From IMG/VR virus record IMGVR_UViG_2563366768_000033: a stretch of 25,942 nt of DNA; one strand, 5' to 3'. This DNA comes from a virus. Lineage: Duplodnaviria; Heunggongvirae; Uroviricota; Caudoviricetes. The notes below the pieces were generated by a model, which searched no databases, was not told the origin of the DNA, and was given only the letters and a program-made list of their open reading frames with translations. Both the position numbers and the translations under genes were made by a program. How positions within the stretch are numbered: position 1 is the stretch's first letter; each line of letters begins with the position of its first letter. This document shows positions 1 through 25,942 of the stretch, piece after piece.

Positions 1-1254
1 ATGCTGGAACAAATGGGCATTGCCGCGAAGCAAGCCTCGTATAAATTAGCGCAACTCTCCAGCCGCGAAAAAAATCGCGTGCTGGAAAAAATCGCCGATG
101 AACTGGAAGCACAAAGCGAAATCATCCTCAACGCTAACGCCCAGGATGTTGCTGACGCGCGAGCCAATGGCCTTAGCGAAGCGATGCTTGACCGTCTGGC
201 ACTGACGCCCGCACGGCTGAAAGGCATTGCCGACGATGTACGTCAGGTGTGCAACCTCGCCGATCCAGTGGGGCAGGTAATCGATGGCGGCGTACTGGAC
301 AGCGGCCTGCGTCTTGAGCGTCGTCGCGTACCGCTGGGGGTTATTGGCGTGATTTATGAAGCGCGCCCGAACGTGACGGTTGATGTCGCTTCGCTGTGCC
401 TGAAAACCGGTAACGCGGTGATCCTGCGTGGTGGCAAAGAAACCTGTCGCACTAACGCGGCAACGGTGGTGGTGATTCAGGACGCCCTGAAATCCTGTGG
501 CTTACCGGCGGGTGCCGTGCAGGCGATTGATAATCCTGACCGTGCGCTGGTCAGTGAAATGCTGCGTATGGATAAATACATCGACATGCTGATCCCGCGC
601 GGCGGGGCTGGTTTGCATAAACTGTGCCGCGAGCAGTCGACGATCCCGGTGATCACAGGTGGTATAGGCGTATGCCATATTTATGTTGATGAAAGTGCAG
701 AGATTGCTGAAGCCCTGAAAGTAATCGTCAATGCGAAAACTCAGCGTCCGAGCACATGTAATACGGTAGAAACGTTGCTGGTGAATAAAAACATCGCCTA
801 TAGCTTCCTGCCCGCATTAAGCAAACAAATGGCGGAAAGCGGCGTGACGTTACACGCAGATGCATCTGCGCTGGCGCAGTTGCAGACAGGCCCTGCGAAG
901 GTGGTGGCGGTTAAAGCCGAAGAGTATGACGATGAGTTTCTGTCATTAGATTTGAACGTCAAAATCGTCAGCGATCTTGACGATGCCATCGCCCATATTC
1001 GTGAACACGGCACGCAACACTCCGATGCGATCCTGACCCGCGATATGCGCAACGCCCAGCGTTTTGTTAACGAAGTGGATTCGTCCGCTGTTTACGTTAA
1101 CGCCTCTACGCGTTTTACCGACGGCGGCCAGTTTGGACTGGGTGCGGAAGTGGCGGTAAGCACACAAAAACTCCACGCGCGTGGCCCAATGGGGCTGGAA
1201 GCACTGACCACTTACAAGTGGATCGGCATTGGTGATTACACCATTCGTGCGTAA
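1..1254 (+). CDS. proA: gamma-glutamyl phosphate reductase, complete (417 aa)
   Basis: ORF track product [16 protein letters not shown]...GDYTIRA matches full-length E. coli ProA as I recall it; ATG at 1, stop at 1252-1254. Confidence 0.95.
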
Positions 1255-1368
1255 ATAAAACCGGGTGATGCAAAAGTAGCCGTTTGATTCACAAGGCCAT
1301 TGACGCATCGCCCGGTTAGTTTTAACCTTGTCCACCGTGATTCACGTTCGTGAACATGTCCTTTCAGG

Positions 1369-1444
1369 GCCGATATAGCTCAGTTGGTAGAGCAGCGCAT
1401 TCGTAATGCGAAGGTCGTAGGTTCGACTCCTATTATCGGCACCA
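1369..1444 (+). tRNA. thrW: tRNA-Thr (anticodon CGT)
   Basis: 76-nt GCCGATATAGCTCAGTTGGTAGAGCAGCGCATTCGTAATGCGAAGGTCGTAGGTTCGACTCCTATTATCGGCACCA with encoded CCA; lies just 3' of proA as thrW does in E. coli. Confidence 0.95.
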
Positions 1445-1458
1445 TTTAAATCAATAAG

Positions 1459-2433
1459 TTACACATCATTAGTACCTTCCTTATTTTTTGACTGGGACAA
1501 ATTTGGGACCGATGGGTTCAGGATCGAGTCTATTTGCCGTGCGTGTTCGGTAAGGTGATTAGGTGCAAGGTGAGCATATCGACGAACCATTTCGATAGAC
1601 TCCCAGCCTCCCATTTCCTGTAACACTGACAACGGGACTCCGGCTTGAACCAGCCAACTTGCCCAGGTGTGTCTCAAGTCGTGAAATCTGAAATCATCAA
1701 TACCAGCCCGTCTCAGCGCCGCTTTCCAGGCTGTGTTTGCGTCATACCGCATCTTCCTTACTGTTGGCGCTTTCGTTCCGTCTGGTTTGGTACAGCTTTC
1801 CTTGTACACAAATACCCAACGGTGATGATTACCGATTTGTTTTTTCAATACGCGACATGCAGTATCATTCAGCGCAACGCCAATTGCGCGGTTTGATTTA
1901 CTCTCTTCCGGGTTTATCCATGCCACCCGGCGCTGCATATCTATTTGTTGCCATTCAAGGTTGATGATGTTCGAGCGTCTTAAGCCTGTTGCCAGTGCAA
2001 ATTCAACAACAGACTTTAATGGCTCCGGACATTCATCAATCAGCCTTTGTGCTTCATGGGGCTCCAGCCAGCGGAGCCGTTTATTCTTTGGTTGAGGCAC
2101 TTTAATAATTGGTGCCTTATCGAGCATTTTCCATTCACGCTCTGCGGCTCTTAGCAGGGCCTTTATAAATGAAAGATGCGTAGCCTTCGTTGCAACGGAC
2201 GCTGGTTTTGGCGTGTATTCTGGAACAGGTTTCCCTTTTTTTCTGCATGCTTCTGCCCTGAGTTTCCAGTTTTCCTCATGACGCCGGTTCGTCATTTTCT
2301 GCATTGCTGAATAAATTTTTGATTCAGTAATGTCTCTTAGTTGCATTCCTGCGAAATGTTGAAGCCAGAATCCGATCTGCTTTCCATTGAGCCTGTTTCT
2401 CTGCGCGACGTTCGCGGCGGCGTGTTTGTGCAT
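1459..2433 (-). CDS. phage tyrosine integrase, lambdoid IntD-like catalytic region; apparently 5'-truncated and fused to lambda N DNA
   Basis: 324-aa ORF with tyrosine-recombinase motifs ([17 protein letters not shown]...MVRRYAHL); adjacent to thrW and transcribed toward it. Its first 19 codons are lambda N sequence read in another frame, so the native arm-binding N-terminus (about 85 aa by comparison with recalled IntD) is missing. Confidence 0.8.
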
Positions 2434-2437
2434 CCAT
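2324..2437 (-). pseudogene. N: lambda N antiterminator, 5' fragment (first 20 codons) ending at a deletion junction
   Basis: Minus-strand frame reads [20 protein letters not shown], the arginine-rich N-terminus of lambda N, then diverges (DRILASTF...) and stops at 2324; located just downstream of nutL/PL as in lambda. Confidence 0.75.
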
Positions 2438-2594
2438 CTGGATTCTCCTGTTAGTTAGCTTTGGTTGTGTGTGGGAGTCGTAGTCCTGAACGAAAACACC
2501 CCGCAATGGCACATTGGCTGCTAATCCGGATTCGCACTTCCGGCCAATGCTTCGTTTCGTATCACACACACCAAAGCCTTCTGCTTTGAATGCT

Positions 2595-2625
2595 GCCCTT
2601 CTTCAGGGCTTAATTTTTAAGAGCA
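2595..2625 (-). promoter_or_regulatory. nutL (boxA 2617-2625, boxB hairpin 2595-2609)
   Basis: Minus strand reads TGCTCTTAAAAATTAAGCCCTGAAGAAGGGCAG, matching lambda nutL boxA-spacer-boxB (GCCCTGAAGAAGGGC stem-loop). Confidence 0.8.
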
Positions 2626-2654
2626 TCACCTTCATGGTGGTTAGTGCGTCCTGC

Positions 2655-2730
2655 TGATGTGCTTAGTATCACCGCTAGTGGTATTTGTGTCAACACCGCC
2701 AGAGGTAATTTATCACCGCAGATGGTTATC
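2655..2730 (-). promoter_or_regulatory. lambda PL promoter with operators OL1 (2667-2683), OL2 (2691-2707), OL3 (2711-2727)
   Basis: TATCACCGCTAGTGGTA, CAACACCGCCAGAGGTA and TATCACCGCAGATGGTT are 17-bp cI operator half-palindromes in lambda OL order; leftward -35 TTGACA (top-strand TGTCAA 2688-2693) and -10 GATACT (top-strand AGTATC 2665-2670). Confidence 0.85.
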
Positions 2731-2808
2731 TGTATGTTTTTTATATAGATTTATTTTTTGCAGGGTTGTGTGGCTTGGGAGGTGATCGAGAGATCAGAAT
2801 TGCGTTGT

Positions 2809-3198
2809 TTAGTGAGTTGCACCTATTAATTTTAAAATAAATACAATTGGTGTTTTTCGAGTTTTTCTTAACTCTTCATGCAGCTCCGTTCTCAGAATAT
2901 ATGATTTTTCGAGTTTGAAATTCTTGCGACCAGGCGTCTTATTGCCAGGCTCAGGAAGTGGAAGGCGTGTTTGAATGTCGAGTGGTGGACAGTCATAGAA
3001 GTAAATTCTATAAAGCTCAAGCGGTTCCCTACGTTCTTGTGATTGACGTTTTCCATTAAGATGGGAAAGAACCATTGACCATATTACTTTCATTATGCAT
3101 TGCGCAGTCAGTTCATGCTCGGCGAAGTGTTTACGATGCGTAGCATGAACACGCTGCATGAAAAAACCCGCATCAATTAAAATTGCTGCTTTCTTCAT
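2809..3198 (-). CDS. hypothetical protein (129 aa) in the slot lambda uses for rexAB between OL and cI; function unknown
   Basis: ORF MKKAAILIDAGFF... on the cI strand directly downstream of cI. Its N-terminus has a hydrophobic-IDxG start reminiscent of NYN/PIN-like nucleases but the motif set is incomplete. The last ~12 codons run into lambda-homologous DNA near 2845, so the 3' end may be junction-derived. Confidence 0.5.
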   Translation of the reverse strand: MKKAAILIDAGFFMQRVHATHRKHFAEHELTAQCIMKVIWSMVLSHLNGKRQSQERREPLELYRIYFYDCPPLDIQTRLPLPEPGNKTPGRKNFKLEKSYILRTELHEELRKTRKTPIVFILKLIGATH

Positions 3199-3325
3199 AA
3201 GAGTCCCAAAAAAATAGCCCAGAGCCGTTATGCAGATATTAACAATTGTCTGCGAACGGGGCTGGGCTTGGTTTAATTAATCTATGCCAAGTTGACTGTG
3301 CCGTCAACATAAAACTTACTTCCTA

Positions 3326-4042
<717 letters not shown>

Positions 4043-4049
4043 TTAAATC

Positions 4050-4116
4050 TATCACCGCAAGGGATAAATATCTAACACCGCGCGTGTTGACTACTTTACC
4101 TCTGGCGGTGATAATG
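4050..4116. promoter_or_regulatory. lambda OR region: OR3 (4050-4066), OR2 (4073-4089), OR1 (4097-4113), PRM and PR (-35 TTGACT 4087-4092, -10 GATAAT 4110-4115)
   Basis: TATCACCGCAAGGGATA / TAACACCGCGCGTGTTG / TACCTCTGGCGGTGATA between divergent cI and cro, followed by AAGGAGG and the cro ATG at 4140. Confidence 0.9.
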
Positions 4117-4130
4117 GTTGCATGTACTAA

Positions 4131-4340
<210 letters not shown>

Positions 4341-4347
4341 ATAACCC

Positions 4348-4379
4348 CGCTCTTACACATTCCAGCCCTGAAAAAGGGC
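4348..4379 (+). promoter_or_regulatory. nutR (boxA CGCTCTTA 4348-4355, boxB GCCCTGAAAAAGGGC 4365-4379)
   Basis: Direct match to the lambda nutR boxA/boxB arrangement between cro and cII. Confidence 0.8.
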
Positions 4380-4458
4380 ATCCAATTAAACCACACCTAT
4401 GGTGTATGCATTTATTTGCATACATTCAATCAATTGTTATCTAAGGAAATACTTACAT

Positions 4459-4752
4459 ATGGTTCGTGCAAACAAACGCAACGAGGCTCTACGAATCGAG
4501 AGTGCGTTGCTTAACAAAATCGCAATGCTTGGAACTGAGAAGACAGCGGAAGCTGTGGGAGTTGATAAGTCGCAGATCAGCAGGTGGAAGAGAGACTGGA
4601 TTCCAAAGTTCTCAATGCTGCTTGCTGTTCTTGAATGGGGGGTCGTTGACGACGACATGGCTCGATTGGCGCGACAAGTTGCTGCGATTCTCACCAATAA
4701 AAAACGCCCGGCGGCAACCGAGCGTTCTGAACAAATCCAGATGGAGTTCTGA
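4459..4752 (+). CDS. cII: CII transcriptional activator (97 aa)
   Basis: ATG at 4459 gives MVRANKRNEALRIESALLNKIAMLGTEKTAEAVGVDKSQISRWKRDWIPKFSMLLAVLEWGVVDDDMARLARQVAAILTNKKRPAATERSEQIQMEF, i.e. lambda CII; the ORF track's upstream extension (4399) is not used. Confidence 0.95.
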   Translation: MVRANKRNEALRIESALLNKIAMLGTEKTAEAVGVDKSQISRWKRDWIPKFSMLLAVLEWGVVDDDMARLARQVAAILTNKKRPAATERSEQIQMEF

Positions 4753-4774
4753 GGTCATTACTGGATCTATCAAC
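4697..4774 (-). ncRNA. oop: oop antisense RNA (about 77 nt) overlapping the cII 3' end
   Basis: Minus strand from 4774 reads GTTGATAGATCCAGTAATGACCTCAGAACTCCATCTGGATTTGTTCAGAACGCTCGGTTGCCGCCGGGCGTTTTTTATT, matching recalled lambda oop with its GC hairpin and U-tract terminator. Confidence 0.75.
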
Positions 4775-4784
4775 AGGAGTCATT

Positions 4785-5707
4785 ATGACAAATACAGCAA
4801 AAATACTCAACTTCGGCAGAGGTAACTTTGCCGGACAGGAGCGTAATGTGGCAGATCTCGATGATGGTTACGCCAGACTATCAAATATGCTGCTTGAGGC
4901 TTATTCGGGCGCAGATCTGACCAAGCGACAGTTTAAAGTGCTGCTTGCCATTCTGCGTAAAACCTATGGGTGGAATAAACCAATGGACAGAATCACCGAT
5001 TCTCAACTTAGCGAGATTACAAAGTTACCTGTCAAACGGTGCAATGAAGCCAAGTTAGAACTCGTCAGAATGAATATTATCAAGCAGCAAGGCGGCATGT
5101 TTGGACCAAATAAAAACATCTCAGAATGGTGTATCCCTCAAAACGAGGGAAAATCCCCTAAAACGAGGGATAAAACATCCCTCAAATTGGGGGATTGCTA
5201 TCCCTCAAATTGGGGGATTGCTATCCCTCAAAACAGGGGGACACAAAAGACACTATTACAAAAGAAAAAAGAAAAGATTATTCGTCCGAGAATTCTGGCG
5301 AATCCTCTGACCAGCCAGAAAACGATCTTTCTGTGGTTAAACCGGATGCTGCAATTCAGAGCGGCAGCAAGTGGGGAACAGCAGAAGACCTGACCGCCGC
5401 AGAGTGGATGTTTGACATGGTGAAGACCATCGCGCCATCAGCCAGAAAACCGAATTTTGCTGGGTGGGCTAACGATATCCGCCTGATGCGTGAACGTGAC
5501 GGACGTAACCACCGCGATATGTGTGTGCTTTTCCGCTGGGCCTGCCAGGACAACTTCTGGTCCGGTAACGTGCTGAGTCCGGCCAAACTCCGCGACAAGT
5601 GGACCCAGCTCGAAATCAACCGTAACAAGCAACAGGCAGGCGTGACAGCCAGCAAACCAAAACTCGACCTGACAAACACTGACTGGATTTACGGGGTGGA
5701 TTTATGA
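4785..5707 (+). pseudogene. O: lambda O replication initiator, frameshifted inside the ori iteron region
   Basis: N-terminal part (MTNTAKILNFGRGNFAG...ISEWCIPQNEGKSPKTRDKTSLKLGDCYPS) is in frame 0 and stops at 5393 after reading through unrelated sequence. The C-terminal O sequence (SKQGDTKDTITKEKRKDYSSENSG...DWIYGVDL) continues in frame +2 to the stop at 5705-5707. The shift coincides with a 23-bp tandem duplication at 5177-5222. Confidence 0.85.
5133..5240. repeat. ori-lambda iterons: five 18-bp O-binding repeats (5133, 5153, 5177, 5200, 5223) where lambda has four; third unit duplicated
   Basis: ATCCCTCAAAACGAGGGA, ATCCCCTAAAACGAGGGA, ATCCCTCAAATTGGGGGA (twice, each with TTGCT spacer = exact 23-bp tandem repeat 5177-5199/5200-5222), ATCCCTCAAAACAGGGGGA, followed by the AT-rich ori segment. 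Confidence 0.85.
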
Positions 5708-6015
5708 AAAACATCGCCGCACAGATGGTTAACTTTGACCGTGAGCAGATGCGTCGGATCGCCAACATCGATAACCAGGACATGACGATATCGGTCTGGG
5801 TCTTTCCTGATACTGATATTTCAGATGTATCGCGTGAGTTAATTGCGGCAATTAAACAGGGGTATCTAACAGTAAAAGCCGCCGGGGTATGGGCGGGGGG
5901 CATTGAAACACCTTCGGTGGAAACTCCATCGGAAGGCTCTAAATTTTTTGGTTTTGATATGGATAACGAATTCATCAGTGGTTTTGATGTAGGGGCATGG
6001 GGAGTATTACTCTGA
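5704..6015 (+). pseudogene. P: lambda P replication protein, first 21 codons, fused at a deletion junction to the 3' end of an unrelated (tail-module) reading frame
   Basis: ATG overlaps the O stop (ATGA) as in lambda; product begins MKNIAAQMVNFDREQMRRIAN (lambda P N-terminus) then switches to IDNQDMTISVWVFPDTDIS... and stops at 6013-6015. Confidence 0.7.
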
Positions 6016-6725
6016 TGGCGAAAAATGACTTTAAAGCGTTTGCAACTGATCGAAATGCCAATGTTATGTCGCAGGAGGAATGGGAAGCGTTGCCTGCGCT
6101 TATATCCGGATTTACAGCAGGGAAAGCATCCAGTGCGCAAGTCAATAAGGTTATTCGGCAGGCCAGCTTTATTGCTGCAGCTCTGGCCCAGTTTGTAAGT
6201 GATAAAACGCAACGGGATGTGCTTGATAATGGTGATCTGCCCGGTTTTGTTGAATTGCTGGGATCGGGGTTTGCTGTTGAATACCTGAGCCGCAAGAATC
6301 CGTTTGGCGATATCAAATCGGACGGCACGGTGAAAACGGCTCTTCAAAACCTTGGTTTGGGAGAAGCGGCAAAACGGGATGTGGGGACAGGGGAAAATCA
6401 GATACCGGACATGGCCTCTTTTGCCAGTGGTAATGGATGGATGAAATTACCCAACGGGAAAATCCTGCAATATGGTCGTGGTGCGGTTACGCCGACATTA
6501 TCGACGCAAACAATGAGAATTACATTCAGCATCCCTTTCCCCAAAAAAGCGGACTGCGCCATGCTTACTCATTCTGGTGATGGCGGTGCGCCTTTAGGCG
6601 CTGGGCGAGGGTTCGTGATGACTGCAGAAGGCCCAACGTTAACCGGCTTTAATTCTGCTTACAGAACGTCATCAACCAGCGACACGGTATCGATGAATTA
6701 CAGTTGGTGGGCTGTTGGTGAGTAA
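6015..6725 (+). CDS. side tail fibre protein, variable C-terminal segment (StfP-like); alternative start 5997
   Basis: Product [61 protein letters not shown]... is characteristic of e14/Mu/P1-type tail fibre variable regions; followed by a tail-fibre assembly gene and an inverted second set. Confidence 0.7.
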
Positions 6726-6736
6726 TTTTATTCAGG

Positions 6737-7189
6737 GTGATTTATATGGACGAATATGTTTATAGCGCAAGGCATAATGCTTTTTTCCCTGTGGATATGA
6801 TTGATAAATATAAATCAGAGGGATGGGATTTATCAGACGCTAAGGAAGTAAATCAAAATATTATCAGTGAGTTTATGGCTGAACCGCCACAAGGAAAAAT
6901 CCGTATTGCCGGAGATGATGGGCTGCCTGCGTGGGCAGATATTCCTCCACCCACGCATGAAGAGCTTATTGAAATTACTGAATCAGAAAGACAGCTACTA
7001 ATTAACCAGGCCAACGAATACATGAACAGTAAGCAATGGCCCGGTAAAGCGGCTATTGGTCGTCTGAAAGGTGACGAACTGACGCAATATAATTTGTGGC
7101 TGGATTATCTGGACGCACTGGAGCTGGTCGATACTTCCGGTGCGCCAGATATTGAATGGCCTACGCCTCCGGCAGTTCAGGCCAGATGA
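6737..7189 (+). CDS. tail fibre assembly protein (Tfa)
   Basis: 150-aa ORF directly after stf; C-terminus ...LTQYNLWLDYLDALELVDTSGAPDIEWPTPP is the conserved Tfa tail, mirrored by the convergent paralogue at 7161-7754. Confidence 0.8.
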   Translation: MIYMDEYVYSARHNAFFPVDMIDKYKSEGWDLSDAKEVNQNIISEFMAEPPQGKIRIAGDDGLPAWADIPPPTHEELIEITESERQLLINQANEYMNSKQWPGKAAIGRLKGDELTQYNLWLDYLDALELVDTSGAPDIEWPTPPAVQAR

Positions 7190-7754
7190 CATCCGGCGCG
7201 GTGCTGGTATCTGTTGCCGTCACCGCGTCAATGTAATCCAGCACGGCGTTAAGTCGGGTTGTTTCTGCCTGAGTCAGTTTCCGTCCGGCCTGTAACTTCA
7301 GCTGAATCAGACTAATGGAAGCCATTGCTGCATCAATCAGTGATTGGCGCTGTGCTTCTGCCGCGTCTACTGCGGCACTGTGTTGTGCCTCAGTGTCTGT
7401 CACCCATTTCTCACCATCCCATTTATCGTATGGCGTTAACGGTGAAATCGTGACATAACCGTCTTTGATGGCACCGATATAATCCACTGTAACAGCTGCG
7501 CCATTTTCGATTGAGTAAACAGTCTCATTGCGATGGTCTTCTTCATGGCTCCATCCCTTACCTGTAAATACTGCCACTCTTCCCGGAATGTTTTCGCCAG
7601 GGTCAATACCAGTGGAACAGGCGGGCATACTTACGCCAGTATTAATATATTCATCAGACCAGCCCGTATACTCAGATGTTTCAGCATCATAATAAAAACA
7701 ACGCATATCGCCCGGCACTGTAGCCAGCCCATTTTCATCAAAAACAGGTTTCAT
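7161..7754 (-). CDS. tail fibre assembly protein, alternative copy (TfaE-like) in inverted orientation
   Basis: 197-aa ORF MKPVFDENGLATVPGDMRCFYYDAETSEYTGW... ending ...LNAVLDYIDAVTATDTSTAPDVIWPELPEA; convergent and overlapping with the plus-strand tfa, as in G/P invertible segments. Confidence 0.8.
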   Translation of the reverse strand: MKPVFDENGLATVPGDMRCFYYDAETSEYTGWSDEYINTGVSMPACSTGIDPGENIPGRVAVFTGKGWSHEEDHRNETVYSIENGAAVTVDYIGAIKDGYVTISPLTPYDKWDGEKWVTDTEAQHSAAVDAAEAQRQSLIDAAMASISLIQLKLQAGRKLTQAETTRLNAVLDYIDAVTATDTSTAPDVIWPELPEA

Positions 7755-8251
7755 TATTTAGCCCTCACCAGAAAGTTAAATGCAATATTTCGCGGTCTGA
7801 CTGCAACAAAATTCACACCATCACCCACAGAGTTACTGGTGAAATTAAATCGTGAAAATCCTGGCTGATTTCCGGCGATGCCATCATGAAAGTTAATTGC
7901 GTGTCCCGCACCTTCGCCTATATTCCCGGCAAACTGAGAAAAGTTTGTAGCTGCCTGCCAGCTTAATAATTCGCGACCACCGTCTGCACCTCGCCCGTCA
8001 TCCCAGATACGAATGAAATCACCGCGGGCTTCAGGTAATACCAGCGAAGGAAACACTTTCGCCAGCACAGGATAATCAGTGGCAGAGAATTTCGCGCCGT
8101 TGAACTTCAAAAACACCATACAGGACCAGCTGTCGATTACAGTATTTGGCATTGCAGCGGACGGCCAGAAGAACGGAACGCCAATAGCTGGAGCACCTTC
8201 TCCCAAACCAACGTTTATGAAAATGCAGAAATAACGAGCAAATGGCATCAT
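7754..8251 (-). CDS. alternative tail fibre C-terminal segment (StfE-like), currently in the off orientation
   Basis: 165-aa minus-strand ORF abutting the pin upstream region with no constant tail-fibre N-terminal part attached; position equivalent to stfE of e14. Confidence 0.65.
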   Translation of the reverse strand: MMPFARYFCIFINVGLGEGAPAIGVPFFWPSAAMPNTVIDSWSCMVFLKFNGAKFSATDYPVLAKVFPSLVLPEARGDFIRIWDDGRGADGGRELLSWQAATNFSQFAGNIGEGAGHAINFHDGIAGNQPGFSRFNFTSNSVGDGVNFVAVRPRNIAFNFLVRAK

Positions 8252-8277
8252 TCCTGCTTTTGTCAGGGAGATCTACC

Positions 8278-8832
8278 ATGCTTATTGGCTATGTACGTGT
8301 GTCAACAAATGACCAGAACACAGATCTACAACGTAATGCGCTGAACTGTGCAGGATGCGAGCTGATTTTTGAAGACAAGATAAGCGGTACAAAGTCCGAA
8401 AGGCCGGGACTGAAAAAACTGCTCAGGACATTATCGGCAGGTGACACTCTGGTTGTCTGGAAACTGGATCGGCTGGGGCGCAGTATGCGGCATCTGGTCA
8501 TTCTGGTTGAGGAGTTGCGCGAACGTGGCGTTAATTTTCGCAGCCTGACGGATGCTATTGATACCAGTACCCCAATGGGGCGCTTTTTCTTTCATGTGAT
8601 GGGGGCCCTGGCTGAAATGGAACGAGAACTGATTGTTGAACGAACAAAAGCTGGACTGGAAGCTGCTCGCGCACAGGGACGAATTGGTGGACGTCGTCCC
8701 AAACTTACACCAGAACAATGGGCGCAGGCCGGACGATTAATTGCAGCAGGAATTCCTCGCCAGAAGGTAGCGATCATCTATGATGTTGGTGTATCGACAC
8801 TGTATAAGAAGTTTCCGGCCGGAGATAAATGA
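8278..8832 (+). CDS. pin: serine DNA invertase (Pin/Gin/Hin family), 184 aa
   Basis: From ATG at 8278: MLIGYVRVSTNDQNTDLQRNALNCAGCELIFEDKISGTKSERPGLKKLLRTLSAGDTLVVWKLDRLGRSMRHLV... with catalytic Ser in VRVSTNDQ and C-terminal HTH; placed directly after the inverted stf/tfa pair. Confidence 0.9.
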   Translation: MLIGYVRVSTNDQNTDLQRNALNCAGCELIFEDKISGTKSERPGLKKLLRTLSAGDTLVVWKLDRLGRSMRHLVILVEELRERGVNFRSLTDAIDTSTPMGRFFFHVMGALAEMERELIVERTKAGLEAARAQGRIGGRRPKLTPEQWAQAGRLIAAGIPRQKVAIIYDVGVSTLYKKFPAGDK

Positions 8833-8889
8833 AACCGTAGCACGTCGTATGCAAGATCGTGCTGCGGTTTATGCTTACCACTTGAAGAT

Positions 8890-9759
<870 letters not shown>

Positions 9760-9842
9760 CTAACCCTTTGAATTTACATAGCGCAAAAAGATACCTTTCC
9801 TCATAATGTGAGCTAATTTTATGTTTCGTTTGATGATCGGGT

Positions 9843-9904
9843 CGGTCTCGAAAACCGGAGTAGGGGCAACTCTACCGGGGGTTCAAATCCCCCTCTCTCC
9901 GCCA
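9843..9904 (+). other. 3' fragment (about 62 nt) of tRNA-Ser serU; attachment-site remnant
   Basis: CGGTCTCGAAAACCGGAGTAGGGGCAACTCTACCGGGGGTTCAAATCCCCCTCTCTCCGCCA matches the serU tRNA from the anticodon arm to the CCA end; the 5' third of the tRNA is absent. Confidence 0.8.
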
Positions 9905-10486
9905 CTTTATCAATGACTTATCTCCCGACTTCCCGTCTTGCTTTTCCTAAACAGAACAATCGTAGAATATTCTTGAAGGGTTAGATCGTCACTGTTTTCT
10001 GTTCGATACTGTGACATTCAGCACTTGATTCGCTATGGATCTGACAGGAAGGTTTTGAGCGAAAATCTGCAGTTATTCAGTCGTTTTCTTATCGGTCACC
10101 ATTATTCTTTTAGACATTGATCCTACAAAGCTGCCGCAAAGTTGGTGGTGGGAACTGAAGTTGCGTAGAGAAGGGGTCAATACCCGGAGGCAAACATGGG
10201 CTGGCAAAAGTGTAGCGGTATTAGGCGCAGCTATTTAGCCTAGTTATGTTTTATGAAAACTTGATATCATATAAGTGTCTTACTTATTGGCTGTAAATAA
10301 GTTTTTCCTAAGGAATTGTTTCTTGAGTATCATTTGTAACTGTAACGGAATTTATAATCCTTTGCTTTATTGTTACGGTATTTTTTATCACACCCTATTT
10401 TTAGTGGTTTTTTATACTGAAGTTTGGCAAAGTGAACTTTATATACATATACTTCATCCTGGTTTCAGTTAAATTGGGGGGATGAT

Positions 10487-11230
10487 ATGGCAACTACATG
10501 TTCAGTTATATTGATTTTGGAGTCCTTTGATGTTTATTTCGGAAAAGAGAGTGTGTTTCTGGAGAGAGGTTCATCTGTACTTGTCGACTCTAGCTCTAGA
10601 GATTTTTTCCTGACATATCCTGAAAGAGTGATAGTGGCGGATTTTGGCGCTGAGTTTATTAGTCGCTATTTGAAAGCTAATAACTTAAGGGATATTTCTG
10701 ATTGTAGGGAATATCCATCTTATTTAAAAATAAACTTTGCTGACTTCAGTTTAATTAAAGGATTAATTAGTTGGGCTAATCACTGTGCTGAATACATAGA
10801 AATTTTTGATGAGTCTATTGCTTTTACATGTCTCTCTGCATTTTCTTCTGAAAAACAATTTGGAGTATTTCTGTTTGGATGTTTGAAAAGCACAGGGGCT
10901 AAAGTTAAAACGATTATTCATACGGATTTATCTGCACCATGGCGTCTTAAGGATATATCATCAAGATTATATCTCAGCGAAAGTTTACTAAAGAGGAAAT
11001 TGAAAGAAGAGGGGGTATCATTCAGTAAGATCATACTTGATGAGAGGATGCAAATGGCTGAATATTTACTCAGCACTCGTTGTTATCCTATTAGTAAAGT
11101 AGCTAAGGTCTGTGGTTATGCCAGTGTCTCATACTTTACTTATGTATTTAGACGTTATTTTGGTGTTTCTCCAAGTCAATACTCTCAGAGGAGTTCAGAA
11201 AGTAAAATTCTTACTCACCAGGGAATCTGA
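10487..11230 (+). CDS. AraC/XylS-family transcriptional regulator (AppY/Rns-like)
   Basis: 247-aa product with C-terminal dual HTH (WRLKDISSRLYLSESLLKRKLKEEGVSFSKIILDERMQMAEYLL...KVAKVCGYASVSYFTYVFRRYFGVSPSQY); AT-rich gene and upstream region; GGGGG Shine-Dalgarno before the ATG. Confidence 0.75.
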   Translation: MATTCSVILILESFDVYFGKESVFLERGSSVLVDSSSRDFFLTYPERVIVADFGAEFISRYLKANNLRDISDCREYPSYLKINFADFSLIKGLISWANHCAEYIEIFDESIAFTCLSAFSSEKQFGVFLFGCLKSTGAKVKTIIHTDLSAPWRLKDISSRLYLSESLLKRKLKEEGVSFSKIILDERMQMAEYLLSTRCYPISKVAKVCGYASVSYFTYVFRRYFGVSPSQYSQRSSESKILTHQGI

Positions 11231-11271
11231 TCATTGTTCTTGCCCCCTTATTTCCAGACAGGGGGGGTATC

Positions 11272-11720
11272 TTAAGTTAACGTTACCCGCTGACGTCGAT
11301 ATTCTCGCGGAGAGCGATAACCCAACGCACTGTGCGGATGGTTTTCATTGTAATGTTCGATCGCCACTGCAAGATTATGCAATGCCGTTCTTACATTCGG
11401 TTTCGGCATGAACGCGATGTAGTCTTCCTTCATCGTTTTCACGAACCTTTCTGCAATTCCATTACTCTGAGGACTGCTGATTGCCGTTGTGCAGGGCTCC
11501 AGATTCAACTCTCTGGCGAACTGCCGTGTTTCATGCGCTCTATACGCTGAACCGTTATCTGTCAGCCACTGGATGGACTGTTCCGGTACTTTATCGCCAA
11601 AGCGTTTTTCTATCGCTCCTAACATGACATCCTGCACTGTCGCTTTATCGTAACCTCCCGTGCTTGCGGCCCAGTCTATGGCTTCACGATCGCAACAGTC
11701 CAGGGCGATTCATCTGGGCC
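11272..11720 (-). mobile_element. IS2-family (IS3 group) transposase orfB, 3' fragment only
   Basis: Minus-strand translation ...[72 protein letters not shown]...[14 protein letters not shown] parallels the C-terminal integrase-core region of IS2 InsD as recalled; no orfA, no 5' half and no terminal inverted repeats seen. Confidence 0.7.
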
Positions 11721-11984
11721 AATCCTTGCTCATAACAGGCATTCACTTCAGTCATGGCAGAAAGGTATGCATGCTGGAGAAGTCGTGAAAGAAAAGAAGA
11801 CTGCTGCGCCGTTTGTCGTCACGTTTATCTTCATTGGCTATGCAAGTCGTAATACAAGGTGGGACAAAACTGAGACACATAAGGCCTCGCAATGGCTTGC
11901 AAGGCTTTACATGTTTTGATGTGGTGGGACGTGTGAGCGCAGTGTTGATGGGGTAATGCTTTGAATTAGAAGCGGATTCTTATA

Positions 11985-12030
11985 ATTCGTAATGCGAAGG
12001 TCGTAGGTTCGACTCCTATTATCGGCACCA
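11985..12030 (+). other. direct repeat of the thrW 3' end (46 nt); junction between the two stacked elements
   Basis: ATTCGTAATGCGAAGGTCGTAGGTTCGACTCCTATTATCGGCACCA is identical to thrW 1399-1444; followed 160 bp later by a P4-type integrase gene. Confidence 0.85.
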
Positions 12031-12192
12031 TCTCAACTTCCTCAAACGTCCGTATTAGTCCATAAAATCTCTGATTTATAACATTTTTTATTCTTTTAAG
12101 TCCATAGTAGTCCGTAACCATCCAGTAGAATCCGGTACTGAATGTGTATAGGATTGTGTATATGTTCCTGTTCGGTCTGGATTCCTATACAC

Positions 12193-13374
12193 ATGCCTTT
12201 AAACGATATGCAGATTCGCCGCGCTAAGCCTGAAGCTAAAGCCTATACATTTGGAGATGGGCTAGGGTTGTCATTACTTATAGAACCTAATGGAAGCAAG
12301 AGTTGGCGGTTCCGCTATCGCTATGCCGGCAAACCCAAAATGATCTCGCTTGGTGTTTACCCAACGATCACCCTTGCCGATGCTCGTTCCCGTCGTGATG
12401 AAGCTCGAAAACTTGTGGCAGAAGGAAAGAACCCTAGTGAGGTTCGAAAAGAGCAAAAGCTAGCTATGCAAACAGAGTCAGAGAACGCCTTCGAAAAGAT
12501 AGCCAGAGAGTGGCATCAACTTAAATCTGCTAAATGGTCGGCGGGATATGCATCAGACATCATGGAAGCGTTTAAGAACGACATTTTTCCTTATGTCGGA
12601 ACAAGGCCTGTGGGAGAGATTAAACCGCTAGAGCTGCTGAACGTTCTGCGTAAAATTGAGAAACGTGGTGCGTTGGAGAAAATGCGCAAAGTGCGGCAGC
12701 GTTGCTCCGAAGTGTTTCGCTACGCAATTGCAACGGGTAGGGCGGAGTACAATCCTGCGGCTGATCTCTCCAGCGCTCTCGAAGTACACCAATCCAATCA
12801 TTTCCCATTCCTAAAAGCTGATGAGATACCTGATTTTCTACGTGCCTTAGAGGGTTACTCCGGGAGTAAGCTTGTCCAGATAGCCACGAAATTACTGATG
12901 ATTACGGGTGTGAGAACCATCGAATTACGCGCGGCATTATGGCAAGAATTTGATCTGGATAACGCTATTTGGGAAATTCCTGCTGAAAGGATGAAAATGC
13001 GTAGGCCACATCTTGTGCCCTTATCATCTCAAGCGGTAGATTTACTCAATGAACTCAAGATCATGACAGGGAACTATCGTTATGTTTTTCCAGGGCGGAA
13101 CGATCCGAATAGGCCAATGAGCGAAGCGAGTATAAATCAAGCCATTAAGCGTATTGGGTATGGAGGAAAAGTCACTGGACATGGTTTTCGTCATACCCTT
13201 TCTACAATCCTGCATGAGCAAGGTTTTGAGAGTGCTTGGATTGAAATCCAGTTGGCTCATGTAGATAAAAATTCTATTAGGGGGACTTATAACCATGCTC
13301 AATATTTTAGTGGAAGGAAGTCTATGATGGACTGGTACAGTAATTTGATATTTGAAAGACTAAAAAGGAGTTAA
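12193..13374 (+). CDS. P4-family tyrosine integrase
   Basis: From ATG at 12193: MPLNDMQIRRAKPEAKAYTFGDGLGLSLLIEPNGSKSWRFRYRYAGKPKMISLGVYP... (P4/CP4-57-type N-terminus) with C-terminal catalytic region HGFRHTLSTILHEQG...RGTYNH; the ORF track's upstream extension is not used. Confidence 0.9.
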   Translation: MPLNDMQIRRAKPEAKAYTFGDGLGLSLLIEPNGSKSWRFRYRYAGKPKMISLGVYPTITLADARSRRDEARKLVAEGKNPSEVRKEQKLAMQTESENAFEKIAREWHQLKSAKWSAGYASDIMEAFKNDIFPYVGTRPVGEIKPLELLNVLRKIEKRGALEKMRKVRQRCSEVFRYAIATGRAEYNPAADLSSALEVHQSNHFPFLKADEIPDFLRALEGYSGSKLVQIATKLLMITGVRTIELRAALWQEFDLDNAIWEIPAERMKMRRPHLVPLSSQAVDLLNELKIMTGNYRYVFPGRNDPNRPMSEASINQAIKRIGYGGKVTGHGFRHTLSTILHEQGFESAWIEIQLAHVDKNSIRGTYNHAQYFSGRKSMMDWYSNLIFERLKRS

Positions 13375-13377
13375 TTT

Positions 13378-13794
13378 GTGTCTCAACCACTTTCGGAAAT
13401 ATTGACATGGGATGATGAACAATGGGAGGTATTTGTCCATGATTGGCTTATTGTCTGTAAATCAGATGATTACCCGTGGAGCGAACGTTTGGGAGGAGCT
13501 GGAGATAAAGGTAGAGACGTTGTTGGATATAAATCGGATCCTAACGTAGAAGGTTATTCTTGGGATAATTATCAATGCAAACTGTACAAAAAAAGTTTAG
13601 GGTTCTCTGATGTTGTAGTTGAGTTTGGAAAACTTATCTATTTTACTCTGAATGGTGATTATCCCATCCCTCAGAAGTACTTTTTTGTGGCACCCTATGA
13701 TTTATCTACTACATTTTCTAATTTATTGAAAAATAAAAACGAGCTTAAAAAAGCAGTCCTTGATTCATGGGATTCAGCAATTTCAAAAAAATAA
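13378..13794 (+). CDS. cargo gene 1, N-terminal part: Mrr-like PD-(D/E)xK nuclease domain (frame broken at A7 tract 13785-13791)
   Basis: GTG start 7 nt after AAGGAG (13365-13370) and 4 nt after the int stop; product contains GGAGDKGRDVVGY...(17 aa)...YQCKLY, the GxGDxGxD / QxK pattern of Mrr-type nuclease cores. Very AT-rich. Confidence 0.6.
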   Translation: MSQPLSEILTWDDEQWEVFVHDWLIVCKSDDYPWSERLGGAGDKGRDVVGYKSDPNVEGYSWDNYQCKLYKKSLGFSDVVVEFGKLIYFTLNGDYPIPQKYFFVAPYDLSTTFSNLLKNKNELKKAVLDSWDSAISKK

Positions 13795-14384
13795 CTAAAA
13801 AGATTGATATTCCATTAGATGATGAAATAAAAAAATATATTGAGGATTTTGATTTTAGTATTTTTTACTCTCTACCCTTATCATTGATTTTAAATGATAT
13901 TGCAAATACACACCTTTATTTTAAGTACTTTAACGAGCTGTATGTCGTGAGAATCCCTCCAAATGAAATTCCAACATACAATTCAAAAAAAGAGTCTGTA
14001 TATGTTAATGCACTGCTTCAAGCCTATTCAGAGCATGGAAATAAAACTTATAGTTCTTTCTTAGAGCTTGATGATCCATACAGACGACACTTTAATAATA
14101 GTAGAAATGATTTTTATTTTGCATCTTCGCTTGAGGTTTTTGTCCGCGAAGTATTTAAAGATGATGTATTCAAAGCATTGAAATGTTACATTTCATCTTC
14201 AATTGAACCCGTCTTTTATGAAGACCATAATTATGCATTTATTAGGTGTAATGCAGTCTTGAAGCAGGCTGTTCTGACACCAATTGCACATTCAGTACTA
14301 TCAAAAATATGTGAAGCAAATGATAAAAAAGGAATATGCCATCATTTGGTTAATGATGGTGAAGTAATTTGGACGGTGAGATAA
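13767..14384 (+). CDS. cargo gene 1, C-terminal part (unknown domain); probably the continuation of 13378-13794
   Basis: This frame is open from 13764 and overlaps the previous ORF's end across an A7 run; one extra A would join them into a single ORF of about 336 codons. Stop TAA at 14382-14384 overlaps the next ATG. Confidence 0.55.
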   Translation: MGFSNFKKITKKIDIPLDDEIKKYIEDFDFSIFYSLPLSLILNDIANTHLYFKYFNELYVVRIPPNEIPTYNSKKESVYVNALLQAYSEHGNKTYSSFLELDDPYRRHFNNSRNDFYFASSLEVFVREVFKDDVFKALKCYISSSIEPVFYEDHNYAFIRCNAVLKQAVLTPIAHSVLSKICEANDKKGICHHLVNDGEVIWTVR

Positions 14385-14842
14385 TGGTTAGAATTTATAA
14401 TTCAAGTTTAGAAGTGGCATGTCGAATGGCGAAAGTGCTCGTCGCTATTTATCCTTCTTCATTAAGCCTTGAACGGCTTATTTGTTTTGATTTTATTTTA
14501 GTAAATCTTAAGGATTTTTTACCTGAAGAGATTAGTCTTCATCCTCCAATACCCCGTAGAGATGCTCAGTTAGCCCTAAAACGAGAGATTGTTTTAGAAT
14601 CATTGGCTTTGTTGCAAGGCTATGAACTAGCCTCAAAAATTTATACACATCGTGGTTTTGTATATAAAGCTTCTGAAAAAACATATGCATTTACAAATTC
14701 TCTACATAATGAATATGTTGCGCAGATGGAGCATAATATAAATTTGGTGGTTAAGTTATATAGTGATATTCCTGATGAGCAGTTGCAATCAATTATAAAA
14801 AATAAAATTGGCAAATATGATATGGAATTTAATTATGAATGA
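14384..14842 (+). CDS. cargo gene 2: small protein (152 aa), predicted mostly helical; candidate middle component
   Basis: ATG at 14384 overlaps the upstream stop (TAATG); product MVRIYNSSLEVACRMAKVLVAIYPSSLSLERLICFDF...; its stop overlaps the next gene's ATG (ATGAATGA). Confidence 0.6.
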   Translation: MVRIYNSSLEVACRMAKVLVAIYPSSLSLERLICFDFILVNLKDFLPEEISLHPPIPRRDAQLALKREIVLESLALLQGYELASKIYTHRGFVYKASEKTYAFTNSLHNEYVAQMEHNINLVVKLYSDIPDEQLQSIIKNKIGKYDMEFNYE

Positions 14843-15467
14843 CAATTTTTTTACGTTCAGAAAAATAAAGGTAACCGGATTCAATAAATTAGATGCTATA
14901 ATTGAATTTGGTTCTAAATTGACTATTTTATATGGTGGTTCTGACTCTGGAAAAACATACATATATTATTTGATTCGATATTTATTAGGGAGTGAAAAAC
15001 TAAAAAATAAAGATATCGATCATGCTCAAGGTTATGATTTAGCCTATCTGGAATTTAATTTTCAAGGTAGGGTAATGACAATTGAGAGGTCTCTTCAGGA
15101 TAGCGCCCATTACAGATTATATGATTCGAGCATTGAAAATGTTAGTGAAGCTAATCTGTTGATGGTTTTTTCCAAAAGTGCTTCGTCTAAAAAGAGTTTT
15201 TCATCATACTTTTATGGTAGGTTGAATTTCAAAGAGGCTAAAGTAAGAACAAACTTAAGTAATACTCTTCATAAATTTAATCTTAATAATGTTTTTGAAT
15301 TTTTTTGTATTGATGAATTAAGAGTGTTAACTGAGAAGTCGTTAATTCTTTCTGATATTCCTAGCGAGGAGACAAAAAGAAAGTCTGAATTTAAATTCCT
15401 TTTAACTCAGAGAGATGATACTAACTCCTTAGCAGAAAAACCAAATAAAAAAGCAAGATATTTTTAA
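14835..15467 (+). CDS. cargo gene 3, N-terminal head of an SMC/Rad50-like ABC ATPase (Walker A); ends at an in-frame TAA
   Basis: MNDNFFTFRKIKVTGFNKLDAIIEFGSKLTILYGGSDSGKTYIYYLIRYLLG: classic SMC/RecF-type N-terminus with Walker A GGSDSGKT. The ORF stops at TAA 15465-15467 inside a T5A7 tract while the same frame stays open downstream. Confidence 0.7.
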   Translation: MNDNFFTFRKIKVTGFNKLDAIIEFGSKLTILYGGSDSGKTYIYYLIRYLLGSEKLKNKDIDHAQGYDLAYLEFNFQGRVMTIERSLQDSAHYRLYDSSIENVSEANLLMVFSKSASSKKSFSSYFYGRLNFKEAKVRTNLSNTLHKFNLNNVFEFFCIDELRVLTEKSLILSDIPSEETKRKSEFKFLLTQRDDTNSLAEKPNKKARYF

Positions 15468-16088
15468 AAAAATCAAATTGCAAATATTTATGAGGAATTG
15501 AAAGCGCAATTAATTTATCCTGAATATGATCAAGTCATTGTTTCAAGAGAACTTGAGAAAGTAGAGCAAGATATTGAATCATCGAAAGATATATTGAAAG
15601 GTATTGTTGATGCACTTGATGATAAGAAGCAATTATTAAAAGAGTTAAGTGATGAATTATATTCAATCAGTGACAGGGAAAAATACTTATCATTACTCAT
15701 TGAAAGATTTAGTCTTCTTAAAGACCAATACTTTATAGATCTACAAAGAATAGATGTTGTATCACAGGCGAATTTCTATTTAAATAATTTTGCAGATATT
15801 TATTGTGAGTTCTGTAATACACCGCAAAAAAAAGAAAATGAAATATCATATGATGATTGTTTTTTGTCGTGTAATGCAGAAAAATTGAAAATCAAAAGCC
15901 AGCTGAAAGGATTAATTGAATCAATCGGATCTAATGTTCGCGAACATGAATTAATTATGTTAAGAAAAAATGATGTTAATGAAATTTATCAATCAGAAAA
16001 AAGTGATTTTAAGACGTTAGAAGATAAAAATATAAAACAATACATTCATCTCTTGAATCACTTTATGAATATAAAGACAATCTTTTAA
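15468..16088 (+). CDS. cargo gene 3 continued: coiled-coil segment with CxxC...CxxxC zinc-hook-like motif
   Basis: Same frame as 14835-15467, open right after the TAA, with no ATG for about 150 codons (the ORF track uses TTG at 15498). Heptad-like charged/leucine-rich sequence and YCEFCN...(14 aa)...CFLSCN (15804-15872). Confidence 0.55.
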   Translation, partial: KNQIANIYEELKAQLIYPEYDQVIVSRELEKVEQDIESSKDILKGIVDALDDKKQLLKELSDELYSISDREKYLSLLIERFSLLKDQYFIDLQRIDVVSQANFYLNNFADIYCEFCNTPQKKENEISYDDCFLSCNAEKLKIKSQLKGLIESIGSNVREHELIMLRKNDVNEIYQSEKSDFKTLEDKNIKQYIHLLNHFMNIKTIF

Positions 16089-16654
16089 TGGATCACACAA
16101 AACATAGCATTCTATCTTCATTACAAGATAAAGAAGATGATGTTGACGAACTTAAATACTCCGCCGAGGACTTTGACTCCTTAACAGTAGCTGATTTGTA
16201 TGATATAGAAATAGCGATGCAAGACTTTTTGAATGATATAAATTTTGAAAATTCTAAAGATAACAAAGTGCGATTTGACGAAGATACATATGACTTTAAT
16301 ATCAATGGGAAACGCCGAGGAATGTTTGGTAAAGGTACCCGTGCAGTAATGCATGCTATATTTACCATTTGCTTTGCGGAATTTTTATCAAGAAAAGGGA
16401 ATCCATTCATTGGATTTGTTGTGCTTGATAGTCCATTAGTGACGCACTTTGATAAAGATAGAGGGGGTTCTCTATCGGATGTTAATAGCGTCAGTCTCAG
16501 TGATTCATTTTATCACGCATTAATCAAAAGGGACTATAATTTCCAGATTGTAATTCTTGAGAATAAAGGTCCGACGTTCCAAATAAAAATTAATGATGCA
16601 AATAAAATCCATAACTTAAATAAGAATGGAAGCTCTGGTTTTTATCCTGTTTAA
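16088..16654 (+). CDS. cargo gene 3, C-terminal ABC head segment (Walker B-like FIGFVVLDSP), separate ORF or frame-shifted continuation
   Basis: ATG overlaps the upstream stop (TAATG); product contains ...GKGTRAVMHAIFTICFAEFLSRKGNPFIGFVVLDSPLVTHFD, i.e. a run of hydrophobics ending in D as in Walker B, with Ser where the catalytic Glu normally sits. Confidence 0.55.
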   Translation: MDHTKHSILSSLQDKEDDVDELKYSAEDFDSLTVADLYDIEIAMQDFLNDINFENSKDNKVRFDEDTYDFNINGKRRGMFGKGTRAVMHAIFTICFAEFLSRKGNPFIGFVVLDSPLVTHFDKDRGGSLSDVNSVSLSDSFYHALIKRDYNFQIVILENKGPTFQIKINDANKIHNLNKNGSSGFYPV

Positions 16655-17063
16655 TACATTAAAAATATAACTGCTAATTGGGGTGCTCGAAATTATATTT
16701 CGTTTCGAGCGCTCAGTTCATTTCTAAATAATTTGCAAAATTATTTTGGGTACTTTCGCCTCTACACTTCCTTCGGGTGGTTCCACAATAATGGATCTCA
16801 CCGGCGTTTGATATTTTATAATCTAACCCCTTAGCGCGCGCAGCCCCCCACGCCTGCTCGCTTCGCTTAACAGACTGGTTTTCATGCATTCCGCAAATCG
16901 TCTCAGAAGCCACCACACAAGGGCTTTCGCGTCAAAAATGGTGCATGAGAATCATGCGTTTTCATGCGCTATAGACATGCACTCATGCGCTCTCAGGCCA
17001 GCCAGGGAAAAGGCGTAAAAAATCCCAGTACTGGACCGGGATTACGTGGGCTTTTTTTGCTAA

Positions 17064-17336
17064 TCAGACAGGAATTTGCTGACGGCTTGACAGCTTTGAC
17101 GCGGAGCCATAGCGATTGAGAGTTTGCTGTTGTTTTTCCGGCATTTGTGCTTTCTCTGATTCCTGTTCATTGCGCCGGGGCTTCATGATTATCGTATCCA
17201 CACTTTCCAGTGCGGTAAATGTGTAGGAACATTCAAGATTCTGGCACTGATACCATGAGCGTTTAACCGATGGTGCTTCATAGGCGGAGGTTCTGGCGTG
17301 TGCCGTCGTACCGCATTCGGGACATTTAAGTGCCAT
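17064..17336 (-). CDS. Ogr/Delta-family zinc-finger late-gene activator (90 aa)
   Basis: MALKCPECGTTAHARTSAYEAPSVKRSWYQCQNLECSYTFTALESV: CxxC...CxxxxC arrangement and sequence typical of P2 Ogr / P4 Delta. Confidence 0.85.
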   Translation of the reverse strand: MALKCPECGTTAHARTSAYEAPSVKRSWYQCQNLECSYTFTALESVDTIIMKPRRNEQESEKAQMPEKQQQTLNRYGSASKLSSRQQIPV

Positions 17337-17341
17337 TAATA

Positions 17342-17893
17342 TTACTCCTGCATGCCGTTAATGTAATCCAGACGTTGCTGAAAGCGCAGTTGTTGTGCAG
17401 GGGTGTAAGAGCTCTGGCAATCACGAACCATCATGGGGTCAGGCATCACACCGGATTCATCCAGAATCATACGATAATCCCCGGCAATTTCAGGCGGTGT
17501 TATTGCCAGCTGGCGAACCAGAGCATTGCGTAATATACGGGACGCAACGTCAACCCCTCCGCGCCCCTTCAGGAACGGAGCCAGTGCAGATGTCAGGGCT
17601 GCTCCATTCGCCTGCATAAAATTGCTGAGAGCGTCTTCTGTGCAGGCCTCCATCAGTTGATGCTGCGAGTAAATGCATTCGCGCGCAGCACAGTTAATTT
17701 GCCATTTCAGCACATCCAGATGTTCCCGCTGTAATTCGAGCTGTCGAGCATAATCTGCTGGTTTTTCCATGGCAGTGAGGAGTGATTCTATCTGTTGTTC
17801 AACGGCTTTTCGGCTCTCACTATGTCCAGCCCACAGAATACGGGCATTTCTAAAACTGATAAGCGCTTGGTCTGGAGTGACTCGGGCCATCAT
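17342..17893 (-). CDS. Psu-like protein (P4 polarity suppression / capsid decoration family)
   Basis: 183-aa product with ...DVLKWQINCAARECIYSQHQ...NFMQANGAALTSALAPFL, resembling recalled P4 Psu (...VRKWQVNQAAGRYI...DFMQQHGTALAAALAP...); start overlaps the upstream gene's stop (ATGA). Confidence 0.7.
   Translation of the reverse strand: MMARVTPDQALISFRNARILWAGHSESRKAVEQQIESLLTAMEKPADYARQLELQREHLDVLKWQINCAARECIYSQHQLMEACTEDALSNFMQANGAALTSALAPFLKGRGGVDVASRILRNALVRQLAITPPEIAGDYRMILDESGVMPDPMMVRDCQSSYTPAQQLRFQQRLDYINGMQE

Positions 17894-25942: not shown

Follow-up and report, generated by a model that had tools for sequence, protein, structure and literature searches.

The window, that is, the whole stretch of 25,942 nucleotides analysed here, carries a deletion scar in the cryptic lambda-like prophage Sp1 (CP-933H) of Escherichia coli O157:H7, in which codon 20 of a lambda-type N gene is joined to codon 83 of an integrase gene. 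The identity of the locus is confirmed, and the best explanation, which we consider very probable, is that an illegitimate deletion in an SfI-like prophage at thrW produced the non-excising left end of Sp1. The N–int scar is an already described defect of this prophage: the integrase gene is a pseudogene in RefSeq, and Sp1 has been reported as Int-defective, devoid of Xis and non-circularising (PMC2669165). What is added here is the base-level breakpoint and the broken core-binding domain of the integrase. The breakpoint is not spelled out in the accessible part of the PMC2669165 text, and a literature search on the CP-933H integrase returned no paper discussing the junction. The scar is an ordinary one and raises no new biological question, but it gives a base-level explanation of why Sp1/CP-933H stays locked in the O157:H7 chromosome.

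The window starts with proA (1–1254), which is followed by the tRNA gene thrW. A 2,071-nt query across the junction is 100% identical to the chromosomes of Sakai, EDL933 and many other O157:H7 strains, and the gene order proA–thrW–prophage Sp1 (CP-933H)–Sp2 is the same as in Sakai, the position from thrW to Sp2 being matched. The curated Sakai record names the stretch ‘prophage Sp1, lambda-like phage’, and the P4-like Sp2 comes next. In the same curated RefSeq record the integrase ORF is ECs_0271 ‘intD’ and bears a pseudogene flag, while an overlapping 81-aa ORF, which contains the N' stub described below, is ECs_0272, a ‘phage early gene regulator’. The features on which the argument depends are as follows:

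1369–1444, plus strand: thrW, tRNA-Thr (CGU), found by ARAGORN and annotated as thrW in Sakai; the bacterial attachment site
1399–1445, no strand: attL core, a 47-nt direct repeat shared with attR that matches the SfI attP core (SfI 4232–4278)
1459–2376, minus strand: integrase-derived DNA of SfIV/SfI/P22 type, codons 83–387 of 387 plus the stop codon, with the catalytic domain intact
1459–2433, minus strand: annotated chimeric int ORF of 324 aa (pseudogene intD, ECs_0271), the first 19 residues of which are N DNA in the +1 frame
2324–2437, minus strand: N' stub ORF of 37 aa from the ORF list, 20 N residues and then 17 from int DNA in the wrong frame
2376–2377, minus strand: deletion junction, …GGAAAGCAG / ATCGGATTC…, placed by alignments, with BLAST end-points at 2377 on both sides
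2377–2437, minus strand: lambda-type N codons 1–20 plus one base, 61/61 nt identical to lambda and ev099 N, encoding the arginine-rich boxB-binding motif
2595–2625, minus strand: nutL, with boxA TGCTCTTAA (2625–2617) and boxB GCCCTGAAGAAGGGC (2609–2595), from alignment to lambda nutL
2665–2727, minus strand: PL with OL1, OL2 and OL3, the −35 element at 2693–2688 and the −10 element at 2670–2665, from promoter scan and lambda alignment
3326–4039, minus strand: full-length lambda-type cI repressor gene, 237 aa, from the ORF list and annotated as CI
11985–12031, no strand: attR core, with an SfI-like P arm to its left (11860–11984)

The repeats at 1399–1450 and 11985–12036, which form repeat family D2 of the window, are 96% identical, and the interval 1445–11985 contained no further att copy in the repeat analysis. 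By BLAST, the attR region (11860–12031) is 97% (97.1%) identical to SfI 4107–4278. The cI DNA is 96–97% identical to lambda and SfI, and its product controls PL.

On the minus strand, positions 2437 to 2377 read ATGGATGCACAAACACGCCGCCGCGAACGTCGCGCAGAGAAACAGGCTCAATGGAAAGCAG, which corresponds to codons 1–20 of lambda and ev099 N plus the first base (G) of codon 21. The match to lambda runs on upstream over nutL, PL and OL, with 92% identity over 475 nt (97% for ev099; E = 0). PL was recovered by promoter scan at 2693–2665 as TTGACA-17-GATACT; boxB is the same as in lambda, boxA has one substitution (TGCTCTTAA vs lambda CGCTCTTAA), and the alignment places one substitution each in OL1 and OL2. 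The initial annotation had described the first 20 residues of N preceded by an intact nutL and PL/OL, and had named absence of N homology as grounds for abandoning the idea; the homology is there, and the upstream elements are as described up to these single substitutions. The N frame continues to a TGA at 2326–2324, and the interval first reported as the fusion, 2324–2437, is exactly this stub ORF. Residues 1–20 of the stub are identical to lambda N and supply its N-terminal arginine-rich motif (residues 1–22 in lambda N), with a Pfam N36 match over residues 2–21 (E = 3.8e-10). The central NusA-binding and C-terminal RNAP-binding regions of lambda N (residues about 34–107) are absent; in lambda it is these parts that are encoded by the lost 3' four-fifths of the gene. 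Because int DNA is read out of frame after residue 20 and a stop follows 17 residues on, the stub is predicted not to be a functional N, and the boxB-binding arginine-rich motif would be its sole surviving part.

Homology switches at ...AATGGAAAGCAG / ATCGGATTCTGG..., with lambda-type N before the break and SfIV-type int from 2376 onwards. Aligning this region to N and to a full-length integrase gene, the check suggested at the outset, places the breakpoint at 2377/2376 and upholds the original proposal that N codon 20 had been fused to the interior of an integrase gene. Both parents have the G at 2377, which constitutes the whole of the exact microhomology; the sequences flanking it are similar but not identical (AAAGCAG in N vs AAAGCCGG in int). 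Because the exact microhomology amounts to only 1 nt, the mechanism of the break is not identifiable.

Downstream of the break, from 2376 to the stop codon at 1459, the DNA is 98.4–99.1% identical to int of SfIV, SfI, SfV, SfII and phi458. It belongs to the thrW-specific integrase genes of the P22 type (P22/DLP12 ‘IntD’/SfV); SfIV Int has 387 aa, and the retained part begins at Ile83. The 305 retained codons contain no stop and no frameshift, and only one residue differs from SfIV Int. The annotated ORF starts at the second ATG of ATGGATG, 4 nt inside N, and enters int in frame after 19 codons; the ORF list and the protein alignment thus agree with the earlier reading that its first 19 residues are N DNA translated out of frame. 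The catalytic domain is recognized by Pfam (PF00589 at positions 121–292, E = 2.4e-47), and the family-invariant columns R215/R216, H314, R317 and Y349 (numbering of a full-length aligned member), which presumably serve in catalysis, are kept. A search of the 305 int-derived residues against 5.8 billion proteins returned thousands of homologues; the best 120, down to 70% identity, are almost all 380–388 aa long, mostly 387. The native N-terminus, MS[IL]FRRG..WYAS...P.G.R.K.SLGT..KR.A.E.HD, hardly varies among the 19 full-length sequences aligned, the most distant of which are at 70% identity. A full-length homologue beginning like the window ORF would have spoken against a chimera, but the family begins with MS[IL]FRRG..WYAS, whereas the window ORF starts with MHKHAAAN and has no counterpart to the conserved N-terminus.

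An AlphaFold (AF2) model of a full-length homologue is confident for residues 1–160 only (mean pLDDT 56 overall, with the catalytic domain unresolved). The model begins with a three-stranded sheet (3–6, 9–15, 21–25) and a helix (31–51), with pLDDT of about 70–88, a predicted layout like that of the arm-binding domain of lambda Int. The core-binding helices follow at 59–69, 76–90, 100–108, 113–129 and 143–164. The best Foldseek matches in PDB are to full-length lambda Int (1z1b, 1z1g, 5j0n), with a probability of 0.98–0.99 and TM-scores of only about 0.2. Among curated Pfam and NCBIfam families, no arm-binding family matched residues 1–82, DUF6538 being the sole match and below threshold, and in a PDB sequence search and in BLASTP against lambda Int the alignment was limited to the catalytic domain. 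The arm-binding assignment accordingly draws on the AF2 model and the weak Foldseek match to full-length lambda Int. The window ORF lacks residues 1–82 of the 387-aa family and with them the arm-type DNA-binding domain. The core-binding helical domain is also incomplete by the model: helix 59–69 is gone, and the break at residue 83 falls inside helix 76–90. The initial annotation had proposed loss of the arm-binding N-terminus of the integrase; that loss stands, but the model indicates a larger one, in which half of the second core-binding helix would have gone as well as the whole of the first and the arm-binding domain.

Lambda Int C65 (residues 65–356) likewise lacks the arm-binding domain. 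Fragments of this type retain core-site binding and topoisomerase or Holliday junction-resolving activity, but do not carry out arm-dependent attP × attB or attL × attR recombination. The Sp1 remnant differs from C65 in that, according to the model, its break lies in the second core-binding helix, the first helix is gone, and 19 unrelated residues are added, so that it is probably not even a clean ‘core-only’ integrase. Furthermore, N' directly abuts int codon 83, leaving no adjacent xis, a gene that overlaps the start of int in SfIV, SfI and the O55:H7 strain CB9615. The recombination region, which the initial annotation had listed as lost together with xis, is indeed absent here and lies between int and N in SfI and CB9615.

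The closest complete counterpart of this arrangement is the Shigella flexneri serotype-converting phage SfI (NC_027339), which has the same thrW att/int module (int 98.9% identical to the window), a lambda-type N (5' end 97.7% identical) and lambda-type cI, cro, cII, O and P (97.5% identical from cI to O). Its left arm is intact, with int, xis, exo, bet, gam, kil, cIII, ral and N, and, as a complete phage, it also has gtr genes and rexAB. In Sp1, by comparison, the 5.7-kb interval from int to N is missing, a truncated NYN-domain gene takes the place of rexAB, and hardly any late genes are left. On the strength of these alignments, attL, int and the P arm of attR form one SfI-type att/int module. 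Three other candidate ancestors were rejected. Prophages of the ev099 type have the NYN–PL–N module closest to the Sp1 immunity region, intact in 60 genomes, but the one inspected uses lambda int at the lambda site ybhC. In the sister lineage, O55:H7 CB9615 has at thrW a complete lambdoid prophage (int–xis–...–exo–bet–gam–kil–cIII–ral–sieB–N), but this is a different phage with an int about 91% identical and another repressor. Finally, phi458 shares the int and also has a lambdoid left arm, but its immunity differs.

The ancestor would thus have been a lambda-immunity lambdoid prophage at thrW with the SfI layout, attL–int–xis–...exo–bet–gam–kil–cIII–ral–N–nutL–PL/OL–...–cI–cro–cII–O–P. An illegitimate deletion would have joined N codon 20 (plus 1 nt) to int codon 83; the corresponding points in SfI, 5210 and 10905, are 5,695 bp apart, which puts its size at about 5.7 kb in SfI co-ordinates. 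At one end such a deletion would have taken tL1 and the 3' four-fifths of N, and at the other the first 82 int codons; between them, the ral, cIII and kil genes, the recombination genes and xis would have gone, the last together with the PI promoter, which in lambda is located inside that gene. The product would be the left end of Sp1/CP-933H, a prophage that keeps both att sites and whose cI/PL switch works, but that, without Xis and with a crippled Int, cannot excise.

Experimental data on Sp1 are consistent with this outcome. Asadulghani et al. (2009) scored Sp1 as repressor-positive and antirepressor-positive, with defective (‘D’) integration and replication and no (‘-’) excision (PMC2669165). 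They described it as a highly degraded lambdoid prophage in which all late functions are absent and which does not circularise, replicate or become packaged; the excision PCR suggested in the initial annotation has in effect been published there, since no Sp1 circularisation product was obtained (PMC2669165, Table 2). The residual early genes are nevertheless clearly induced by mitomycin C (MMC), whereas the prophage is not amplified (PMC2669165). Other int-defective ‘grounded’ prophages of Sakai, namely Sp3, Sp11 and Sp12, are locked by disruption of int and/or xis, but in the available portion of PMC2669165 none of them is described as an in-line fusion of a PL-proximal N start to int. Sp1 is locked in because it has no Xis and its Int is without the arm-binding domain and part of the core-binding domain; despite this lock, both att sites and a working repressor switch are kept.

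The MMC response also fits the expected transcription of the scar. A promoter and terminator scan found no terminator-like site on the minus strand between PL and thrW (1369–2693). Because PL/OL is intact, no terminator-like hairpin intervenes and tL1 is deleted, PL transcripts are expected to cross N' and int' and to go on, in antisense, over thrW and proA. Cleavage of cI would let PL fire, and the transcript, running through N' and int', would give the 37-aa N' peptide and possibly some of the Int83–387 chimera before continuing antisense across thrW and into proA. The Shine–Dalgarno sequence of N is spaced 7 nt from the N start codon and 11 nt from the ATG of the int frame, which could allow some translation of the chimera. 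Both the N' and the Int' proteins are presumably inactive in their original functions. Such read-through from PL into int' would agree with the induction of Sp1 early genes by MMC (PMC2669165).

A 120-nt junction probe has full-length, 100% identical matches in 215 of 5,426 complete E. coli genomes. All the carriers that were sampled are O157:H7 or of O157:H7 type, and in the remaining complete genomes the probe matches either the int half only or the N half only. The junction can thus serve as a lineage marker. In many O157 genomes PGAP applies the name ‘site-specific integrase’ with no pseudogene flag, and the ORF that automatic annotation so names in most O157 genomes is a chimeric pseudogene. 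O157:H7 strain SS TX 313-1 (NZ_CP038302, 4577840–4605907) does not have the junction and carries at thrW a CPS-53/SfV-like prophage with a full-length int and xis, which suggests that Sp1 has been replaced there, either entirely or at its left end. In the match list, strain 117 (NZ_CP028668) resembles SS TX 313-1.

How many events produced the scar can be weighed with the same comparisons. The initial annotation spoke of one deletion, and a single event is the most parsimonious account and a likely one: it is modelled by SfI, with its 5,695-bp interval, and one deletion is sufficient because SfI natively couples the same att/int module to lambda-type N and cI. It is nevertheless something that we infer, as no direct pre-deletion allele was found in the genomes searched. 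The scar might alternatively have arisen in several steps, or by recombination between two elements at thrW, e.g. tandem SfV/CPS-53-like and lambda-like prophages. The site is certainly busy, with a different, full-int prophage at thrW in SS TX 313-1 and Sp2 in tandem with Sp1, and Sp1 itself shows at least three other rearrangements (the 576-bp NYN deletion, the 23-bp O iteron duplication and the P'/tail-fibre junction). Moreover, besides the lack of an exact pre-deletion allele, SfI has rexAB where Sp1 has the truncated NYN-domain gene, the NYN/lambda-N module of ev099-like prophages goes with lambda int at ybhC, and the CB9615 prophage at thrW is another phage. We nevertheless regard a multi-step or two-element origin as unlikely, given that a single SfI-type module accounts for attL, int and the attR P arm, that its native partners in SfI are lambda-type N and cI, and that no third att copy lies between the two att cores.

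The remaining readings concern what the remnant is or does now. If it were kept for function, the 37-aa N' might act as a decoy against superinfecting phages with lambda nut sites, or the arm-less Int might interfere with phages integrating at thrW. A co-opted scar would work through the SOS response and PL, the boxB-binding peptide titrating nut sites, the Int fragment perhaps poisoning integration at thrW and the transcript running antisense through thrW and proA. Such a role would be in keeping with the intact cI, OL/PL, nutL boxB and N codons 1–20, with 305 open int codons one residue off SfIV Int, with the response of Sp1 early genes to MMC (PMC2669165) and with the 100% conservation of the junction among O157 genomes in the match list. 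However, in so young a clone conservation says nothing about selection, the int remnant is predicted to be broken inside a core-binding helix, the start codon of the int frame is sub-optimally spaced, and there is no comparative or experimental signal for decoy or interference activity; both retention for function and the co-option scheme therefore strike us as very improbable. Still less can be said for taking the N-terminus of the 324-aa ORF as native to a genuine integrase variant, or the junction as a sequencing or assembly artefact. The unflagged PGAP name would favour the former, but this pair of readings is refuted by the origin of the first 19 codons in lambda N DNA out of frame, by a family of 387 aa with a conserved N-terminus that the window ORF lacks, and by the presence of the same junction in 215 complete, independently assembled genomes, because of which it is not an assembly artefact; the curated Sakai RefSeq likewise has a pseudogene here. 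A deletion scar in an SfI-like thrW prophage remains the preferred interpretation.

Several further rearrangements were seen elsewhere in Sp1. The NYN-domain gene, which replaces rexAB between cI and PL, is cut to 129 aa, vs 285 aa in ev099, by the loss of 576 bp at about 2851 (ORF 2809–3198, minus strand), present in ev099-like prophages (ev099-like locus 11349–11924). In the O gene/ori region (5132–5239) there are five iterons vs four in a lambda-type origin, and a perfect 23-bp tandem duplication, ATCCCTCAAATTGGGGGATTGCT, occupies 5177–5199 and 5200–5222. This duplication frameshifts O into ORFs 4785–5393 and 5195–5707, which accounts for the annotation of O as a pseudogene. The window has a second large deletion junction within 5704–6015, with the break at about 5767: lambda-type O–P homology ends about 21 codons into P (MKNIAAQMVNFDREQMRRIAN...) and is followed by tail-fibre and tail-fibre-assembly genes and a Pin invertase, the nin, Q, lysis, head and tail genes all being missing. 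At the right end, the segment 9842–11708 encodes an AraC-family regulator, contains the remains of an IS3-family element and shares 99% identity with the b-region by attP of ev099 and PhiR70_1; from these matches, the SfI-type att/int beside an ev099/PhiR70_1-like right end would represent a module swap at the att-proximal boundary.

Follow-up and report, generated by a model that had tools for sequence, protein, structure and literature searches.

Does the open reading frame (ORF) of 129 codons that stands where phage lambda carries rexB and rexA encode a working phage-exclusion protein? The question arises in a window of 25,942 nucleotides (the whole stretch of DNA that was analysed, IMG/VR virus record IMGVR_UViG_2563366768_000033), which starts within proA and runs through tRNA-Thr (thrW) into a small lambdoid remnant. 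The remnant after thrW matches E. coli O157:H7 genomes at 99.9-100%, and the window is the cryptic prophage CP-933H of strain EDL933 (Sp1 in Sakai), located at proA-thrW. Two blocks match lambda: lambda 35300-35771 (the 5' end of N, nutL, PL/OL and DNA downstream of rexB) corresponds to window 2377-2851 at 92.0%, and lambda 37223-39278 (cI, cro, cII, O) to window 3322-5400 at 97.4% identity. The 470 bp between these blocks, at the place of lambda rexB-rexA, are without lambda match, and lambda 35772-37222 (rexA/rexB) gave no alignment with the window. As the original prediction had it, the ORF lies in this slot on the cI strand, between OL/PL and cI. The PL-like promoter occupies 2693..2665 (minus strand) and the equivalents of OL1-3 lie at ~2668-2727. 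The relevant features are:

2665..2727, minus strand: lambda-like PL promoter and OL1-3 operators at the left edge of the slot (from pattern and alignment)
2809..3198, minus strand: 129-aa ORF with ATG start, between OL/PL and the lambda-type cI
2809..2850, minus strand: 13 junction-derived codons (PIVFILKLIGATH) and stop, in lambda-like non-coding DNA downstream of the rexB position
2850..2852, no strand: deletion junction, 576 bp gone relative to phage ev099 (L001 3253-3828), with a 1-nt overlap (T at 2851)
2851..3198, minus strand: codons 1-116, DNA identical to the 5' end of the intact ev099 gene; of the acidic residues, D9 and D69 are kept
3205..3273, minus strand: leader RNA element with an imperfect hairpin (3216-3268) and A+U7 (3208-3215), ending 9 nt before the ATG (covariance model R1)
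3279..3307, minus strand: sigma-70-like promoter, TTGACG-17 nt-TAGATT, with the -10 box ending 10 nt before the hairpin
3326..4039, minus strand: lambda-type cI repressor gene, 237 aa (from lambda alignment)

In a Megablast search against phages, ev099 and 2B8 matched the query in two segments, whose distance in these phages exceeds that in the window by 576 bp. In both phages, the gene in the slot is annotated "NYN domain-containing protein" and is located directly downstream of the repressor gene. Pairwise alignment placed window 2401-2851 against ev099 L001 2801-3252, and window 2851-4400 against L001 3829-5378. The parent gene (L001 3319-4176 in ev099) is 858 bp long, encodes 285 aa and is also intact in Stx2a phages. 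The first 348 nt (116 codons) of the window ORF are identical to it and the two diverge from nt 349; of the 576 bp missing from the window, 510 bp are the 3' part of the gene and 66 bp lie beyond its end. Lambda homology had been said to resume near 2845, within the last ~12 codons. It does resume inside the ORF, at position 2851, and covers 13 codons plus the stop. The suspicion that the 3' end is junction-derived was correct, as these 13 codons are lambda-like non-coding DNA.

The ORF is not a chance frame, because it shares its first 348 nt with the start of the ev099 gene and because its product matches phrog_5783 (E = 8.2e-42). This match spans profile positions 1-108 of 246 only, and the ORF is thus a fragment of a phrog_5783 member, not a full-length match. 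Of the profile searches that had been proposed for the 129-aa product, this one alone was productive: Pfam returned no families even at E <= 10, and NCBIfam and PADLOC (PADLOC-DB v2) returned no match. We consider it very probable that the ORF is a decayed gene, composed of the first 116 of the 285 codons of an NYN-domain moron gene and of 13 lambda-like codons. The single, unrelated and complete cargo gene that had been envisaged gives way to the remnant of a 285-codon gene with a 576-bp deletion. The opposite possibility raised at the same time, that the ORF is the remnant of a larger disrupted gene, proved right in substance (116 of 285 codons), except that it is the 5' and not the 3' part that has survived.

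The parent protein indicates what was lost. Pfam NYN (PF01936) matches its residues 158-205 with 36.8 bits (cut-off 24.2); this region lies within the deleted part, and the window ORF falls below the gathering score of the family. By fold comparison of an AF2 model, the parent has the NYN fold, with ~142-153 of its residues superposing on NYN chains of 150-162 residues. The resemblance of the N-terminus to NYN proteins, noticed originally, is borne out by both results. When the family alignment was used as a profile against PDB sequences, nothing meaningful was matched, so that among the PDB approaches fold comparison alone, and not sequence-profile search, identified the NYN domain. The fold is shared with NYN nucleases (PF01936) such as the NYN domain of MARF1 (5yaa) and LabA-like VPA0982 (2qip). 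Compared with these, the parent appears to have sequence beyond the core and a basic, low-confidence C-terminal tail, whereas the window copy is a fragment without the Pfam-recognised region or the defining active site. The 285-aa protein has 7035 homologues at E <= 1e-3; among the best 120 of these, most are ~250-300 aa long and carry PF01936.

When 19 diverse members were aligned with the window ORF, D9, R16, R22, Y63-R64, Y68-D69 and P71-P72 were invariant in the retained part. In the lost part, Q160-K161-x-V163-D164, D170, D181, G188-D189-S-D191-F192, D205, D209, H222 and D224 were nearly invariant. D164, D170, D189 and D191 (GDSDF) and everything else after aa 116 are absent from the ORF, in agreement with the earlier remark that no complete catalytic motif set was visible. 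About 60% of the parent protein, including the acidic strand motif, is missing. The parent is predicted to be a Mg-dependent RNase. As the catalytic half is lost, the ORF is a pseudogene remnant, not a working phage-exclusion gene, and the exclusion or abortive-infection function proposed for it is unsupported, the NYN region and these acidic residues being gone. Nuclease activity of the NYN type would be beyond the 129-aa product, which is most likely functionless. The annotated and transcribed ORF is a pseudogene fragment from a known domain family, a case of ordinary prophage decay.

As for how the gene was lost, several alleles can be compared. The intact allele reads ...ACAATTGG/TTATGTG... 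at the left end of the deleted block and ...TCTTAAGGC/TGTTTTTCGAG... at its right end (slashes mark the boundaries), and the window junction reads ...ACAATTGGTGTTTTTCGAG.... In other O157:H7 strains, IS629 is located exactly at the junction, without target duplication and together with 4 nt of original gene sequence absent from the window. IS629 is found in both orientations at nearly the same point. In the SS17/TW14359-type allele it has the opposite orientation, with flanks ...GGCTGTT/IS/ATATGGCTGTT..., and no simple step to this allele from the others was found. Since insertion of the IS into the window allele cannot recreate the 4 bases, the IS-bearing state, or its immediate precursor, is older than the window allele. 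According to the scenario we propose, IS629 would have inserted into the NYN gene, a deletion adjoining it would have removed the 576 bp, and in the window lineage IS629 would have been excised imprecisely along with 4 more nt; this order is based on three alleles, and the SS17-type flanks are unexplained by it. In O157, both deletions linked to IS629 and IS excision promoted by IEE have been documented (PMC9943667). The IS-free allele resembles products of such excision in being without 4 further nt and in its minimal microhomology. It differs in that the event is deduced from alleles, and in that IEE joining in vitro needs at least 4 bp of homology, more than is present here. Alternatively, the 576 bp might have been lost by a simple microhomology deletion, with IS629 inserted later at a junction hot spot. 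The junction microhomology of 1-2 nt (GG/T) would permit this, and the occurrence of IS629 in both orientations at nearly one point suggests target preference; we regard this course of events as rather unlikely and favour the IS629-adjacent deletion. Among 5426 complete E. coli genomes, the IS-free junction was present in 108, and the deleted 576-bp segment, i.e. the intact gene, in 76. All IS-free strains with a serotype label in the sampled listing were O157 or O157:H7, EDL933 included. In other O157:H7 genomes, the match was confined to one side of the junction, which is what IS-bearing alleles should give.

The fragment is nevertheless transcribed. In strand-specific RNA-seq of EDL933 (PMC4048457, supplementary file 3), transcripts of the remnant were present in all 11 conditions at 2-23% of the cI level, and the remnant behaved as cI, not as the PL/PR genes. 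The lysogenic state thus includes low-level transcription of the remnant, and the expectation of expression in the lysogen holds at the RNA level. Simple co-transcription from PRM, as for rexAB, would be only part of the account, since the cassette has its own promoter-like site and terminator-like leader between cI and the ORF; the transcript of the remnant could originate from the cassette promoter and/or from PRM read-through past the leader hairpin. An open frame that is transcribed in every condition behind an intact promoter and leader might have been kept for a new role of its 116-aa N-terminal part, for example leader-RNA binding or a dominant-negative effect on the intact NYN protein of Stx2a phages. 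Stx2a phages of O157:H7 do carry the intact gene, and the exact 129-aa sequence occurs on at least 999 contigs. However, this wide occurrence is explained by clonal descent, and the product is not conserved: many C-terminal variants, 108-131 aa long and with differing tails, belong to its 90% cluster, and by a rough reading of the sampled listing about as many complete O157:H7 genomes have IS629 at the junction, giving other tails, as are IS-free. Moreover, of the secondary-structure elements in the parent's AF2 model, the fragment has kept only a part. We consider such a new role improbable. Even less credible, to the point of being nearly negligible, is a complete small PIN/NYN-like nuclease acting as the exclusion cargo of the slot; the recent RefSeq label "PIN domain-containing protein", the NYN-like N-terminal motif with D9 and the rexAB-slot position speak for it, but the alignment contradicts it. 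The decayed NYN gene remains the reading that we prefer.

Apart from this gene, the prophage has shrunk to ~10 kb around the lambda immunity region. Only the 5' part of lambda N is left (2324-2569, minus strand), running into a 5'-truncated integrase gene (1459-2433, minus strand), and a frameshifted O is joined to P2-like tail-fibre genes. The lambda-type switch is located at 3326-4752. In the published EDL933 RNA-seq data, cI is expressed at RPKM 164-2646 across all conditions, and antibiotics raise cII, O' and int by logFC 6.4-7.7. This switch appears to be still working in EDL933, and the strain should therefore be immune to imm-lambda phages. A tail-fibre segment beside pinE (6347-8216) is bounded by 20-nt inverted repeats (6347-6366 and 8197-8216) and has the opposite orientation to that in strain ATCC 35150; it is a Pin-type invertible host-range switch, found here in the other orientation. 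A P4-like satellite prophage with integrase, Psu, Delta/Ogr-like, Icd-like and primase-helicase genes follows at ~12193-23278. Its cargo at ~13378-15467, annotated as an ABC-three-component system and an AAA ATPase, lies between integrase and psu/delta, a site of P4-like elements that we take to be a defence hot spot.

For the parent gene, in contrast to the window copy, the idea of a cargo slot is well founded. In ev099, lambda homology extends to 35826 (the rexB stop) and restarts at 37223, and a 988-bp cassette (L001 3312-4299) replaces rexA-rexB exactly. The cassette shares slot and strand with lambda RexA/RexB, and both are expressed in the lysogen. Unlike rexAB, to which it has no sequence relationship, it consists of one gene instead of two, encodes no membrane protein and possesses its own promoter and terminator-like leader; in the window, moreover, its gene is broken. 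A search for the same gene beside cI in other lambdoid prophages had been proposed; in intact form it stands beside a repressor gene in ev099, 2B8, Stx2a phages and many IMG/VR loci. In most IMG/VR loci encoding a 73-100% identical protein, the gene immediately upstream, on the same strand, encodes a CI-type (LexA/S24-like) repressor. The identity of these repressors with lambda CI lies between 28% and 100%, and the cassette recurs downstream of several unrelated ones. In Stx2a phages, a 113-aa ORF and an unrelated 235-aa repressor precede an identical cassette, which still carries the last 18 nt of lambda cI. Distant homologues were detected in an E. albertii prophage (between Q and methylase plus lysis genes, on the opposite strand), in a Pantoea island and in Proteus upstream of glmS. 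The parent gene is a mobile single-gene moron. With PADLOC v2, the parent gave weak, domain-level matches only (HEC-09, E = 2e-4; NYN candidate, E = 1.4e-3; ~45 residues each), and a literature search found no paper on the family. Judging from position and family, the ancestral intact gene probably encoded a prophage-borne RNase with a phage-exclusion or toxin-like function, its expression being gated by the leader RNA.

Two further observations concern copies of this gene. The Stx2a phage Stx2_EH0505 (L019) carries an intact NYN gene (3491-4348) beside a non-lambda repressor and, ~2.5 kb away at 464-953, a second, internally deleted copy in which the equivalents of ev099 3191-3437 are joined to those of 4083-4334; this is a second, independent decay of the NYN gene. 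In NZ_OZ501598.1 (L006 2567-3424), PGAP divides an intact 858-bp gene identical to that of ev099 in two: one feature is a "NYN domain-containing protein" of 146 aa, the other a pseudo "PIN domain-containing protein, missing C-terminus", and the other listed RefSeq genomes likewise show two features beneath an intact gene. Apparently, the abundant truncated O157 protein serves as the PGAP reference for this split.

Although the gene is broken in the window, its leader is intact. From the cI stop to the ATG, the order on the minus strand is promoter, 10-nt spacer, 53-nt hairpin (3268..3216), A+U7 (3215..3208) and 9 nt including GGGA. The layout recurs, with compensatory changes in the stem, ahead of the homologues from Pantoea, E. 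albertii (59% aa identity) and Proteus (47%). As the upstream genes differ or are divergent, the hairpin does not serve a neighbouring gene as terminator. When leader loci were gathered from GTDB genomes and IMG/VR, a crude detector found a hairpin followed by a T-run upstream of the gene in 69 of 116 loci, including three GC-rich matches from Rhodanobacteraceae later set aside as unrelated; outside this family, most loci it missed have the motif with an interrupted T-run. A stringent sigma-70 pattern whose -10 box ends 7-13 nt ahead of the first paired base was present in 17 of 31 loci, as against 0.8% of random positions there.

The leaders fall into two types. Type A comprises Gammaproteobacteria; RNAalifold on 21 sequences gave 16 pairs, 15 of them with double changes, and 93.7% of cells were paired, as against 78% in shuffles (0 of 500 reached the observed value) and 26-43% in slid controls. 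The covariance model R1 produced one strong match per type-A locus, always just upstream of the gene and on its strand, and in the window it matched 3205..3273 (minus strand) with 79 bits (E = 2e-18). Type B, represented in Burkholderiales, Halomonas, Acidobacteria, Elusimicrobia and Bacteroidota, has an 8-bp outer stem, a conserved internal loop 5'-CAGUA(A/C)/CGA(N)C-3' and a variable inner stem; the loop may resemble a sarcin-ricin/loop-E module. RNAalifold on a MAFFT alignment of type B recovered four pairs from misaligned stems and was replaced by a structure given by hand and realignment to a covariance model. By this procedure 80.8% of cells were paired, 11 of 15 pairs had double changes and 0 of 500 shuffles reached the observed value, figures that lean towards structure as the alignment was fitted to model R2. 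R2 gave 27 matches, all but one weak one just upstream of the gene. One type-A locus is matched by R2 as well (29.7 bits), suggesting that the two types share an ancestor. Further instances of the leader are found at L020 2927-2995, L096 2913-2976 and L081 2917-2980. Rhodanobacter, Dyella and Frateuria loci (L034-L077) have no U-tract leader; many instead contain, downstream of a TAGAAT/TAAAAT box, a GC-rich hairpin whose loop is CCAUCC-like and which may be a derived form of the leader.

Known RNAs did not account for the element. Rfam gave no relevant match in window 2600-3500 at E <= 10 and no gathering-score match at the leader position in 20 homologous loci. EcOnc, AgvB and AsxR were considered and set aside, as they sit at Q-PR' moron sites of other prophages and the main text of PMC4104026 does not list Sp1; svsR lies inside cI of a different phage. 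No tandem repeats were detected at 2700-3400, the leader being a single hairpin. The leader could act as an attenuator, stabilise the 5' end, be a target of autoregulation, or yield a small RNA that antagonises the nuclease as in type III toxin-antitoxin systems, and O157:H7 may express an orphan small RNA at 3205-3273 (minus strand). With type III toxin-antitoxin and Abi systems (ToxIN, AbiQ), the cassette shares the succession of a constitutive-looking promoter, a short structured RNA, an intrinsic terminator and a gene of an endoribonuclease family that needs read-through, as well as the compact form of a module carried by phages and islands. This layout was found in the window and in loci of several phyla. 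The likeness is one of layout only: in contrast to ToxIN and AbiQ, the cassette has no tandem RNA repeats, and its nuclease has the NYN fold rather than that of ToxN/AbiQ. Tentatively, the intact cassette might be a two-part module in which a structured RNA of ~60-70 nt gates or neutralises the NYN RNase encoded downstream, with parts unlike those of type III systems. This RNA would be made from the cassette's own promoter, begin a few nt ahead of the covarying hairpin and end in the U-tract. If so, it is conceivable, with similar reserve, that this module has spread over post-cI and Q-lysis moron slots and chromosomal islands in Proteobacteria, Acidobacteria, Elusimicrobia and Bacteroidota.

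The analysis removes a false lead, as the supposed 129-aa exclusion gene is a broken gene, a fact concealed by the RefSeq labels "hypothetical protein" and "PIN domain-containing protein". For O157:H7, the case is a clean and datable instance of how an accessory gene of a prophage erodes in connection with IS629. It is the parent cassette with its leader RNA, and not the window copy, that merits experiment: with more than 7000 homologues, a position as a substitute for rexAB and a leader absent from Rfam, it is a candidate for prophage defence or toxin control at the RNA level.

Follow-up and report, generated by a model that had tools for sequence, protein, structure and literature searches.

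Classical ori- deletions of phage lambda (r93, r96, r99 and ti12) are in-frame rearrangements between the repeated iterons of ori-lambda. A different kind of variation has been described in the Stx phages P27, 933W and Sakai Sp15, the origins of which contain six iterons owing to an in-frame 39-bp (13-aa) insertion upstream of ITN1, and this insertion was required for the replication of P27-derived plasmids (PMC7466680). According to PMC7466680, Moore et al. (1981) reported that lambda can grow with three iterons.

The cryptic lambda-like prophage Sp1 of Escherichia coli O157:H7 strain Sakai, named CP-933H in strain EDL933, has been described as defective. In the scoring by Asadulghani et al. 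(2009), the repressor and antirepressor were conserved, replication was defective ('D'), integration was also defective, excision was absent, and the remaining functions were absent (PMC2669165). After treatment of strain Sakai with mitomycin C, Sp1 showed no circularisation, replication or packaging, and its early genes were clearly induced (PMC2669165). In the annotation of the Sakai genome, O (ECs_0277), P (ECs_0279) and the integrase gene are pseudogenes, and in the PGAP annotation of EDL933, O is 'frameshifted' and P is 'incomplete'. In the literature on O157, Sp1 and CP-933H, we found no description of an iteron duplication and no cause given for the O defect. The defect in O is known and annotated, and the base-level mechanism and the recurrent reversion presented here are modest additions.

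We analysed a stretch of 25,942 nucleotides containing Sp1 (hereinafter referred to as the window). The O gene in the window carries a perfect 23-bp tandem duplication, which very probably arose as a slipped-strand or unequal-exchange duplication of iteron 3 and its spacer, would have no present function, and appears to have been lost repeatedly. As in lambda and phage 21, the locus has the four iterons and the 42-bp AT-rich region of lambda, and its O protein, once repaired, is that of lambda. In contrast to both, Sp1 has an extra iteron 3 with spacer, a broken O frame and no P. The Stx-phage origins and the Sp1 origin are alike as natural variants in iteron number within one origin family, the added sites being located inside O. 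They differ in that the insertion in Sp1 is 23 bp long and out of frame, consists of a copy of ITN3 placed between ITN3 and ITN4, and is carried by a dead prophage. The Stx-type 39-bp block (iterons 1' and 1'') was absent from the window in the alignment. Further, whereas the lambda ori- deletions keep O in frame, Sp1 bears a duplication that destroys the O frame.

A fifth iteron within the O gene

Iteron positions were transferred from the lambda record J02459, in which four iterons are annotated at 39034-39118 (Table 1). An earlier note made from the sequence of the window had placed the ori-lambda iterons inside the O coding sequence, and this mapping confirmed the placement. The same note had described a perfect 23-bp tandem of the iteron-3 unit and, consequently, five iterons rather than four; both statements held in three analyses. 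Direct string comparison showed that 5177-5199 and 5200-5222 are the same base for base (both ATCCCTCAAATTGGGGGATTGCT), and Tandem Repeats Finder reported a period-23 array at 5177-5232 (2.4 copies, 100% matches, score 112). In an alignment with lambda, phage 21, the prophage of O55:H7 CB9615 and the Sp1 of O157:H7 SS52, one additional 23-bp block was the sole difference in the iteron region. In a sequence of 26 kb, chance could not produce a perfect tandem of 46 bases.

The 23-bp period runs on for 10 bases past the second copy (ATCCCTCAAA, 5223-5232) and does not continue leftward. Owing to these 10 bases, the duplicated unit may be placed in any register between 5177 and 5187. The spacing of successive iterons, from start to start, is 20, 24, 23 and 23 bp, so that the added site keeps the native distance between ITN3 and ITN4. 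As in origins of the ori-lambda type, which have inverted-repeat iterons of 18-19 bp, the iteron array lies within the initiator gene and an AT-rich region is adjacent to it, whereas two other components of such an origin are lacking, namely a full-length O encoded in cis (here a 202-aa product) and the helicase loader P (of which 21 codons are left).

Table 1. Features of prophage Sp1 and its O gene in the window (positions are those of the window; the strand is given where assigned).
Feature	Position	Strand	Description
thrW tRNA-Thr	1369-1441	+	Sp1 integration site; Rfam tRNA match; annotated thrW in Sakai
Cryptic lambda-like prophage Sp1 (CP-933H in EDL933)	1428-12013		Sakai 'prophage Sp1', 300042-310627; offset 298614
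Integrase pseudogene intD	1459-2433	-	Pseudogene / missing N-terminus in Sakai and EDL933
cI repressor, lambda immunity type	3326-4039	-	Intact; 237 aa, 4 substitutions vs lambda cI
Operators OR3-OR2-OR1 with pRM/pR	4050-4113		Mapped from J02459; OR1 and OR3 as in lambda, OR2 with 1 mismatch
cro	4140-4340	+	201/201 nt identical to lambda
cII	4459-4752	+	2 nt differences vs lambda
oop antisense RNA region (approximate)	4698-4774	-	77/77 identical to the oop stretch of lambda
O' (frameshifted O ORF)	4785-5393	+	202 aa: native residues 1-141 and 61 out-of-frame residues
Iteron ITN1	5133-5150		18/18 identical to lambda 39034-39051
Iteron ITN2	5153-5170		18/18 identical to lambda 39054-39071
First copy of the duplicated unit	5177-5199		ITN3 at 5177-5194 (18/18 identical to lambda) and spacer TTGCT
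Second copy of the unit (extra, fifth iteron)	5200-5222		ITN3 copy at 5200-5217 (18/18 identical to lambda ITN3) and spacer
Iteron ITN4	5223-5240		18/18 identical to lambda; first 10 bases (5223-5232) repeat the start of ITN3
Sequence for O residues 142-299	5231-5707	+	C-terminal, P-binding part; intact, +2 frame
AT-rich unwinding region of ori-lambda	5241-5282		42/42 identical to lambda 39119-39160; directly adjoins ITN4
P' remnant	5704-5767	+	First 21 codons of lambda P; lambda homology stops at ~5767, ~64 bp into P
3' fragment of a DUF2612-type gene of an unrelated phage	5768-6015	+	Fused to P' at a deletion/recombination joint

The 23 bp of the added unit cannot be divided into whole codons, and the product of O, which begins at an ATG at 4785, is in consequence truncated to 202 aa (hereafter O') by a stop codon at 5391-5393. 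The C-terminal part of O has no start codon of its own, save a mechanically listed TTG at 5195; it is carried in the +2 frame, open over positions 5174-5707 and ending at the normal stop (5705-5707). Our reading of the ORFs thus agreed with the earlier note on the end of the original frame at 5393 and on the +2 frame of the authentic C-terminus. It likewise bore out the statement that no full-length initiator is encoded, the product being native only for residues 1-141. The Pfam domain Phage_rep_O (residues 22-115), which we take to be the origin-binding domain of O, is kept whole in O'.

Deletion of one unit in silico gave a 299-aa O. The earlier note had proposed alignment with lambda O as a check, and in this alignment the repaired protein was identical to lambda O at 299/299 aa; it was also identical to the O protein of phage 21. 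At the nucleotide level, the repaired gene was the same as phage 21 O over 900/900 nt and differed from lambda O at 15 nt, all of them synonymous. Given these identities to phage 21 and lambda, the duplication is the sole lesion in the gene and must be a recent one. It explains at the base-pair level why ECs_0277 and its counterpart in EDL933 are annotated as frameshifted pseudogenes. In a sequence search of full-length O against the PDB, zero matches were obtained.

The two frames of O could also be read as one decoded gene, in which a -1 ribosomal slip in the A-rich interval 5258-5276 yields a full-length O with an altered linker. The C-terminal frame, open over 5174-5707, is reached from O' by a -1 shift, O' itself is open until 5391 so that any -1 slip in the shared interval would restore the C-terminus, and the A-rich interval holds CAA AAG AAA AAA GAA AAG. 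Read in the O' frame, however, these codons lack an in-register slippery heptamer of the canonical form X XXY YYZ, and the A-rich sequence is the AT-rich region of the origin, which is present in all lambda-type O genes. Moreover, the duplicated arrangement was found in 0 of 50,697 phage records and is variable even within Sp1, and, with P absent, an O product restored in this way would be left without a partner to recruit. We regard decoding by slippage as extremely improbable.

Prophage Sp1 and its other defects

The window corresponds to the proA-thrW region of E. coli O157:H7, and positions 4700-5800 were 100% identical to many O157:H7 chromosomes. From cI to the start of P, Sp1 is collinear with lambda, and no base differs in nutR or in the oop/pO region. 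A scan of the window with Rfam detected no oop family, only thrW and, in addition, C4 and isrK (both in Sp2); oop was therefore placed, approximately, through its identity to lambda. In the phage 21 record AJ237660, an 'oopRNA' feature underlies the match to this region.

Beyond the start of P, the homology to lambda is replaced by the DUF2612-type fragment. The part of the junction query at 592-1124 matched DUF2612 genes elsewhere, and the Pfam DUF2612 match of the fragment was weak. Tail-fibre genes and the pin invertase gene lie 3' of the fragment, and all late genes are absent from Sp1. Lacking P, a working integrase and late genes, Sp1 would not replicate even if it were given an intact O. 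The lesion in O is one redundant defect among several and is not what stops Sp1 from replicating.

The prophage of O55:H7 CB9615 was considered as an ancestor of Sp1 and rejected. It is a different, full-length lambdoid prophage near the Sp1 site, with another repressor, an intact P and four iterons.

Distribution of the duplication and its probable recurrent loss

The distribution of the duplication was determined with a 46-base query consisting of just the two copies, and a full match was scored as duplication. This query replaced an 81-base query across the repeat, with which single-copy loci stitched from two overlapping pieces gave ambiguous results. Among 5,426 complete E. coli genomes, 193 had the duplication (46/46 match), Sakai and EDL933 being two of them, and the matches listed were all O157:H7; all remaining matches of the query corresponded to the 33-base single-copy pattern. 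The Sp1-specific junction of O, P' and tail-fibre genes was present in 205 genomes, in every one of which P was deleted, and it had no match among GTDB species representatives, none of which carried the duplication. The 193 carriers exceed by one the 192 expected when the 13 single-copy genomes described below are subtracted from 205, as one carrier had <80% coverage of the Sp1 junction query.

In public assemblies, the exact 202-aa O' was found in 476 index blocks, and the long contigs that were read all represented Sp1 at proA-thrW. The duplication was also present in 7 IMG/VR contigs. Short tandem repeats are sometimes miscounted, and the repeat might accordingly be an assembly or sequencing artefact of a sequence with a single copy, as the earlier note had considered. 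Against this, the same 46-base tandem recurs in the complete genomes, which come from many laboratories, and in the IMG/VR contigs, its 202-aa product recurs in the index blocks, and there is practically no chance that it is artefactual. A 'plasmid' with the duplication (NZ_CP044147.1) proved to be a mislabelled chromosomal contig (frsA-proA-Sp1) of the O157 strain AR-0428.

Two of the IMG/VR contigs showed the duplication in other contexts. One of them (L008) had Sp15-like flanks and an intact P, and was a mosaic in which a Sp1-like tract of ~260-480 bp around the iterons was embedded in Sp15 flanks; the other (L014) had a left arm with bet and gam. Both are short draft contigs ending in the repeated O gene, and their arrangements were reproduced by no complete genome. 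For these reasons they were not taken as independent recurrence or spread of the duplication. Chimeric assembly at the repeated O gene most likely accounts for both contigs, although an Stx1 prophage gene-converted by the Sp1 allele could give the same picture.

The earlier note had also proposed comparing related prophages for four versus five iterons. Besides the 193 genomes with the duplication, this comparison revealed 13 O157:H7 genomes in which Sp1 has one copy of the unit, four iterons and an intact 299-aa O (SS52, 272, JEONG-1266, Rafaela_II, ECP19-798, 3-5-1, Al Ain, 08-3918, Z1812, 26_141088, UTME-4, PNUSAE151637 and 7386WT). They account for 13/206 Sp1 records (~6%). Apart from the 23 bp, 12 of the 13 single-copy Sp1 sequences were 100% identical over 1,151 bp, and that of 7386WT was 99.7% identical.

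Variants in the surrounding 16-21 kb were tabulated for all 13 single-copy genomes and 9 duplication carriers. Several markers were shared across the two copy states. Z1812 (single copy) and VXJP01/VIFP01 (duplication) had in common 545T and an IS629/IS1203 insertion at the same site and in the same orientation, and SS52 (single copy) shared 2076T, 4093G, 15131T and the IS with SS17 (duplication). Rafaela_II (single copy) and 93_161312 (duplication) had 2076T and 4093A in common, and 7386WT (single copy) and CP034792 (duplication) shared a second IS at 12714. ECP19-798 (single copy) had 2705G in common with this window only, and UTME-4 and Al Ain had a Sakai/EDL933-like background. Sub-groups were also recognised among the single-copy strains: 272, 3-5-1 and 08-3918 formed one, and JEONG-1266 and PNUSAE151637 another. 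In 7386WT, three further SNPs (5322, 5323 and 5367) were present, which look like a gene-conversion tract.

As both copy states occur on both sides of several markers, at least 5-6 changes of the repeat are required. Removal of exactly one copy is far likelier than repeated identical gains, and the two states stand at 193:13, which argues for an ancestral duplication that was repeatedly lost. From the local markers in these 16-21 kb, we infer that the Sp1 copies of the sampled O157:H7 strains share an ancestor that already had the duplication, and that one copy was lost at least 5-6 times. Collapse of the repeat during assembly could account for some of the 13 single-copy genomes. In JEONG-1266 and Rafaela_II, several neighbouring genes are annotated as frameshifted, which suggests a noisy consensus. 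Being unstable and homoplastic in O157:H7, the four- versus five-iteron state is unsuited as a phylogenetic character.

The occurrence of one- and two-copy states on several backgrounds would also be expected if the repeat were a selected on/off switch (contingency locus) for the expression of O. Only one and two copies were seen, however, with a three-copy query that could not tell three copies from two, and the repeat does not appear to be a multi-unit tract. In addition, no phenotype would be expected from switching O on, given that P is deleted in all 205 Sp1 genomes. The share of single-copy records and the number of events are about what neutral slippage loss would produce, by order-of-magnitude reasoning rather than calculation. 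A role as a selected switch is thus highly unlikely.

Probable mechanism, possible effects and possible past selection

ITN3 and ITN4 share ATCCCTCAAA at their start, and these 10-bp repeats are 23 bp apart in the four-iteron origin, exactly the length of the duplicated interval. Such an anatomy is what slipped-strand mispairing, or an unequal exchange between sisters, at a microhomology would be expected to leave. In such a model, the 10-bp repeats of ITN3 and ITN4 would mispair during replication and the interval between them would be doubled. The duplication creates a fifth O-binding site at the native spacing and breaks the O frame at the same time. The direct homology now amounts to 33 bp, which would favour the precise loss of one copy and bring back an intact O. 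Slippage appears to be behind most of the losses, and gene conversion behind one. A restored O appears to be useless without P, and the state of O appears to be neutral today; the duplication would accordingly serve no present function.

In these respects the locus resembles ordinary frameshift pseudogenes produced by duplication at microhomology, in which an otherwise intact ORF carries a perfect tandem that is associated with a short direct repeat, has a length not divisible by three, and reverts precisely. The copies in Sp1 are perfect and bounded by a direct repeat, removal of one unit brings the frame back, and revertants exist in nature. The Sp1 case is no different in kind from such pseudogenes and is special only in that the unit it repeats doubles as a protein-binding site in a replication origin. 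The loss of a copy from Sp1 provides a handy natural case of a short tandem duplication reverting.

A lasting effect of O' or of the five-iteron origin was also considered. Since the early genes of Sp1 are induced by mitomycin C, O' is probably made, and the O' produced in the SOS response, or oop together with the iteron DNA, might compete for lambda-type origins and damp the replication of Stx and rep-lambda phages. In favour of such interference, O' has the whole Phage_rep_O domain within its native residues, the co-resident Sp15 and Stx phages have identical iteron sequences, and oop, pO and the iterons of Sp1 are 100% lambda-like. According to the literature, plasmid-borne oop with ITN3-4 silences the replication of rep-lambda phages. 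This silencing, however, is known for multicopy plasmids, whereas Sp1 offers a single chromosomal copy. Further, the 61-residue tail of O' is out-of-frame junk, the duplication allele has been lost repeatedly with no visible constraint, and in Sakai the presence of O' does not keep Sp5 and Sp15 from replicating strongly. We consider it very unlikely that O' or the origin is functional in this way. Equally doubtful is the more specific proposal that residues 1-141 of O' and the five-iteron, oop-positive DNA act as a decoy or dominant-negative element on Stx1/Stx2 prophages and rep-lambda phages, with the copy polymorphism tuning toxin yield. If O' or the extra iteron did hamper the replication of Stx phages, the duplication would be relevant to the biology of the pathogen; otherwise it is mostly a matter of housekeeping.

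With the slipped-strand or unequal-exchange duplication as the preferred reading, past selection may still have had a part in its fixation. A trapped, non-excisable lambda fragment with a working pR-O-P-ori kills the induced cell (replicative killing), and the mutations of survivors block initiation (PMC3349717). Sp1 has an integrase pseudogene, an intact cI and SOS-induced early genes, and in such an element a frameshift in O or a deletion in P would be favoured. By analogy, the duplication may once have been favoured by replicative killing, and either lesion, that in O or that in P, may have come first. Like the RK- survivors of the Hayes laboratory, which carry a non-excisable, repressor-controlled cI-cro-cII-O-P fragment (PMC3349717), Sp1 has lesions in O and P. 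It differs from them in being a natural remnant, the lesions of which may have been selected in this way. Sp1 can be seen as a natural counterpart of the trapped lambda fragment of the laboratory, and the inactivation of both O and P fits selection against replicative killing.

Occurrence of the duplication and strain relationships

The duplication, an extra 23-bp copy of iteron 3 with its spacer that frameshifts O, was found in 193 E. coli genomes. The Sp1 junction, a joint of O, the P remnant and tail-fibre sequence specific to the cryptic lambda-like prophage Sp1, was found in 205, of which 13 carry the single-copy allele with four iterons and intact O, leaving 192. In one genome, therefore, the duplication is present although the Sp1 junction does not reach 80% coverage; here the duplication lies either in a rearranged Sp1 or in another context.

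The duplication was also detected in an IMG/VR draft contig (IMGVR_UViG_2541047164_000016, 11985-13062), where both flanks are similar to Sp15, the Stx1 prophage, and the P, ren, and nin genes are intact. In this contig, an Sp1-like tract of approximately 260-480 bp, including the 23-bp duplication, replaces the six-iteron region. The arrangement represents either an assembly chimera or gene conversion; in the latter case, the O gene of an Stx1 phage would have been disabled.

Insertions of IS629/IS1203 in the Sp1/Sp2 region differ in their presence between strains, and these polymorphisms served as linked markers. The window carries none of the insertions at the three positions listed in the table. 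At position 2705, G is present in the window and in strain ECP19-798, whereas the remaining Sp1 loci examined carry A throughout. This common nucleotide suggests that the strain of the window is closely related to ECP19-798, which harbors the single-copy, intact-O allele.

In the O55:H7 relative CB9615, a full-length lambdoid prophage (1-12033 of the region compared) is located near the O157:H7 location of Sp1. Its cII protein is identical to that of Sp1, but its repressor is not the same, its four-iteron O gene shows 21 nucleotide differences, and its P gene is intact. Simple decay of this prophage therefore does not account for Sp1, and that origin was rejected.

Immunity region and P remnant of Sp1

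The immunity region of Sp1 (3326-4774) is essentially that of lambda. The cro gene (201/201 nucleotides), nutR, oop/pO, and operators OR1 and OR3 are identical to those of lambda, OR2 has one mismatch, and cI has four amino acid changes (T3A, K70N, R129K, and D138G). On the basis of this sequence similarity, Sp1-carrying O157:H7 strains may be immune to lambda-immunity phages.

At 5704-6015, P ends after 21 codons and continues in frame into the 3'-terminal part of a baseplate-like gene of the DUF2612 type, forming a chimeric ORF of 103 amino acids. The PGAP label on the second half of this ORF, "phage replication protein, missing N-terminus", looks like a mis-annotation.

Invertible segment and features of the Sp1/Sp2 region

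A segment of approximately 1.83 kb next to the pin invertase gene is inverted in the window relative to Sakai and EDL933, its reverse complement matching at 1781/1781 positions. Since either orientation is present among O157:H7 genomes, the prophage, although dead, has a pin switch that still flips. This segment and features of the neighboring P4-like prophage Sp2 are included in the table.

Features of the Sp1/Sp2 region (positions in the window)
Feature	Position	Location	Remarks
IS629/IS1203	~2851	Sp1 left arm	two distinct site/orientation types
Tail-fibre C-termini and tail-fibre-assembly genes	6343-8221	inverted segment	
pin invertase	8278-8832	adjoins inverted segment	
IS629/IS1203	~11541	close to Sp1/Sp2 border	one
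IS629/IS1203	~12714	within Sp2 integrase	one
Genes annotated "ABC-three component system"	~13767-14842	Sp2	
isrK Hfq-binding RNA	19908-19985	Sp2	Rfam match
C4 antisense RNA	20054-20141	Sp2	Rfam match

Follow-up and report, generated by a model that had tools for sequence, protein, structure and literature searches.

Gene content of the thrW locus

The window (the whole stretch of DNA analysed here, 25,942 nucleotides, IMG/VR record IMGVR_UViG_2563366768_000033) represents the thrW locus of Escherichia coli O157:H7, where two elements are inserted in tandem (Table 1). The first, at positions 1445-12031, is the prophage named Sp1 in strain Sakai and CP-933H in strain EDL933, and the second is the P4-like Sp2. 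Sp1 measures 10,587 bp (10.6 kb between thrW and the thrW 3' repeat). Compared with O157 strain 9000, positions 2851-18800 were 100% identical over 15,950 bases and positions 1-2852 were 99.93% identical, the sole structural difference being an IS629/IS1203 copy located in that strain at window position 2851/2852. IS629 occupies the same position in other (Sakai-type) strains and is found neither in the window nor in EDL933, whose assembly CP008957.1 has the IS-free structure seen here; strain 319 carries another IS629 copy, in the Sp1 cargo region. The element in the window thus has the locus and the genes of Sp1/CP-933H, with no biological difference between them.

Sp1 is a cryptic prophage by its features: attachment-site repeats at a tRNA gene enclose phage genes, and essential modules are missing. 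No Q, lysis, packaging, head or tail-shaft gene was present in the PGAP annotation of the identical sequence, in agreement with an earlier note made from the window alone, which had described the nin region, Q and the lysis, head and tail genes as absent. The decay of Sp1 is already documented, and a partial P has been annotated since the EDL933 genome. In the published description, Sp1 is termed a highly degraded lambdoid prophage, with a repressor and an antirepressor present, integration and replication functions defective, and morphogenesis, packaging and lysis functions absent (PMC2669165). Sp1 was not seen to excise, replicate or be packaged, and its residual early genes were clearly induced by mitomycin C (PMC2669165). 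"Host specificity" is scored as absent in the same description, despite the stf and tfa genes of the element (PMC2669165).

Table 1. Features of the window, with its matches to phage SfI (NC_027339)
Feature	Window position	Strand	Remarks
proA	1-1254		window start
tRNA-Thr gene thrW	1369-1444	+	attL side of Sp1
SfI match, attL and int	1399-2377		SfI 21231-22209; 98.9%
Truncated SfI-type int joined to first 20 codons of N	1459-2437	-	N-int junction, joined at 2377
SfI match, start of N	2377-2463		SfI 27904-27990; 97.7%
SfI match, cI to P nt 64	3322-5767		97.5%
Lambda immunity region	3326-4752		cI 3326-4039 (-), OR/pR, cro 4140-4340, cII 4459-4752
O with ori, frameshifted	4785-5707	+	PGAP "frameshifted"
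Fused ORF P'(1-21)::'DUF2612(146-226)	5704-6015	+	103 aa
P remnant	5704-5767	+	nt 1-64: codons 1-21 and first base of codon 22
Deletion junction	5767/5768		blunt, 0 nt microhomology; from split probe matches and three-way alignment
3' end of DUF2612 baseplate-wedge gene	5768-6015	+	starts at second base of codon 145, ends at stop; reading frame shared with P'
stf tail-fibre gene	6015-6725	+	Pfam Gp53-like_C; PHROG tail fibre
SfI match, short fibre-gene stretch	6288-6420		88.8%
Pin-invertible segment	6347-8216		20-nt inverted repeats 6347-6366 / 8197-8216
tfa	6746-7189	+	Caudo_TAP domain
tfa'	7161-7754	-	Caudo_TAP domain
Alternative stf C-terminus (stf')	7754-8215	-
pin (pinE) serine invertase	8278-8832	+	Resolvase and HTH_7 domains; PGAP "pinE site-specific DNA recombinase"
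SfI match, attP-adjoining DNA	11860-12031		172 bp by attR; SfI 21106-21277; 97.1%
thrW 3' end repeat (last ~47 nt)	11985-12036	+	attR of Sp1 and attL of P4-like Sp2; direct-repeat match
Shorter thrW 3' repeat	24911-24934

At the left end of Sp1, int lacks its first ~82 codons and N is cut to 20 codons; the matches to SfI split at position 2377, so that the N-int junction postulated in the earlier note indeed exists. The immunity region is nearly that of lambda, with 233 of 237 residues of cI, 66/66 of Cro and 97/97 of CII identical and two substitutions in the operator region (OR), and a pR-like promoter is predicted at 4087-4115. O is interrupted by an exact 23-bp tandem duplication (5177-5199 / 5200-5222), which adds a fifth iteron and appears as a 23-nt gap in the alignments of O to SfI and lambda; removing one of the two copies in silico restored a 299-aa O. 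The lambda tR2 region is lost from Sp1, and a scan of the + strand from pR to stf revealed no convincing intrinsic terminator, a scan that is by nature blind to the Rho-dependent tR1. Because the early genes are induced by mitomycin C, tR2 is gone and no intrinsic terminator is obvious, it is plausible that SOS-induced transcription from pR would continue across O and the fused ORF to reach stf-tfa.

To the right of the fused ORF, the constant part of stf extends to ~6346, and the variable C-terminus belonging to the present orientation comes next. The inverted repeats are 1,830 nt apart, with the left one inside stf, and the combination of an invertase gene, inverted repeats, and a swappable fibre C-terminus with its chaperone defines a switch of the Din family (Pin/Gin/Cin). 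Relative to the window, the segment is flipped in EDL933 (CP008957.1), and population evidence indicates that it still inverts in these strains.

A blunt junction between P and a baseplate gene

The earlier note had read the fused ORF as lambda P cut after codon 21 and joined to the tail-fibre module by a deletion, and this was borne out for the deletion junction by split BLAST matches, protein alignments and annotation alike. On the left-hand side, the ORF has the position and the start of P: it follows directly on O, and its ATG at 5704 shares an ATGA with the TGA stop that closes the C-terminal reading frame of O (5195-5707). Window positions 5704-5767 were identical to lambda P nt 1-64 at 64/64 positions, and likewise 100% identical to the P genes of phage 21 and SfI. 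At the protein level, residues 1-21 were identical to P of lambda and phage 21 at all 21 positions, after which, from 5768, the sequence is unrelated to P; the normal start and the cut after codon 21 described in the note therefore both hold. Lambda P (~233 aa) aligned to the fused ORF over these 21 residues only, and the Pfam domain Phage_lambda_P (PF06992), which covers residues 38-198 of lambda P (6.4e-62), gave no hit in the fused ORF. A genuine P variant, which the note had named as the reading opposed to its own, can thus be rejected, as the downstream 81 codons are DUF2612 baseplate DNA.

The identity of this right-hand partner is well defined. Starting at position 5768, a 599-nt stretch of the window shared 97-98% identity with prophages of vB_EcoM-611R5 and NCTC9022, in which it spans the 3'-terminal part of a DUF2612 gene and continues into the 5' part of the tail-fibre gene. 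At the protein level, the right half of the ORF matched residues 141-226 of the intact protein (226 aa) at 82 of 86 positions (95%). The intact protein is a full-length member of Pfam DUF2612 (161.6 bits, 2.5e-47, profile positions 1-177), falls in a PHROG of structural proteins, and is related in sequence to solved baseplate wedge proteins (9zd7 gp89, 7kh1 gp17, and Pam3 gp23). By comparison, the fused ORF scored 20.3 bits on DUF2612 (PF11041; cut-off 23.5), over profile positions 135-177 of 181 only, and is a 3' fragment of a member gene rather than a full-length member. The intact gene is always flanked by a Baseplate_J gene upstream and a tail-fibre gene downstream, its stop overlapping the start of the fibre gene in TGATG. 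The same overlap is retained at 6013-6017 of the window, where the upstream Baseplate_J gene is deleted. In the intact 611R5/NCTC9022-type prophages, DUF2612, stf, the invertible segment and pin form one contiguous block, and the right-hand module of Sp1 is a myophage baseplate/fibre/Pin module of the e14/SfV/ST64B kind. A side tail fibre of the lambda, Rac or e14 type, considered as a candidate partner, was rejected, as the actual partner is the 3' end of DUF2612 and the fibre gene is of the short gp53-like myophage type. The proposed link to the tail-fibre module therefore stands insofar as the fused ORF runs straight into stf/tfa/pin, but the cut itself lies in the wedge gene that precedes stf.

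The breakpoint was mapped by comparing 5,426 complete E. coli genomes with a 200-bp probe that has the junction at its midpoint. Genomes without the junction matched either probe positions 1-100, annotated as "replication protein P", or positions 101-200, annotated as "DUF2612 domain-containing protein", and never across the midpoint (~3,100 genomes with any match). Since the split matches end at probe positions 100/101, the breakpoint is placed at 5767/5768. The three-way alignment gave the same position: with the slash marking the join, P reads ...GCCAACA/ACATG, DUF2612 reads ...CAGATAG/TCGATAACC, and the window reads ...GCCAACA/TCGATAACC. The parental bases that flank the join differ, and no genome match crosses the probe midpoint, and no sign of a microhomology-mediated deletion was found; the join is blunt, and the deletion was therefore homology-independent. 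A hybrid codon at the join, A/TC (Ile), keeps both genes in frame, although the in-frame phase alone has a one in three probability by chance. The junction as such is no chance pattern (BLAST E-values of 0).

In databases, the ORF is named "partial replication protein P for prophage CP-933H", and RefSeq/PGAP labels both halves "phage replication protein", the right half with the addition "missing N-terminus". This right-half label was probably inherited from the older name of the same fusion ORF. A scan against NCBIfam yielded no match to a family, whether with the two halves or with the intact proteins. Since the P domain is entirely missing from the ORF and just the final third of the wedge protein is left, it would appear to be functionless, and we consider the 103-aa product most likely to be a by-product of the deletion without a function of its own.

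Distribution of the junction

The probe matched in full, at 100% identity, in 204 of the 5,426 complete E. coli genomes. Its presence in 204 independent complete assemblies rules out an assembly artefact. Among 60 carriers sampled, all those with a stated serotype were O157. A 40-mer across the junction had 0 matches in 185,579 species-representative genomes, and it was detected in 8 short IMG/VR contigs. We also considered whether the junction is common to the O55:H7 progenitor lineage, and rejected this, since it is absent from O55:H7 strain CB9615, whose thrW holds a different, full-length lambdoid siphophage. As all carriers belong to one clone, conservation of the junction is uninformative with regard to selection.

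Separately, the orientation of the Pin segment could be scored in the junction-bearing genomes: 85 of the 204 have the orientation seen in the window, and a further 118 match, at at least 99%, the junction built by flipping the segment in silico.

Related phages and prophages

Three known systems resemble Sp1 in part. The Shigella flexneri phage SfI (38,389 bp) is a viable, contractile-tailed lambdoid phage that integrates at thrW and has a lambda-like early half (PMC3636060). It shares with Sp1 the attachment site, the integrase, the lambda-type N, cI, cro, cII, O and P genes, and an order that ends with baseplate, tail fibre, cargo and attP. Unlike Sp1, it is complete, has rexAB adjoining cI, carries gtr serotype-conversion genes where Sp1 has its GIY-YIG/AraC cargo, and lacks a pin switch. 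E. coli strain PapM-32-1 (NZ_CP049204.1) contains a full-length prophage of ~39 kb at thrW without deletions, which matches the window at positions 1-2377 (98.7%) and 8198-12031 (97.4%, 3.8 kb). Its right end reads baseplate J, wedge, stf, tfa, inverted tfa'/stf', pinE, GIY-YIG, AraC, IS remnant and attR. It thus resembles Sp1 in its chromosomal site, in int up to window position 2377, and in the right arm from pinE through GIY-YIG, AraC and the IS remnant to attR, but differs in its non-lambda immunity/replication module and in the ymfQ type of its wedge gene and fibre base.

The third system, the cryptic prophage e14 of E. coli K-12, has the gene order ymfQ-stfP-tfaP / tfaE-stfE-pinE. The e14 comparison in the SfI paper supports this order (PMC3636060). 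Like Sp1, e14 is a decayed lambdoid prophage that keeps a wedge gene, a fibre gene with alternative C-termini, two tfa genes and Pin, with a nuclease-type cargo gene after the invertase. Unlike Sp1, it resides in icd, has its own non-lambda repressor and a full ymfQ, and shows no cut within P, whereas the wedge gene of Sp1 is of the DUF2612 type and truncated.

Origin of the junction

We propose that a single illegitimate deletion left this junction, and that it took place within one thrW-integrated, lambdoid, contractile-tailed prophage of SfI build, a reading to which we assign a probability of about 0.78. The ancestral prophage would have had the order attL-int-xis...N-cI-cro-cII-O-P-ren-nin-Q-lysis-terminase-head-tail-baseplate-stf/tfa/pin-cargo-attR. 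The deletion would have run from P nt 64 to codon 145 of the DUF2612 wedge gene, removing an estimated ~23-25 kb that comprised the rest of P, ren, nin, Q, the lysis, packaging and head genes, the sheath and tube genes, and most of the baseplate, and it would have become fixed in the ancestor of the O157:H7 clone. A second gap, with a presumed loss of ~5.7 kb from xis to ral, would account for the N-int junction at window position 2377. The two deletions, along with the 23-bp frameshift in O, would lock Sp1 in place and leave the lambda-type immunity region, a still-active Pin switch with two fibre/chaperone sets, the cargo, and the att sites.

The lengths are consistent with this scheme. In SfI coordinates, the N-int gap corresponds to 22210-27903 (5,694 bp), and the P-wedge gap to 32202-38389 plus 1 to ~16717 (~22.9 kb, or ~25 kb with a structural module of the 611R5 type). 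The sum of 10,587 bp, 5,694 bp and ~22.9 kb is ~39.2 kb, compared with 38,389 bp for SfI. A single prophage with two internal deletions has good support, because both extremities, the gene order, and this length sum fit one phage. One point against it is the wedge gene, as SfI and PapM-32-1 have a Mu Gp48/YmfQ-type protein, not DUF2612, at the wedge position. Searches of phages and complete E. coli genomes, with Sp1, the junction and the cargo as queries, returned no undeleted parent that combines this lambda arm with a DUF2612 tail, and the one-event model therefore rests on the analogy with SfI and PapM-32-1.

Alternatively, the deletion may have spanned two tandem thrW prophages, a lambda-like one on the left (int...O-P) and a myophage on the right (baseplate-stf-pin-cargo-attR), removing the right-hand portion of the former, the att site between them, and the left-hand portion of the latter. 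Tandem arrays are usual at thrW: in the window, a thrW repeat separates Sp1 from the P4-like Sp2 that comes next, and at thrW of CB9615 a complete lambda-like siphophage, whose CII protein is the same and whose cII-O-P DNA is 96% identical, precedes fragments of a tfa gene and an integrase and then Sp2. In addition, the closest intact DUF2612-stf blocks sit in prophages with non-lambda early regions. However, two prophages are not needed, since SfI already unites lambda-type immunity and replication genes with a contractile tail in one thrW phage (PMC3636060), Sp1 plus the two SfI-equivalent gaps amounts to one phage genome, and both extremities of Sp1 match the same phage types, SfI and PapM-32-1. 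Nor does Sp1 retain remnants of an att site in its interior or of another int. We therefore regard a two-prophage origin as unlikely compared with a single deletion in one SfI-like prophage.

The mechanism of the proposed deletion is less constrained. A blunt join is unusual for simple replication slippage, and the sequence does not discriminate between topoisomerase-type illegitimate recombination and an IS629-linked deletion. In O157, deletions mediated by IS629 and the IS-excision enhancer occur, and transposase-linked breakage can give blunt joins. One could envision that IS629 (IS1203), of which O157 has many copies, inserted into P or the baseplate gene and was then removed along with flanking DNA, through an adjacent deletion or an IS-excision-enhancer-type excision. 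IS629 has been active in Sp1, as seen from the copies at 2851/2852 in strain 9000 and others and in the cargo of strain 319, and the blunt join is compatible with such breakage. On the other hand, the join at 5767/5768 shows neither an IS end nor a target duplication, nor has any base been added there, and no IS is located at either breakpoint among the genomes sampled, which makes this scenario very unlikely. Finally, a functional 103-aa ORF, whether a P-family variant or a fusion selected because it helps to control replication or to express or assemble tail fibres, would fit with the in-frame join, the retained P ribosome-binding site and start, the TGATG coupling into stf, the PGAP label "phage replication protein" on both halves, and an invariant sequence in 204 genomes, but appears extremely improbable given that only 21 P residues and none of the Pfam domain remain, that the right half shows no similarity to P, shares 95% identity with a baseplate protein, and covers only profile positions 135-177 of 181 below the family cut-off, that the invariance reflects clonality, and that an in-frame join has a prior of one in three.

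Implications for Sp1 and its host

The earlier note further suggested that immunity and accessory functions are being retained in this element while the rest decays. Our results are compatible with this suggestion without proving it: cI, cro and cII are intact, Pin is found in both orientations, and the residual early genes are mitomycin-inducible (PMC2669165). However, conservation among carriers of a single clone carries no information on selection, and O is frameshifted and N and int are truncated. In its most elaborate form, the hypothesis would be that the deletions turned Sp1 into a compact retained module, with cI/pR immunity and SOS-driven pR transcription running through cro, cII, the frameshifted O and the P'::'wedge fusion into a fibre/chaperone pair flipped by Pin. 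We consider this joint scenario a long shot. If true, the cI/pR switch would give immunity to lambda-immunity phages, and translation of stf would stay coupled through the preserved start of P and the TGATG overlap. Contractile-tail phages, whether resident in the same cell or infecting it, could then receive these fibres, or the fibres could act as a reservoir for recombination, and the host range of the O157 "defective prophage pool" would change.

As a discovery in itself, the junction matters little, being an ordinary deletion scar in a described prophage. In the part of the published Sp1 description covered here (PMC2669165), the precise position of the break and the derivation of the right half from a baseplate gene are both absent. 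Several practical points are worth noting. The 40-mer at 5767/5768 represents a clone-specific marker (204 of 5,426 genomes, with all stated serotypes among the sampled carriers being O157), and the RefSeq label "phage replication protein" on the baseplate-derived half needs correction. The ancestry of Sp1 also becomes clearer, pointing to an SfI-like, thrW-integrating lambdoid myophage. In O157:H7, a tail-less prophage carries cI, cro and cII genes nearly identical to those of lambda together with a flipping fibre switch, a combination relevant to both phage susceptibility and structural variation in this clone.

An active tail-fibre switch and the mislabelled baseplate remnant

Both orientations of the Pin-invertible tail-fibre segment were found among the O157 genomes that share the lambda P/DUF2612 junction of Sp1, the decayed lambdoid prophage at thrW. 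Eighty-five junction-bearing genomes carry the segment as in the window, and 118 carry it flipped, the latter being counted as genomes that matched, at 99% or better, a segment junction inverted in silico; EDL933 (CP008957.1) likewise has the orientation opposite to that of the window. The switch thus continues to operate in a prophage that lacks a tail. In the fusion ORF, the half that derives from the baseplate gene (window 5755-6015) is named "phage replication protein, missing N-terminus" by PGAP in two RefSeq-annotated loci (L001, 12356-12616; L021, 5970-6230). This is an annotation error, probably inherited from what the chimeric protein was called.

Features of the thrW locus (window coordinates)
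Feature	Position	Remarks
First deletion junction, int/N	2377	ORF 1459-2433 on minus strand; N start at 2437
Exact tandem duplication, 23 bp	5177-5222	inside O (4785-5707)
Pin-invertible tail-fibre segment	6347-8216	inverted repeats 6347-6366 and 8197-8216
pin	8278-8832	
Host-like insert, ~340 bp	9843-10182	between GIY-YIG gene (8890-9663) and AraC-family gene (10487-11230)
Sp2, P4-like satellite	12142-24934	

Other rearrangements in Sp1

At the int/N junction, the first 20 codons of N adjoin an int gene that is missing ~82 N-terminal codons and is of the type found in SfI, a thrW-integrating lambdoid Shigella phage. The 20 residues retained from N represent its arginine-rich, boxB-binding part; int and the N remnant lie in different reading frames, and the 324-aa int ORF begins at a fortuitous ATG. 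Within O, the tandem duplication gives ori a fifth iteron and at the same time shifts the reading frame of the gene; removal of one copy restores O to 299 aa.

Cargo and turnover at thrW

The host-like insert in the Sp1 cargo region consists of the last 62 nt of the tRNA-Ser gene serU and ~280 bp of chromosomal DNA downstream of it, and it is matched at the serU locus in 5,423 of 5,426 E. coli genomes. It is also present in the full-length thrW prophage of E. coli PapM-32-1, and appears to be host DNA that the phage acquired, as part of its cargo, from an attachment site at serU.

In the O55:H7 relative CB9615, the position that Sp1 occupies in O157:H7 is instead taken by a full-length lambda-like siphophage with nleG, espW (a pseudogene), and espM2, so the occupancy of thrW has changed between the two serotypes. 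Behind this siphophage lie fragments of tfa and of int together with nleB, followed by Sp2, which is 99.7% identical between the window and CB9615. Directly behind the P4-type integrase of Sp2, "ABC-three component system" proteins (PGAP) and an AAA ATPase are encoded at ~13378-15467, and these look like defence-type cargo in the variable region of the satellite.

A lambda-like immunity region

Unrelated DNA (2809-3198, minus strand, and 2852-3321) replaces the rexA/rexB of lambda and SfI. Within it, an ORF of 129 aa aligns with no more than the initial 108 of 246 positions of a PHROG of unknown function. The corresponding place in phage ev099 is occupied by an "NYN domain" gene, and in Sakai-type strains the ORF is cut by IS629 at 2851/2852. 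The adjoining region (3326-4752) shares 233/237 cI, 66/66 Cro, and 97/97 CII residues with lambda, along with nearly identical OR1-3; this immunity region is essentially lambda's own. Given this likeness in sequence, O157:H7 strains should be immune to lambda-immunity phages.

Follow-up and report, generated by a model that had tools for sequence, protein, structure and literature searches.

An e14-like tail-fibre inversion cassette in prophage Sp1/CP-933H of Escherichia coli O157:H7

Described tail-fibre switches and the Sp1 cassette

The P segment of prophage e14, with its invertase PinE, was reportedly described in E. coli K-12 by Plasterk & van de Putte in 1985. Related switches include the G segment of phage Mu with Gin, as well as P1 C with Cin and Salmonella H with Hin. 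These systems use 26-bp sites with an AAACC NN GGTTT core region. In Mu, the left site lies inside the fibre gene at the boundary between its constant and variable parts, and the right site is flanked immediately on its outer side by the invertase gene; an in-frame leader is found there too. The locus described here resembles Mu in these respects, and the putative enhancer blocks in the first ~30 codons of pin are invariant relative to gin. However, Mu G is a ~3-kb segment that serves a much longer fibre in a viable phage, whereas Hin flips a promoter and not a coding 3′ end. The e14 prophage is defective but flips continuously, and both orientations occur together in clonal MG1655-derived cultures (PMC4272514).

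The window (the whole stretch of 25,942 nt analysed here) carries such a cassette within prophage Sp1/CP-933H, which is located at thrW, next to proA, in E. coli O157:H7. The genes are arranged as stf, tfa, an inverted tfa, an inverted stf 3′ half, and pin. The initial annotation had proposed this layout, and the open reading frames, Pfam matches, and existing annotation bear it out. The genes and their parts are as follows.

6015–6725, plus strand: stf, 236 aa in the window's orientation, with a Gp53-like_C domain
6015–6353, plus strand: constant 5′ part of stf, 113 codons, outside the invertible segment (from the reading frame and the junction position)
6354–6725, plus strand: variable 3′ half A of stf, currently fused (Pfam Gp53-like_C, E 5.8e-12)
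6746–7189, plus strand: tfa-A, chaperone gene cognate to half A (Caudo_TAP, E 2.9e-30)
7161–7754, minus strand: tfa-B, chaperone gene cognate to half B, 197 aa (Caudo_TAP, E 2.3e-27)
7754–8209, minus strand: variable 3′ half B of stf, currently unfused (44% identical to e14 StfE)
8210–8251, minus strand: ATG leader MMPFARYFCIFINV, 14 codons, outside the segment, in frame and part of the open reading frame 7754–8251
8278–8832, plus strand: pin, Din-family serine DNA invertase gene, 184 aa (Resolvase PF00239, E 8e-52; HTH_7 PF02796, E 1e-15)

The open tfa-A reading frame can be extended upstream to a GTG at 6737. Half B has no Pfam match at E ≤ 0.01, and its sub-threshold match to Collar (E 0.03) tentatively suggests a tail-collar-like tip. 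As first proposed, the second fibre segment (7754–8251, minus strand) lacks a constant part and has only the 14-codon leader. The leader is in frame across the right crossover site and joins whichever fibre half adjoins pin. The same in-frame leader is present in e14 and Mu. The flipped genomes of strain 107 and Sakai have an annotated 136-aa protein that joins the leader to the Gp53-like tip.

The cassette shares with the e14 P segment its gene order (stf-tfa-tfa′-stf′-pin), its leader, and the NLGLGE codons at which the crossover falls. Identity is 26/26 positions at the right crossover site, 24/26 at the left, and 97% between Pin and PinE (178/184). Both cassettes are found in defective prophages with a nuclease or defence gene after pin, namely McrA in e14 and PD-T4-3 in Sp1. 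However, the fibre tips are 35–44% identical and the chaperones 54–66% (tfa-A, 54% to TfaP over the C-terminal 112 aa; tfa-B, 66% to TfaE). The segment measures 1797 bp in e14 and 1856 bp in the window. Unlike e14, which is integrated at icd, the window cassette belongs to a prophage with lambda immunity. Within the constant part of Stf, conservation with e14 StfP covers the last ~26 residues, whereas residues 1–91 show no similarity to it. Thus, the label "e14-like" given in the initial annotation suits Pin, the crossover sites, and the gene order but not the constant N-terminal part of the fibre.

This constant part is 97% identical to that of the phage 611R5 Stf. At the DNA level, identity to the temperate myoviruses vB_EcoM-611R5/606R2 (ON470588, ON470579), whose cassettes have the order Stf-Tfa-Tfa′-stf′-invertase, is 97.6% across the constant part and the DUF2612 gene upstream of it. 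After the flip, the 264-aa Stf matches that of vB_EcoM-611R5, an induced, virion-forming phage, with 97% identity along its entire length. Salmonella phage SEN34 is a more distant relative with this type of cassette. In contrast to Sp1, which retains the last 250 bp of the DUF2612 gene, 611R5 and 606R2 have a complete baseplate and tail module and form virions. The annotated invertase gene of 611R5 is truncated (104 aa), whereas the window's pin is full length.

Crossover sites, invertase, and proposed mechanism

It is very probable that the cassette is a functional Din-family site-specific inversion switch left behind in Sp1/CP-933H, which is now without virion genes, and that it persists most likely as a neutral relic. 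The crossover sites and the segment between them are as follows.

6340–6365: left crossover site pixL, CTCTTCAAAACC TT GGTTTGGGAGAA, core TT at 6352–6353 (inverted repeat search; aligned with e14 pixL and Mu gixL)
8198–8223: right crossover site pixR, TTCTCCCAAACC AA CGTTTATGAAAA, core AA at 8210–8211 (inverted repeat; identical to e14 pixR; aligned with Mu gixR)
6354–8209: invertible segment, 1856 bp between the cores (the exact in-silico flip matches 118 genomes, the unflipped segment 86)

Both sites are 26 bp long, imperfectly palindromic, of the Gin/Pin type, and inverted, and their TT and AA cores are the same dinucleotide in opposite orientation. The inverted repeat spans 20 nt with 95% complementarity, and its inner 15 nt are perfect and identical to e14. 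The e14 repeats TTGGTTTGGGAGAAG/CTTCTCCCAAACCAA have been reported as the P-segment crossover, and those in the window are identical (PMC12529663). The 14-mer TTCTCCCAAACCAA has exactly two copies in the 25.9-kb window, one on each strand. As 0.23 copies are expected, the flanking repeat is more than a chance occurrence. The window contains no further pix-type site besides 6340–6365 and 8198–8223. Flanking inverted repeats of about 26 bp had been anticipated and are present with the e14 crossover sequence, but not at the predicted positions. No repeat exists at 5.99–6.02 kb; pixL sits inside stf at codon 113, ~340 bp from the gene start. The right site had been expected at 8.23–8.27 kb, and pixR lies ~30 bp to the left. 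Because the left site is at 6340–6365, positions 6015–6353 of stf are constant and only 6354–6725 are variable. Flipping the segment in silico keeps the reading frame and converts the 236-aa Stf into a 264-aa Stf.

Pin has an N-terminal resolvase catalytic domain and a C-terminal helix-turn-helix (HTH), as in the Din family (Gin/Hin/Cin/Pin). Its gene is intact, as initially judged, and the catalytic Ser9 and the KLDRLGR motif are unchanged relative to PinE. O157 genomes contain one or two further places that match pin, and such a paralogue could act in trans on the segment. We infer that the window's own Pin, instead of a paralogue, catalyzes the inversion. A candidate enhancer is found within the 5′ end of the gene.

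8300–8362: putative Fis-dependent recombinational enhancer, pin codons 8–28, with two Fis-like 15-mers at 8300–8314 and 8348–8362

The two 15-mers match KNNYRNNWNNYRNNM with centres at 8307 and 8355, 48 bp apart, although this degenerate consensus has six matches in 337 bp. Only one pair among the six has the 48-bp spacing, and only this pair, which coincides with blocks conserved in Mu, was retained. Both blocks are invariant relative to e14 pinE and the Mu gin 5′ region, and the putative enhancer is ~97 bp from the centre of pixR. The blocks lie at the known enhancer positions of gin and hin.

By analogy with Gin and Hin, Pin dimers would occupy both 26-bp sites, pixL within stf and pixR a short way ahead of pin. 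An invertasome would then form from these complexes together with Fis, itself bound at the putative enhancer near the start of the gene. The DNA would be cut at the identical 2-bp cores, rotated by 180 degrees, and religated. The segment holds a choice of two stf 3′ halves, both paired with a tfa chaperone gene of their own, so that each flip swaps the receptor-binding C-terminus fused in frame to the 113-codon constant part. The two predicted products are a 236-aa fibre with a Gp53-like tip and a 264-aa fibre with a collar-like tip.

Persistence in a prophage without virion genes

Sp1 carries lambda-like immunity and replication genes, of which O is frameshifted and P is cut at codon 21, according to annotation and comparison with lambda. 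The initial annotation had described a prophage devoid of other virion genes. This holds apart from a ~250-bp 3′ stub of a DUF2612 baseplate gene, the only virion gene remnant found in Sp1 beyond the cassette. Roughly the entire late region has been deleted, yet the cassette was kept. Two gene remnants precede stf.

5704–5766, plus strand: first 21 codons of lambda replication gene P, truncated (annotated without its C-terminus; the lambda match stops here)
5768–6015, plus strand: 3′ stub of a DUF2612 baseplate/tail gene, ~83 codons (97.6% DNA identity to phage vB_EcoM-611R5 from window position 5768)

Together, the P start and the stub form a fusion open reading frame of 103 codons (5704–6015), which ends in a stop codon that shares bases with the stf start codon (TGATG). 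DUF2612 is matched at E 2.5e-47 by the complete 226-aa gene of the phage, while the stub alone gives a weak Pfam match (E 6e-4). The closest intact relatives of the upstream gene are in SEN34/vB_EcoM-611R5-type myoviruses. The corresponding e14 gene is YmfQ (DUF2313), and an origin of the stub from YmfQ was considered and rejected, as the two show no similarity (E 25). Downstream of pin, positions 8890–9714 encode a full-length PD-T4-3 defence gene (E 2e-140). A promoter and terminator scan of 5500–9000 returned nothing that exceeds the shuffled expectation, with no sigma-70-like promoter before stf, pin, or the leader reading frame. Expression of stf would probably be by read-through from lambda pR upon CI cleavage.

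Because no head, tail, or baseplate genes are left, the switch would no longer alter the host range of any virion. The most likely account of its persistence is that the cassette is a selectively neutral relic that maintains itself, comparable to the P segment of e14 in K-12. Neutrality is an assumption, and the 100% identity across the young O157:H7 clone speaks neither for nor against selection.

A less probable explanation is that the cassette has been domesticated as an anti-phage module. According to this model, the protein formed by the leader and a fibre half in one orientation masks outer-membrane receptors and blocks the adsorption of lytic phages. The model follows from e14, in which PinQ/PinE-driven inversion of the P segment gives the StfE2 product, for which a block of phage adsorption has been reported (PMC12529663). 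Crossover repeats and leader are common to the e14 system and Sp1, and the 136-aa protein annotated in flipped strain 107 and in Sakai combines the leader with the Gp53-like tip. Additionally, PD-T4-3 sits where e14 has mcrA, which gives the retained right end of Sp1 the appearance of a defence locus, and the cassette has outlasted the late region. However, the variable tip is just ~35% identical to e14 StfP, and thus the receptor specificity of e14 is not transferable. No promoter above chance was found for the leader reading frame in the scanned region, and some O157 clones tolerate IS1203 in tfa-B. Being kept in a young clone is also no evidence of selection. We consider the anti-phage model unlikely.

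A more specific proposal is that the right end of Sp1, from the flip cassette through pin to PD-T4-3, is retained by O157:H7 for phase-variable protection against phages, with the leader-tip protein masking a surface receptor in one orientation; it draws on the same e14 report and is equally doubtful. If it were true, a sub-population would always be pre-protected. Conservation of the leader from Mu through e14 to Sp1 would then imply that translation of silent fibre halves into free receptor-binding tips is a general feature. Sp1 resembles the system of PinQ/StfE2 recombinase-activated phage inhibition (Kirigo et al., 2025, PMC12529663) in its substrate architecture and in the leader-tip chimera formed in one orientation. 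It differs in its tip domain (~35% identical). The cassette offers a second natural setting in which to test the recent claim that cryptic-prophage inversions serve phage defence.

Natural orientations of the segment

The reading of the cassette as a functional switch draws on the orientations found in complete public genomes, each assembly showing a single orientation. Across 3401 bp, 86 genomes match the window's orientation at 100% identity. The flipped orientation is present in 118, also at 100% identity and in a single piece, including Sakai, EDL933, EC4115, and TW14359. The initial annotation had suggested looking for both orientations, and both exist. This polymorphism among assemblies shows that flipping happens; the rate and the responsible enzyme are not given by it.

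A recent flip has also occurred within one clone. Two isolates from cattle, strains 110 and 107, with genomes of 5,442,850 and 5,442,851 bp, share the same IS1203 insertion in tfa-B. They differ only in that the segment is exactly reverse-complemented, IS1203 included. The breakpoint falls at pixL, with identity starting at the TT core.

That each assembly examined has a single orientation might suggest a frozen switch, in which the two states were fixed long ago in separate lineages, or arose as assembly artefacts, and inversion no longer takes place. However, strain 110 and strains 107/109 are one clone, with lengths within 1 bp, a shared IS1203 site, opposite orientations, and a base-perfect breakpoint at the core, and the 110/107 pair already contradicts this explanation. 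Moreover, both orientations are spread across many O157:H7 strains at 100% identity, and every component is intact. A frozen switch is thus highly improbable.

Least credible of all is RecA-dependent homologous recombination between the inverted repeats in place of a site-specific invertase, since the repeat, although present, is perfect over just 15 nt (a single mismatch within 20 nt), much shorter than RecA needs to act efficiently, and coincides exactly with a canonical 26-bp Gin/Pin site beside an intact invertase gene and a putative enhancer. The same flip in e14 also depends on pinE/pinQ (PMC12529663).

Among the Din-invertase tail-fibre switches, the Sp1 cassette is active but unremarkable. 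Mechanistically, this textbook Gin/Pin switch offers nothing new, and its genes are already annotated (pinE, tfaE) in O157 reference genomes. Open-access literature searches yielded no description of inversion at Sp1/CP-933H in O157, though one may still exist. The locus matters as a naturally bistable one in a major pathogen, where isolates of the same clone differ by a 1.86-kb inversion. Such an inversion can mislead structural-variant calling and cgMLST, as well as association or machine-learning studies that rely on k-mers. Likewise, the alternation between a 236-aa and a 264-aa Stf can confuse gene presence/absence in pangenomes. The locus also shows that inversion continues when the 1.3-kb IS1203 lies within the segment.

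Cassette Layout and Inversion

ORFs and domain matches across the tail-fibre cassette of prophage Sp1 (CP-933H) of E. coli O157:H7 bear out the gene layout described in the initial annotation, with stf-tfa, an inverted tfa and stf half, and then pin:

6015-6725, +, stf, 236 aa, Gp53-like C-terminal domain
6340-6365, left 26-bp crossover site (pixL), CTCTTCAAAACC-TT-GGTTTGGGAGAA
6746-7189, +, tfa (Caudo_TAP)
7161-7754, -, second tfa (tfa-B; Caudo_TAP)
7754-8251, -, fibre 3' half without constant part
8198-8223, right 26-bp crossover site (pixR), TTCTCCCAAACC-AA-CGTTTATGAAAA
8278-8832, +, pin, resolvase and HTH_7

A repeat search returned a single inverted repeat of the appropriate type, 6347-6366/8197-8216 (20 nt, 95% complementary), and the 14-mer TTCTCCCAAACCAA has exactly two copies in the window, one per strand, against 0.23 expected. 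The predicted inverted repeats flank the segment, though at the two sites listed and not at 5.99-6.02 and 8.23-8.27 kb, where the crossovers had wrongly been placed. The left site falls at codon 113 of stf, 340 bp into the gene; stf is therefore constant over 6015-6353, and the invertible segment spans 6354-8209 (1856 bp).

Reverse-complementing 6354-8209 in silico keeps the stf frame, with 113 constant codons running into the other 3' half to give 264 aa. Over its full length, this predicted flipped-state Stf shares 97% identity with the tail fibre of vB_EcoM-611R5, an induced phage, and is therefore a real fibre, not a frame accident. The proposed invertibility is confirmed at assembly level in complete genomes: 86 carry the window orientation at 100% identity in a single piece, and the flipped 3401-bp sequence is found likewise in 118, including Sakai, EDL933, EC4115, TW14359, and Xuzhou21.

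The strongest case for inversion comes from cattle isolates 110 and 107/109, whose chromosomes (5,442,850-5,442,851 bp) have a common IS1203 in the second tfa, inside the segment. Strain 110 is oriented as the window and strain 107 is flipped, and IS1203 is annotated on opposite strands. An alignment of 1,566 bp, which starts 20 bp outside the left crossover site and runs into the IS, shows strain 110 as the exact reverse complement of strain 107, with identity from the TT core onwards and the expected differences in the outer half-sites. The IS was thus already in place when the segment flipped within one clone, and at 3.17 kb the segment still inverts. The finding is real: with its boundaries corrected, the initial interpretation was essentially right, and the cassette, which remains active, is an ordinary representative of a classic family. 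An open-access literature search of incomplete coverage found no paper on this inversion in O157. The tfaE-like gene is at 7161-7754; if the TfaE features in PMC12711010 map to the flipping segment or its junctions, their signal may come from orientation or the state of the assembly, not gene content.

The position of IS1203/IS629 in Sp1 varies among O157 strains. Strains 110 (locus L005, 2122-3335), 107 (locus L006, 1944-3157), and 109 carry it in tfa-B, inside the invertible segment, whereas strain 9000 (locus L001, 4992-6205) has it next to the integrase gene. In DEC4E, two copies fall within the span that was matched. The window itself lacks the tfa-B and integrase-side insertions.

Pin, Its Sites, and the Din Inversion Systems

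The invertase is intact, as first judged; it has resolvase and HTH_7 domains, matches e14 PinE at 178 of 184 residues, and keeps the catalytic serine and KLDRLGR motif unchanged. The pixR site matches its e14 counterpart exactly, pixL departs from the e14 site at two outer positions, and both align with Mu gixL and gixR. The Sp1 crossover repeats have the same sequence as those published for the e14 P segment, TTGGTTTGGGAGAAGG and CCTTCTCCCAAACCAA (PMC12529663).

The first 30 codons of pin contain two degenerate-Fis-consensus matches (8300-8314 and 8348-8362), with centres 48 bp apart and the nearer one ~97 bp from pixR. Both are inside blocks invariant across Sp1 pin, pinE, and Mu gin. In gin, cin, and hin, this is the position of the Fis-dependent enhancer, for which a 48-bp spacing is characteristic. 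At the sequence level, the pair suggests a putative Fis-dependent enhancer in the 5' part of pin. Given the intact Pin, the gix/pix-type sites, and this Fis-like pair, the standard Din mechanism most likely operates in Sp1. Pin would bind both crossover sites and assemble with the Fis-bound enhancer; a staggered cut at the 2-bp cores would be followed by 180-degree DNA rotation and religation. Elsewhere in O157 genomes, pin has one or two more matches, and a paralogue may conceivably catalyse inversion in trans.

The annotated invertase of vB_EcoM-611R5 (locus L004, 9475-9789) is only 104 aa, with a truncated resolvase domain and no HTH. Full-length pin is kept in the gutted O157 prophage, whereas the virion-forming phage has a truncated one, possibly an annotation or sequencing artefact.

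By mechanism, the Sp1 cassette belongs with the Din inversion systems in recombinase type, crossover sites, and actual inversion. The description 'e14-like' holds for Pin, the sites, the order of the genes, and the crossover codons, but not for the fibre constant part, upstream gene, or host element. The Sp1 Stf constant part (residues 1-91) is unrelated to that of e14, the gene upstream of stf belongs to a different family, the tips and chaperones are 35-66% identical, and the cassette is at thrW in a lambda-immunity prophage. Because all of these differ, the cassette does not qualify as an orthologue of the entire e14 module. Temperate myoviruses of the vB_EcoM-611R5/SEN34 type are the closest complete relatives.

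Host Prophage and Possible Role of the Cassette

Many E. coli O157:H7 chromosomes match 3.4 kb around the cassette at 100% identity. In annotated genomes, the region comes directly after proA and tRNA-Thr (thrW), and the Sakai annotation reads 'prophage Sp1, lambda-like phage'. From left to right, the window contains the integrase gene; an NYN-domain ORF (2809-3198) in place of rexAB, as in phage ev099; cI, cro, and cII; a frameshifted O with ori iterons (5133-5242); and P, cut at codon 21. The immunity and replication stretch (2400-5767) is 96.5% identical to phage lambda over 86%, and 98.5% to ev099. Lambda sequence ends at ~5767, joined to the last ~250 bp of a DUF2612 baseplate/tail gene (226 aa in intact relatives such as vB_EcoM-611R5; 97.6% DNA identity to the Sp1 remnant), and the cassette comes next. 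The CI repressor ORF is intact, which may make O157:H7 immune to phages of lambda immunity.

The element retains no head, tail, or baseplate gene, so the switch is unable to alter the host range of a virion from it. Downstream of cro-cII-O'-P', stf has an overlapping TGATG with the P'::DUF2612' fusion ORF, to which it is predicted to be translationally coupled. A promoter scan found no promoter-like site above chance in front of stf, and transcription probably occurs only by pR read-through once CI is inactivated. The default reading, by analogy with e14, is that the cassette would be a self-maintaining relic. Clonal K-12 cultures contain the e14 P segment in both orientations (PMC4272514).

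A 2025 paper (PMC12529663) reports that PinQ/PinE, by inverting the e14 P segment, generate StfE2, a chimera in which a short leader encoded outside the segment precedes the StfP tip; this protein blocks T2 adsorption. That the Sp1 cassette likewise serves phage defence through a leader-tip chimera is improbable. In its favour, the same candidate leader ORF, MMPFARYFCIFINV, is in frame across pixR, and directly after pin a GIY-YIG (LEM-3-like) gene (8890-9714, -) is a full-length match to PD-T4-3, a single-gene defence against phages (PADLOC, E 2.3e-140); in e14, the restriction enzyme McrA has the equivalent place. Against it, the Sp1 tip is only ~35% identical to e14 StfP, and some clones carry an IS inside the segment.

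Equivalent in-frame ATG leaders run from outside the right site into the unfused fibre half in Sp1 (window 8210-8251, -; MPFARYFCIFINVGLGE), e14 (locus L002, ~6612-6656, -; MPFACYFFIFINVGLGE), and Mu (locus L007, ~3527-3563, -; MPCVPKSTIIQNLGLQE). The shared leader could result incidentally from conservation of the pin/gin promoter region; it could also mean that 'silent' fibre tips are translated.

Annotated Sp1 extends past the PD-T4-3 gene towards Sp2, with a low-GC (34-37%) AraC-family regulator gene (10487-11230, +) and an IS3-family transposase fragment (11272-11637, -) in this interval. Sp2, a P4-like element, starts at ~12 kb and carries an apparent decayed Lamassu defence operon (13378-16654, +), whose ATPase is a pseudogene in the Sakai annotation:

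13378-13794 and 13767-14384, +, LmuA, split in two ORFs
14369-14842, +, LmuC, intact
14808-15467, 15498-16088, and 16088-16654, +, LmuB, split in three ORFs

Follow-up and report, generated by a model that had tools for sequence, protein, structure and literature searches.

How does a prophage that resides in the tRNA-Thr gene thrW come to hold a piece of the tRNA-Ser gene serU? The question is raised by a stretch of 25,942 nucleotides (hereafter, the window) that is listed among viral sequences (IMGVR_UViG_2563366768_000033) and is identical to positions 298615-324556 of the chromosome of Escherichia coli O157:H7 Sakai (NC_002695.2), with the order proA, thrW, prophage Sp1, the P4-like prophage Sp2 and yagP (Table 1). 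The serU fragment lies inside Sp1, in the 823-nt gap between a GIY-YIG gene and a gene for an AraC-family regulator. RefSeq annotates neither the fragment nor a 57-nt remnant of an insertion sequence (IS) further along the same gap, and no description of the fragment was found in the literature on serU with thrW or CP-933H, a search on specialised transduction returning nothing but general reviews. Here we argue that, in all likelihood, the fragment belongs to a fossil right attachment site (attR) of a phage that was once integrated at serU; this site would have been captured together with adjoining host DNA of the type found in strain Q65, is now carried as phage cargo, and would have been brought into O157:H7 by a phage that integrates at thrW.

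The surroundings can be described briefly. In the annotation of Sp1, the O and P genes are pseudogenes and head genes are absent. This prophage is annotated as lambda-like; its invertible segment with tail-fibre, tfa and pinE genes (6015-8832) is of the contractile-tail phage type, like SfIV or e14, and so are the complete relatives of Sp1. The window has just two copies of the 3' end of thrW, one in thrW itself and one (12006-12030) at the boundary of Sp1 and Sp2; no third copy was found at the annotated right end of Sp2 (~24900) with up to three mismatches allowed. In Sp2, an isrK Hfq-binding RNA and a C4 antisense RNA adjoin each other (19908-19985 and 20054-20141, by Rfam), the pair overlapping the annotated repressor gene region.

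Table 1. Features of the window that bear on the origin of the serU fragment; positions are counted from the first nucleotide of the window.
Feature	Position	Strand	Source
thrW, intact tRNA-Thr(CGT), left attachment site of Sp1	1369..1444	+	ARAGORN, Rfam, RefSeq
Prophage Sp1	1428-12013		RefSeq annotation
Sp1 integrase, thrW-specific type, RefSeq pseudogene, non-cognate to the serU fragment	1459..2433	-	
pinE DNA invertase, in the phage right arm common to serU-integrated prophages	8278..8832	+	annotation
LEM-3-like GIY-YIG gene, final gene of the phage arm, adjoining a serU-type attachment site	8890..9663	-	Pfam PF22945
Phage-side (P) arm of the putative fossil serU attR	9664..9842	+	
Displaced 3' 62 nt of serU, identity block of the putative fossil attR	9843..9904	+	
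Captured bacterial flank downstream of serU (B' arm and beyond), 278 nt	9905..10182	+	
Last 57 nt of ISEc33 (IS630 family) with right inverted repeat, internally truncated	10183..10239	+	
AraC-family regulator segment (CDS 10487-11230)	10240..11234	+	Pfam HTH_AraC, HTH_18; annotation
Partial ISEc48 (IS3 family), right limit of the shared module	11235..11704	-	RefSeq repeat_region
thrW 3' repeat, 46 nt, attR of Sp1 and left attachment site of Sp2	11985..12030	+	exact repeat
Prophage Sp2, P4-like	12014-24900		annotation

When the fragment is aligned with the 3' part of the E. coli serU gene for tRNA-Ser(CGA), all 62 nucleotides are identical; the identical stretch begins at the second base of the anticodon stem and ends with the terminal CCA. 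The tRNA lacks its first 28 nt, and no tRNA is predicted at this place by ARAGORN or Rfam. The first-pass annotation, which had described a match to serU from the anticodon arm through CCA with no 5' part, is borne out by this alignment, and the match is not restricted to a short generic T-arm. A functional tRNA-Ser gene was considered as well and rejected: with the first 28 nt gone, there is no complete cloverleaf with a paired acceptor stem. As a side observation, the working serU gene of Sakai (2712172-2712261, minus strand; L013:3173-3262), which was rebuilt by prophage Sp14, departs from the canonical gene by a compensatory pair of changes, A to G and T to C, both located in the variable arm; the canonical bases are kept both in the displaced fragment at the attR of Sp14 and in the Sp1 copy.

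The homology continues past CCA. For a further 278 nt, the window follows the native intergenic flank that leads from serU to yodB/zinT, with 96-97% identity to the serU loci of K-12 and Sakai, and in genomes that lack the module described below the homology ends exactly at 10182, as judged by a search centred on that position. Thus, the piece of the serU locus comprises 340 nt (62 of tRNA and 278 of flank), and the earlier statement that the fragment has no serU gene context does not hold.

Displaced 3' fragments of tRNA genes are found at the attR of prophages and islands that are integrated in tRNA genes, in the class of integration sites located at the anticodon loop. A phage that integrates at serU rebuilds the tRNA gene with its own copy, the native 3' end being displaced to the right end of the prophage and remaining attached there to the downstream chromosome. 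The fragment in Sp1 shares with such sites the span from the anticodon stem to CCA, the orientation of the tRNA, and the position between a phage arm on one side and native flank on the other; the window contains a parallel case in thrW (1399-1444 and 11985-12030). The left side was traced with a chimeric query that joined window positions 9300-10182 to the K-12 DNA following the flank up to yodB, that is, the arrangement expected for a serU prophage. This query was covered at 100%, with 97% identity, in MB15 and RMDEC332, and in Q5, GF130 and PM4 it was covered as far as a natural variant without yodB permits. In all five genomes, the true serU locus shows the GIY-YIG gene and the sequence of 9664-9842 directly next to the serU fragment, the flank and yodB/zinT. 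In MB15, the one serU prophage that was inspected end to end, this arrangement forms the right end of a ~39-kb prophage with an intact serU and a tyrosine integrase gene at the other end; the order is mtfA, intact serU, three cargo genes, tyrosine integrase, early, head and contractile-tail genes, tail fibres, pinE, the GIY-YIG gene, serU fragment and yodB. The attL/attR repeat of this prophage spans 68 nt, from GGAC to CCACT, and its right end is 96% identical to 8197-10182 of the window.

Judged from these comparisons, the segment 9664-10182 appears to be a complete fossil attR of a serU-integrating phage, with phage arm, core and host arm, lodged inside a thrW prophage. It shows three of the four features of an attR with a tRNA fragment, namely, an exact copy of the tRNA 3' end, the arm of a genuine phage attR on the 5' side and the native flank on the 3' side. 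The fourth is lacking: unlike a standard displaced fragment, this one lies away from serU, and the other end of Sp1 is formed by thrW and an unrelated integrase in place of an intact serU with a cognate integrase. Because the cognate tRNA and integrase are missing at the other end, we call this attR a fossil and not an active att site. The integrases of Sp1 and of the MB15 serU prophage share 31% identity over 58 aa only and are unrelated. The view that the fragment is an att repeat from the right end of an element integrated at serU, put forward from the window alone, is in agreement with the presence of the same left arm at true serU attR sites, as revealed by the comparison of flanks with five genomes carrying serU elements. 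Two details of these sites may be added. Three hypothetical genes separate the rebuilt serU (attL) of MB15 from the integrase gene (L006:7183-9434), so that in this phage type the integrase gene does not directly adjoin its attachment site. In isolate 68, VTB97448v and MB15, identity to serU begins 4 nt earlier (GGAC), Sakai having two substitutions there.

The flank also bears information on its donor. Over the 339 nt of fragment and flank that were compared (9844-10182), the fossil copies differ from each other at 2-4 positions (pairs computed) and from the serU flanks of K-12, MB15, Q5, PM4 and Sakai itself at 9-11 positions, the Sp1 fossil of Sakai and Sakai's own serU flank being separated by 11 differences. 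From the chromosomal serU locus of Q65, which is an empty site, the fossil copies differ at only 1-4 positions (3 for the copy in Sakai). The captured flank is, on this comparison, an allele that occurs naturally, as a minority, in E. coli chromosomes and is similar to that of Q65. Since this allele is Q65-like and unlike Sakai's own, the captured DNA arrived with a phage and does not derive from the O157 chromosome. Some E. coli lineages (Q65, Q5 and PM4 among them) lack yodB, so that zinT follows serU directly; Q65, the source of the allele nearest to the fossil, is such a strain.

Beyond the flank, the sequence changes in kind. Positions 10183-10239 match the 3' end of the intact ISEc33 on plasmid p94EC-1, right inverted repeat included; of an element defined by two inverted repeats and a transposase gene, only these last 57 nt are present. 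The body of ISEc33 would occupy the place where the serU flank now stands, which means that the host flank runs straight into the interior of the IS. The real and novel mosaic joint, between host flank and truncated ISEc33, is 10182|10183. The first-pass annotation had taken the fragment itself as the mark of a mosaic breakpoint; a breakpoint does exist, but it is located at 10182|10183, whereas 9842|9843 is the native junction of attR. The accompanying mention of an AraC/IS2 segment requires a correction, too: according to RefSeq, the IS to the right of the AraC-family gene is a partial ISEc48, and to the left of this gene stands the 57-nt remnant of the IS630 family. The ISEc48 stub likewise has its end turned towards the AraC-family gene, its body being truncated.

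Judging from gene order, the AraC-family gene is probably patE (z0321); Z0314 and Z0316 are tail-fibre genes of CP-933H. PatE, identified as z0321 in OI-8, belongs with PsrA and PsrB to the prophage-borne AraC-like regulators of EHEC (PMC10877973). As in the moron or accessory loci located by the attP of lambdoid phages, the fossil has tail-fibre genes on one side and the attachment site on the other; it immediately precedes the AraC-family gene and moves with this gene. Unlike those loci, it has no coding content and is a passenger in which the past of the locus is preserved.

Serotype-converting phages of Shigella flexneri, such as SfIV, integrate at thrW. To the right of the ISEc48 stub, the window continues with a phage arm that includes the thrW repeat (11860-12031) and is 98% identical to the att region of SfIV, and the contractile-tail gene set is likewise shared by the complete relatives of Sp1. 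The difference concerns the block from serU to the AraC-family gene (9843-11708), to which the SfIV record gives no match, its single match being the att region.

This block is not confined to Sp1. A 1.9-kb module consisting of the serU fragment, the flank, the ISEc33 stub, the AraC-family gene and the ISEc48 stub (9842-11708) is present in the deposited complete phage genomes PhiR70_1, ev099 and mEp332, with 98.8-99.3% identity and the match ending at 11708; host DNA contiguous with attR in the native order is, in other words, found inside phage genomes. In ev099 and mEp332, the module follows the side tail-fibre genes, and in ev099, the only one of the three phages whose integration module was looked at, it is located ~500 nt before the lambda attP core (GCTTTTTTATACTAA) and the integrase gene. 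Strain CT265 harbors a related prophage at ybhB-bioA, the similarity to ev099 stopping at the lambda attP core. Prophages of the thrW region in isolate 68 and VTB97448v, in which the right ends were examined, combine the right end of Sp1 with a full contractile-tail gene set. The exact joint sequence occurs in 537 of 5426 complete E. coli genomes (~10%) and in 30 IMG/VR contigs; a search limited to representative genomes, one per species, did not find it.

The left side of the module is variable. Among the 30 IMG/VR contigs, the GIY-YIG arm is found in 21 and an arm of the ev099 type in 9 (counted without low-complexity masking), and both types join at the start of the serU identity. The ev099-type arm, too, is a genuine arm of serU attR: in 131 genomes, it leads without a break into the fragment, the flank and yodB. 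Since the right part, with its unique joint, is of single origin, at least one exchange of the left arm within the serU homology is implied; this exchange could have been accomplished by homologous recombination or by a serU-type integrase. In one contig (IMGVR_UViG_2537561945_000005, L020:5272-6962), an insertion of ~1.35 kb interrupts the serU fossil ~41 nt after its start.

The history that we favor would begin with the integration of a temperate phage at serU in a Q65-like strain. The right end of this prophage, along with 278 nt of host DNA, would then be taken into a phage genome, either through imprecise excision of the lambda-bio type, followed or accompanied by an illegitimate joint inside ISEc33, or through a crossover anchored in copies of ISEc33, with a later deletion. 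By either route, the host flank would come to be joined to the inside of an ISEc33 copy that preceded the AraC-family gene, probably patE. At the next stage, the block, by then inclusive of the AraC-family gene, would be brought together with integration modules of other specificities (lambda att and thrW). A further recombination event, within the serU homology, is needed to place two left arms on one right part and would belong to the same history. Finally, a thrW-integrating phage would carry the block into the O157:H7 lineage and lose its replication and morphogenesis genes, giving rise to Sp1. The outcome is a block that is now carried as cargo by phages with other integrases, in which it is flanked by the tail-fibre genes and the attachment site.

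Specialised transducing phages of the lambda-bio type are formed by imprecise excision of a prophage. The phages considered here resemble them in carrying a hybrid attR and the adjoining host DNA in the native order, the original integration module being gone. They differ in that only 278 nt of non-coding host DNA are kept, ending in an IS stub and not in phage early genes, and in that the fossil product has become established in natural lineages of phages equipped with new integrases. The excision event is itself a reconstruction. Since the partner of the flank at the joint is the interior of an IS and not, as the lambda-bio model predicts, integrase-proximal phage DNA, at least one further step is needed. 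Genomes with an intact ISEc33 between the flank and the AraC-family gene were not found, nor were genomes with the AraC block downstream of chromosomal serU. In view of these missing intermediates, we infer the mechanism of capture, and the order of events with it, from what can be read directly, namely, the parts, their junctions, the spread of the block and the donor allele.

The most serious competing account retains the same fossil and alters the manner of its capture: a serU prophage and a phage related to it would have undergone a double crossover, with one exchange in the shared late genes and the other in two copies of ISEc33, one located downstream of the chromosomal serU attR and the other upstream of the phage AraC gene, a later deletion trimming the flank and the IS. 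The location of the joint inside ISEc33 is consistent with this account, as is the arrangement of the two IS stubs, with outer ends facing the AraC-family gene and truncated bodies, which is typical of IS-associated rearrangements; moreover, the prophage at lambda att that carries the AraC block shows further IS activity, the fossil being replaced by IS1 in CT265. Yet the genomes examined yielded neither an ISEc33 copy in the chromosomal flank of serU nor a complete ISEc33 preceding the AraC-family gene, and the double crossover takes two steps, against a single one for illegitimate recombination. We regard such a double crossover as possible, if somewhat doubtful.

A separate question is whether the fossil does anything today. 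Nothing in the sequence suggests a function, and the fossil appears to be inert cargo. A scan of 9600-10550 yielded a single promoter-like site (10424-10453), fewer than in shuffled sequences and located inside the AraC segment, and no terminator. The contrary proposal, that the fossil is not inert and serves either as a portable site at which serU-type integrases recombine DNA or as a 340-bp patch of homology, strikes us as unlikely. If true, it would allow unrelated phages to swap tail-end arms onto the AraC-family gene and integration modules, and it would explain why two genuine serU arms are found on one right part, joined exactly at the core.

Still less probable, in our estimation, is that the fragment represents a functional site or a small element in its own right, for example, the attP of a serU-specific satellite extending over 9843-12013, a selected secondary landing site, or a leader that controls the AraC-family gene. 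Such a role could account for the conservation of the module at 99-100% across two phage backbones, for the intactness of the core and one host arm, and for the two left arms that meet the core precisely, as would result from site-specific exchange. However, high identity is also expected from recent spread, no integrase gene was found between 9905 and 12013, and the arm that follows CCA is host DNA and not a phage P' arm; a tandem serU-specific element was rejected as well. A regulatory role, in turn, has to contend with the location of the only promoter-like site within the AraC segment itself and with CT265, which keeps the AraC-family gene with only ~200 nt of upstream sequence and without the fossil; the contig with an insertion inside the fragment also speaks against a working site.

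It seems extremely improbable that O157 DNA from serU, be it chromosome or island (the Sp14/CP-933U region), was moved to thrW within the same genome, although the serU locus of Sakai is indeed occupied by Sp14 and shows a displaced serU fragment followed by the same flank. The two Sakai flanks are separated by the 11 differences in 339 nt noted above, the Sp14 arm next to the fragment is unrelated to that in Sp1, its identity block begins at a different base, and phage genomes as well as other lineages contain the identical module; on these grounds, the Sp14 locus of Sakai was rejected as the origin. The suggestion that part of the island once resided at serU and was moved to thrW by recombination is, accordingly, retained in part: the left DNA does come from a serU element, but no move within this chromosome took place, given that the module is ~99% identical in phages and in prophages at thrW and attlambda and that the flank allele is Q65-like. 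As for chance or a generic T-arm likeness, the 62/62 identity, the 278-nt flank, the E-value of 2e-162 (BLAST) for 9844-10180 against Sakai's own serU attR, and a 25-nt probe from the T-arm and acceptor that hits one site in the window, with none expected from shuffles, leave no room for either.

Taken together, the captured serU attR is a new example of a well-known scar of phage mosaicism, informative but ordinary, and involves no new mechanism or kind of element. Its value is that of a dated, readable record of how the accessory locus of Sp1/CP-933H, with its AraC-family gene, probably patE, a regulator of acid resistance and LEE, was assembled: a phage once at serU, the uptake of Q65-like host DNA, an IS-mediated fusion and the transfer to at least two other integration specificities would all be inscribed in it. 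The joint 10182|10183, carried by about one in ten complete E. coli genomes, offers a handy marker for tracing this module.

Follow-up and report, generated by a model that had tools for sequence, protein, structure and literature searches.

The window that we analysed (the whole stretch of DNA, 25,942 nucleotides) holds, at 13378-16654, the genes ECs_0290-0293 of Escherichia coli O157:H7 Sakai, inside an element that the Sakai annotation names “Sp2, P4-like” (Table 1). The first-pass annotation had described this block as three genes forming a candidate anti-phage system. The gene boundaries it proposed, 13378-14384, 14384-14842 and 14835-16654, agree with RefSeq. However, the region consists of six ORF fragments rather than three intact genes: lmuA is split once and lmuB twice, and together these two genes carry three inactivating lesions. 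Pfam models identified int, ogr/delta, psu, a sid-like gene, Ash and a D5/Toprim primase in the element, which bears out its description as a P4-like satellite. The ORF in the AlpA position (19576-19836) is a transcriptional regulator in the Sakai annotation, its counterparts in related loci match Phage_AlpA, and the 3' end of a tRNA-Thr gene is duplicated (1420-1444 and 12006-12030). The Psu of Sp2 is only ~31% identical to that of P4 (PMC11754643). The cargo slot is bounded by int on the left and by ogr/delta-psu-sid on the right. The cargo had been placed between int and psu: it does follow int directly, the int stop codon (13372-13374) lying 3 nt ahead of the lmuA GTG, but its right neighbour is ogr/delta, with psu coming next. 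The block was also said to be AT-rich, as confirmed by a GC content of 0.28-0.33 vs about 0.45-0.5 in the flanks. Sp2 is a P4-like satellite whose accessory cargo, in the slot from int to ogr/delta-psu, is the Lamassu operon.

Table 1. Features of the cargo slot and its borders (positions in the window).
Feature	Position	Strand	Basis
P4-type tyrosine integrase intS (ECs_0289), left border	12193..13374	+	Pfam Arm-DNA-bind_3, Phage_int_M, Phage_integrase; Sakai annotation
lmuA 5' fragment, Mrr-like PD-(D/E)xK nuclease domain, GTG start, premature TAA end	13378..13794	+	PADLOC LmuA PDLC03852
Lesion 1: A7 tract, 1-nt deletion (-1 frameshift) in lmuA	13785..13791	+	Alignment with intact genes
lmuA 3' fragment: linker and ABC-3C CTD6 domain	13792..14384 (annotated ORF 13767-14384)	+	PADLOC LmuA, Pfam CTD6
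lmuC, middle component MC2, 152 aa	14384..14842	+	PADLOC LmuC PDLC03871 E=2.5e-36; Pfam MC2 PF20288 E=6e-30
lmuB fragment 1: N-terminal ATPase head half, premature TAA end	14835..15467	+	PADLOC LmuB PDLC03863, Pfam AAA_23
Lesion 2: nonsense codon TAA in lmuB, TTA>TAA, T>A at 15466	15465..15467	+	Comparison with homologues
lmuB fragment 2: coiled-coil arm, CxxC zinc-hook motif	15468..16030 (annotated ORF 15498-16088)	+	PADLOC LmuB E=1.6e-21
Lesion 3: A5 tract, 1-nt deletion (-1 frameshift) in lmuB	16026..16030	+	Alignment with intact genes
lmuB fragment 3: descending coiled coil and C-terminal head half	16028..16654 (annotated ORF 16088-16654)	+	PADLOC LmuB E=5.1e-37
13-bp-stem hairpin, candidate operon terminator, 27 nt past the lmuB stop	16681..16714	+	Consensus terminator scan, pattern match only
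ogr/delta-like zinc-finger activator, right border of the cargo slot	17064..17336	-	Pfam Ogr_Delta E=1e-16
psu (polarity suppression protein), P4-like satellite	17342..17893	-	Pfam Psu E=4.8e-42

The two pieces of lmuA cover consecutive parts of the PADLOC LmuA profile, positions 10-140 of 336 for the 5' fragment (E=9e-41) and 141-333 for the 3' fragment (E=3.9e-44). The Mrr-type core that had been noticed, GGAGDKGRD...QCK, is present (GDKGRD at 13492-13518, QCK at 13573-13581), and seven of its residues (G42, D43, G45, D47, Q66, C67 and K68) are invariant in 53 homologues. The effector domain has the catalytic D ... (E/Q)xK motif of the restriction-endonuclease-like fold. Pfam Mrr_cat (PF04471) is matched by 7 of the 53 full-length homologues, with E values down to 1.6e-6, while the window fragment scores 12.2 bits (E=0.2) for a gathering cut-off of 21. 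The C-terminal domain of this gene, previously called unknown, is indeed there and can now be identified as CTD6 (PF20282, E=7.7e-30), by analogy the domain that would dock LmuA on LmuB/LmuC. LmuA has the layout of short Lamassu systems, an N-terminal effector followed by a Lamassu-specific C-terminal docking domain. An AlphaFold model of a 67%-identical LmuA (P0038, pLDDT 94) gave solved LmuA chains as the best Foldseek matches (9nxx, 9ny1, 9hqx), followed by Cap4 and MspJI, and structure comparison shows that it also resembles Mrr-type restriction nucleases.

The middle gene, lmuC, is the only intact one of the three. The gene lies between lmuA and lmuB, and its product, a small middle component, aligns without gaps to homologues of equal length. 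LmuB belongs to the SMC/Rad50-like ABC ATPases; at ~600 aa, it has a coiled coil between the two halves of its head, and its fragments cover positions 3-199 (E=8.4e-50), 231-412 and 428-608 of the 610 positions of the PADLOC profile. The first fragment matches Pfam AAA_23 and, weakly, SMC_N; the third, whose frame is open from 16028, has a weak match to DUF3732. The motifs proposed for the ATPase are largely upheld. The Walker A GGSDSGKT (14934-14957, G34-T41), of the form Gx4GK[S/T], is present and conserved. So is the Walker B-like FVVLDSP (FVVLD-S at 16415-16432), where D532, S533 and P534 are invariant; Walker A and D532/S533 are invariant in 9 homologues of 24-87% identity. The third fragment also contains GKGxR at residues 499-503. 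Of the suggested CxxC/CxxxC pair, CxxC stands (15804-15815, with C324 and C327 invariant) but CxxxC (CFLSC) is not conserved, the closest homologues having Tyr in place of its first Cys. Ser instead of Glu at the Walker B is a family trait already known from short Lamassu, whose motif is defined as hhhhD[Q/S/T/E] (PMC12663957), and is no peculiarity of the Sakai copy. Profile searches with LmuB recovered solved LmuB chains (9hqu, E=4.6e-11; 9uxl; 9ny5) as well as SMC/Rad50 heads.

The Sakai copy differs from intact genes by exactly three small changes, a TTA>TAA and two 1-nt gaps. In lmuA, one base is absent at 13787 in the alignment with the intact Proteus and Pantoea genes. Adding one A restores a 335-aa ORF that reads ...SKKITKK... 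across the break (13794/13767), which separates the nuclease domain from the docking domain. At the nonsense codon of lmuB all homologues have Leu (FLK); among the copies compared, the change is found only in those of O157 type, with TTA in four O55:H7 strains and in outgroups. The second gap lies at 16025/16026 relative to the intact Proteus (A6) and Pantoea genes, and the repaired reading, EDKKYKTIH, resembles EGKKYKKIH of Proteus. Repaired LmuB is 606 aa long, the length of intact homologues. The lesion in lmuA creates the sequence A_AAA_AAA followed by TAA. A trace of full-length LmuA may be made there, because a -1 ribosomal slip would recreate the ancestral protein.

The intact state can be seen in other bacteria. 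A survey of gene order, suggested as a check of the assignment, found lmuA-lmuC-lmuB in the same order in 7 other loci (Proteus, three loci in Pantoea, Serratia, Salmonella and a metagenome), where the called gene coordinates abut or overlap. Proteus, Pantoea and Serratia have intact operons of 335+152+606 aa, and the Pantoea and Serratia copies occupy the same int-[cargo]-ogr satellite slot, adjoining proA. With dN/dS between species of 0.06-0.12, the intact orthologues are single ORFs under purifying selection. The picture in E. coli is different. The locus occurs at ≥99% identity in 309 of 5426 complete genomes, and in 308 of them, including the finished genomes of Sakai and EDL933, at least 80% of the region is covered at this identity. 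None of the ~45 distinct records among these carriers whose annotations were listed has three intact genes. Ten of the 309 copies were read base by base: Sakai and nine others (TB182A, RM12579, DEC5B, CB9615, ECP19-598, 2017C-4109, FSIS11705876, NJS001; for EDL933, the listing gave 100% identity and an annotation broken up in the same way). All ten have both deletions, and in none of the ten is any lesion reversed. Further damage is seen in several copies, as additional indels, a second stop codon, an IS1203 insertion or deletions; each O55:H7 strain adds private lesions, and the further disruptive mutations of lmuB differ between the lineages examined. Reading of codons by hand classed 10 of the substitutions within the E. 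coli clade as nonsynonymous or nonsense and 1 as synonymous, a pattern that fits a recent loss of constraint. Both frameshifts were most likely already present in the common ancestor of O55:H7 and O157:H7, and later lineages gained further private lesions.

Since lmuA is frameshifted and lmuB is in three pieces, with one frameshift and one nonsense codon, we are confident that the locus is a pseudogenised short (type II) Lamassu/ABC-3C lmuA-lmuC-lmuB operon with an Mrr-type nuclease, carried as cargo of Sp2, and that it most likely no longer provides Lamassu defence. As the components are not all intact, it is a Lamassu pseudo-operon by descent and not a functional member of the family. The locus was already known: the same region was published as “Lamassu-var”, cluster 1 of the Psu/integrase-flanked hotspots of E. 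coli (Domainator, Nucleic Acids Res 2024, PMC11754643). That study counted 259 such hotspots with “3 to 9 CDSs”, annotated by PADLOC as related to type II Lamassu, and presented the system as an intact, functional and previously undescribed variant, with no mention of frameshifts (PMC11754643). The cloned insert, positions 4116517-4120474 of CP038295 (O55:H7 TB182A), runs from ogr/delta through the lmuA GTG, and the region containing it is 99.6% identical to 12001-18868 of the window. At these coordinates the TB182A record has the lmuA frameshift and two frameshifts in lmuB; the second lmuB deletion of TB182A, at 16002, is absent from the Sakai copy, which has the nonsense codon in addition.

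This raises the question of whether the fragmented locus still works, either as a “split” Lamassu that assembles from pieces (the LmuA nuclease and CTD6 as separate polypeptides, LmuB in two or three parts) or by -1 recoding at A_AAA_AAA_TAA in lmuA that restores the full-length protein. The TB182A clone gave smaller plaques of T2, T4, T6 and RB69 (PMC11754643), and the record at the published coordinates bears the frameshifts just described. Hence the fragmented locus, or another element of the insert, may have some anti-phage effect. The position of the lmuA break, in the segment that separates the nuclease core from the CTD6 region, and the annotated start of the third lmuB fragment, an ATG overlapping the preceding stop codon, would also suit a protein made in parts. 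However, the plaque effect, which is all the published evidence for activity of this locus, is weak and was seen only at the highest dilutions (PMC11754643), and by the paper's coordinates the insert starts at the lmuA GTG without an upstream promoter and also holds ogr/delta. Every lineage examined has different additional disruptive mutations in lmuB, as expected without selection, whereas the intact orthologues are single ORFs under purifying selection. The A-tracts are not conserved in the intact orthologues, which read CAATAAAATAA in Proteus and CAAAGAAAATAA in Pantoea, so they are no evolved recoding site, and the slippery context is absent at the O157 nonsense codon and at the lmuB frameshift. 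We thus regard residual Lamassu function as improbable and keep to the reading of a dead operon.

That the locus belongs to another ABC/SMC-type family, such as Gabija, PARIS (AriA), Wadjet or Septu, seems very improbable. The N-terminal LmuB fragment does match the GajA, AriA and PtuA models weakly (E=1e-6 to 1e-3), but the LmuB models score at least 40 orders of magnitude better and with full-length coverage. The partners, LmuA with CTD6 and LmuC with MC2, are specific to ABC-3C/Lamassu, and the structural matches of the effector are solved LmuA proteins. The profile searches that had been proposed as a check found PADLOC and Pfam models for all three genes. The fragments together tile nearly the whole PADLOC profiles (E=1e-36 to 1e-50, apart from the second lmuB fragment at 1.6e-21), MC2 and CTD6 score 104.5 and 104.4 bits for gathering cut-offs of about 26-27, the lmuA-lmuC-lmuB operon is conserved, and RefSeq names the products “ABC-three component system” proteins. 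The first-pass annotation was therefore right in its Lamassu/ABC three-component call, which the match of the 67%-identical LmuA to solved LmuA chains also supports, whereas its suggestion of a divergent or undescribed variant does not hold, given these matches, the RefSeq naming and the published Lamassu-var (PMC11754643). Finally, the two indels are located in A-tracts, which are prone to sequencing errors, and some single-base differences in other A/T tracts of certain assemblies could be such errors, but it is hardly conceivable that the genes are truly intact in O157:H7, since the 308 genomes come from many laboratories and platforms, the deletions recur in every copy read, the nonsense change is a substitution and not an indel, and among 5.8 billion proteins searched, the E. 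coli matches were all fragments (e.g., P0040, 197 aa, 692 member sequences at 100% identity).

The operon that decayed here would have worked as a DNA-sensing nuclease complex, if the homology to the solved Cap4-type Lamassu complexes can be applied to an Mrr-type system. An LmuB dimer and LmuC would hold one LmuA monomer inactive through the LmuA C-terminal domain. LmuB and LmuC would respond to an invading phage or plasmid by sensing its DNA ends or replication intermediates, and slow ATP turnover by LmuB would then free LmuA, which could oligomerise into a nuclease that degrades DNA and aborts the infection (PMC12663957; bioRxiv 10.1101/2025.06.23.660979; Millman et al., 10.1101/2022.05.11.491447, where all three components were necessary). 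The A1B2C1 stoichiometry, the sensing of DNA ends and the tetramerisation of LmuA are extrapolated from the Cap4-type systems.

O157:H7 carries lambdoid prophages and a virulence plasmid. If inactivation in the O55:H7/O157:H7 ancestor was selected, the loss of Lamassu could have aided their accumulation: the LmuB of a relative is enriched at the replication origin of phage lambda, and V. cholerae DdmABC also acts against plasmid replication (10.1101/2022.05.11.491447, PMC12663957). We consider selected rather than neutral loss unlikely. Defence pseudogenes have been claimed to be rare in P4-like satellites, and a defence pseudogene in all the carriers examined would, if its loss was selected, be a counter-example.

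Among the closest known systems, Lamassu-Mrr of E. coli O150:H5 SE15, also of the Lamassu family, is intact and protective and acts by abortive infection, with collapse of the culture at high MOI; in the Lamassu-family systems tested, mutation of the ATPase site or of the effector, or deletion of lmuC, abolished defence (10.1101/2022.05.11.491447). The Sp2 copy is broken, and we found no DNA similarity between it and SE15 Lamassu-Mrr with blastn in “distant” mode across the 5426 E. coli genomes, which returned only O157/O55 copies at ≥99% identity. The Sp2 copy resembles V. cholerae DdmABC/Vc-Cap4 and Salmonella LmuACB in its LmuB (~600-660 aa, divergent Walker B hhhhD[Q/S/T/E]), in the small size of LmuC, and in an LmuA that joins a nuclease at the N terminus to a CTD. 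Both the LmuB profile and the model of LmuA find chains of these complexes (solved short-Lamassu structures: PDB 9ny5, 9nxx, 9uxl, 9hqu/9hqx; PMC12663957; bioRxiv 10.1101/2025.06.23.660979), at an identity of only about 10%. The effector of Sp2 is of Mrr type and not Cap4, and its LmuB retains a single CxxC zinc hook, a motif absent from Vc-LmuB (PMC12663957). Compared with ABC-3C systems having MC2 and CTD6 (PF20288, PF20282), there is no difference at the domain level, ABC-3C being the earlier name for type II Lamassu (bioRxiv 10.1101/2025.06.23.660979).

The locus at 13378-16654 is a known Lamassu-Mrr/ABC-3C operon (lmuA-lmuC-lmuB), already reported from the same clade, that has been pseudogenised in E. 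coli O157:H7 Sakai. Its 3.3 kb match NC_002695.2 311992-315268 (ECs_0290 to ECs_0293) at 100% identity and lie within the Sakai element annotated as "prophage Sp2, P4-like phage." The region has a GC content of 0.28-0.33, against about 0.45-0.5 in its surroundings. The first-pass annotation proposed a candidate anti-phage system of three genes; it drew their boundaries correctly, but a working system is not supported: the ORF listing gives six fragments, and both lmuA and lmuB are pseudogenes broken by frameshifts and a nonsense codon. DNA alignment reveals exactly three lesions separating the Sakai copy from its intact relatives. An A-tract of lmuA (13785-13791) is short by one base, a TTA codon of lmuB has become TAA (15465-15467) where the Leu is conserved (F-L-K) in all homologues, and an A-tract of lmuB (16026-16030) is also short by one base. 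With these lesions undone, the three genes encode 335, 152, and 606 aa, just as in the intact homologues. A promoter scan of the AT-rich block gave 20 sites where 19.6 were expected from shuffled sequence, which is no excess and makes the scan uninformative.

Features of the Lamassu locus, the Sp2 satellite and the adjoining Sp1 remnant
Feature	Position	Strand	Remark
tRNA-Thr(CGU)	1369-1444		5' of the Sp1/Sp2 tandem
ECs_0287	10487-11230	+	AraC-family regulator gene (HTH_AraC/HTH_18)
ISEc48 transposase remnant	11272-11637	-	Partial, IS3 family
Exact repeat of tRNA-Thr(CGU) 3' end	12006-12030		25 nt; Sp1/Sp2 junction
int	12193-13374		Pfam
Gene 1 (lmuA)	13378-13794 + 13767-14384		Two fragments
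Gene 2 (lmuC)	14384-14842		Intact
Gene 3 (lmuB)	14835-15467 + 15498-16088 + 16088-16654		Three fragments
ogr/delta	17064-17336	-	Pfam
psu	17342-17893	-	Pfam
sid-like gene	17890-18642	-	Pfam
ORF at AlpA position	19576-19836		Counterparts in related loci match Phage_AlpA
Ash	In Sp2		Pfam
D5/Toprim alpha-type primase	In Sp2		Pfam
ECs_0304	23411-24367	-	Hypothetical, 318-aa ORF
Degenerate repeat of tRNA 3' end, TCCTATTATCG-CACCATTTAAATCAA	about 24901-24925		Marks Sp2 right end

The decay is shared by a whole clade. The region occurs in 309 of 5426 complete E. coli genomes, always with at least 99% identity, and the carriers essentially all belong to the O157:H7/O55:H7 clade. Searches of these 5426 genomes (megablast and "distant" blastn) found no intact or diverged E. 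coli copy, only fragmented ones at least 99% identical, and no set of three intact genes appears in the roughly 45 distinct records with listed annotations. EDL933, listed at 100% identity, has the same fragmented annotation as Sakai. We compared Sakai base by base with TB182A, RM12579, DEC5B, CB9615, ECP19-598, 2017C-4109, FSIS11705876, and NJS001. Both 1-nt deletions are common to all the copies compared, the TAA is confined to O157-type copies, and four O55:H7 strains keep the TTA. The O55:H7 strains have private lesions of their own: a deletion at 16002 in three of them, an insertion at 15299 and a CAA>TAA change in CB9615, and, in DEC5B, an insertion at 15964. Where the length of an assembly departed by 1-2 nt, the cause was extra indels and not a reversion.

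Could the split genes nevertheless retain some function, through split subunits or recoding? The lmuA lesion creates the sequence A_AAA_AAA-TAA, at which a -1 slip would restore the ancestral peptide. Yet the A-tracts are interrupted in intact orthologues, for which reason we also rejected programmed frameshifting or phase variation as an evolved feature. Furthermore, the lmuB lesions lack a slippery context and disruptive changes are still accruing in every lineage, so that we regard residual function as very improbable. Sequencing error is in practice excluded as a cause of the frame disruptions, since many independently assembled genomes carry the region at 99% identity or more and both deletions are present in the 10 of 10 copies read. 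Between species, dN/dS is 0.06-0.12, indicating strong purifying selection; in the E. coli clade we counted 1 synonymous substitution against 10 that are nonsynonymous or nonsense, a small number obtained from codons read by hand. The simplest reading of these sequences has the operon still working until just before the O55:H7/O157:H7 ancestor, losing its function there to two frameshifts, and drifting ever since.

Other rearrangements were seen among the 312 matching places, one of which is on a plasmid record. IS1203 is inserted within the locus in three O157:H7 strains, another strain of this serotype lacks the first 376 bp, and yet another retains only the last 314 bp. An E. coli-like Logan assembly (SRR7251010; L016, positions 2383-3417) has the same satellite with an in-frame fusion of LmuC to the LmuB N terminus (P0027, 344 aa), whose LmuB part is 95% identical to LmuB translated after repair of the lesions. 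In this further decay variant, lmuB is apparently shortened and lmuA is still split.

The assignment to the Lamassu family, which had been made from motifs, proved right and is well supported by PADLOC, Pfam, and an LmuB profile. The gene 1 fragments match PADLOC LmuA (PDLC03852) with E=9e-41 and E=3.9e-44 and together tile profile positions 10-333 of 336. Gene 2 matches LmuC (PDLC03871; E=2.5e-36), and the gene 3 fragments, which tile positions 3-608 of 610, match LmuB (PDLC03863; E=8.4e-50, 1.6e-21, and 5.1e-37). Pfam detects two ABC-3C families far over threshold, CTD6 (PF20282) on the tail of LmuA and MC2 (PF20288) on the middle protein, and finds AAA_23 with a weak SMC_N match on the LmuB head. 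A profile of LmuB homologues retrieved solved Lamassu LmuB chains (9hqu, E=4.6e-11; 9uxl; 9ny5), followed by SMC and Rad50 heads. Matches in the PDB came solely from this profile and from structure comparisons: phmmer with repaired LmuB and LmuA as single sequences gave no meaningful match to PDB sequences, and the profile of LmuA homologues gave none. The structure modelled was that of P0038, an intact homologue 67% identical to LmuA, and both window fragments are in the alignment. The large PADLOC score gap and the presence of LmuA and LmuC as partners exclude a different ABC-ATPase defence family.

The motifs themselves deserve some comment. Pfam Mrr_cat scores 12.2 bits on the window LmuA fragment alone, against a threshold of 21, and matches 7 of 53 full-length LmuA homologues; D43, D47, and Q66-C67-K68, the residues of the motif, are invariant. 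The Ser replacing the Walker B Glu of LmuB, pointed out in the first-pass annotation, is indeed present and is invariant among homologues down to 24% identity, but it is an already published trait of short Lamassu, whose Walker B reads hhhhD[Q/S/T/E] and is taken as a sign of slow ATP hydrolysis (PMC12663957). As for the proposed CxxC/CxxxC motif, the CxxC (residues 324-327) is invariant and corresponds to the zinc hook, while the adjacent CxxxC is not conserved. Short LmuB proteins have zero, one, or two copies of this hook (PMC12663957).

How would the intact system work? Judging from the solved homologous complexes of Vibrio and Salmonella, LmuC and a dimer of LmuB would sequester one LmuA monomer via its C-terminal domain, and LmuB/LmuC would recognise either the DNA ends of an invader or structures at its replication origin. 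ATP turnover would then free LmuA to form an oligomer, the presumed active nuclease, leading to DNA degradation and abortion of the infection. An E. coli SE15 system labelled Lamassu-Mrr acts by abortive infection, and disruption of the ATPase site, the effector domain, or lmuC abolishes defence in the tested Lamassu-family systems (10.1101/2022.05.11.491447). The lesions of the Sakai copy cut the nuclease domain of LmuA off from the docking domain and leave LmuB without a continuous coiled coil and head. Hence, the chain of sensing, release, and oligomerisation cannot run as described.

The suggestion that this could be an undescribed variant is not supported, because the locus has been published as Lamassu-var (PMC11754643). 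The Domainator study took hotspots flanked by Psu and integrase from 2718 E. coli genomes; the commonest cluster, made up of 259 loci of "3 to 9 CDSs" with a Psu about 31% identical to that of P4, was found "related to Lamassu systems" and was given the name Lamassu-var (PMC11754643). Its clone (CP038295 4116517-4120474) made T-even plaques smaller at high dilution (PMC11754643). The cloned stretch (L007, NZ_CP038295.1) comes from O55:H7 TB182A and corresponds to about 13378-17336 in the window, with ogr/delta at one end and the first base of the GTG of lmuA at the other. By its coordinates, it has no upstream promoter or ribosome-binding site and includes the ogr/delta activator gene. An insert starting at the lmuA start codon, or its ogr/delta gene, could affect the reported phenotype. 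In the TB182A genome record both reading frames are broken, that of lmuA into 138 + 205 aa and that of lmuB into 394 + 188 aa; the main text of the paper does not mention frameshifts (PMC11754643). If the synthesised insert was not repaired, the weak phenotype is that of a disrupted operon without an upstream promoter. Given these frameshifts and the missing promoter, it says little about the intact system. The non-protective "Lamassu variant" of a 2026 P2/P4 preprint is a separate case, a different subtype shown in the supplement as LmuBC_SMEK.

The genes flanking the operon in Sp2 fit a P4-like satellite, which lies in tandem with Sp1, a lambda-like remnant, downstream of tRNA-Thr(CGU). ECs_0304, between the alpha-type primase and the Sp2 right end, is in a second very AT-rich stretch (GC 0.28-0.35) and has no Pfam or PADLOC match; it could be putative cargo of a second accessory slot. 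At the Sp1 right end, the AT-rich ECs_0287 adjoins the transposase remnant.

The three genes co-occur in seven other loci, with identical order and called coordinates that abut or overlap. LmuB identity is 87% in Proteus mirabilis, 75% in Pantoea alhagi and two related assemblies, about 45% in Serratia marcescens and Salmonella enterica, and 24% in a metagenome contig. The Pantoea and Serratia copies lie, as in Sp2, between int and ogr of a P4-like element adjoining proA; those of Proteus and Salmonella are in other islands, the Proteus cassette in a non-P4 island near smpB. Integrase and cargo (12142-16656) align as one block to the Pantoea and Proteus loci (L003-L006; 82-86% identity), and of the psu/sid module just a single piece aligns, with about 68% identity, solely to Pantoea-type loci. 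This difference suggests that the integrase-cargo module moves as a unit and is exchanged between different mobile elements.

These results have practical consequences. ECs_0290-0293 and its roughly 300 copies should be annotated as pseudogenised Lamassu-Mrr (lmuA and lmuB pseudogenes, lmuC intact) and should not count as an active defence system in O157:H7 inventories. The published functional test of Lamassu-var, the one experiment on this locus, may need re-examination. The intact orthologues of Proteus, Pantoea, and Serratia are the proper subjects for functional tests. Finally, the locus clearly documents the in situ decay of a defence operon within a P4-like hotspot, by shared ancestral and then lineage-specific lesions; defence pseudogenes are described as rare in P4-like satellites in a recent preprint.

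What the first reader, a model, noticed from the sequence alone, without database searches (positions are those of the whole stretch)
13764..13794. Effector gene reading frame is split at an A7 homopolymer
Between 13764 and 13791 two frames are simultaneously open. The upstream frame ends ...DSWDSAISKK-stop and the downstream one begins in the same bases. An A8 instead of A7 at 13785-13791 would read ...SKKITKKIDIPLDDE... and fuse the Mrr-like domain to the downstream domain in one ORF of about 336 codons. This is either a sequencing or assembly error at a homopolymer, a genuine inactivating mutation, or a slippage-prone contingency site switching a potentially toxic nuclease on and off.
Basis: seen in the sequence. 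Interest (0 to 1): 0.55.

Follow-up and report, generated by a model that had tools for sequence, protein, structure and literature searches.

The report
Frameshifted Lamassu nuclease gene, O157:H7
The two overlapping reading frames are the halves of one anti-phage nuclease gene (lmuA of a Lamassu system carried by the P4-like prophage Sp2 of E. coli O157:H7) that lost one A from an A8 run; the loss is real and fixed in the lineage, and the partner ATPase gene is also broken, so this is an ordinary dead defence system rather than an on/off switch.

Summary
A7 lies at 13785-13791. ORF-A (13378-13794, 138 aa) ends SKK-stop. ORF-B (13767-14384, 205 aa) is open in the -1 frame. One extra A gives a 335-aa protein.

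That protein is LmuA of a Lamassu/ABC-3C system. It has an Mrr-like PD-(D/E)xK nuclease domain and CTD6, and is followed by LmuC (MC2) and LmuB. The system sits in the integrase-to-psu defence hotspot of a P4-like satellite, prophage Sp2 of O157:H7 Sakai.

- **Orthologues:** all are single ORFs of about 335 codons. The closest intact relatives have an interrupted tract (TCC AAT AAA ATA; TCA AAG AAA ATA).
- **Not a sequencing error:** the exact fragments occur in more than 14,000 assembly blocks, and none of 308 complete E. coli carrier genomes has the A8 length.
- **The intact allele exists:** the predicted A8 protein is found on 434 contigs. Their species was not checked directly. Partial proteins reading through the junction are labelled Salmonella.
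- **No working switch here:** lmuB in the window carries a TAA nonsense codon (15465-15467) and its own frameshift (A5 at 16026-16030). Related strains add further lesions. 13 of 15 SNPs are non-synonymous.

Verdict: a genuine, fixed inactivating frameshift in a decaying defence operon. Interest is low.

The parts
12142..13374 (+). P4-type tyrosine integrase (intS, ECs_0289 in Sakai). It marks the left border of the satellite's defence hotspot.
   Evidence: Pfam Arm-DNA-bind_3, Phage_int_M and Phage_integrase; Sakai annotation.
13365..13370 (+). AAGGAG Shine-Dalgarno sequence, 7 nt upstream of the GTG start of lmuA.
   Evidence: Read directly from the sequence.
13378..13794 (+). lmuA 5' fragment (ORF-A, 138 aa, ECs_0290). 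It holds the complete Mrr-like PD-(D/E)xK nuclease domain and ends at a TAA created by the frameshift.
   Evidence: PADLOC LmuA PDLC03852 positions 10-140, E 9e-41. Family-invariant D43, D47, Q66-C67-K68, E82 and K85. Fold matches to LmuA structures and restriction endonucleases.
13785..13791 (+). A7 tract, the site of the 1-bp deletion. The intact allele has A8 (TCA AAA AAA ATA).
13767..14384 (+). lmuA 3' fragment (ORF-B, 205 aa, ECs_0291), encoding the linker and the CTD6 domain. True lmuA coding begins at the tract. The ATG at 13767 has no Shine-Dalgarno.
   Evidence: Pfam CTD6 PF20282 2e-29. PADLOC LmuA positions 141-333. Upstream sequence.
14384..14842 (+). lmuC (ABC-3C middle component 2, 152 aa, ECs_0292). 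The ORF is intact.
   Evidence: Pfam MC2 PF20288 6e-30. PADLOC LmuC 3e-36.
14835..16654 (+). lmuB pseudogene (SMC/Rad50-like ABC ATPase, ECs_0293). It is split into three ORFs of 210, 196 and 188 aa. Intact relatives are 604-609 aa.
   Evidence: tblastn against Xenorhabdus, Serratia and metagenome LmuB. PADLOC LmuB 2e-117 for the intact Salmonella-type allele. RefSeq marks it as a pseudogene.
15465..15467 (+). TAA nonsense codon in lmuB. It is TTA (Leu) in L003, L013 and L015, so the change is T>A at 15466.
16026..16030 (+). A5 tract in lmuB. It is A6 in the intact Salmonella-type allele (L003), so this is a 1-bp deletion that shifts the frame. It is present in every complete E. coli operon compared.
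17064..18642 (-). P4 delta, psu and sid genes. They mark the right border of the hotspot.
   Evidence: Pfam Ogr_Delta and Psu in identical loci. Sakai annotation.

Best explanation
The window is the thrW region of E. coli O157:H7 (Sakai type). The P4-like satellite prophage Sp2 carries a three-gene Lamassu (ABC-3C) anti-phage system, lmuA-lmuC-lmuB, between its integrase and its delta/psu/sid genes.

LmuA is normally one 335-aa protein. An N-terminal Mrr-like PD-(D/E)xK nuclease domain is joined by a short linker to the CTD6 domain.

In the Escherichia/Salmonella branch of this element, substitutions (AAG or AAT to AAA) made codons 136-139 read TCA AAA AAA ATA, an A8 run. One A was then lost by slippage.

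The loss truncates LmuA exactly at the linker. It leaves a free nuclease domain (ORF-A) and an untranslatable or poorly translated CTD6 (ORF-B). The system can no longer be assembled or triggered.

With selection gone, lmuB then accumulated a frameshift, nonsense codons and further homopolymer indels in the O55:H7/O157:H7 lineage.

**Shown here**
- The identity of the genes.
- The position and nature of the lesion.
- Its fixation in the lineage.
- The existence of the intact A8 allele.
- The additional lmuB lesions.
- The relaxed-selection mutation spectrum.

**Inferred, not shown**
- That the lmuA frameshift came first.
- That the free nuclease domain is inactive. This is by analogy with Cap4-type LmuA, which is sequestered as a monomer by LmuBC and must oligomerise to cut (PMC12663957).
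For: **Gene identity**
- Pfam CTD6 and MC2 hits.
- PADLOC LmuA 8e-89 end-to-end for the repaired protein, plus LmuC and LmuB.
- AF2 model of the 68%-identical orthologue, pLDDT 94.6. Residues 138/139 fall in the coil at 136-148, between helix 120-135 and the CTD.

**Single ORF is the norm**
- 117 of the 120 listed homologues are 324-381 aa; the other three are shorter, and one of them is the E. coli fragment cluster.
- Intact 334/335 + 152-159 + 604-609 aa operons occur in Xenorhabdus, Serratia, a metagenome, Proteus and Pantoea. Several sit in the same thrW P4-like context.
- The repaired E. coli gene aligns gap-free over 1008 nt with P. mirabilis, at 92% nucleotide identity.

**Real and fixed**
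- The exact 138-aa and 205-aa fragments are in 14,201 and 14,499 assembly blocks.
- All 20 E. coli-type loci fetched have A7.
- 309 of 309 records from complete E. coli genomes differ from the A8 query.

**The intact allele exists**
- The exact A8 protein is on 434 contigs.
- Partial Salmonella proteins read through the junction as SKKITKK.

**Decay of the operon**
- The window's lmuB has a TAA at 15465-67 and the A6-to-A5 frameshift.
- Other strains add an A8-to-A7 change at 15826, T7 changing to T6 or T8 at 15300, a deleted A at 15997, and nonsense codons at 15474 and 15549.
- 13 of 15 SNPs are non-synonymous.
Against: - The order of events, lmuA first and lmuB later, rests on one Salmonella-type locus (L003). 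It has A7 with an intact 606-codon lmuB. Its A7 could be an independent event.
- I could not fetch the 434 A8 contigs, so their species and lmuB status are inferred from protein names only.
- A perfect A_AAA_AAA -1 slippery heptamer sits in the right frame, immediately before the 0-frame stop. A trace of full-length LmuA may therefore still be made.
- The SNP sample is small (15).
Confidence: 0.86

Rival explanations
1. The A7 is a sequencing or assembly error at a homopolymer, and the real genome has A8.
For: Homopolymers are classic error sites. One IMG/VR contig (L032) does show A8.
Against: - The same A7 is found in 20 of 20 independently assembled E. coli-type loci.
- None of 308 complete carrier genomes has the A8 length.
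- The fragments occur in more than 14,000 assembly blocks.
- L032 carries more than 20 other homopolymer indels in the same 2.3 kb. It is a low-quality record and its lmuA is not restored.
Confidence: 0.01
2. The tract is a contingency (phase-variation) site that reversibly switches a potentially autotoxic nuclease system ON (A8) and OFF (A7).
For: - Tract lengths A6 (15 contigs), A7 (more than 14,000 blocks), A8 (434 contigs) and A9 (1 contig, S. Brandenburg) all exist.
- A Salmonella-type locus has A7 with lmuC and lmuB still intact.
- The break lies exactly at the domain linker.
Against: - In E. coli the OFF length is invariant across 308 complete genomes.
- lmuB is independently dead, so ON would be non-functional.
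- The tract is absent from the nearest intact relatives: Proteus TCC AAT AAA ATA and Pantoea TCA AAG AAA ATA. It is therefore a recent accident rather than a conserved device.
- From my own knowledge, not tested here: A8 is short for a high-rate switch in a mismatch-repair-proficient enterobacterium.
- Other homopolymers in the same operon vary just as much, as expected from neutral slippage.
Confidence: 0.05
3. The split is decoded by programmed -1 ribosomal frameshifting or transcriptional slippage at A_AAA_AAA-UAA. This would yield functional full-length LmuA together with a free nuclease domain.
For: - The heptamer is in the correct 0-frame phase, and a -1 shift gives exactly the A8 protein.
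- A 0-frame stop follows immediately.
- A_AA.A_AA.A is listed among motifs that frameshift at more than 0.10% without stimulators in E. coli, and it is common in IS elements (PMC4066793).
Against: - The 89 nt downstream fold less stably than shuffled controls (-5.9 kcal/mol, z +1.46).
- There is no strong upstream SD-like element.
- Without stimulators, motifs give at most about ten times a 0.055% background (PMC4066793).
- Orthologues are unsplit and lack the heptamer.
- lmuB is broken anyway.
Confidence: 0.04
4. The two ORFs are a functional split gene, in which the nuclease domain and CTD6 work as separate subunits.
For: The break is at the inter-domain linker. ORF-A keeps a strong Shine-Dalgarno and all catalytic residues.
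Against: - ORF-B has no Shine-Dalgarno before its ATG.
- 117 of the 120 listed homologues are single chains of 324-381 aa; the other three are shorter fragments.
- lmuB is a pseudogene.
- In the Cap4-type Lamassu, LmuBC sequesters monomeric LmuA (PMC12663957). I infer that the link between effector domain and CTD matters for this, and it is lost here.
Confidence: 0.03

Closest known systems
Lamassu (ABC-3C) anti-phage systems, short type with an Mrr-family LmuA effector (DefenseFinder/PADLOC LmuA-LmuC-LmuB; Krishnan/Aravind ABC-3C CTD6 + MC2)
   Same: - Gene order lmuA-lmuC-lmuB.
- The repaired protein matches the PADLOC LmuA model end to end. LmuC matches its model, and the intact Salmonella-type LmuB (L003) matches the LmuB model end to end.
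- Pfam CTD6 and MC2.
- Fold match to solved LmuA structures.
- Location in a P4-satellite defence hotspot.
   Different: Here lmuA is frameshifted and lmuB carries a nonsense codon plus a frameshift. This copy is a relic, not a working system.
Vibrio cholerae DdmABC / Lamassu-Cap4 (mechanistic model, PMC12663957)
   Same: The same architecture: an SMC-like LmuB sensor, a small LmuC, and LmuA built as effector domain plus CTD. In the model, LmuBC sequesters monomeric LmuA. DNA ends trigger its release and oligomerisation.
   Different: The effector domain is Mrr-like rather than Cap4. Sequence identity to the solved LmuA is only about 9-13%. No function was tested here.
Simple-sequence contingency loci (homopolymer phase variation, for example in Neisseria, Haemophilus and Campylobacter)
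   Same: An intragenic homopolymer whose length decides whether the ORF is open. Several lengths occur in nature.
   Different: The tract is short and not conserved. It is fixed in the OFF state in 308 of 308 complete E. coli genomes. The ON state could not restore function in this lineage.
IS-element and dnaX-type -1 programmed frameshift sites (A_AAA_AAG / A_AAA_AAA)
   Same: A slippery heptamer in the correct phase, with a -1 ORF overlapping it.
   Different: There is no stimulatory structure or SD. The arrangement is not conserved in orthologues.

Membership tests
Lamassu / ABC-3C system | LmuA: an N-terminal effector domain fused to a Lamassu/ABC-3C C-terminal domain in one polypeptide. 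| tested here: not met
   Both halves are present and homologous (PADLOC 8e-89 for the repaired protein; CTD6 2e-29). In the window they lie in two frames, separated by a stop.
Lamassu / ABC-3C system | LmuC / middle component encoded next to LmuA. | tested here: met
   Pfam MC2 6e-30. PADLOC LmuC 3e-36. Intact 152-aa ORF at 14384-14842.
Lamassu / ABC-3C system | LmuB: an intact SMC/Rad50-like ABC ATPase of about 600 aa. | tested here: not met
   Homology is clear (tblastn; PADLOC LmuB 2e-117 for the intact allele). The window copy has a TAA at 15465-67 and a frameshift at 16026-30. RefSeq marks it as a pseudogene.
Lamassu / ABC-3C system | Confers defence against phages or plasmids. | not testable with these tools
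   This needs plaque and plasmid-stability assays.
Mrr-like PD-(D/E)xK nuclease domain | Restriction-endonuclease fold with a D...(E/Q)xK catalytic motif. | tested here: met
- Invariant D43, D47, Q66-C67-K68, E82 and K85 in 40 homologues.
Mrr-like PD-(D/E)xK nuclease domain | Match to Pfam Mrr_cat (PF04471) above threshold. | tested here: inconclusive
   ORF-A scores E 0.2 and 12.2 bits against a cutoff of 21. Three homologues carry precomputed PF04471 hits.
Phase-variable contingency locus | ON and OFF tract lengths both occur among closely related isolates. | tested here: not met
   None of 308 complete E. coli carrier genomes has A8. 20 of 20 loci have A7. A8 occurs on 434 contigs of unchecked species; partial read-through proteins are labelled Salmonella.
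Phase-variable contingency locus | The ON length restores a functional product or system. | tested here: not met
   A8 restores LmuA, but lmuB remains broken at two sites in the window.
Phase-variable contingency locus | Within-culture length heterogeneity at a high rate. | not testable with these tools
   This needs raw reads or amplicon sequencing.
Programmed -1 ribosomal frameshift | X_XXY_YYZ heptamer in the 0-frame, with a -1 ORF continuing the protein. | tested here: met
   (TC)A_AAA_AAA followed by TAA. A -1 shift gives the exact A8 protein.
Programmed -1 ribosomal frameshift | A stimulatory element (downstream hairpin or pseudoknot, or an upstream SD). | tested here: not met
   The downstream 89 nt give MFE -5.9 kcal/mol. 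187 of 200 shuffles fold at least as well.
Programmed -1 ribosomal frameshift | The frameshift arrangement is conserved among orthologues. | tested here: not met
   Orthologues are single ORFs. The closest relatives lack the heptamer.

The most novel reading that the evidence does not exclude
In the intact Salmonella/Escherichia version of this P4-satellite Lamassu, the newly arisen A8 tract in lmuA would act as a reversible ON/OFF switch. Slippage to A7 or A9 and back would be supplemented by low-level -1 frameshifting at A_AAA_AAA. Hosts could then silence an autotoxic or plasmid- and prophage-excluding system and later revive it. On this reading O157:H7 is a lineage locked OFF, which may have eased its acquisition of prophages and pO157.
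Probability: 0.07. Interest if true: 0.55.

Novelty: already known. Interest (0 to 1): 0.22.

Why it matters
**Annotation.** The main value is as a correction.
- ECs_0290 and ECs_0291, and their equivalents in hundreds of RefSeq O157:H7 genomes, are listed as two separate proteins ('hypothetical protein' and 'ABC-three component system protein'). They are two halves of one frameshifted lmuA.
- The whole Sp2 Lamassu operon is a relic, and defence-system inventories should not count it as active.

**A counter-example.** A 2026 survey concluded that defence pseudogenes are rare in P4-like satellites because systems are swapped before they decay (PMC13586616). Here a decayed Lamassu has stayed fixed through the O55:H7/O157:H7 radiation.

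**An open question.** Whether losing a DNA-end-sensing or plasmid-targeting system helped this prophage- and plasmid-rich lineage is an open, testable idea. Nothing here shows it.

Tried and rejected
- **NCBIfam:** no hits for any Lamassu ORF.
- **PDB profile search with the LmuA alignment:** only chance hits. Fold search was needed instead.
- **Structure prediction:** I modelled the 68%-identical Xenorhabdus orthologue instead.
- **The search for related loci on genome contigs:** returned only one distant Clostridia MAG, which was of no use.
- **Direct look-up of the A8 protein P0123:** The species and lmuB state of its 434 contigs remain inferred.
- **The one A8 DNA record found (L032, IMG/VR):** rejected as evidence of reversion. 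It has more than 20 other homopolymer indels in the operon and its lmuA is still broken.
- **Apparent split lmuA calls in Proteus L038 and Pantoea L041:** these proved to be gene-caller start-site artefacts. The DNA encodes intact 335-codon ORFs.
- **Literature searches** for the locus tags, and for Lamassu with O157, found nothing specific.

Full report
**1. The observation**

- Bases 13785-13791 are A7, flanked by C and T.
- ORF-A runs 13378-13794 (138 aa). It starts at a GTG 7 nt after an AAGGAG and ends ...DSWDSAISKK-TAA.
- The -1 frame is open from 13764. It has an ATG at 13767 and runs to 14384 (ORF-B, 205 aa).
- Inserting one A yields a 335-aa ORF reading ...SKKITKKIDIPLDDE....

A7 runs are common in this AT-rich stretch: seven runs of 7 or more A or T lie within 13378-16654. 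The tract alone is therefore not significant. What is significant is that homology to a single protein continues across the frame change.
- The Xenorhabdus orthologue aligns residues 3-138 in one frame up to 13791, and residues 138-335 in the other frame from 13788, without a gap.

**2. What the gene is**

- The repaired protein carries Pfam CTD6 of ABC-3C systems (2e-29).
- The next ORF (14384-14842) is ABC-3C middle component 2.
- The three ORFs after that (14808/14835-15467, 15498-16088, 16088-16654) carry AAA_23/SMC_N and DUF3732 signatures.
- PADLOC identifies LmuA, LmuC and LmuB. The LmuA profile (336 positions) is covered at 10-333 by the repaired protein, 10-140 by ORF-A and 141-333 by ORF-B.
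- An AlphaFold model of the 68%-identical orthologue has pLDDT 94.6. It shows an alpha/beta domain up to helix 120-135, a coil at 136-148, then a helical C-terminal domain. The break at residue 138/139 therefore lies in the inter-domain linker.
- D43, D47, Q66-C67-K68, E82 and K85 are invariant in 40 homologues.
- The 'Mrr-like' label is therefore supported at the fold and motif level. Pfam Mrr_cat itself scores only E 0.2.

**3. Where it sits**

- The operon is 100% identical to E. coli O157:H7 Sakai. There it lies in 'prophage Sp2, P4-like phage', between intS (ECs_0289) and the delta/psu/sid genes.
- ORF-A is ECs_0290, ORF-B is ECs_0291 and lmuC is ECs_0292. ECs_0293 (lmuB) is already flagged as a pseudogene.
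- This interval corresponds to the main defence hotspot described for P4-like satellites (PMC13586616).

**4. Orthologues**

- Of the 120 homologues listed, 117 are single proteins of 324-381 aa. The three shorter ones include the E. coli fragment cluster.
- Intact operons of 334/335 + 152-159 + 604-609 aa occur in Xenorhabdus, Serratia marcescens (same proA-thrW P4-like context), a metagenome, Proteus mirabilis and Pantoea alhagi (same context).
- The P. mirabilis gene is 92% identical in DNA to the A8-repaired E. coli gene. Both are 1008 nt long and align without a gap.
- At the tract, the relatives read as follows:
  - Proteus: TCC AAT AAA ATA
  - Pantoea: TCA AAG AAA ATA
  - Xenorhabdus: GCT AGT AAA ATA
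- The A8 run is thus a recent product of substitutions in the Escherichia/Salmonella branch. It is not a conserved feature.

**5. Error, mutation or switch?**

- The exact 138-aa and 205-aa fragments are indexed in 14,201 and 14,499 blocks of public assemblies.
- All 20 fetched loci have A7.
- An 81-nt A8 query matched 309 records from 308 complete E. coli genomes, every one at 98.8%. That is one difference from A8 in each, and none matched at 100%.
- Sequencing error is excluded.

The exact A8 protein does exist, on 434 contigs.
- Partial proteins labelled Salmonella enterica read straight through the junction (...SKKITKKIDI...).
- The intact 606-aa LmuB is on 292 contigs and is named as a Salmonella protein.
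- The other tract lengths are rare: A6 on 15 contigs, A9 on 1 contig, and in-frame A5 on none.
- A8 is about 29 times more frequent than A6. Most A8 contigs are therefore likely to be a true intact lineage rather than slippage noise. I could not fetch these contigs to check.
- One IMG/VR contig with A8 (L032) has more than 20 other homopolymer indels and was discounted.

**6. The rest of the operon is dead too**

Against intact LmuB, the window copy has two lesions:
- a TAA at 15465-15467, which is TTA (Leu) in L003, L013 and L015;
- a frameshift in the A5 run at 16026-16030, which is A6 in L003.

Other strains add further damage:
- A8 to A7 at 15826;
- T7 to T6 or T8 at 15300;
- a deleted A at 15997;
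- nonsense codons at 15474 and 15549.

Among 15 SNPs separating the haplotypes, 13 are non-synonymous and 3 of those involve stop codons. This is a neutral-like spectrum.

L003 has a proA only 79.6% identical to the window's, so it is Salmonella-like.
- It has A7 together with intact lmuC and an intact 606-codon lmuB.
- This is consistent with the lmuA frameshift being the first hit.
- It could equally be an independent event.

**7. Recoding**

- The site is a perfect A_AAA_AAA heptamer in phase, followed by the 0-frame stop. A -1 shift would make exactly the A8 protein.
- The 89 nt downstream fold worse than shuffled sequence.
- Orthologues lack the arrangement.
- Published E. coli data give at most a few tenths of a percent frameshifting for motifs without stimulators (PMC4066793).
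- A trace of full-length LmuA is possible. Programmed recoding is not supported.

**8. Mechanism and verdict**

- In working Lamassu systems of the Cap4 type, LmuBC sequesters monomeric LmuA. DNA ends trigger its release and oligomerisation into an active nuclease (PMC12663957).
- I infer that separating the nuclease domain from CTD6 disconnects the effector from its sensor and from oligomerisation.
- The split is a genuine, lineage-fixed, inactivating 1-bp deletion in a homopolymer, in a defence operon that has since decayed further.
- It is ordinary. Its value lies in correcting annotation, and as a counter-example to the reported rarity of defence pseudogenes in P4 satellites (PMC13586616).

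Noticed in passing
window 6343-8221 (invertase gene about 8277-8831): A 1.88-kb tail-fibre segment of prophage Sp1 is inverted in some O157:H7 genomes (L002, L037) relative to the window, at 99.8% identity. It is bounded by inverted repeats of about 24 bp containing TTGGTTTGGGAGAAG, and it lies next to a Resolvase/HTH_7 (Gin/Pin-type) invertase. This is a real DNA-inversion switch in the same window.
   Followed up: partly
window 15826-15833, 15300-15306, 15997, 15474, 15549: Additional strain-specific lesions in lmuB among O157:H7/O55:H7 genomes: A8 to A7, T7 to T6 or T8, a deleted A, and two further nonsense codons. They show ongoing decay and could serve as lineage markers.
   Followed up: yes
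L003 (GCA_020716925.1, Salmonella-like) 10001-13278 and 13652-15985: This locus has A7 in lmuA but an intact 606-codon lmuB. The satellite there has lost the delta/psu/sid-alpA-ash block, because the primase gene follows lmuB directly.
   Followed up: partly
L038 7113-7550; L041 3945-4550: Source gene calls for intact lmuA in Proteus mirabilis and Pantoea alhagi give only 145-aa and 201-aa products. The GTG start was apparently missed, because the DNA encodes full 335-codon ORFs. Intact LmuA of this family may be systematically under-called.
   Followed up: yes
window 11272-11637 (-): An rve_3 transposase fragment (about 117 aa) lies between the AraC-family regulator (10487-11230) and the Sp2 integrase. 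It is present in some related genomes and absent from others.
   Followed up: no
cluster members P0003, P0124, P0125, P0127: Many draft-assembly contigs end within or just beside the AT-rich 13700-13800 region. This produces dozens of 'partial' LmuA fragments. It probably reflects low coverage or assembly breaks and was not examined.
   Followed up: no

Follow-up and report, generated by a model that had tools for sequence, protein, structure and literature searches.

In the 25,942 nucleotides of viral DNA analysed here (IMG/VR record IMGVR_UViG_2563366768_000033; hereafter the window), an open reading frame encoding the Walker A part of an SMC-like ATPase stops at a TAA codon (15465-15467) lodged in a T5A7 tract (TTTTT at 15461-15465, AAAAAAA at 15466-15472), and coding sequence continues beyond it in further pieces. 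A preliminary description, made from the sequence alone, took these pieces to be parts of one gene that had been either recently inactivated or mis-sequenced at AT homopolymers. This raises the questions of whether the interruption is real, to what system the ATPase and its neighbours belonged, and in what order the gene came apart.

The locus lies in the P4-like prophage Sp2 of Escherichia coli O157:H7

The whole window is the prophage Sp2 region of E. coli O157:H7, Sp2 being a P4-like satellite prophage. The 3.45-kb stretch around the TAA is 100% identical to the sequences of strains Sakai and EDL933, and of 5426 complete E. coli genomes, 309 contain it at an identity of at least 99%. In Sakai, the feature spanning the locus is named ‘prophage Sp2, P4-like phage’. 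Across the window, the gene order runs proA, tRNA-Thr, a remnant of Sp1 and then Sp2, which comprises int, a 3.3-kb cassette (~30% GC), the delta/psu/sid genes and an apparently intact P4 primase (20888-23278). The cassette (13378-16654, GC ~0.30) has the features of P4-like hotspot cargo, that is, of a variable low-GC cassette between int and psu, and the int-psu defence hotspot of P4-like satellites is itself defined in PMC9122126. The features of the operon and of its borders are collected in Table 1.

Table 1. Features of the interrupted operon and the borders of its hotspot (window coordinates).
Feature	Position	Strand	Evidence
P4-type tyrosine integrase of Sp2, left hotspot border	12193..13374	+	Pfam Arm-DNA-bind_3, Phage_int_M, Phage_integrase; intS in Sakai
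lmuA 5' fragment, Mrr-type PD-(D/E)xK nuclease domain (GDKGRD...QCK68), premature end	13378..13794	+	PADLOC LmuA PDLC03852 10-140/336, E 9e-41
A7 run from 1-nt deletion, lmuA frameshift	13785..13791	+	Sole gap in lmuA part of 3279-nt operon alignment
lmuA 3' fragment, linker and CTD6; annotated as separate CDS 13767-14384	13788..14384	+	Pfam CTD6 7.7e-30; PADLOC 141-333/336
lmuC (ABC-3C middle component 2), intact, 152 aa	14384..14842	+	Pfam MC2 6e-30; PADLOC LmuC 2.9e-36; length equal to that in intact operons
lmuB fragment 1, N-terminal half of ABC/Rad50-like head, Walker A 14934-14957	14835..15467	+	Pfam AAA_23, SMC_N; PADLOC LmuB 3-199/610, E 1.3e-49
T5A7 tract, nonsense codon TAA 15465-15467	15461..15472	+	T>A at 15466 from TTA (Leu211, T6A6)
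lmuB fragment 2, predicted coiled-coil arm with CxxC putative zinc-hook motif	15468..16088	+	PADLOC LmuB 231-412; C324 15804-15806, C327 15813-15815
A6 run, lineage-variable length	15997..16002	+	A6 in window and outgroups; A5 or A7 in other lineages
A5 run, site of lmuB 1-nt deletion (A6 in Proteus)	16026..16030	+	Sole gap in lmuB part of operon alignment
lmuB fragment 3, predicted return arm of the coiled coil, then C-terminal half of the head	16028..16654	+	PADLOC LmuB 428-608; Pfam DUF3732 5.3e-05
P4 delta/ogr, psu, sid; right hotspot border	17064..18642	-	Sakai and EDL933 annotation; Pfam Psu

Three fragments of a single lmuB gene

The first fragment of the ATPase gene (open reading frame 14808/14835-15467, with an ATG at 14835) ends at the TAA in the manner previously described, and the same frame then remains open for a further 206 sense codons, up to a TAA at 16086-16088. 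At a GC content of ~0.30 and a stop-codon probability of 0.089, a stop-free run of this length would occur by chance with a probability of ~4e-9, and the second fragment is therefore real coding sequence. The preliminary description put the ATG-free part of this fragment at about 150 codons; such a stretch is indeed present, with a somewhat different exact length, since the first ATG is codon 164 (the first alternative start, chosen by PGAP, is a TTG at codon 11). The third piece (16088-16654) is read in a different frame, open from 16028. The frame change through which the C-terminal head had been proposed to join the rest could be traced to a single A missing from the run at 16026-16030: adding one A there restores the sequence ...LEDKKYKTIH... 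seen in homologues, and the repaired protein is then exactly 606 amino acids long. Further motifs lie in the third fragment, namely a signature-like GKGTR (16328-16342) and a deviant Walker B/H-loop LDSPLVTH (16424-16447).

Comparison with intact homologues bears out the proposal that the pieces form one gene. The three lmuB fragments are collinear on a single PADLOC LmuB profile of 610 positions, and every full-length homologue is a single polypeptide of about 594-621 amino acids. A search with the repaired LmuB identified 37 relatives, 26 of them single polypeptides of 594-612 amino acids (at least 97% query coverage, 43-87% identity); eight more distant LmuB relatives measure 611-621 amino acids, at 23-26% identity. 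The closest are those of Proteus mirabilis (87%) and Pantoea alhagi (75%), each 606 amino acids long. In none of this is the N-terminal head normally a separate polypeptide, as might be expected had the TAA been its natural end.

At the position of the stop, all ten of the LmuB homologues aligned carry a leucine (F-L-K). The codons read TAT-TTT-TTA-AAA-AAT in Proteus, that is, T6A6, and TTT-CTG-AAA-AGC in Pantoea, which has GAG-CTG-AAA at the site of the lmuB deletion. The suggestion that the TAA arose from TTA in a T6A6 tract by one substitution is thus matched by actual alleles, as T6A6 is precisely what is found in the Proteus orthologue and in E. coli O55:H7.

The same holds at the level of the operon. 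The intact Proteus and Pantoea loci encode LmuA, LmuC and LmuB of 335, 152 and 606 amino acids, respectively, and the gene lengths of the Proteus mirabilis (L003/L004) and Pantoea alhagi-type (L005-L007) operons are equal to those of the Sp2 operon after repair; unlike Sp2, these operons have neither the stop nor the frameshifts. Over an alignment of 3279 nucleotides, the Sp2 operon is 89% identical to that of Proteus and 79% identical to that of Pantoea at the nucleotide level, and there are exactly two 1-nucleotide gaps, both of them in E. coli. As in Sp2, each Pantoea-type copy is flanked by a P4 integrase on one side and ogr/psu on the other, beside proA, whereas the Proteus copy, in which the two lmuB sites read T6A6 and A6, occupies a different island, near smpB.

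The operon as a remnant of type II Lamassu

What, then, was this operon? It is very probably a pseudogenised type II (‘short’) Lamassu or ABC-3C system, lmuA-lmuC-lmuB, carried as cargo of the Sp2 int-psu hotspot; the terms ABC-3C, DdmABC and type II Lamassu all denote one kind of system (10.1101/2025.06.23.660979; 10.1101/2025.03.14.643221). Pfam places CTD6 and Middle Component 2 (ABC-3C) in the two genes that precede the ATPase, and AAA_23, SMC_N and DUF3732 in the ATPase pieces. PADLOC finds the order lmuA, lmuC, lmuB both on the window fragments and on the intact orthologues, in which it recognises LmuA at 5.7e-85, LmuC at 5.4e-35 and LmuB at ~1e-115, and the two pieces of lmuA are again collinear on one PADLOC profile (LmuA, 336 positions). 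NCBIfam has no model for LmuA, LmuB or LmuC.

A profile built from 24 LmuB homologues matched PDB entry 9hqu at 1.7e-17, as well as 9uxl and 9ny5, which are LmuACB structures as cited by the Lamassu cryo-EM papers; Rad50 and SMC heads were the next best PDB matches. The match to 9hqu, a protein that its depositors named ‘DUF3732 domain-containing protein’, covers the N-terminal head and the coiled coil (with CxxC) and extends into the C-terminal head. Single-sequence PDB searches with LmuA, LmuB and LmuC yielded no match, and the LmuA profile found no credible match in the PDB.

LmuB has a Walker A motif of the form Gx4GK[S/T] (GGSDSGKT, with K40), in which G34, S36, G39 and K40 are invariant across the 24 homologues, and the repaired protein has FVVLD-S where a deviant Walker B, hhhhD[Q/S/T/E], is expected of short Lamassu (both motifs as defined in PMC12663957). 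D532, S533 and P534 in the Walker B region, together with G499, K500, G501 and R503, are invariant in the LmuB homologues, and a mid-protein CEFC motif (C324, C327), invariant in all 24, aligns with the CxxC of 9hqu.

The order of effector, middle component and Rad50-like ABC ATPase is that of known type II LmuACB systems, also called ABC-3C (V. cholerae DdmABC and Salmonella enterica Tennessee LmuACB). The likeness extends to LmuB, with its Walker A motif including K40, hhhhD-S Walker B, predicted coiled coil with a putative CxxC hook and DUF3732-type C-terminal head, and to LmuA, with its N-terminal PD-(D/E)xK nuclease, catalytic Lys 68 and C-terminal ABC-3C CTD. The Sp2 operon differs in its branch, CTD6/MC2 with a nuclease of the Mrr type, the experimentally studied branch being Cap4-CTD7/MC3; furthermore, its likeness to the solved proteins is seen with profiles only, and its lmuA and lmuB are inactivated. 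With the Rad50/SbcC ABC ATPases, LmuB shares the predicted architecture of head, coiled coil and putative zinc hook, but it differs from them in having no Mre11/SbcD partner, a much shorter coiled coil, a deviant Walker B and a role in immunity.

Two features of a complete system are missing from the window. An LmuA that joins an enzymatic effector and an ABC-3C CTD in one polypeptide exists in the 335-residue orthologues and is broken in the window by the frameshift at 13785-13791, and in place of one intact LmuB of about 600-660 amino acids the window has a gene interrupted by the nonsense codon and by a -1 frameshift at 16026-30. The locus is a remnant of a Lamassu member, not a working member.

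A system from a P4 hotspot of another O157:H7 strain at first sight resembled the Sp2 operon. This FRIK944 system of Rousset et al. 2022 is, however, a two-gene cytidine-deaminase system (pFR98) whose sequence is absent from the window, and the hotspot construct was inactive when synthesised and tested (PMC9122126). We found no published test of the Sp2 Lamassu operon.

The split effector gene lmuA

The frameshift in lmuA is a third lesion, unreported in the preliminary description. Where the window has an A7 run, intact relatives read AAT-AAA-A or AAG-AAA-A, the base lost from E. coli being a T in Proteus and a G in Pantoea. Intact LmuA homologues are single proteins of 325-380 amino acids. 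The residues G42, D43, G45, D47, Q66, C67 and K68 are invariant in 30 LmuA homologues, two of which reach Pfam Mrr_cat; on account of this GDxGxD...QCK68 core and of the two Mrr_cat matches, we interpret LmuA as a fusion of CTD6 with an Mrr-type PD-(D/E)xK nuclease. In the window, the nuclease domain is severed from CTD6.

Short CTD6 calls in the Proteus and Pantoea-type loci (145 amino acids in L003, 201 in L005) at first sight suggested recurrent disruption of the effector. This was rejected, as the 335-codon open reading frame is intact in both, and the short calls can be attributed to the gene callers' choice of start.

A stepwise history of lesions across E. coli

The operon carries three inactivating lesions: a deletion in lmuA, a deletion in lmuB and the stop codon in lmuB. 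Their distribution was followed in the 309 E. coli records that carry the locus. An 81-nucleotide megablast query centred on T5A7 returned nothing, probably because of low-complexity masking, and was replaced by a 99-nucleotide query that begins in sequence of higher complexity. The 99-mer with T5A7 is identical in 296 of the 309 records, and that with T6A6 matches exactly in ten, namely seven O55:H7 strains, FDAARGOS_946 and the O157 strains 493/89 and LSU61. A T at 15466 is likewise present in CB9615 (O55:H7), alongside further changes in its vicinity. We take 493/89 (the sorbitol-fermenting clone) and LSU61 to be early branches in the stepwise model leading from O55:H7 to O157:H7. Since O55:H7 and these early-branching strains keep the T, the T>A change at 15466 can be placed on the branch to typical O157:H7.

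Both 1-nucleotide deletions are present in all eight E. coli alleles that were aligned base by base. Being common to all eight, the deletions are older than the stop codon and predate the divergence of O55:H7 and early O157. In line with this, the 81-mer around the lmuA deletion matches at 99% or more in 309/309 records, and that around the lmuB deletion in 290/309. The founder lesions were thus the losses of single bases in lmuA (at the A7 run, 13785-13791) and in lmuB (A6 to A5, 16026-16030); later, on the typical O157:H7 branch, a T>A transversion at 15466 turned Leu211 from TTA into TAA, giving the T5A7 tract; and other lineages gained extra lesions of their own. The age of the frameshifts relative to the stop codon, like the identity of the system as Lamassu, had escaped the preliminary description.

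These extra lesions vary among lineages. Strain 493/89 has the two founder deletions only. The length of the run at 15997-16002 varies, with A5 in O55:H7 and in O157 strain 2571, A7 in LSU61 and A6 in the others; an additional T is found near 15299 in CB9615, IS1203 lies within the first lmuB fragment in some O157 strains, and in NCCP 13918 elements of the IS3 and IS5 families stand in place of int and the 5' part of lmuA. Judged from the sequences, they probably reflect the continuing neutral decay of a dead gene. A rescue of the reading frame in LSU61, by the +1 at 15997 combined with the -1 at 16026, was considered and rejected, as the +1 leads to an immediate TGA.

Synonymous and non-synonymous changes number 60 and 20 on the E. 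coli branch vs 68 and 27 on the Proteus branch (Fisher p = 0.73), and there is accordingly no excess of non-synonymous change that would indicate relaxed constraint on the E. coli branch, in what is a low-power test. The similar ratios on the two branches imply that inactivation was recent relative to the divergence of the E. coli and Proteus operons.

Selection, switching, recoding and sequencing error

The history described above could have begun with selection rather than chance. Lamassu might have been autotoxic, or in conflict with the plasmid and the numerous lambdoid prophages of this lineage, so that its loss was favoured and the later lesions were neutral. Expression of related Lamassu systems is toxic, and these systems target plasmids as well as phages; the lesions fall in the genes of the two catalytic partners, nuclease and ATPase, and spare the small lmuC; and the long persistence of the remnant is unusual in that recognisable defence pseudogenes are reported to be rare in P4 hotspots. 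On the other hand, two 1-nucleotide deletions at A runs in a gene of 30% GC are what mutation pressure alone would be expected to produce, and lmuC is short (459 nucleotides), so its escape is not significant. We regard selected loss as rather unlikely, and as decidedly improbable the fuller proposal that the ancestor shared by O55:H7 and O157:H7 lost the system under selection, as a permissive step, after which the wreck persisted clade-wide. If this proposal were true, losing an abortive nuclease system triggered by plasmids and phages would have let the lineage gather lambdoid (including Stx) prophages and pO157, and the clade-wide persistence would contradict the rule, as reported, that defences in hotspots are replaced before decaying.

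Homopolymer slippage might instead serve as a reversible on/off switch of the defence. Both founder frameshifts are 1-nucleotide changes in A runs, and the run at 15997-16002 occurs in three lengths across the clade. Yet none of the eight aligned alleles has an in-frame combination, the 81-mer with the lmuA deletion matches at 99% or more in every one of the 309 records, and the one +1 allele at 15997, that of LSU61, meets an immediate TGA and is not rescued. Moreover, runs of 5-7 nucleotides are short for efficient slippage, the TAA is a substitution that slippage cannot revert, and restoration would need three simultaneous reversions. Phase variation has, in our estimation, very little chance of being the explanation.

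Smaller still is the probability that a working LmuB arises by programmed recoding, through readthrough of the stop combined with ribosomal or transcriptional slippage, or that the ATPase is naturally split into three polypeptides that assemble. The T5A7 tract and the A runs look slippery, and the fragment ORFs are clean and called as genes by PGAP. Against this, the stop and the frameshifts are found in no homologue, all of which are single ORFs; neither site is conserved, given the Pantoea codons cited above, and both are absent from all intact homologues; O55:H7 is without the stop; and, since the stop is in frame with the codons that follow it, slippage could not bypass it. The lesions also differ among sister lineages, contrary to what a conserved recoding signal would show, and the first 163 codons of the middle piece contain no ATG.

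The remaining possibility, that the true gene is intact (T6A6, and A6 at 16026) and was misread at AT homopolymers, is refuted by the population data and retains next to no probability. All three lesions do lie in or beside A/T runs, where some platforms miscall length, and assembly noise could account for part of the variation of the 15997-16002 run among one project's assemblies. However, the TAA is a substitution and not a change of length (the tract has 12 nucleotides in both alleles), the identical 99-mer comes from 296/309 records and many laboratories, the two deletions recur in 8/8 aligned alleles and in the 81-mers counted above, and the split between TTA and TAA tracks serotype and strain. 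Of the two options in the preliminary description, recent inactivation has therefore held and mis-sequencing has not. The pattern of lesions that differ by lineage is likewise incompatible with a sequencing error, with programmed recoding and with a working phase switch, and we return to pseudogenisation of a Lamassu operon as the preferred reading.

Predicted loss of function

By analogy with related Lamassu systems, an LmuB dimer (Rad50-like) and LmuC would, in the intact system, hold one LmuA inactive. LmuB would sense DNA ends and, together with ATP, bring about the release of LmuA, which would then tetramerise and cut DNA, leading to abortive infection. This mechanism is borrowed from Cap4-CTD7/MC3 Lamassu, to which the Mrr-CTD6/MC2 operon is similar at the profile level only. 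In the related systems, defence needs the LmuA nuclease, the Walker A of LmuB (K40), head engagement and the zinc hook (10.1101/2025.03.14.643221; PMC12663957). In the window, the Walker A, the hook motif and the head half with the signature and Walker B lie on three separate fragments. Because elements needed in related systems are separated in this way, the system is expected to be non-functional in O157:H7. No functional LmuB or LmuA would then be made, and the remnants would drift neutrally. We note as a counter-point that lmuC and each of the fragments are still clean ORFs. Occasional transcriptional slippage on the A7 run in lmuA might also, in principle, put the effector back in frame.

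Implications for annotation and for hotspot defences

A 2026 survey of P4 and P2 hotspots found that recognisable defence-gene pseudogenes make up <1% of P4 pseudogenes, and argued that hotspot defence systems are swapped before they decay (PMC13586616). The Sp2 Lamassu is a clear exception, kept in all 309 E. coli genomes that carry the locus and spanning O55:H7 and O157:H7. It is a documented defence pseudogene that persists in a P4 hotspot, and it leaves the known picture of Lamassu and of pseudogenes unchanged.

The lmuB remnant is an ordinary, already annotated pseudogene of a known defence family, and it is not novel. Sakai RefSeq has ECs_0293 (‘AAA family ATPase’), which coincides in extent (14835-16654) with our lmuB and is likewise given as one disrupted gene; unlike the present analysis, that annotation leaves the system unnamed, the disruption of lmuA unflagged (two ordinary CDSs, ECs_0290 and ECs_0291) and the history absent. 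In EDL933, PGAP gives the same lmuB region as three separate CDSs, and in most O157 genomes it calls lmuC and the fragments as ordinary CDSs. The five PGAP CDSs concerned (two for lmuA, three for lmuB) are better read as two pseudogenes, and no Lamassu should be counted in inventories of O157:H7 defence systems. Finally, the T>A change at 15466 separates typical O157:H7 records from the alleles of O55:H7, 493/89 and LSU61.

Disruption of the effector gene and variation within the Lamassu remnant

The nuclease effector gene lmuA, which lies in the same operon as the ATPase gene lmuB, is disrupted too. A 1-nt deletion at an A7 run (window 13785-13791) divides what would be a 335-aa protein, an Mrr nuclease joined to CTD6, into two ORFs of 138 and 205 aa. 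These ORFs correspond to ECs_0290 and ECs_0291, which both RefSeq and PGAP annotate as two normal CDSs, with no pseudogene label.

Further variation was found at the A run at window 15997-16002, which has the form A5, A6 or A7 within the O55/O157 clade. Across the 309 complete E. coli genome records that carry the stretch around the lmuB stop at ≥99% identity, the 81-mer surrounding this run differs from the window in 19. Because several of the variant genomes share one sequencing project, part of this variation may be assembly noise. The stretch around the stop matches at 312 places in all. One of these lies on a record that bears a plasmid label; a single genome holds two copies.

In some O157:H7 strains, the remnant has been eroded additionally by insertion sequences, as listed in the table. 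A further form may be represented by P0027, which a search with the repaired LmuB recovered from a read-archive assembly; this protein of 344 aa has an MC2 domain and shares 95% identity with the N-terminal third of LmuB. Its sequence suggests another allele, in which a further mutation would have fused lmuC to the 5' part of lmuB.

Features of the window and of two O157:H7 loci
Feature	Sequence	Position	Strand	Remarks
GIY-YIG protein, 273 aa	window	8890-9714	minus	Sp1 prophage remnant
AraC-family regulator	window	10487-11230		HTH_AraC, HTH_18
lmuA	window	13378-14384		
317-aa ORF	window	23411-24367	minus	second low-GC patch (GC 0.28-0.35), just beyond the Sp2 primase gene
IS3- and IS5-family elements	NCCP 13918 locus (L010)	1293-3448		where int and the 5' part of lmuA would be expected
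IS1203	M1300706002 locus (L014)	2318-3531		within the first lmuB fragment

A probable second defence gene and two low-GC patches

The GIY-YIG protein matches over its full length the PADLOC model for PD-T4-3, a single-gene defence system (E = 2.4e-140). Since its gene appears to be intact, the window probably has a working defence gene beside the dead Lamassu operon.

Searches of Pfam, PADLOC and NCBIfam gave no hit for the 317-aa ORF, which may be additional satellite cargo. The AraC-family regulator also occupies a low-GC patch (0.34), on the right-hand edge of the Sp1 remnant and directly ahead of the Sp2 integrase.

What the first reader, a model, noticed from the sequence alone, without database searches (positions are those of the whole stretch)
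15804..15872. Cys4 zinc-hook-like motif in the middle of the ATPase coiled coil
Within the helical, heptad-like segment the sequence YCEFCN-(14 aa)-CFLSCN provides four cysteines in a CxxC...CxxxC arrangement. Rad50/SbcC uses a CxxC hook at the coiled-coil apex for zinc-mediated dimerisation. A Cys4 knuckle at the same place would argue that the ATPase is Rad50-like rather than a plain SMC hinge, and would give a testable site for mutagenesis.
Basis: inference. Interest (0 to 1): 0.45.

Follow-up and report, generated by a model that had tools for sequence, protein, structure and literature searches.

The report
Known Lamassu zinc hook, decayed gene
The four cysteines are real, but only the first pair (CxxC) is conserved: it is the already published Rad50-type zinc hook at the tip of the coiled coil of the Lamassu anti-phage ATPase LmuB, here in a copy that is a dead pseudogene in E. 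coli O157:H7.

Summary
The sequence YCEFCN-14 aa-CFLSCN is present at 15804-15872 (+), in the middle ORF of a broken ATPase gene. That gene is LmuB, the SMC/Rad50-like subunit of a short Lamassu (ABC-3C) anti-phage system, LmuA-LmuC-LmuB. It sits in the int-psu hotspot of the P4-like prophage Sp2 of E. coli O157:H7.

- **First pair (C324/C327):** Cys in 183 of 183 relatives, down to about 19% identity, with consensus C-P-h-C-G. A profile aligns it to the DCPMCG hook of the solved Salmonella LmuB (9hqu). In AlphaFold models it lies in the 20-residue loop joining the two long antiparallel helices.
- **Second pair:** not a ligand pair. Position 342 is never Cys in relatives (I/V/L/Y/F). Here it is a lineage-specific TAT→TGT change. 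Position 346 is Cys in only 48% of relatives and A/V/S/I otherwise, as expected of a helix-packing position.

So there is no Cys4 knuckle. It is an ordinary two-cysteine hook that presumably shares one zinc between two protomers, as in Rad50. The "Rad50-like, not hinge" reading is correct but already published for LmuB. The gene is inactivated (nonsense plus frameshift; LmuA also frameshifted) in 309 genomes. Low interest.

The parts
15804..15815 (+). CxxC zinc-hook motif of LmuB (C324-E-F-C327)
   Evidence: Both Cys are invariant in 26/26 and 183/183 homologues, with consensus C-P-[LVI]-C-G. A profile aligns the motif to DCPMCG of the solved Salmonella LmuB 9hqu_A. It lies in the apex loop in AF2 models.
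15858..15860 (+). C342 codon (TGT): lineage-specific Tyr-to-Cys substitution, not a conserved ligand
   Evidence: Cys in 0/183 homologues; the position is I/V/L/Y/F. The codon is TAT (Tyr) in the 87%-identical Proteus mirabilis gene. The Cys is also present in the O55:H7 copy.
15870..15872 (+). C346 codon: semi-conserved Cys at a small or hydrophobic helix position
   Evidence: Cys in 88/183 homologues, otherwise A 31, V 20, S 16, I 13. It lies in the second turn of the descending helix.
15531..15788 (+). Ascending coiled-coil helix (aa 233-318) of LmuB
   Evidence: DSSP on the AF2 model of P0001 gives H233-318 with pLDDT mostly above 90. The window-fragment model gives H22-106, which equals aa 233-317.
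15789..15848 (+). Apex loop (aa 319-338) carrying the hook
   Evidence: Non-helical in both models, with a beta-bridge at aa 323/330 and pLDDT about 60-77.
15849..16150 (+). Descending coiled-coil helix (aa 339-439), interrupted by the frameshift
   Evidence: H339-439 in the P0001 model. Coordinates after 16030 allow for the 1-nt deletion.
14835..16654 (+). lmuB pseudogene (606 aa when repaired): ABC ATPase head, coiled coil, hook
   Evidence: The three fragments hit PADLOC LmuB model PDLC03863 over profile positions 3-608 of 610. Intact 606-aa homologues exist: P0001 at 87% and P0002 at 75% identity. Sakai annotates ECs_0293 as a pseudogene.
15465..15467 (+). In-frame TAA nonsense codon (codon 211)
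   Evidence: The codon is TTA (Leu) in E. coli O55:H7 USDA5905 and in Proteus mirabilis. The same reading frame runs on both sides of it.
16026..16030 (+). A5 run: 1-nt deletion that frameshifts lmuB at codon 399
   Evidence: Frame 0 matches the homologue up to EDK and frame 2 matches it from KYKTIHSS. Proteus has A6 here.
13378..14384 (+). lmuA pseudogene (335 aa when repaired; restriction-endonuclease-like N-terminus plus ABC-3C CTD6), frameshifted in the A7 run 13785-13791
   Evidence: PADLOC LmuA model PDLC03852 matches the two ORFs at profile positions 10-140 and 141-333. Pfam CTD6 matches at E about 1e-29. The intact homologue in Proteus is 335 aa.
14384..14842 (+). lmuC (ABC-3C middle component 2), apparently intact, 152 aa
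   Evidence: Pfam MC2 at E 6e-30 and PADLOC LmuC at E 2.5e-36. RefSeq annotation agrees. The Proteus copy is also 152 aa.

Best explanation
The segment is the apex of the coiled coil of LmuB, the Rad50/SbcC-like ABC ATPase of a short (three-gene, LmuA-LmuC-LmuB) Lamassu / ABC-3C anti-phage system. The system is carried in the int-psu defence hotspot of a P4-like satellite prophage (Sp2 of E. coli O157:H7).

The functional element is the single CxxC (C324, C327) in the loop that reverses the coiled coil. By homology with Rad50 and with characterised LmuB proteins, two protomers each give two thiolates to one shared zinc ion, joining the tips of the two arms into a dimer. LmuC and the C-terminal domain of the effector LmuA dock next to this tip.

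The second 'pair' is not part of the site. Position 346 is a small or hydrophobic helix position that happens to be Cys in about half of the family. C342 is a private Tyr-to-Cys change of this lineage.

In this genome the whole system is a fossil. lmuB carries a nonsense codon and a frameshift, and lmuA carries a frameshift, so no hook is made.

Shown here: motif, conservation, apex position, family assignment, pseudogene state. Inferred: zinc binding and zinc-mediated dimerisation.
For: **Family**
- PADLOC LmuA, LmuC and LmuB models match at E 1e-36 to 1e-50. Pfam finds ABC-3C CTD6 and MC2.
- Foldseek top hits are type II Lamassu LmuACB and Salmonella LmuACB chains (E 4e-15 to 1e-13), followed by Rad50.

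**Hook**
- C324/C327 are invariant in 183/183 relatives, with median identity to the query of 23% and consensus CPxCG.
- The HMM alignment places the pair on DCPMCG of 9hqu_A.
- It lies in the 20-aa loop between helices 233-318 and 339-439.
- Literature: many LmuB homologues carry a CPxCG-like zinc hook (PMC10586767). The Salmonella LmuB hook is needed for phage protection, and the hooks of the two protomers are juxtaposed next to LmuA and LmuC (10.1101/2025.03.14.643221). Short LmuB carry 0, 1 or 2 CxxC (PMC12663957).

**Second pair**
- Position 342 is Cys in 0/183 and position 346 in 88/183. Codon 342 is TAT in Proteus against TGT here.

**Pseudogene**
-.
- The sequence is at least 99% identical in 309 genomes, and every listed record annotates the gene in pieces.
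- The intact operon in Proteus mirabilis encodes 335, 152 and 606 aa.

**Context**
- int, ogr/delta, psu and sid flank the cassette. The P4 int-psu hotspot is described in PMC9122126.
Against: - Zinc has not been seen directly in any LmuB. Both cryo-EM studies say local resolution was too low (10.1101/2025.03.14.643221; 10.1101/2025.06.23.660979).
- Vibrio cholerae LmuB lacks the hook and still forms a dimer (PMC12663957), so the hook is not the only dimer contact in the family.
- The local motif C-E-F-C-N departs from the CPxCG consensus. Glu is seen at this position in 6/183 and Asn in 11/183.
- The apex loop has only moderate model confidence, pLDDT about 60-77.
- No dimer model or atomic distances could be obtained here.
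- C346 is Cys in nearly half of the family, more often than any other single residue, so a secondary role is not excluded.
Confidence: 0.85

Rival explanations
1. One reading: the four cysteines of one protomer form an intramolecular Cys4 zinc knuckle or ribbon at the coiled-coil apex.
For: Four of the protein's six Cys lie within 23 residues (P about 0.002 by chance). A small beta-bridge is predicted around the CxxC. Some short LmuB clades are reported to carry two CxxC copies (PMC12663957).
Against: - C342 is Cys in 0/183 relatives and Tyr in the closest intact ones.
- C346 is replaced by Ala/Val/Ser/Ile in 52% of relatives.
- No alternative fourth ligand is conserved. Position 343 is His in only 10/183.
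- Only 1 of 184 sequences has a second CxxC near the apex.
- Residues 342 and 346 are spaced i/i+4 on a helix at positions otherwise hydrophobic, which is typical of core packing.
Confidence: 0.03
2. The conserved CxxC is mainly a structural element of the docking platform for LmuC and the LmuA C-terminal domain. It would shape the apex loop, with or without metal, and would not be the dimerisation device.
For: - In solved Lamassu complexes LmuA-CTD and LmuC bind at the hook region (10.1101/2025.03.14.643221; PMC12663957).
- Hook-less V. cholerae LmuB still dimerises (PMC12663957).
- The hook-proximal residues R291, L295, Y299, D302, R305, E349 and L360 are as invariant as the ATPase motifs.
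Against: The two hooks are juxtaposed in the LmuB dimers of two independent structures (10.1101/2025.03.14.643221; 10.1101/2025.06.23.660979). The CPxCG consensus is that of Rad50 hooks (PMC10586767). The two roles are not mutually exclusive.
Confidence: 0.1
3. The cysteine cluster has no present function in this genome, because the gene is a pseudogene and the extra Cys is neutral drift.
For: There is a nonsense codon and a frameshift in lmuB and a frameshift in lmuA. C342 occurs only in this decayed lineage.
Against: This is compatible with the best explanation and is part of it. It describes the state in O157:H7, not what the motif is. The CxxC itself is under strong constraint across the family.
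Confidence: 0.8

Closest known systems
LmuB of short (type II) Lamassu / ABC-3C systems, e.g. Salmonella enterica LmuACB (PDB 9hqu/9hqx) and the E. coli 'Ec-Lipase' Lamassu
   Same: It has the same ABC head, roughly 100-residue antiparallel coiled coil and CxxC hook architecture. The operon has the same LmuA-LmuC-LmuB order. Walker A is GxxxxGKT and Walker B is hhhhDS, as reported for short LmuB. The profile match to 9hqu_A has E 2e-17 with hook aligned on hook. Foldseek gives E about 1e-13 to 4e-15.
   Different: It shares only about 14% identity with the solved chains. It is shorter, at 606 aa against about 630-660 aa. The hook reads CEFCN instead of CPxCG. The partner modules are CTD6 and MC2 with a restriction-endonuclease-like effector, not Cap4 or lipase. 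This copy is a pseudogene.
Rad50 / SbcC zinc hook
   Same: A CxxC lies at the turn of an antiparallel coiled coil that emerges from an ABC ATPase head. The ATPase head is Rad50-like. The presumed mechanism is one zinc shared by two protomers.
   Different: The coiled coil is much shorter. No Mre11/SbcD partner is present; the partners are LmuA and LmuC. The biological role is anti-phage abortive infection rather than DNA repair. About 11 extra loop residues follow the CxxC before the helix resumes.
Vibrio cholerae DdmC (LmuB of DdmABC)
   Same: It is the same system type: short Lamassu with LmuC.
   Different: DdmC has lost the CxxC hook (PMC12663957). The clade of the window's LmuB keeps it in every member sampled.
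SMC / MukB hinge proteins
   Same: ABC head plus coiled coil.
   Different: There is no hinge domain. Only 20 residues connect the two helices.

Membership tests
Lamassu LmuB (ABC-3C ATPase) | Sequence match to LmuB profiles over the full length | tested here: met
   PADLOC PDLC03863 matches the three fragments at E 8e-50, 2e-21 and 5e-37, covering profile positions 3-608 of 610.
Lamassu LmuB (ABC-3C ATPase) | Operon partners LmuA (effector plus ABC-3C CTD) and LmuC (middle component) | tested here: met
   LmuA PDLC03852 and Pfam CTD6; LmuC PDLC03871 and Pfam MC2. The genes are directly upstream with overlapping stop and start codons.
Lamassu LmuB (ABC-3C ATPase) | Fold similar to solved LmuB: head, folded-back coiled coil, apex | tested here: met
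   The AF2 model of the 87%-identical P0001 has mean pLDDT 86. Its top Foldseek hits are 9uxh_F, 9hqu and 9hqx LmuB chains.
Lamassu LmuB (ABC-3C ATPase) | Intact, expressible gene giving phage defence | tested here: not met
   There is a TAA at codon 211 and a 1-nt deletion at 16026-16030, and lmuA is also frameshifted. This is a pseudogene member of the family. Defence itself is not testable here.
Rad50/SbcC-type zinc hook | Conserved CxxC | tested here: met
   Both Cys are present in 183/183 relatives.
Rad50/SbcC-type zinc hook | Located at the turn of an antiparallel coiled coil distal to the ABC head | tested here: met
   Loop 319-338 lies between H233-318 and H339-439.
Rad50/SbcC-type zinc hook | Binds one Zn2+ between two protomers and mediates dimerisation | not testable with these tools
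   No multimer or metal prediction was available. Zinc density is also unresolved in the published LmuB maps (10.1101/2025.03.14.643221; 10.1101/2025.06.23.660979).
Rad50/SbcC orthologue (DNA-repair complex) | Mre11/SbcD nuclease partner and long coiled coil | tested here: not met
   The neighbours are LmuA and LmuC, not SbcD. The coiled-coil arms are about 85-100 residues.
Intramolecular Cys4 zinc knuckle/ribbon | Four conserved metal ligands in one chain | tested here: not met
   Position 342 is Cys in 0/183 and position 346 in 88/183.
SMC hinge proteins | Globular hinge domain between the coiled-coil arms | tested here: not met
   Only a 20-residue loop lies between the arms.

The most novel reading that the evidence does not exclude
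In the roughly half of this LmuB clade that carries Cys at position 346, two helical turns below the hook, that third thiol might have a real role. It could be an alternative or exchangeable zinc ligand, or a redox-sensitive switch that alters hook geometry and so the release of LmuA. That would be a variation on the Rad50 hook. The extra C342 in the O55:H7/O157:H7 lineage would then be an accidental fourth thiol next to it.
Probability: 0.05. Interest if true: 0.35.

Novelty: already known. Interest (0 to 1): 0.1.

Why it matters
It matters little beyond annotation.

- The result places ECs_0290-0293 of E. coli O157:H7 Sakai (prophage Sp2) as a decayed short Lamassu system.
- It identifies the LmuB hook residues (C324/C327) for this CTD6/MC2 clade.
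- It shows that a CxxC...CxxxC pattern in a single sequence can mislead. Only conservation separates the real two-cysteine hook from incidental cysteines.
- Anyone wishing to study this clade should use the intact Proteus mirabilis or Pantoea alhagi operons, not the O157:H7 copy.

Tried and rejected
- NCBIfam gave no meaningful hit for any fragment.
- phmmer of the repaired LmuB against PDB sequences found nothing at E ≤ 0.01. Only the profile of homologues reached the solved LmuB chains.
I therefore modelled the intact 87%-identical P0001 and the window's own in-frame fragment 15468-16040.
- Model coordinates are not exposed, so Cys-Cys distances could not be measured. No dimer or zinc prediction was possible.
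- A search for an intact copy among 5,426 complete E. coli genomes found none listed. All 310 matching records are at least 99% identical, and every record listed annotates the gene in pieces. The O55:H7 copy lacks the nonsense codon but has a further 1-nt deletion.
- I considered sequencing error as the cause of the frameshifts in A-runs. I rejected it because the same sequence recurs in 309 independent complete genomes.
- I considered a second CxxC copy, reported for some short LmuB (PMC12663957). Only 1 of 184 sequences in this clade has one.

Full report
**1. The observation.** In the frame of ORF 15498-16088 (+) the codons at 15804-06, 15813-15, 15858-60 and 15870-72 are all TGT. The peptide reads ...ADIY-C-EF-C-NTPQKKENEISYDD-C-FLS-C-NAEK.... 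The coordinates and the CxxC-14-CxxxC spacing are therefore correct. The repaired protein has six cysteines in 606 residues. Four of six within 23 residues would occur by chance with a probability of about 0.002.

**2. The gene.** The ORF is the middle piece of a broken gene. The three consecutive ORFs 14808/14835-15467, 15498-16088 and 16088-16654 match one PADLOC LmuB model (PDLC03863) over profile positions 3-199, 231-412 and 428-608 of 610.

The two ORFs upstream (13378-13794 and 13767-14384) are the two halves of LmuA. They match PDLC03852 at positions 10-140 and 141-333, and Pfam finds ABC-3C CTD6. ORF 14384-14842 is LmuC, the ABC-3C middle component 2. The cassette has about 30% G+C against about 50% around it.

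It lies between a P4-type integrase and ogr/delta, psu and sid. This is the int-psu defence hotspot of P4-like satellites (PMC9122126). The DNA is 100% identical to prophage Sp2 of E. coli O157:H7 Sakai and EDL933, where the ATPase (ECs_0293) is annotated as a pseudogene.

**3. State of the gene.** Three lesions are present.
- The first break in lmuB is an in-frame TAA at 15465-67. The codon is TTA (Leu) in E. coli O55:H7 USDA5905 and in Proteus mirabilis.
- The second break in lmuB is a 1-nt deletion in an A-run, A5 at 16026-16030 against A6 in Proteus.
- lmuA has a 1-nt deletion in the A-run 13785-13791.

Repair gives proteins of 335 and 606 aa. These are exactly the lengths in the intact Proteus mirabilis operon, which encodes 335, 152 and 606 aa. 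The matching sequence is at least 99% identical in 309 of 5,426 complete E. coli genomes, so the lesions are real and fixed rather than sequencing errors. The O55:H7 copy lacks the nonsense codon, shares both frameshifts, and has one further deletion.

**4. Conservation of the four cysteines.** A first alignment of 26 proteins, with 21-87% identity to the query, showed C324 and C327 invariant. C342 was replaced by Tyr in the closest relatives, and C346 was conserved only in the enterobacterial clade.

I then searched 1.84 billion cluster representatives with the profile. This gave 4,484 hits at E ≤ 0.001. I aligned the best 150 plus the earlier set, 183 relatives in all with median identity of 23%.

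| Position | Residue here | In 183 relatives |
|---|---|---|
| 324 | Cys | Cys 183/183 |
| 325 | Glu | Pro 132 |
| 326 | Phe | L/V/I/F |
| 327 | Cys | Cys 183/183 |
| 328 | Asn | Gly 153 |
| 342 | Cys | Cys 0/183 (I 60, V 38, L 33, Y 32, F 14) |
| 346 | Cys | Cys 88, A 31, V 20, S 16, I 13 |

The consensus C-P-h-C-G is the "CPxCG or similar" hook described for LmuB (PMC10586767). Codon 342 is TAT in Proteus and TGT here, a single transition. Only 1 of 184 sequences has a second CxxC near the apex.

**5. Position in the structure.** The AlphaFold2 model of P0001 (87% identical, intact) has mean pLDDT 85.9. It gives helix 233-318, a non-helical stretch 319-338 with a beta-bridge at 323/330, and helix 339-439. 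The window's own in-frame fragment (aa 212-402) gives the same picture: helices 233-317 and 340-397, with loop pLDDT about 60-77.

The CxxC is thus in the loop that reverses the coiled coil, and there is no room for an SMC hinge. Residues 342 and 346 are spaced i/i+4 in the first two turns of the returning helix, at positions that are otherwise hydrophobic or small.

**6. Relation to solved structures.** The profile hits "DUF3732 domain-containing protein" 9hqu_A at E 2e-17, with the CxxC aligned on its D-C-P-M-C-G. Foldseek identifies 9hqu and 9hqx as Salmonella enterica Lamassu LmuACB. It ranks LmuB chains first (E 4e-15 to 1e-11), then Rad50, then SMC heads.

For that Salmonella system the authors report three things. 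LmuB has a zinc-hook dimerisation domain. The hooks of the two protomers are juxtaposed next to LmuA-CTD and LmuC. Protection against phage required a functional LmuB zinc hook. The zinc ion itself could not be resolved (10.1101/2025.03.14.643221).

A Bacillus LmuB has a canonical hook, 285-CQYC-288, at the distal end (10.1101/2025.06.23.660979). A family-wide survey found that long LmuB always have one CxxC, that short LmuB have zero, one or two, and that V. cholerae LmuB has none (PMC12663957). The window's LmuB fits the "short" class, with 606 aa and Walker B VVLDS of the hhhhD[Q/S/T/E] type.

**7. Mechanism.** The most likely account is as follows. In an intact homologue two LmuB chains are joined at their tips by one zinc held by C324/C327 of each chain, as in Rad50. 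The apex and the adjoining coiled coil hold LmuC and the CTD6 domain of LmuA, keeping the nuclease-like effector monomeric and inactive. DNA-end sensing by the ATPase heads then releases it, following the model of the cited Lamassu papers.

The motif, its conservation, its apex position and the family assignment are shown here. Zinc binding, dimerisation and the docking role are inferred by homology. In O157:H7 none of this happens, because the genes are broken.

**8. Novelty and verdict.** The zinc hook of LmuB is published, and the Rad50-like nature of LmuB is established. The distinctive part of the finding, a Cys4 knuckle, does not survive comparison with homologues, and the locus is a pseudogene. 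The finding is ordinary and already explained, so interest is low. The only residual open point is why Cys is the commonest residue (48%) at position 346. I give a real metal or redox role about 5%.

Noticed in passing
window 13378-16654: The whole Lamassu cassette is decayed by three small lesions: A8→A7 in lmuA (13785-13791), TTA→TAA in lmuB (15465-67) and A6→A5 in lmuB (16026-16030). The sequence is at least 99% identical in 309 complete O157:H7/O55:H7 genomes. The O55:H7 copy lacks the nonsense codon but has an extra 1-nt deletion at about 15997. The order of decay can therefore be read: the frameshifts came first, and the nonsense codon arose later on the O157:H7 side.
   Followed up: yes
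window 15705-15749 and 15879-15914 (aa R291, L295, Y299, D302, R305; E349, L360): The hook-proximal coiled coil carries residues as invariant as the ATPase motifs (178-183 of 183 relatives), including an invariant Glu (E349) three residues after C346. They may form inter-helix salt bridges or the docking surface for LmuC and LmuA-CTD6. This could not be checked without coordinates.
   Followed up: partly
window 13378-13794 (LmuA N-terminal part): The effector half of LmuA has no Pfam hit, but it shows a D-x-GRD ... Q-C-K pattern reminiscent of a PD-(D/E)xK / Mrr-like restriction-endonuclease fold. The effector type was not established.
   Followed up: no
window 12193-13374, 17064-18642, 20888-23278: The P4-like satellite backbone is present: integrase, ogr/delta-like zinc-finger activator, psu, sid and alpha-type primase. 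This is prophage Sp2 of O157:H7 Sakai, with the tail end of lambda-like prophage Sp1 and an IS3-family remnant upstream.
   Followed up: partly
window 23411-24367 (-) and 10000-11300: There are two further low-G+C stretches (about 31% and about 36%) with ORFs of 318 aa and 247 aa. The 247-aa ORF (10487-11230) is annotated as a transcription regulator in Sakai. The first lies beyond the primase and might be other accessory cargo of the satellite.
   Followed up: no
E. coli O157:H7 strains M1300706002, 6535NalR and 6535WT (hits H1-H3): In a few strains the cassette is additionally interrupted by an IS1203 (IS3-family) insertion, which is further evidence that it is not under selection.
   Followed up: no
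L003/L004 (Proteus mirabilis), 4543-7821: An intact lmuA-lmuC-lmuB operon (335, 152 and 606 aa) lies next to a DUF927 primase-like gene, an rve transposase and a phage integrase. It is on a different mobile element from the E. coli P4-like satellite. In one of the two assemblies' gene calls LmuA is listed as only 145 aa.
   Followed up: partly
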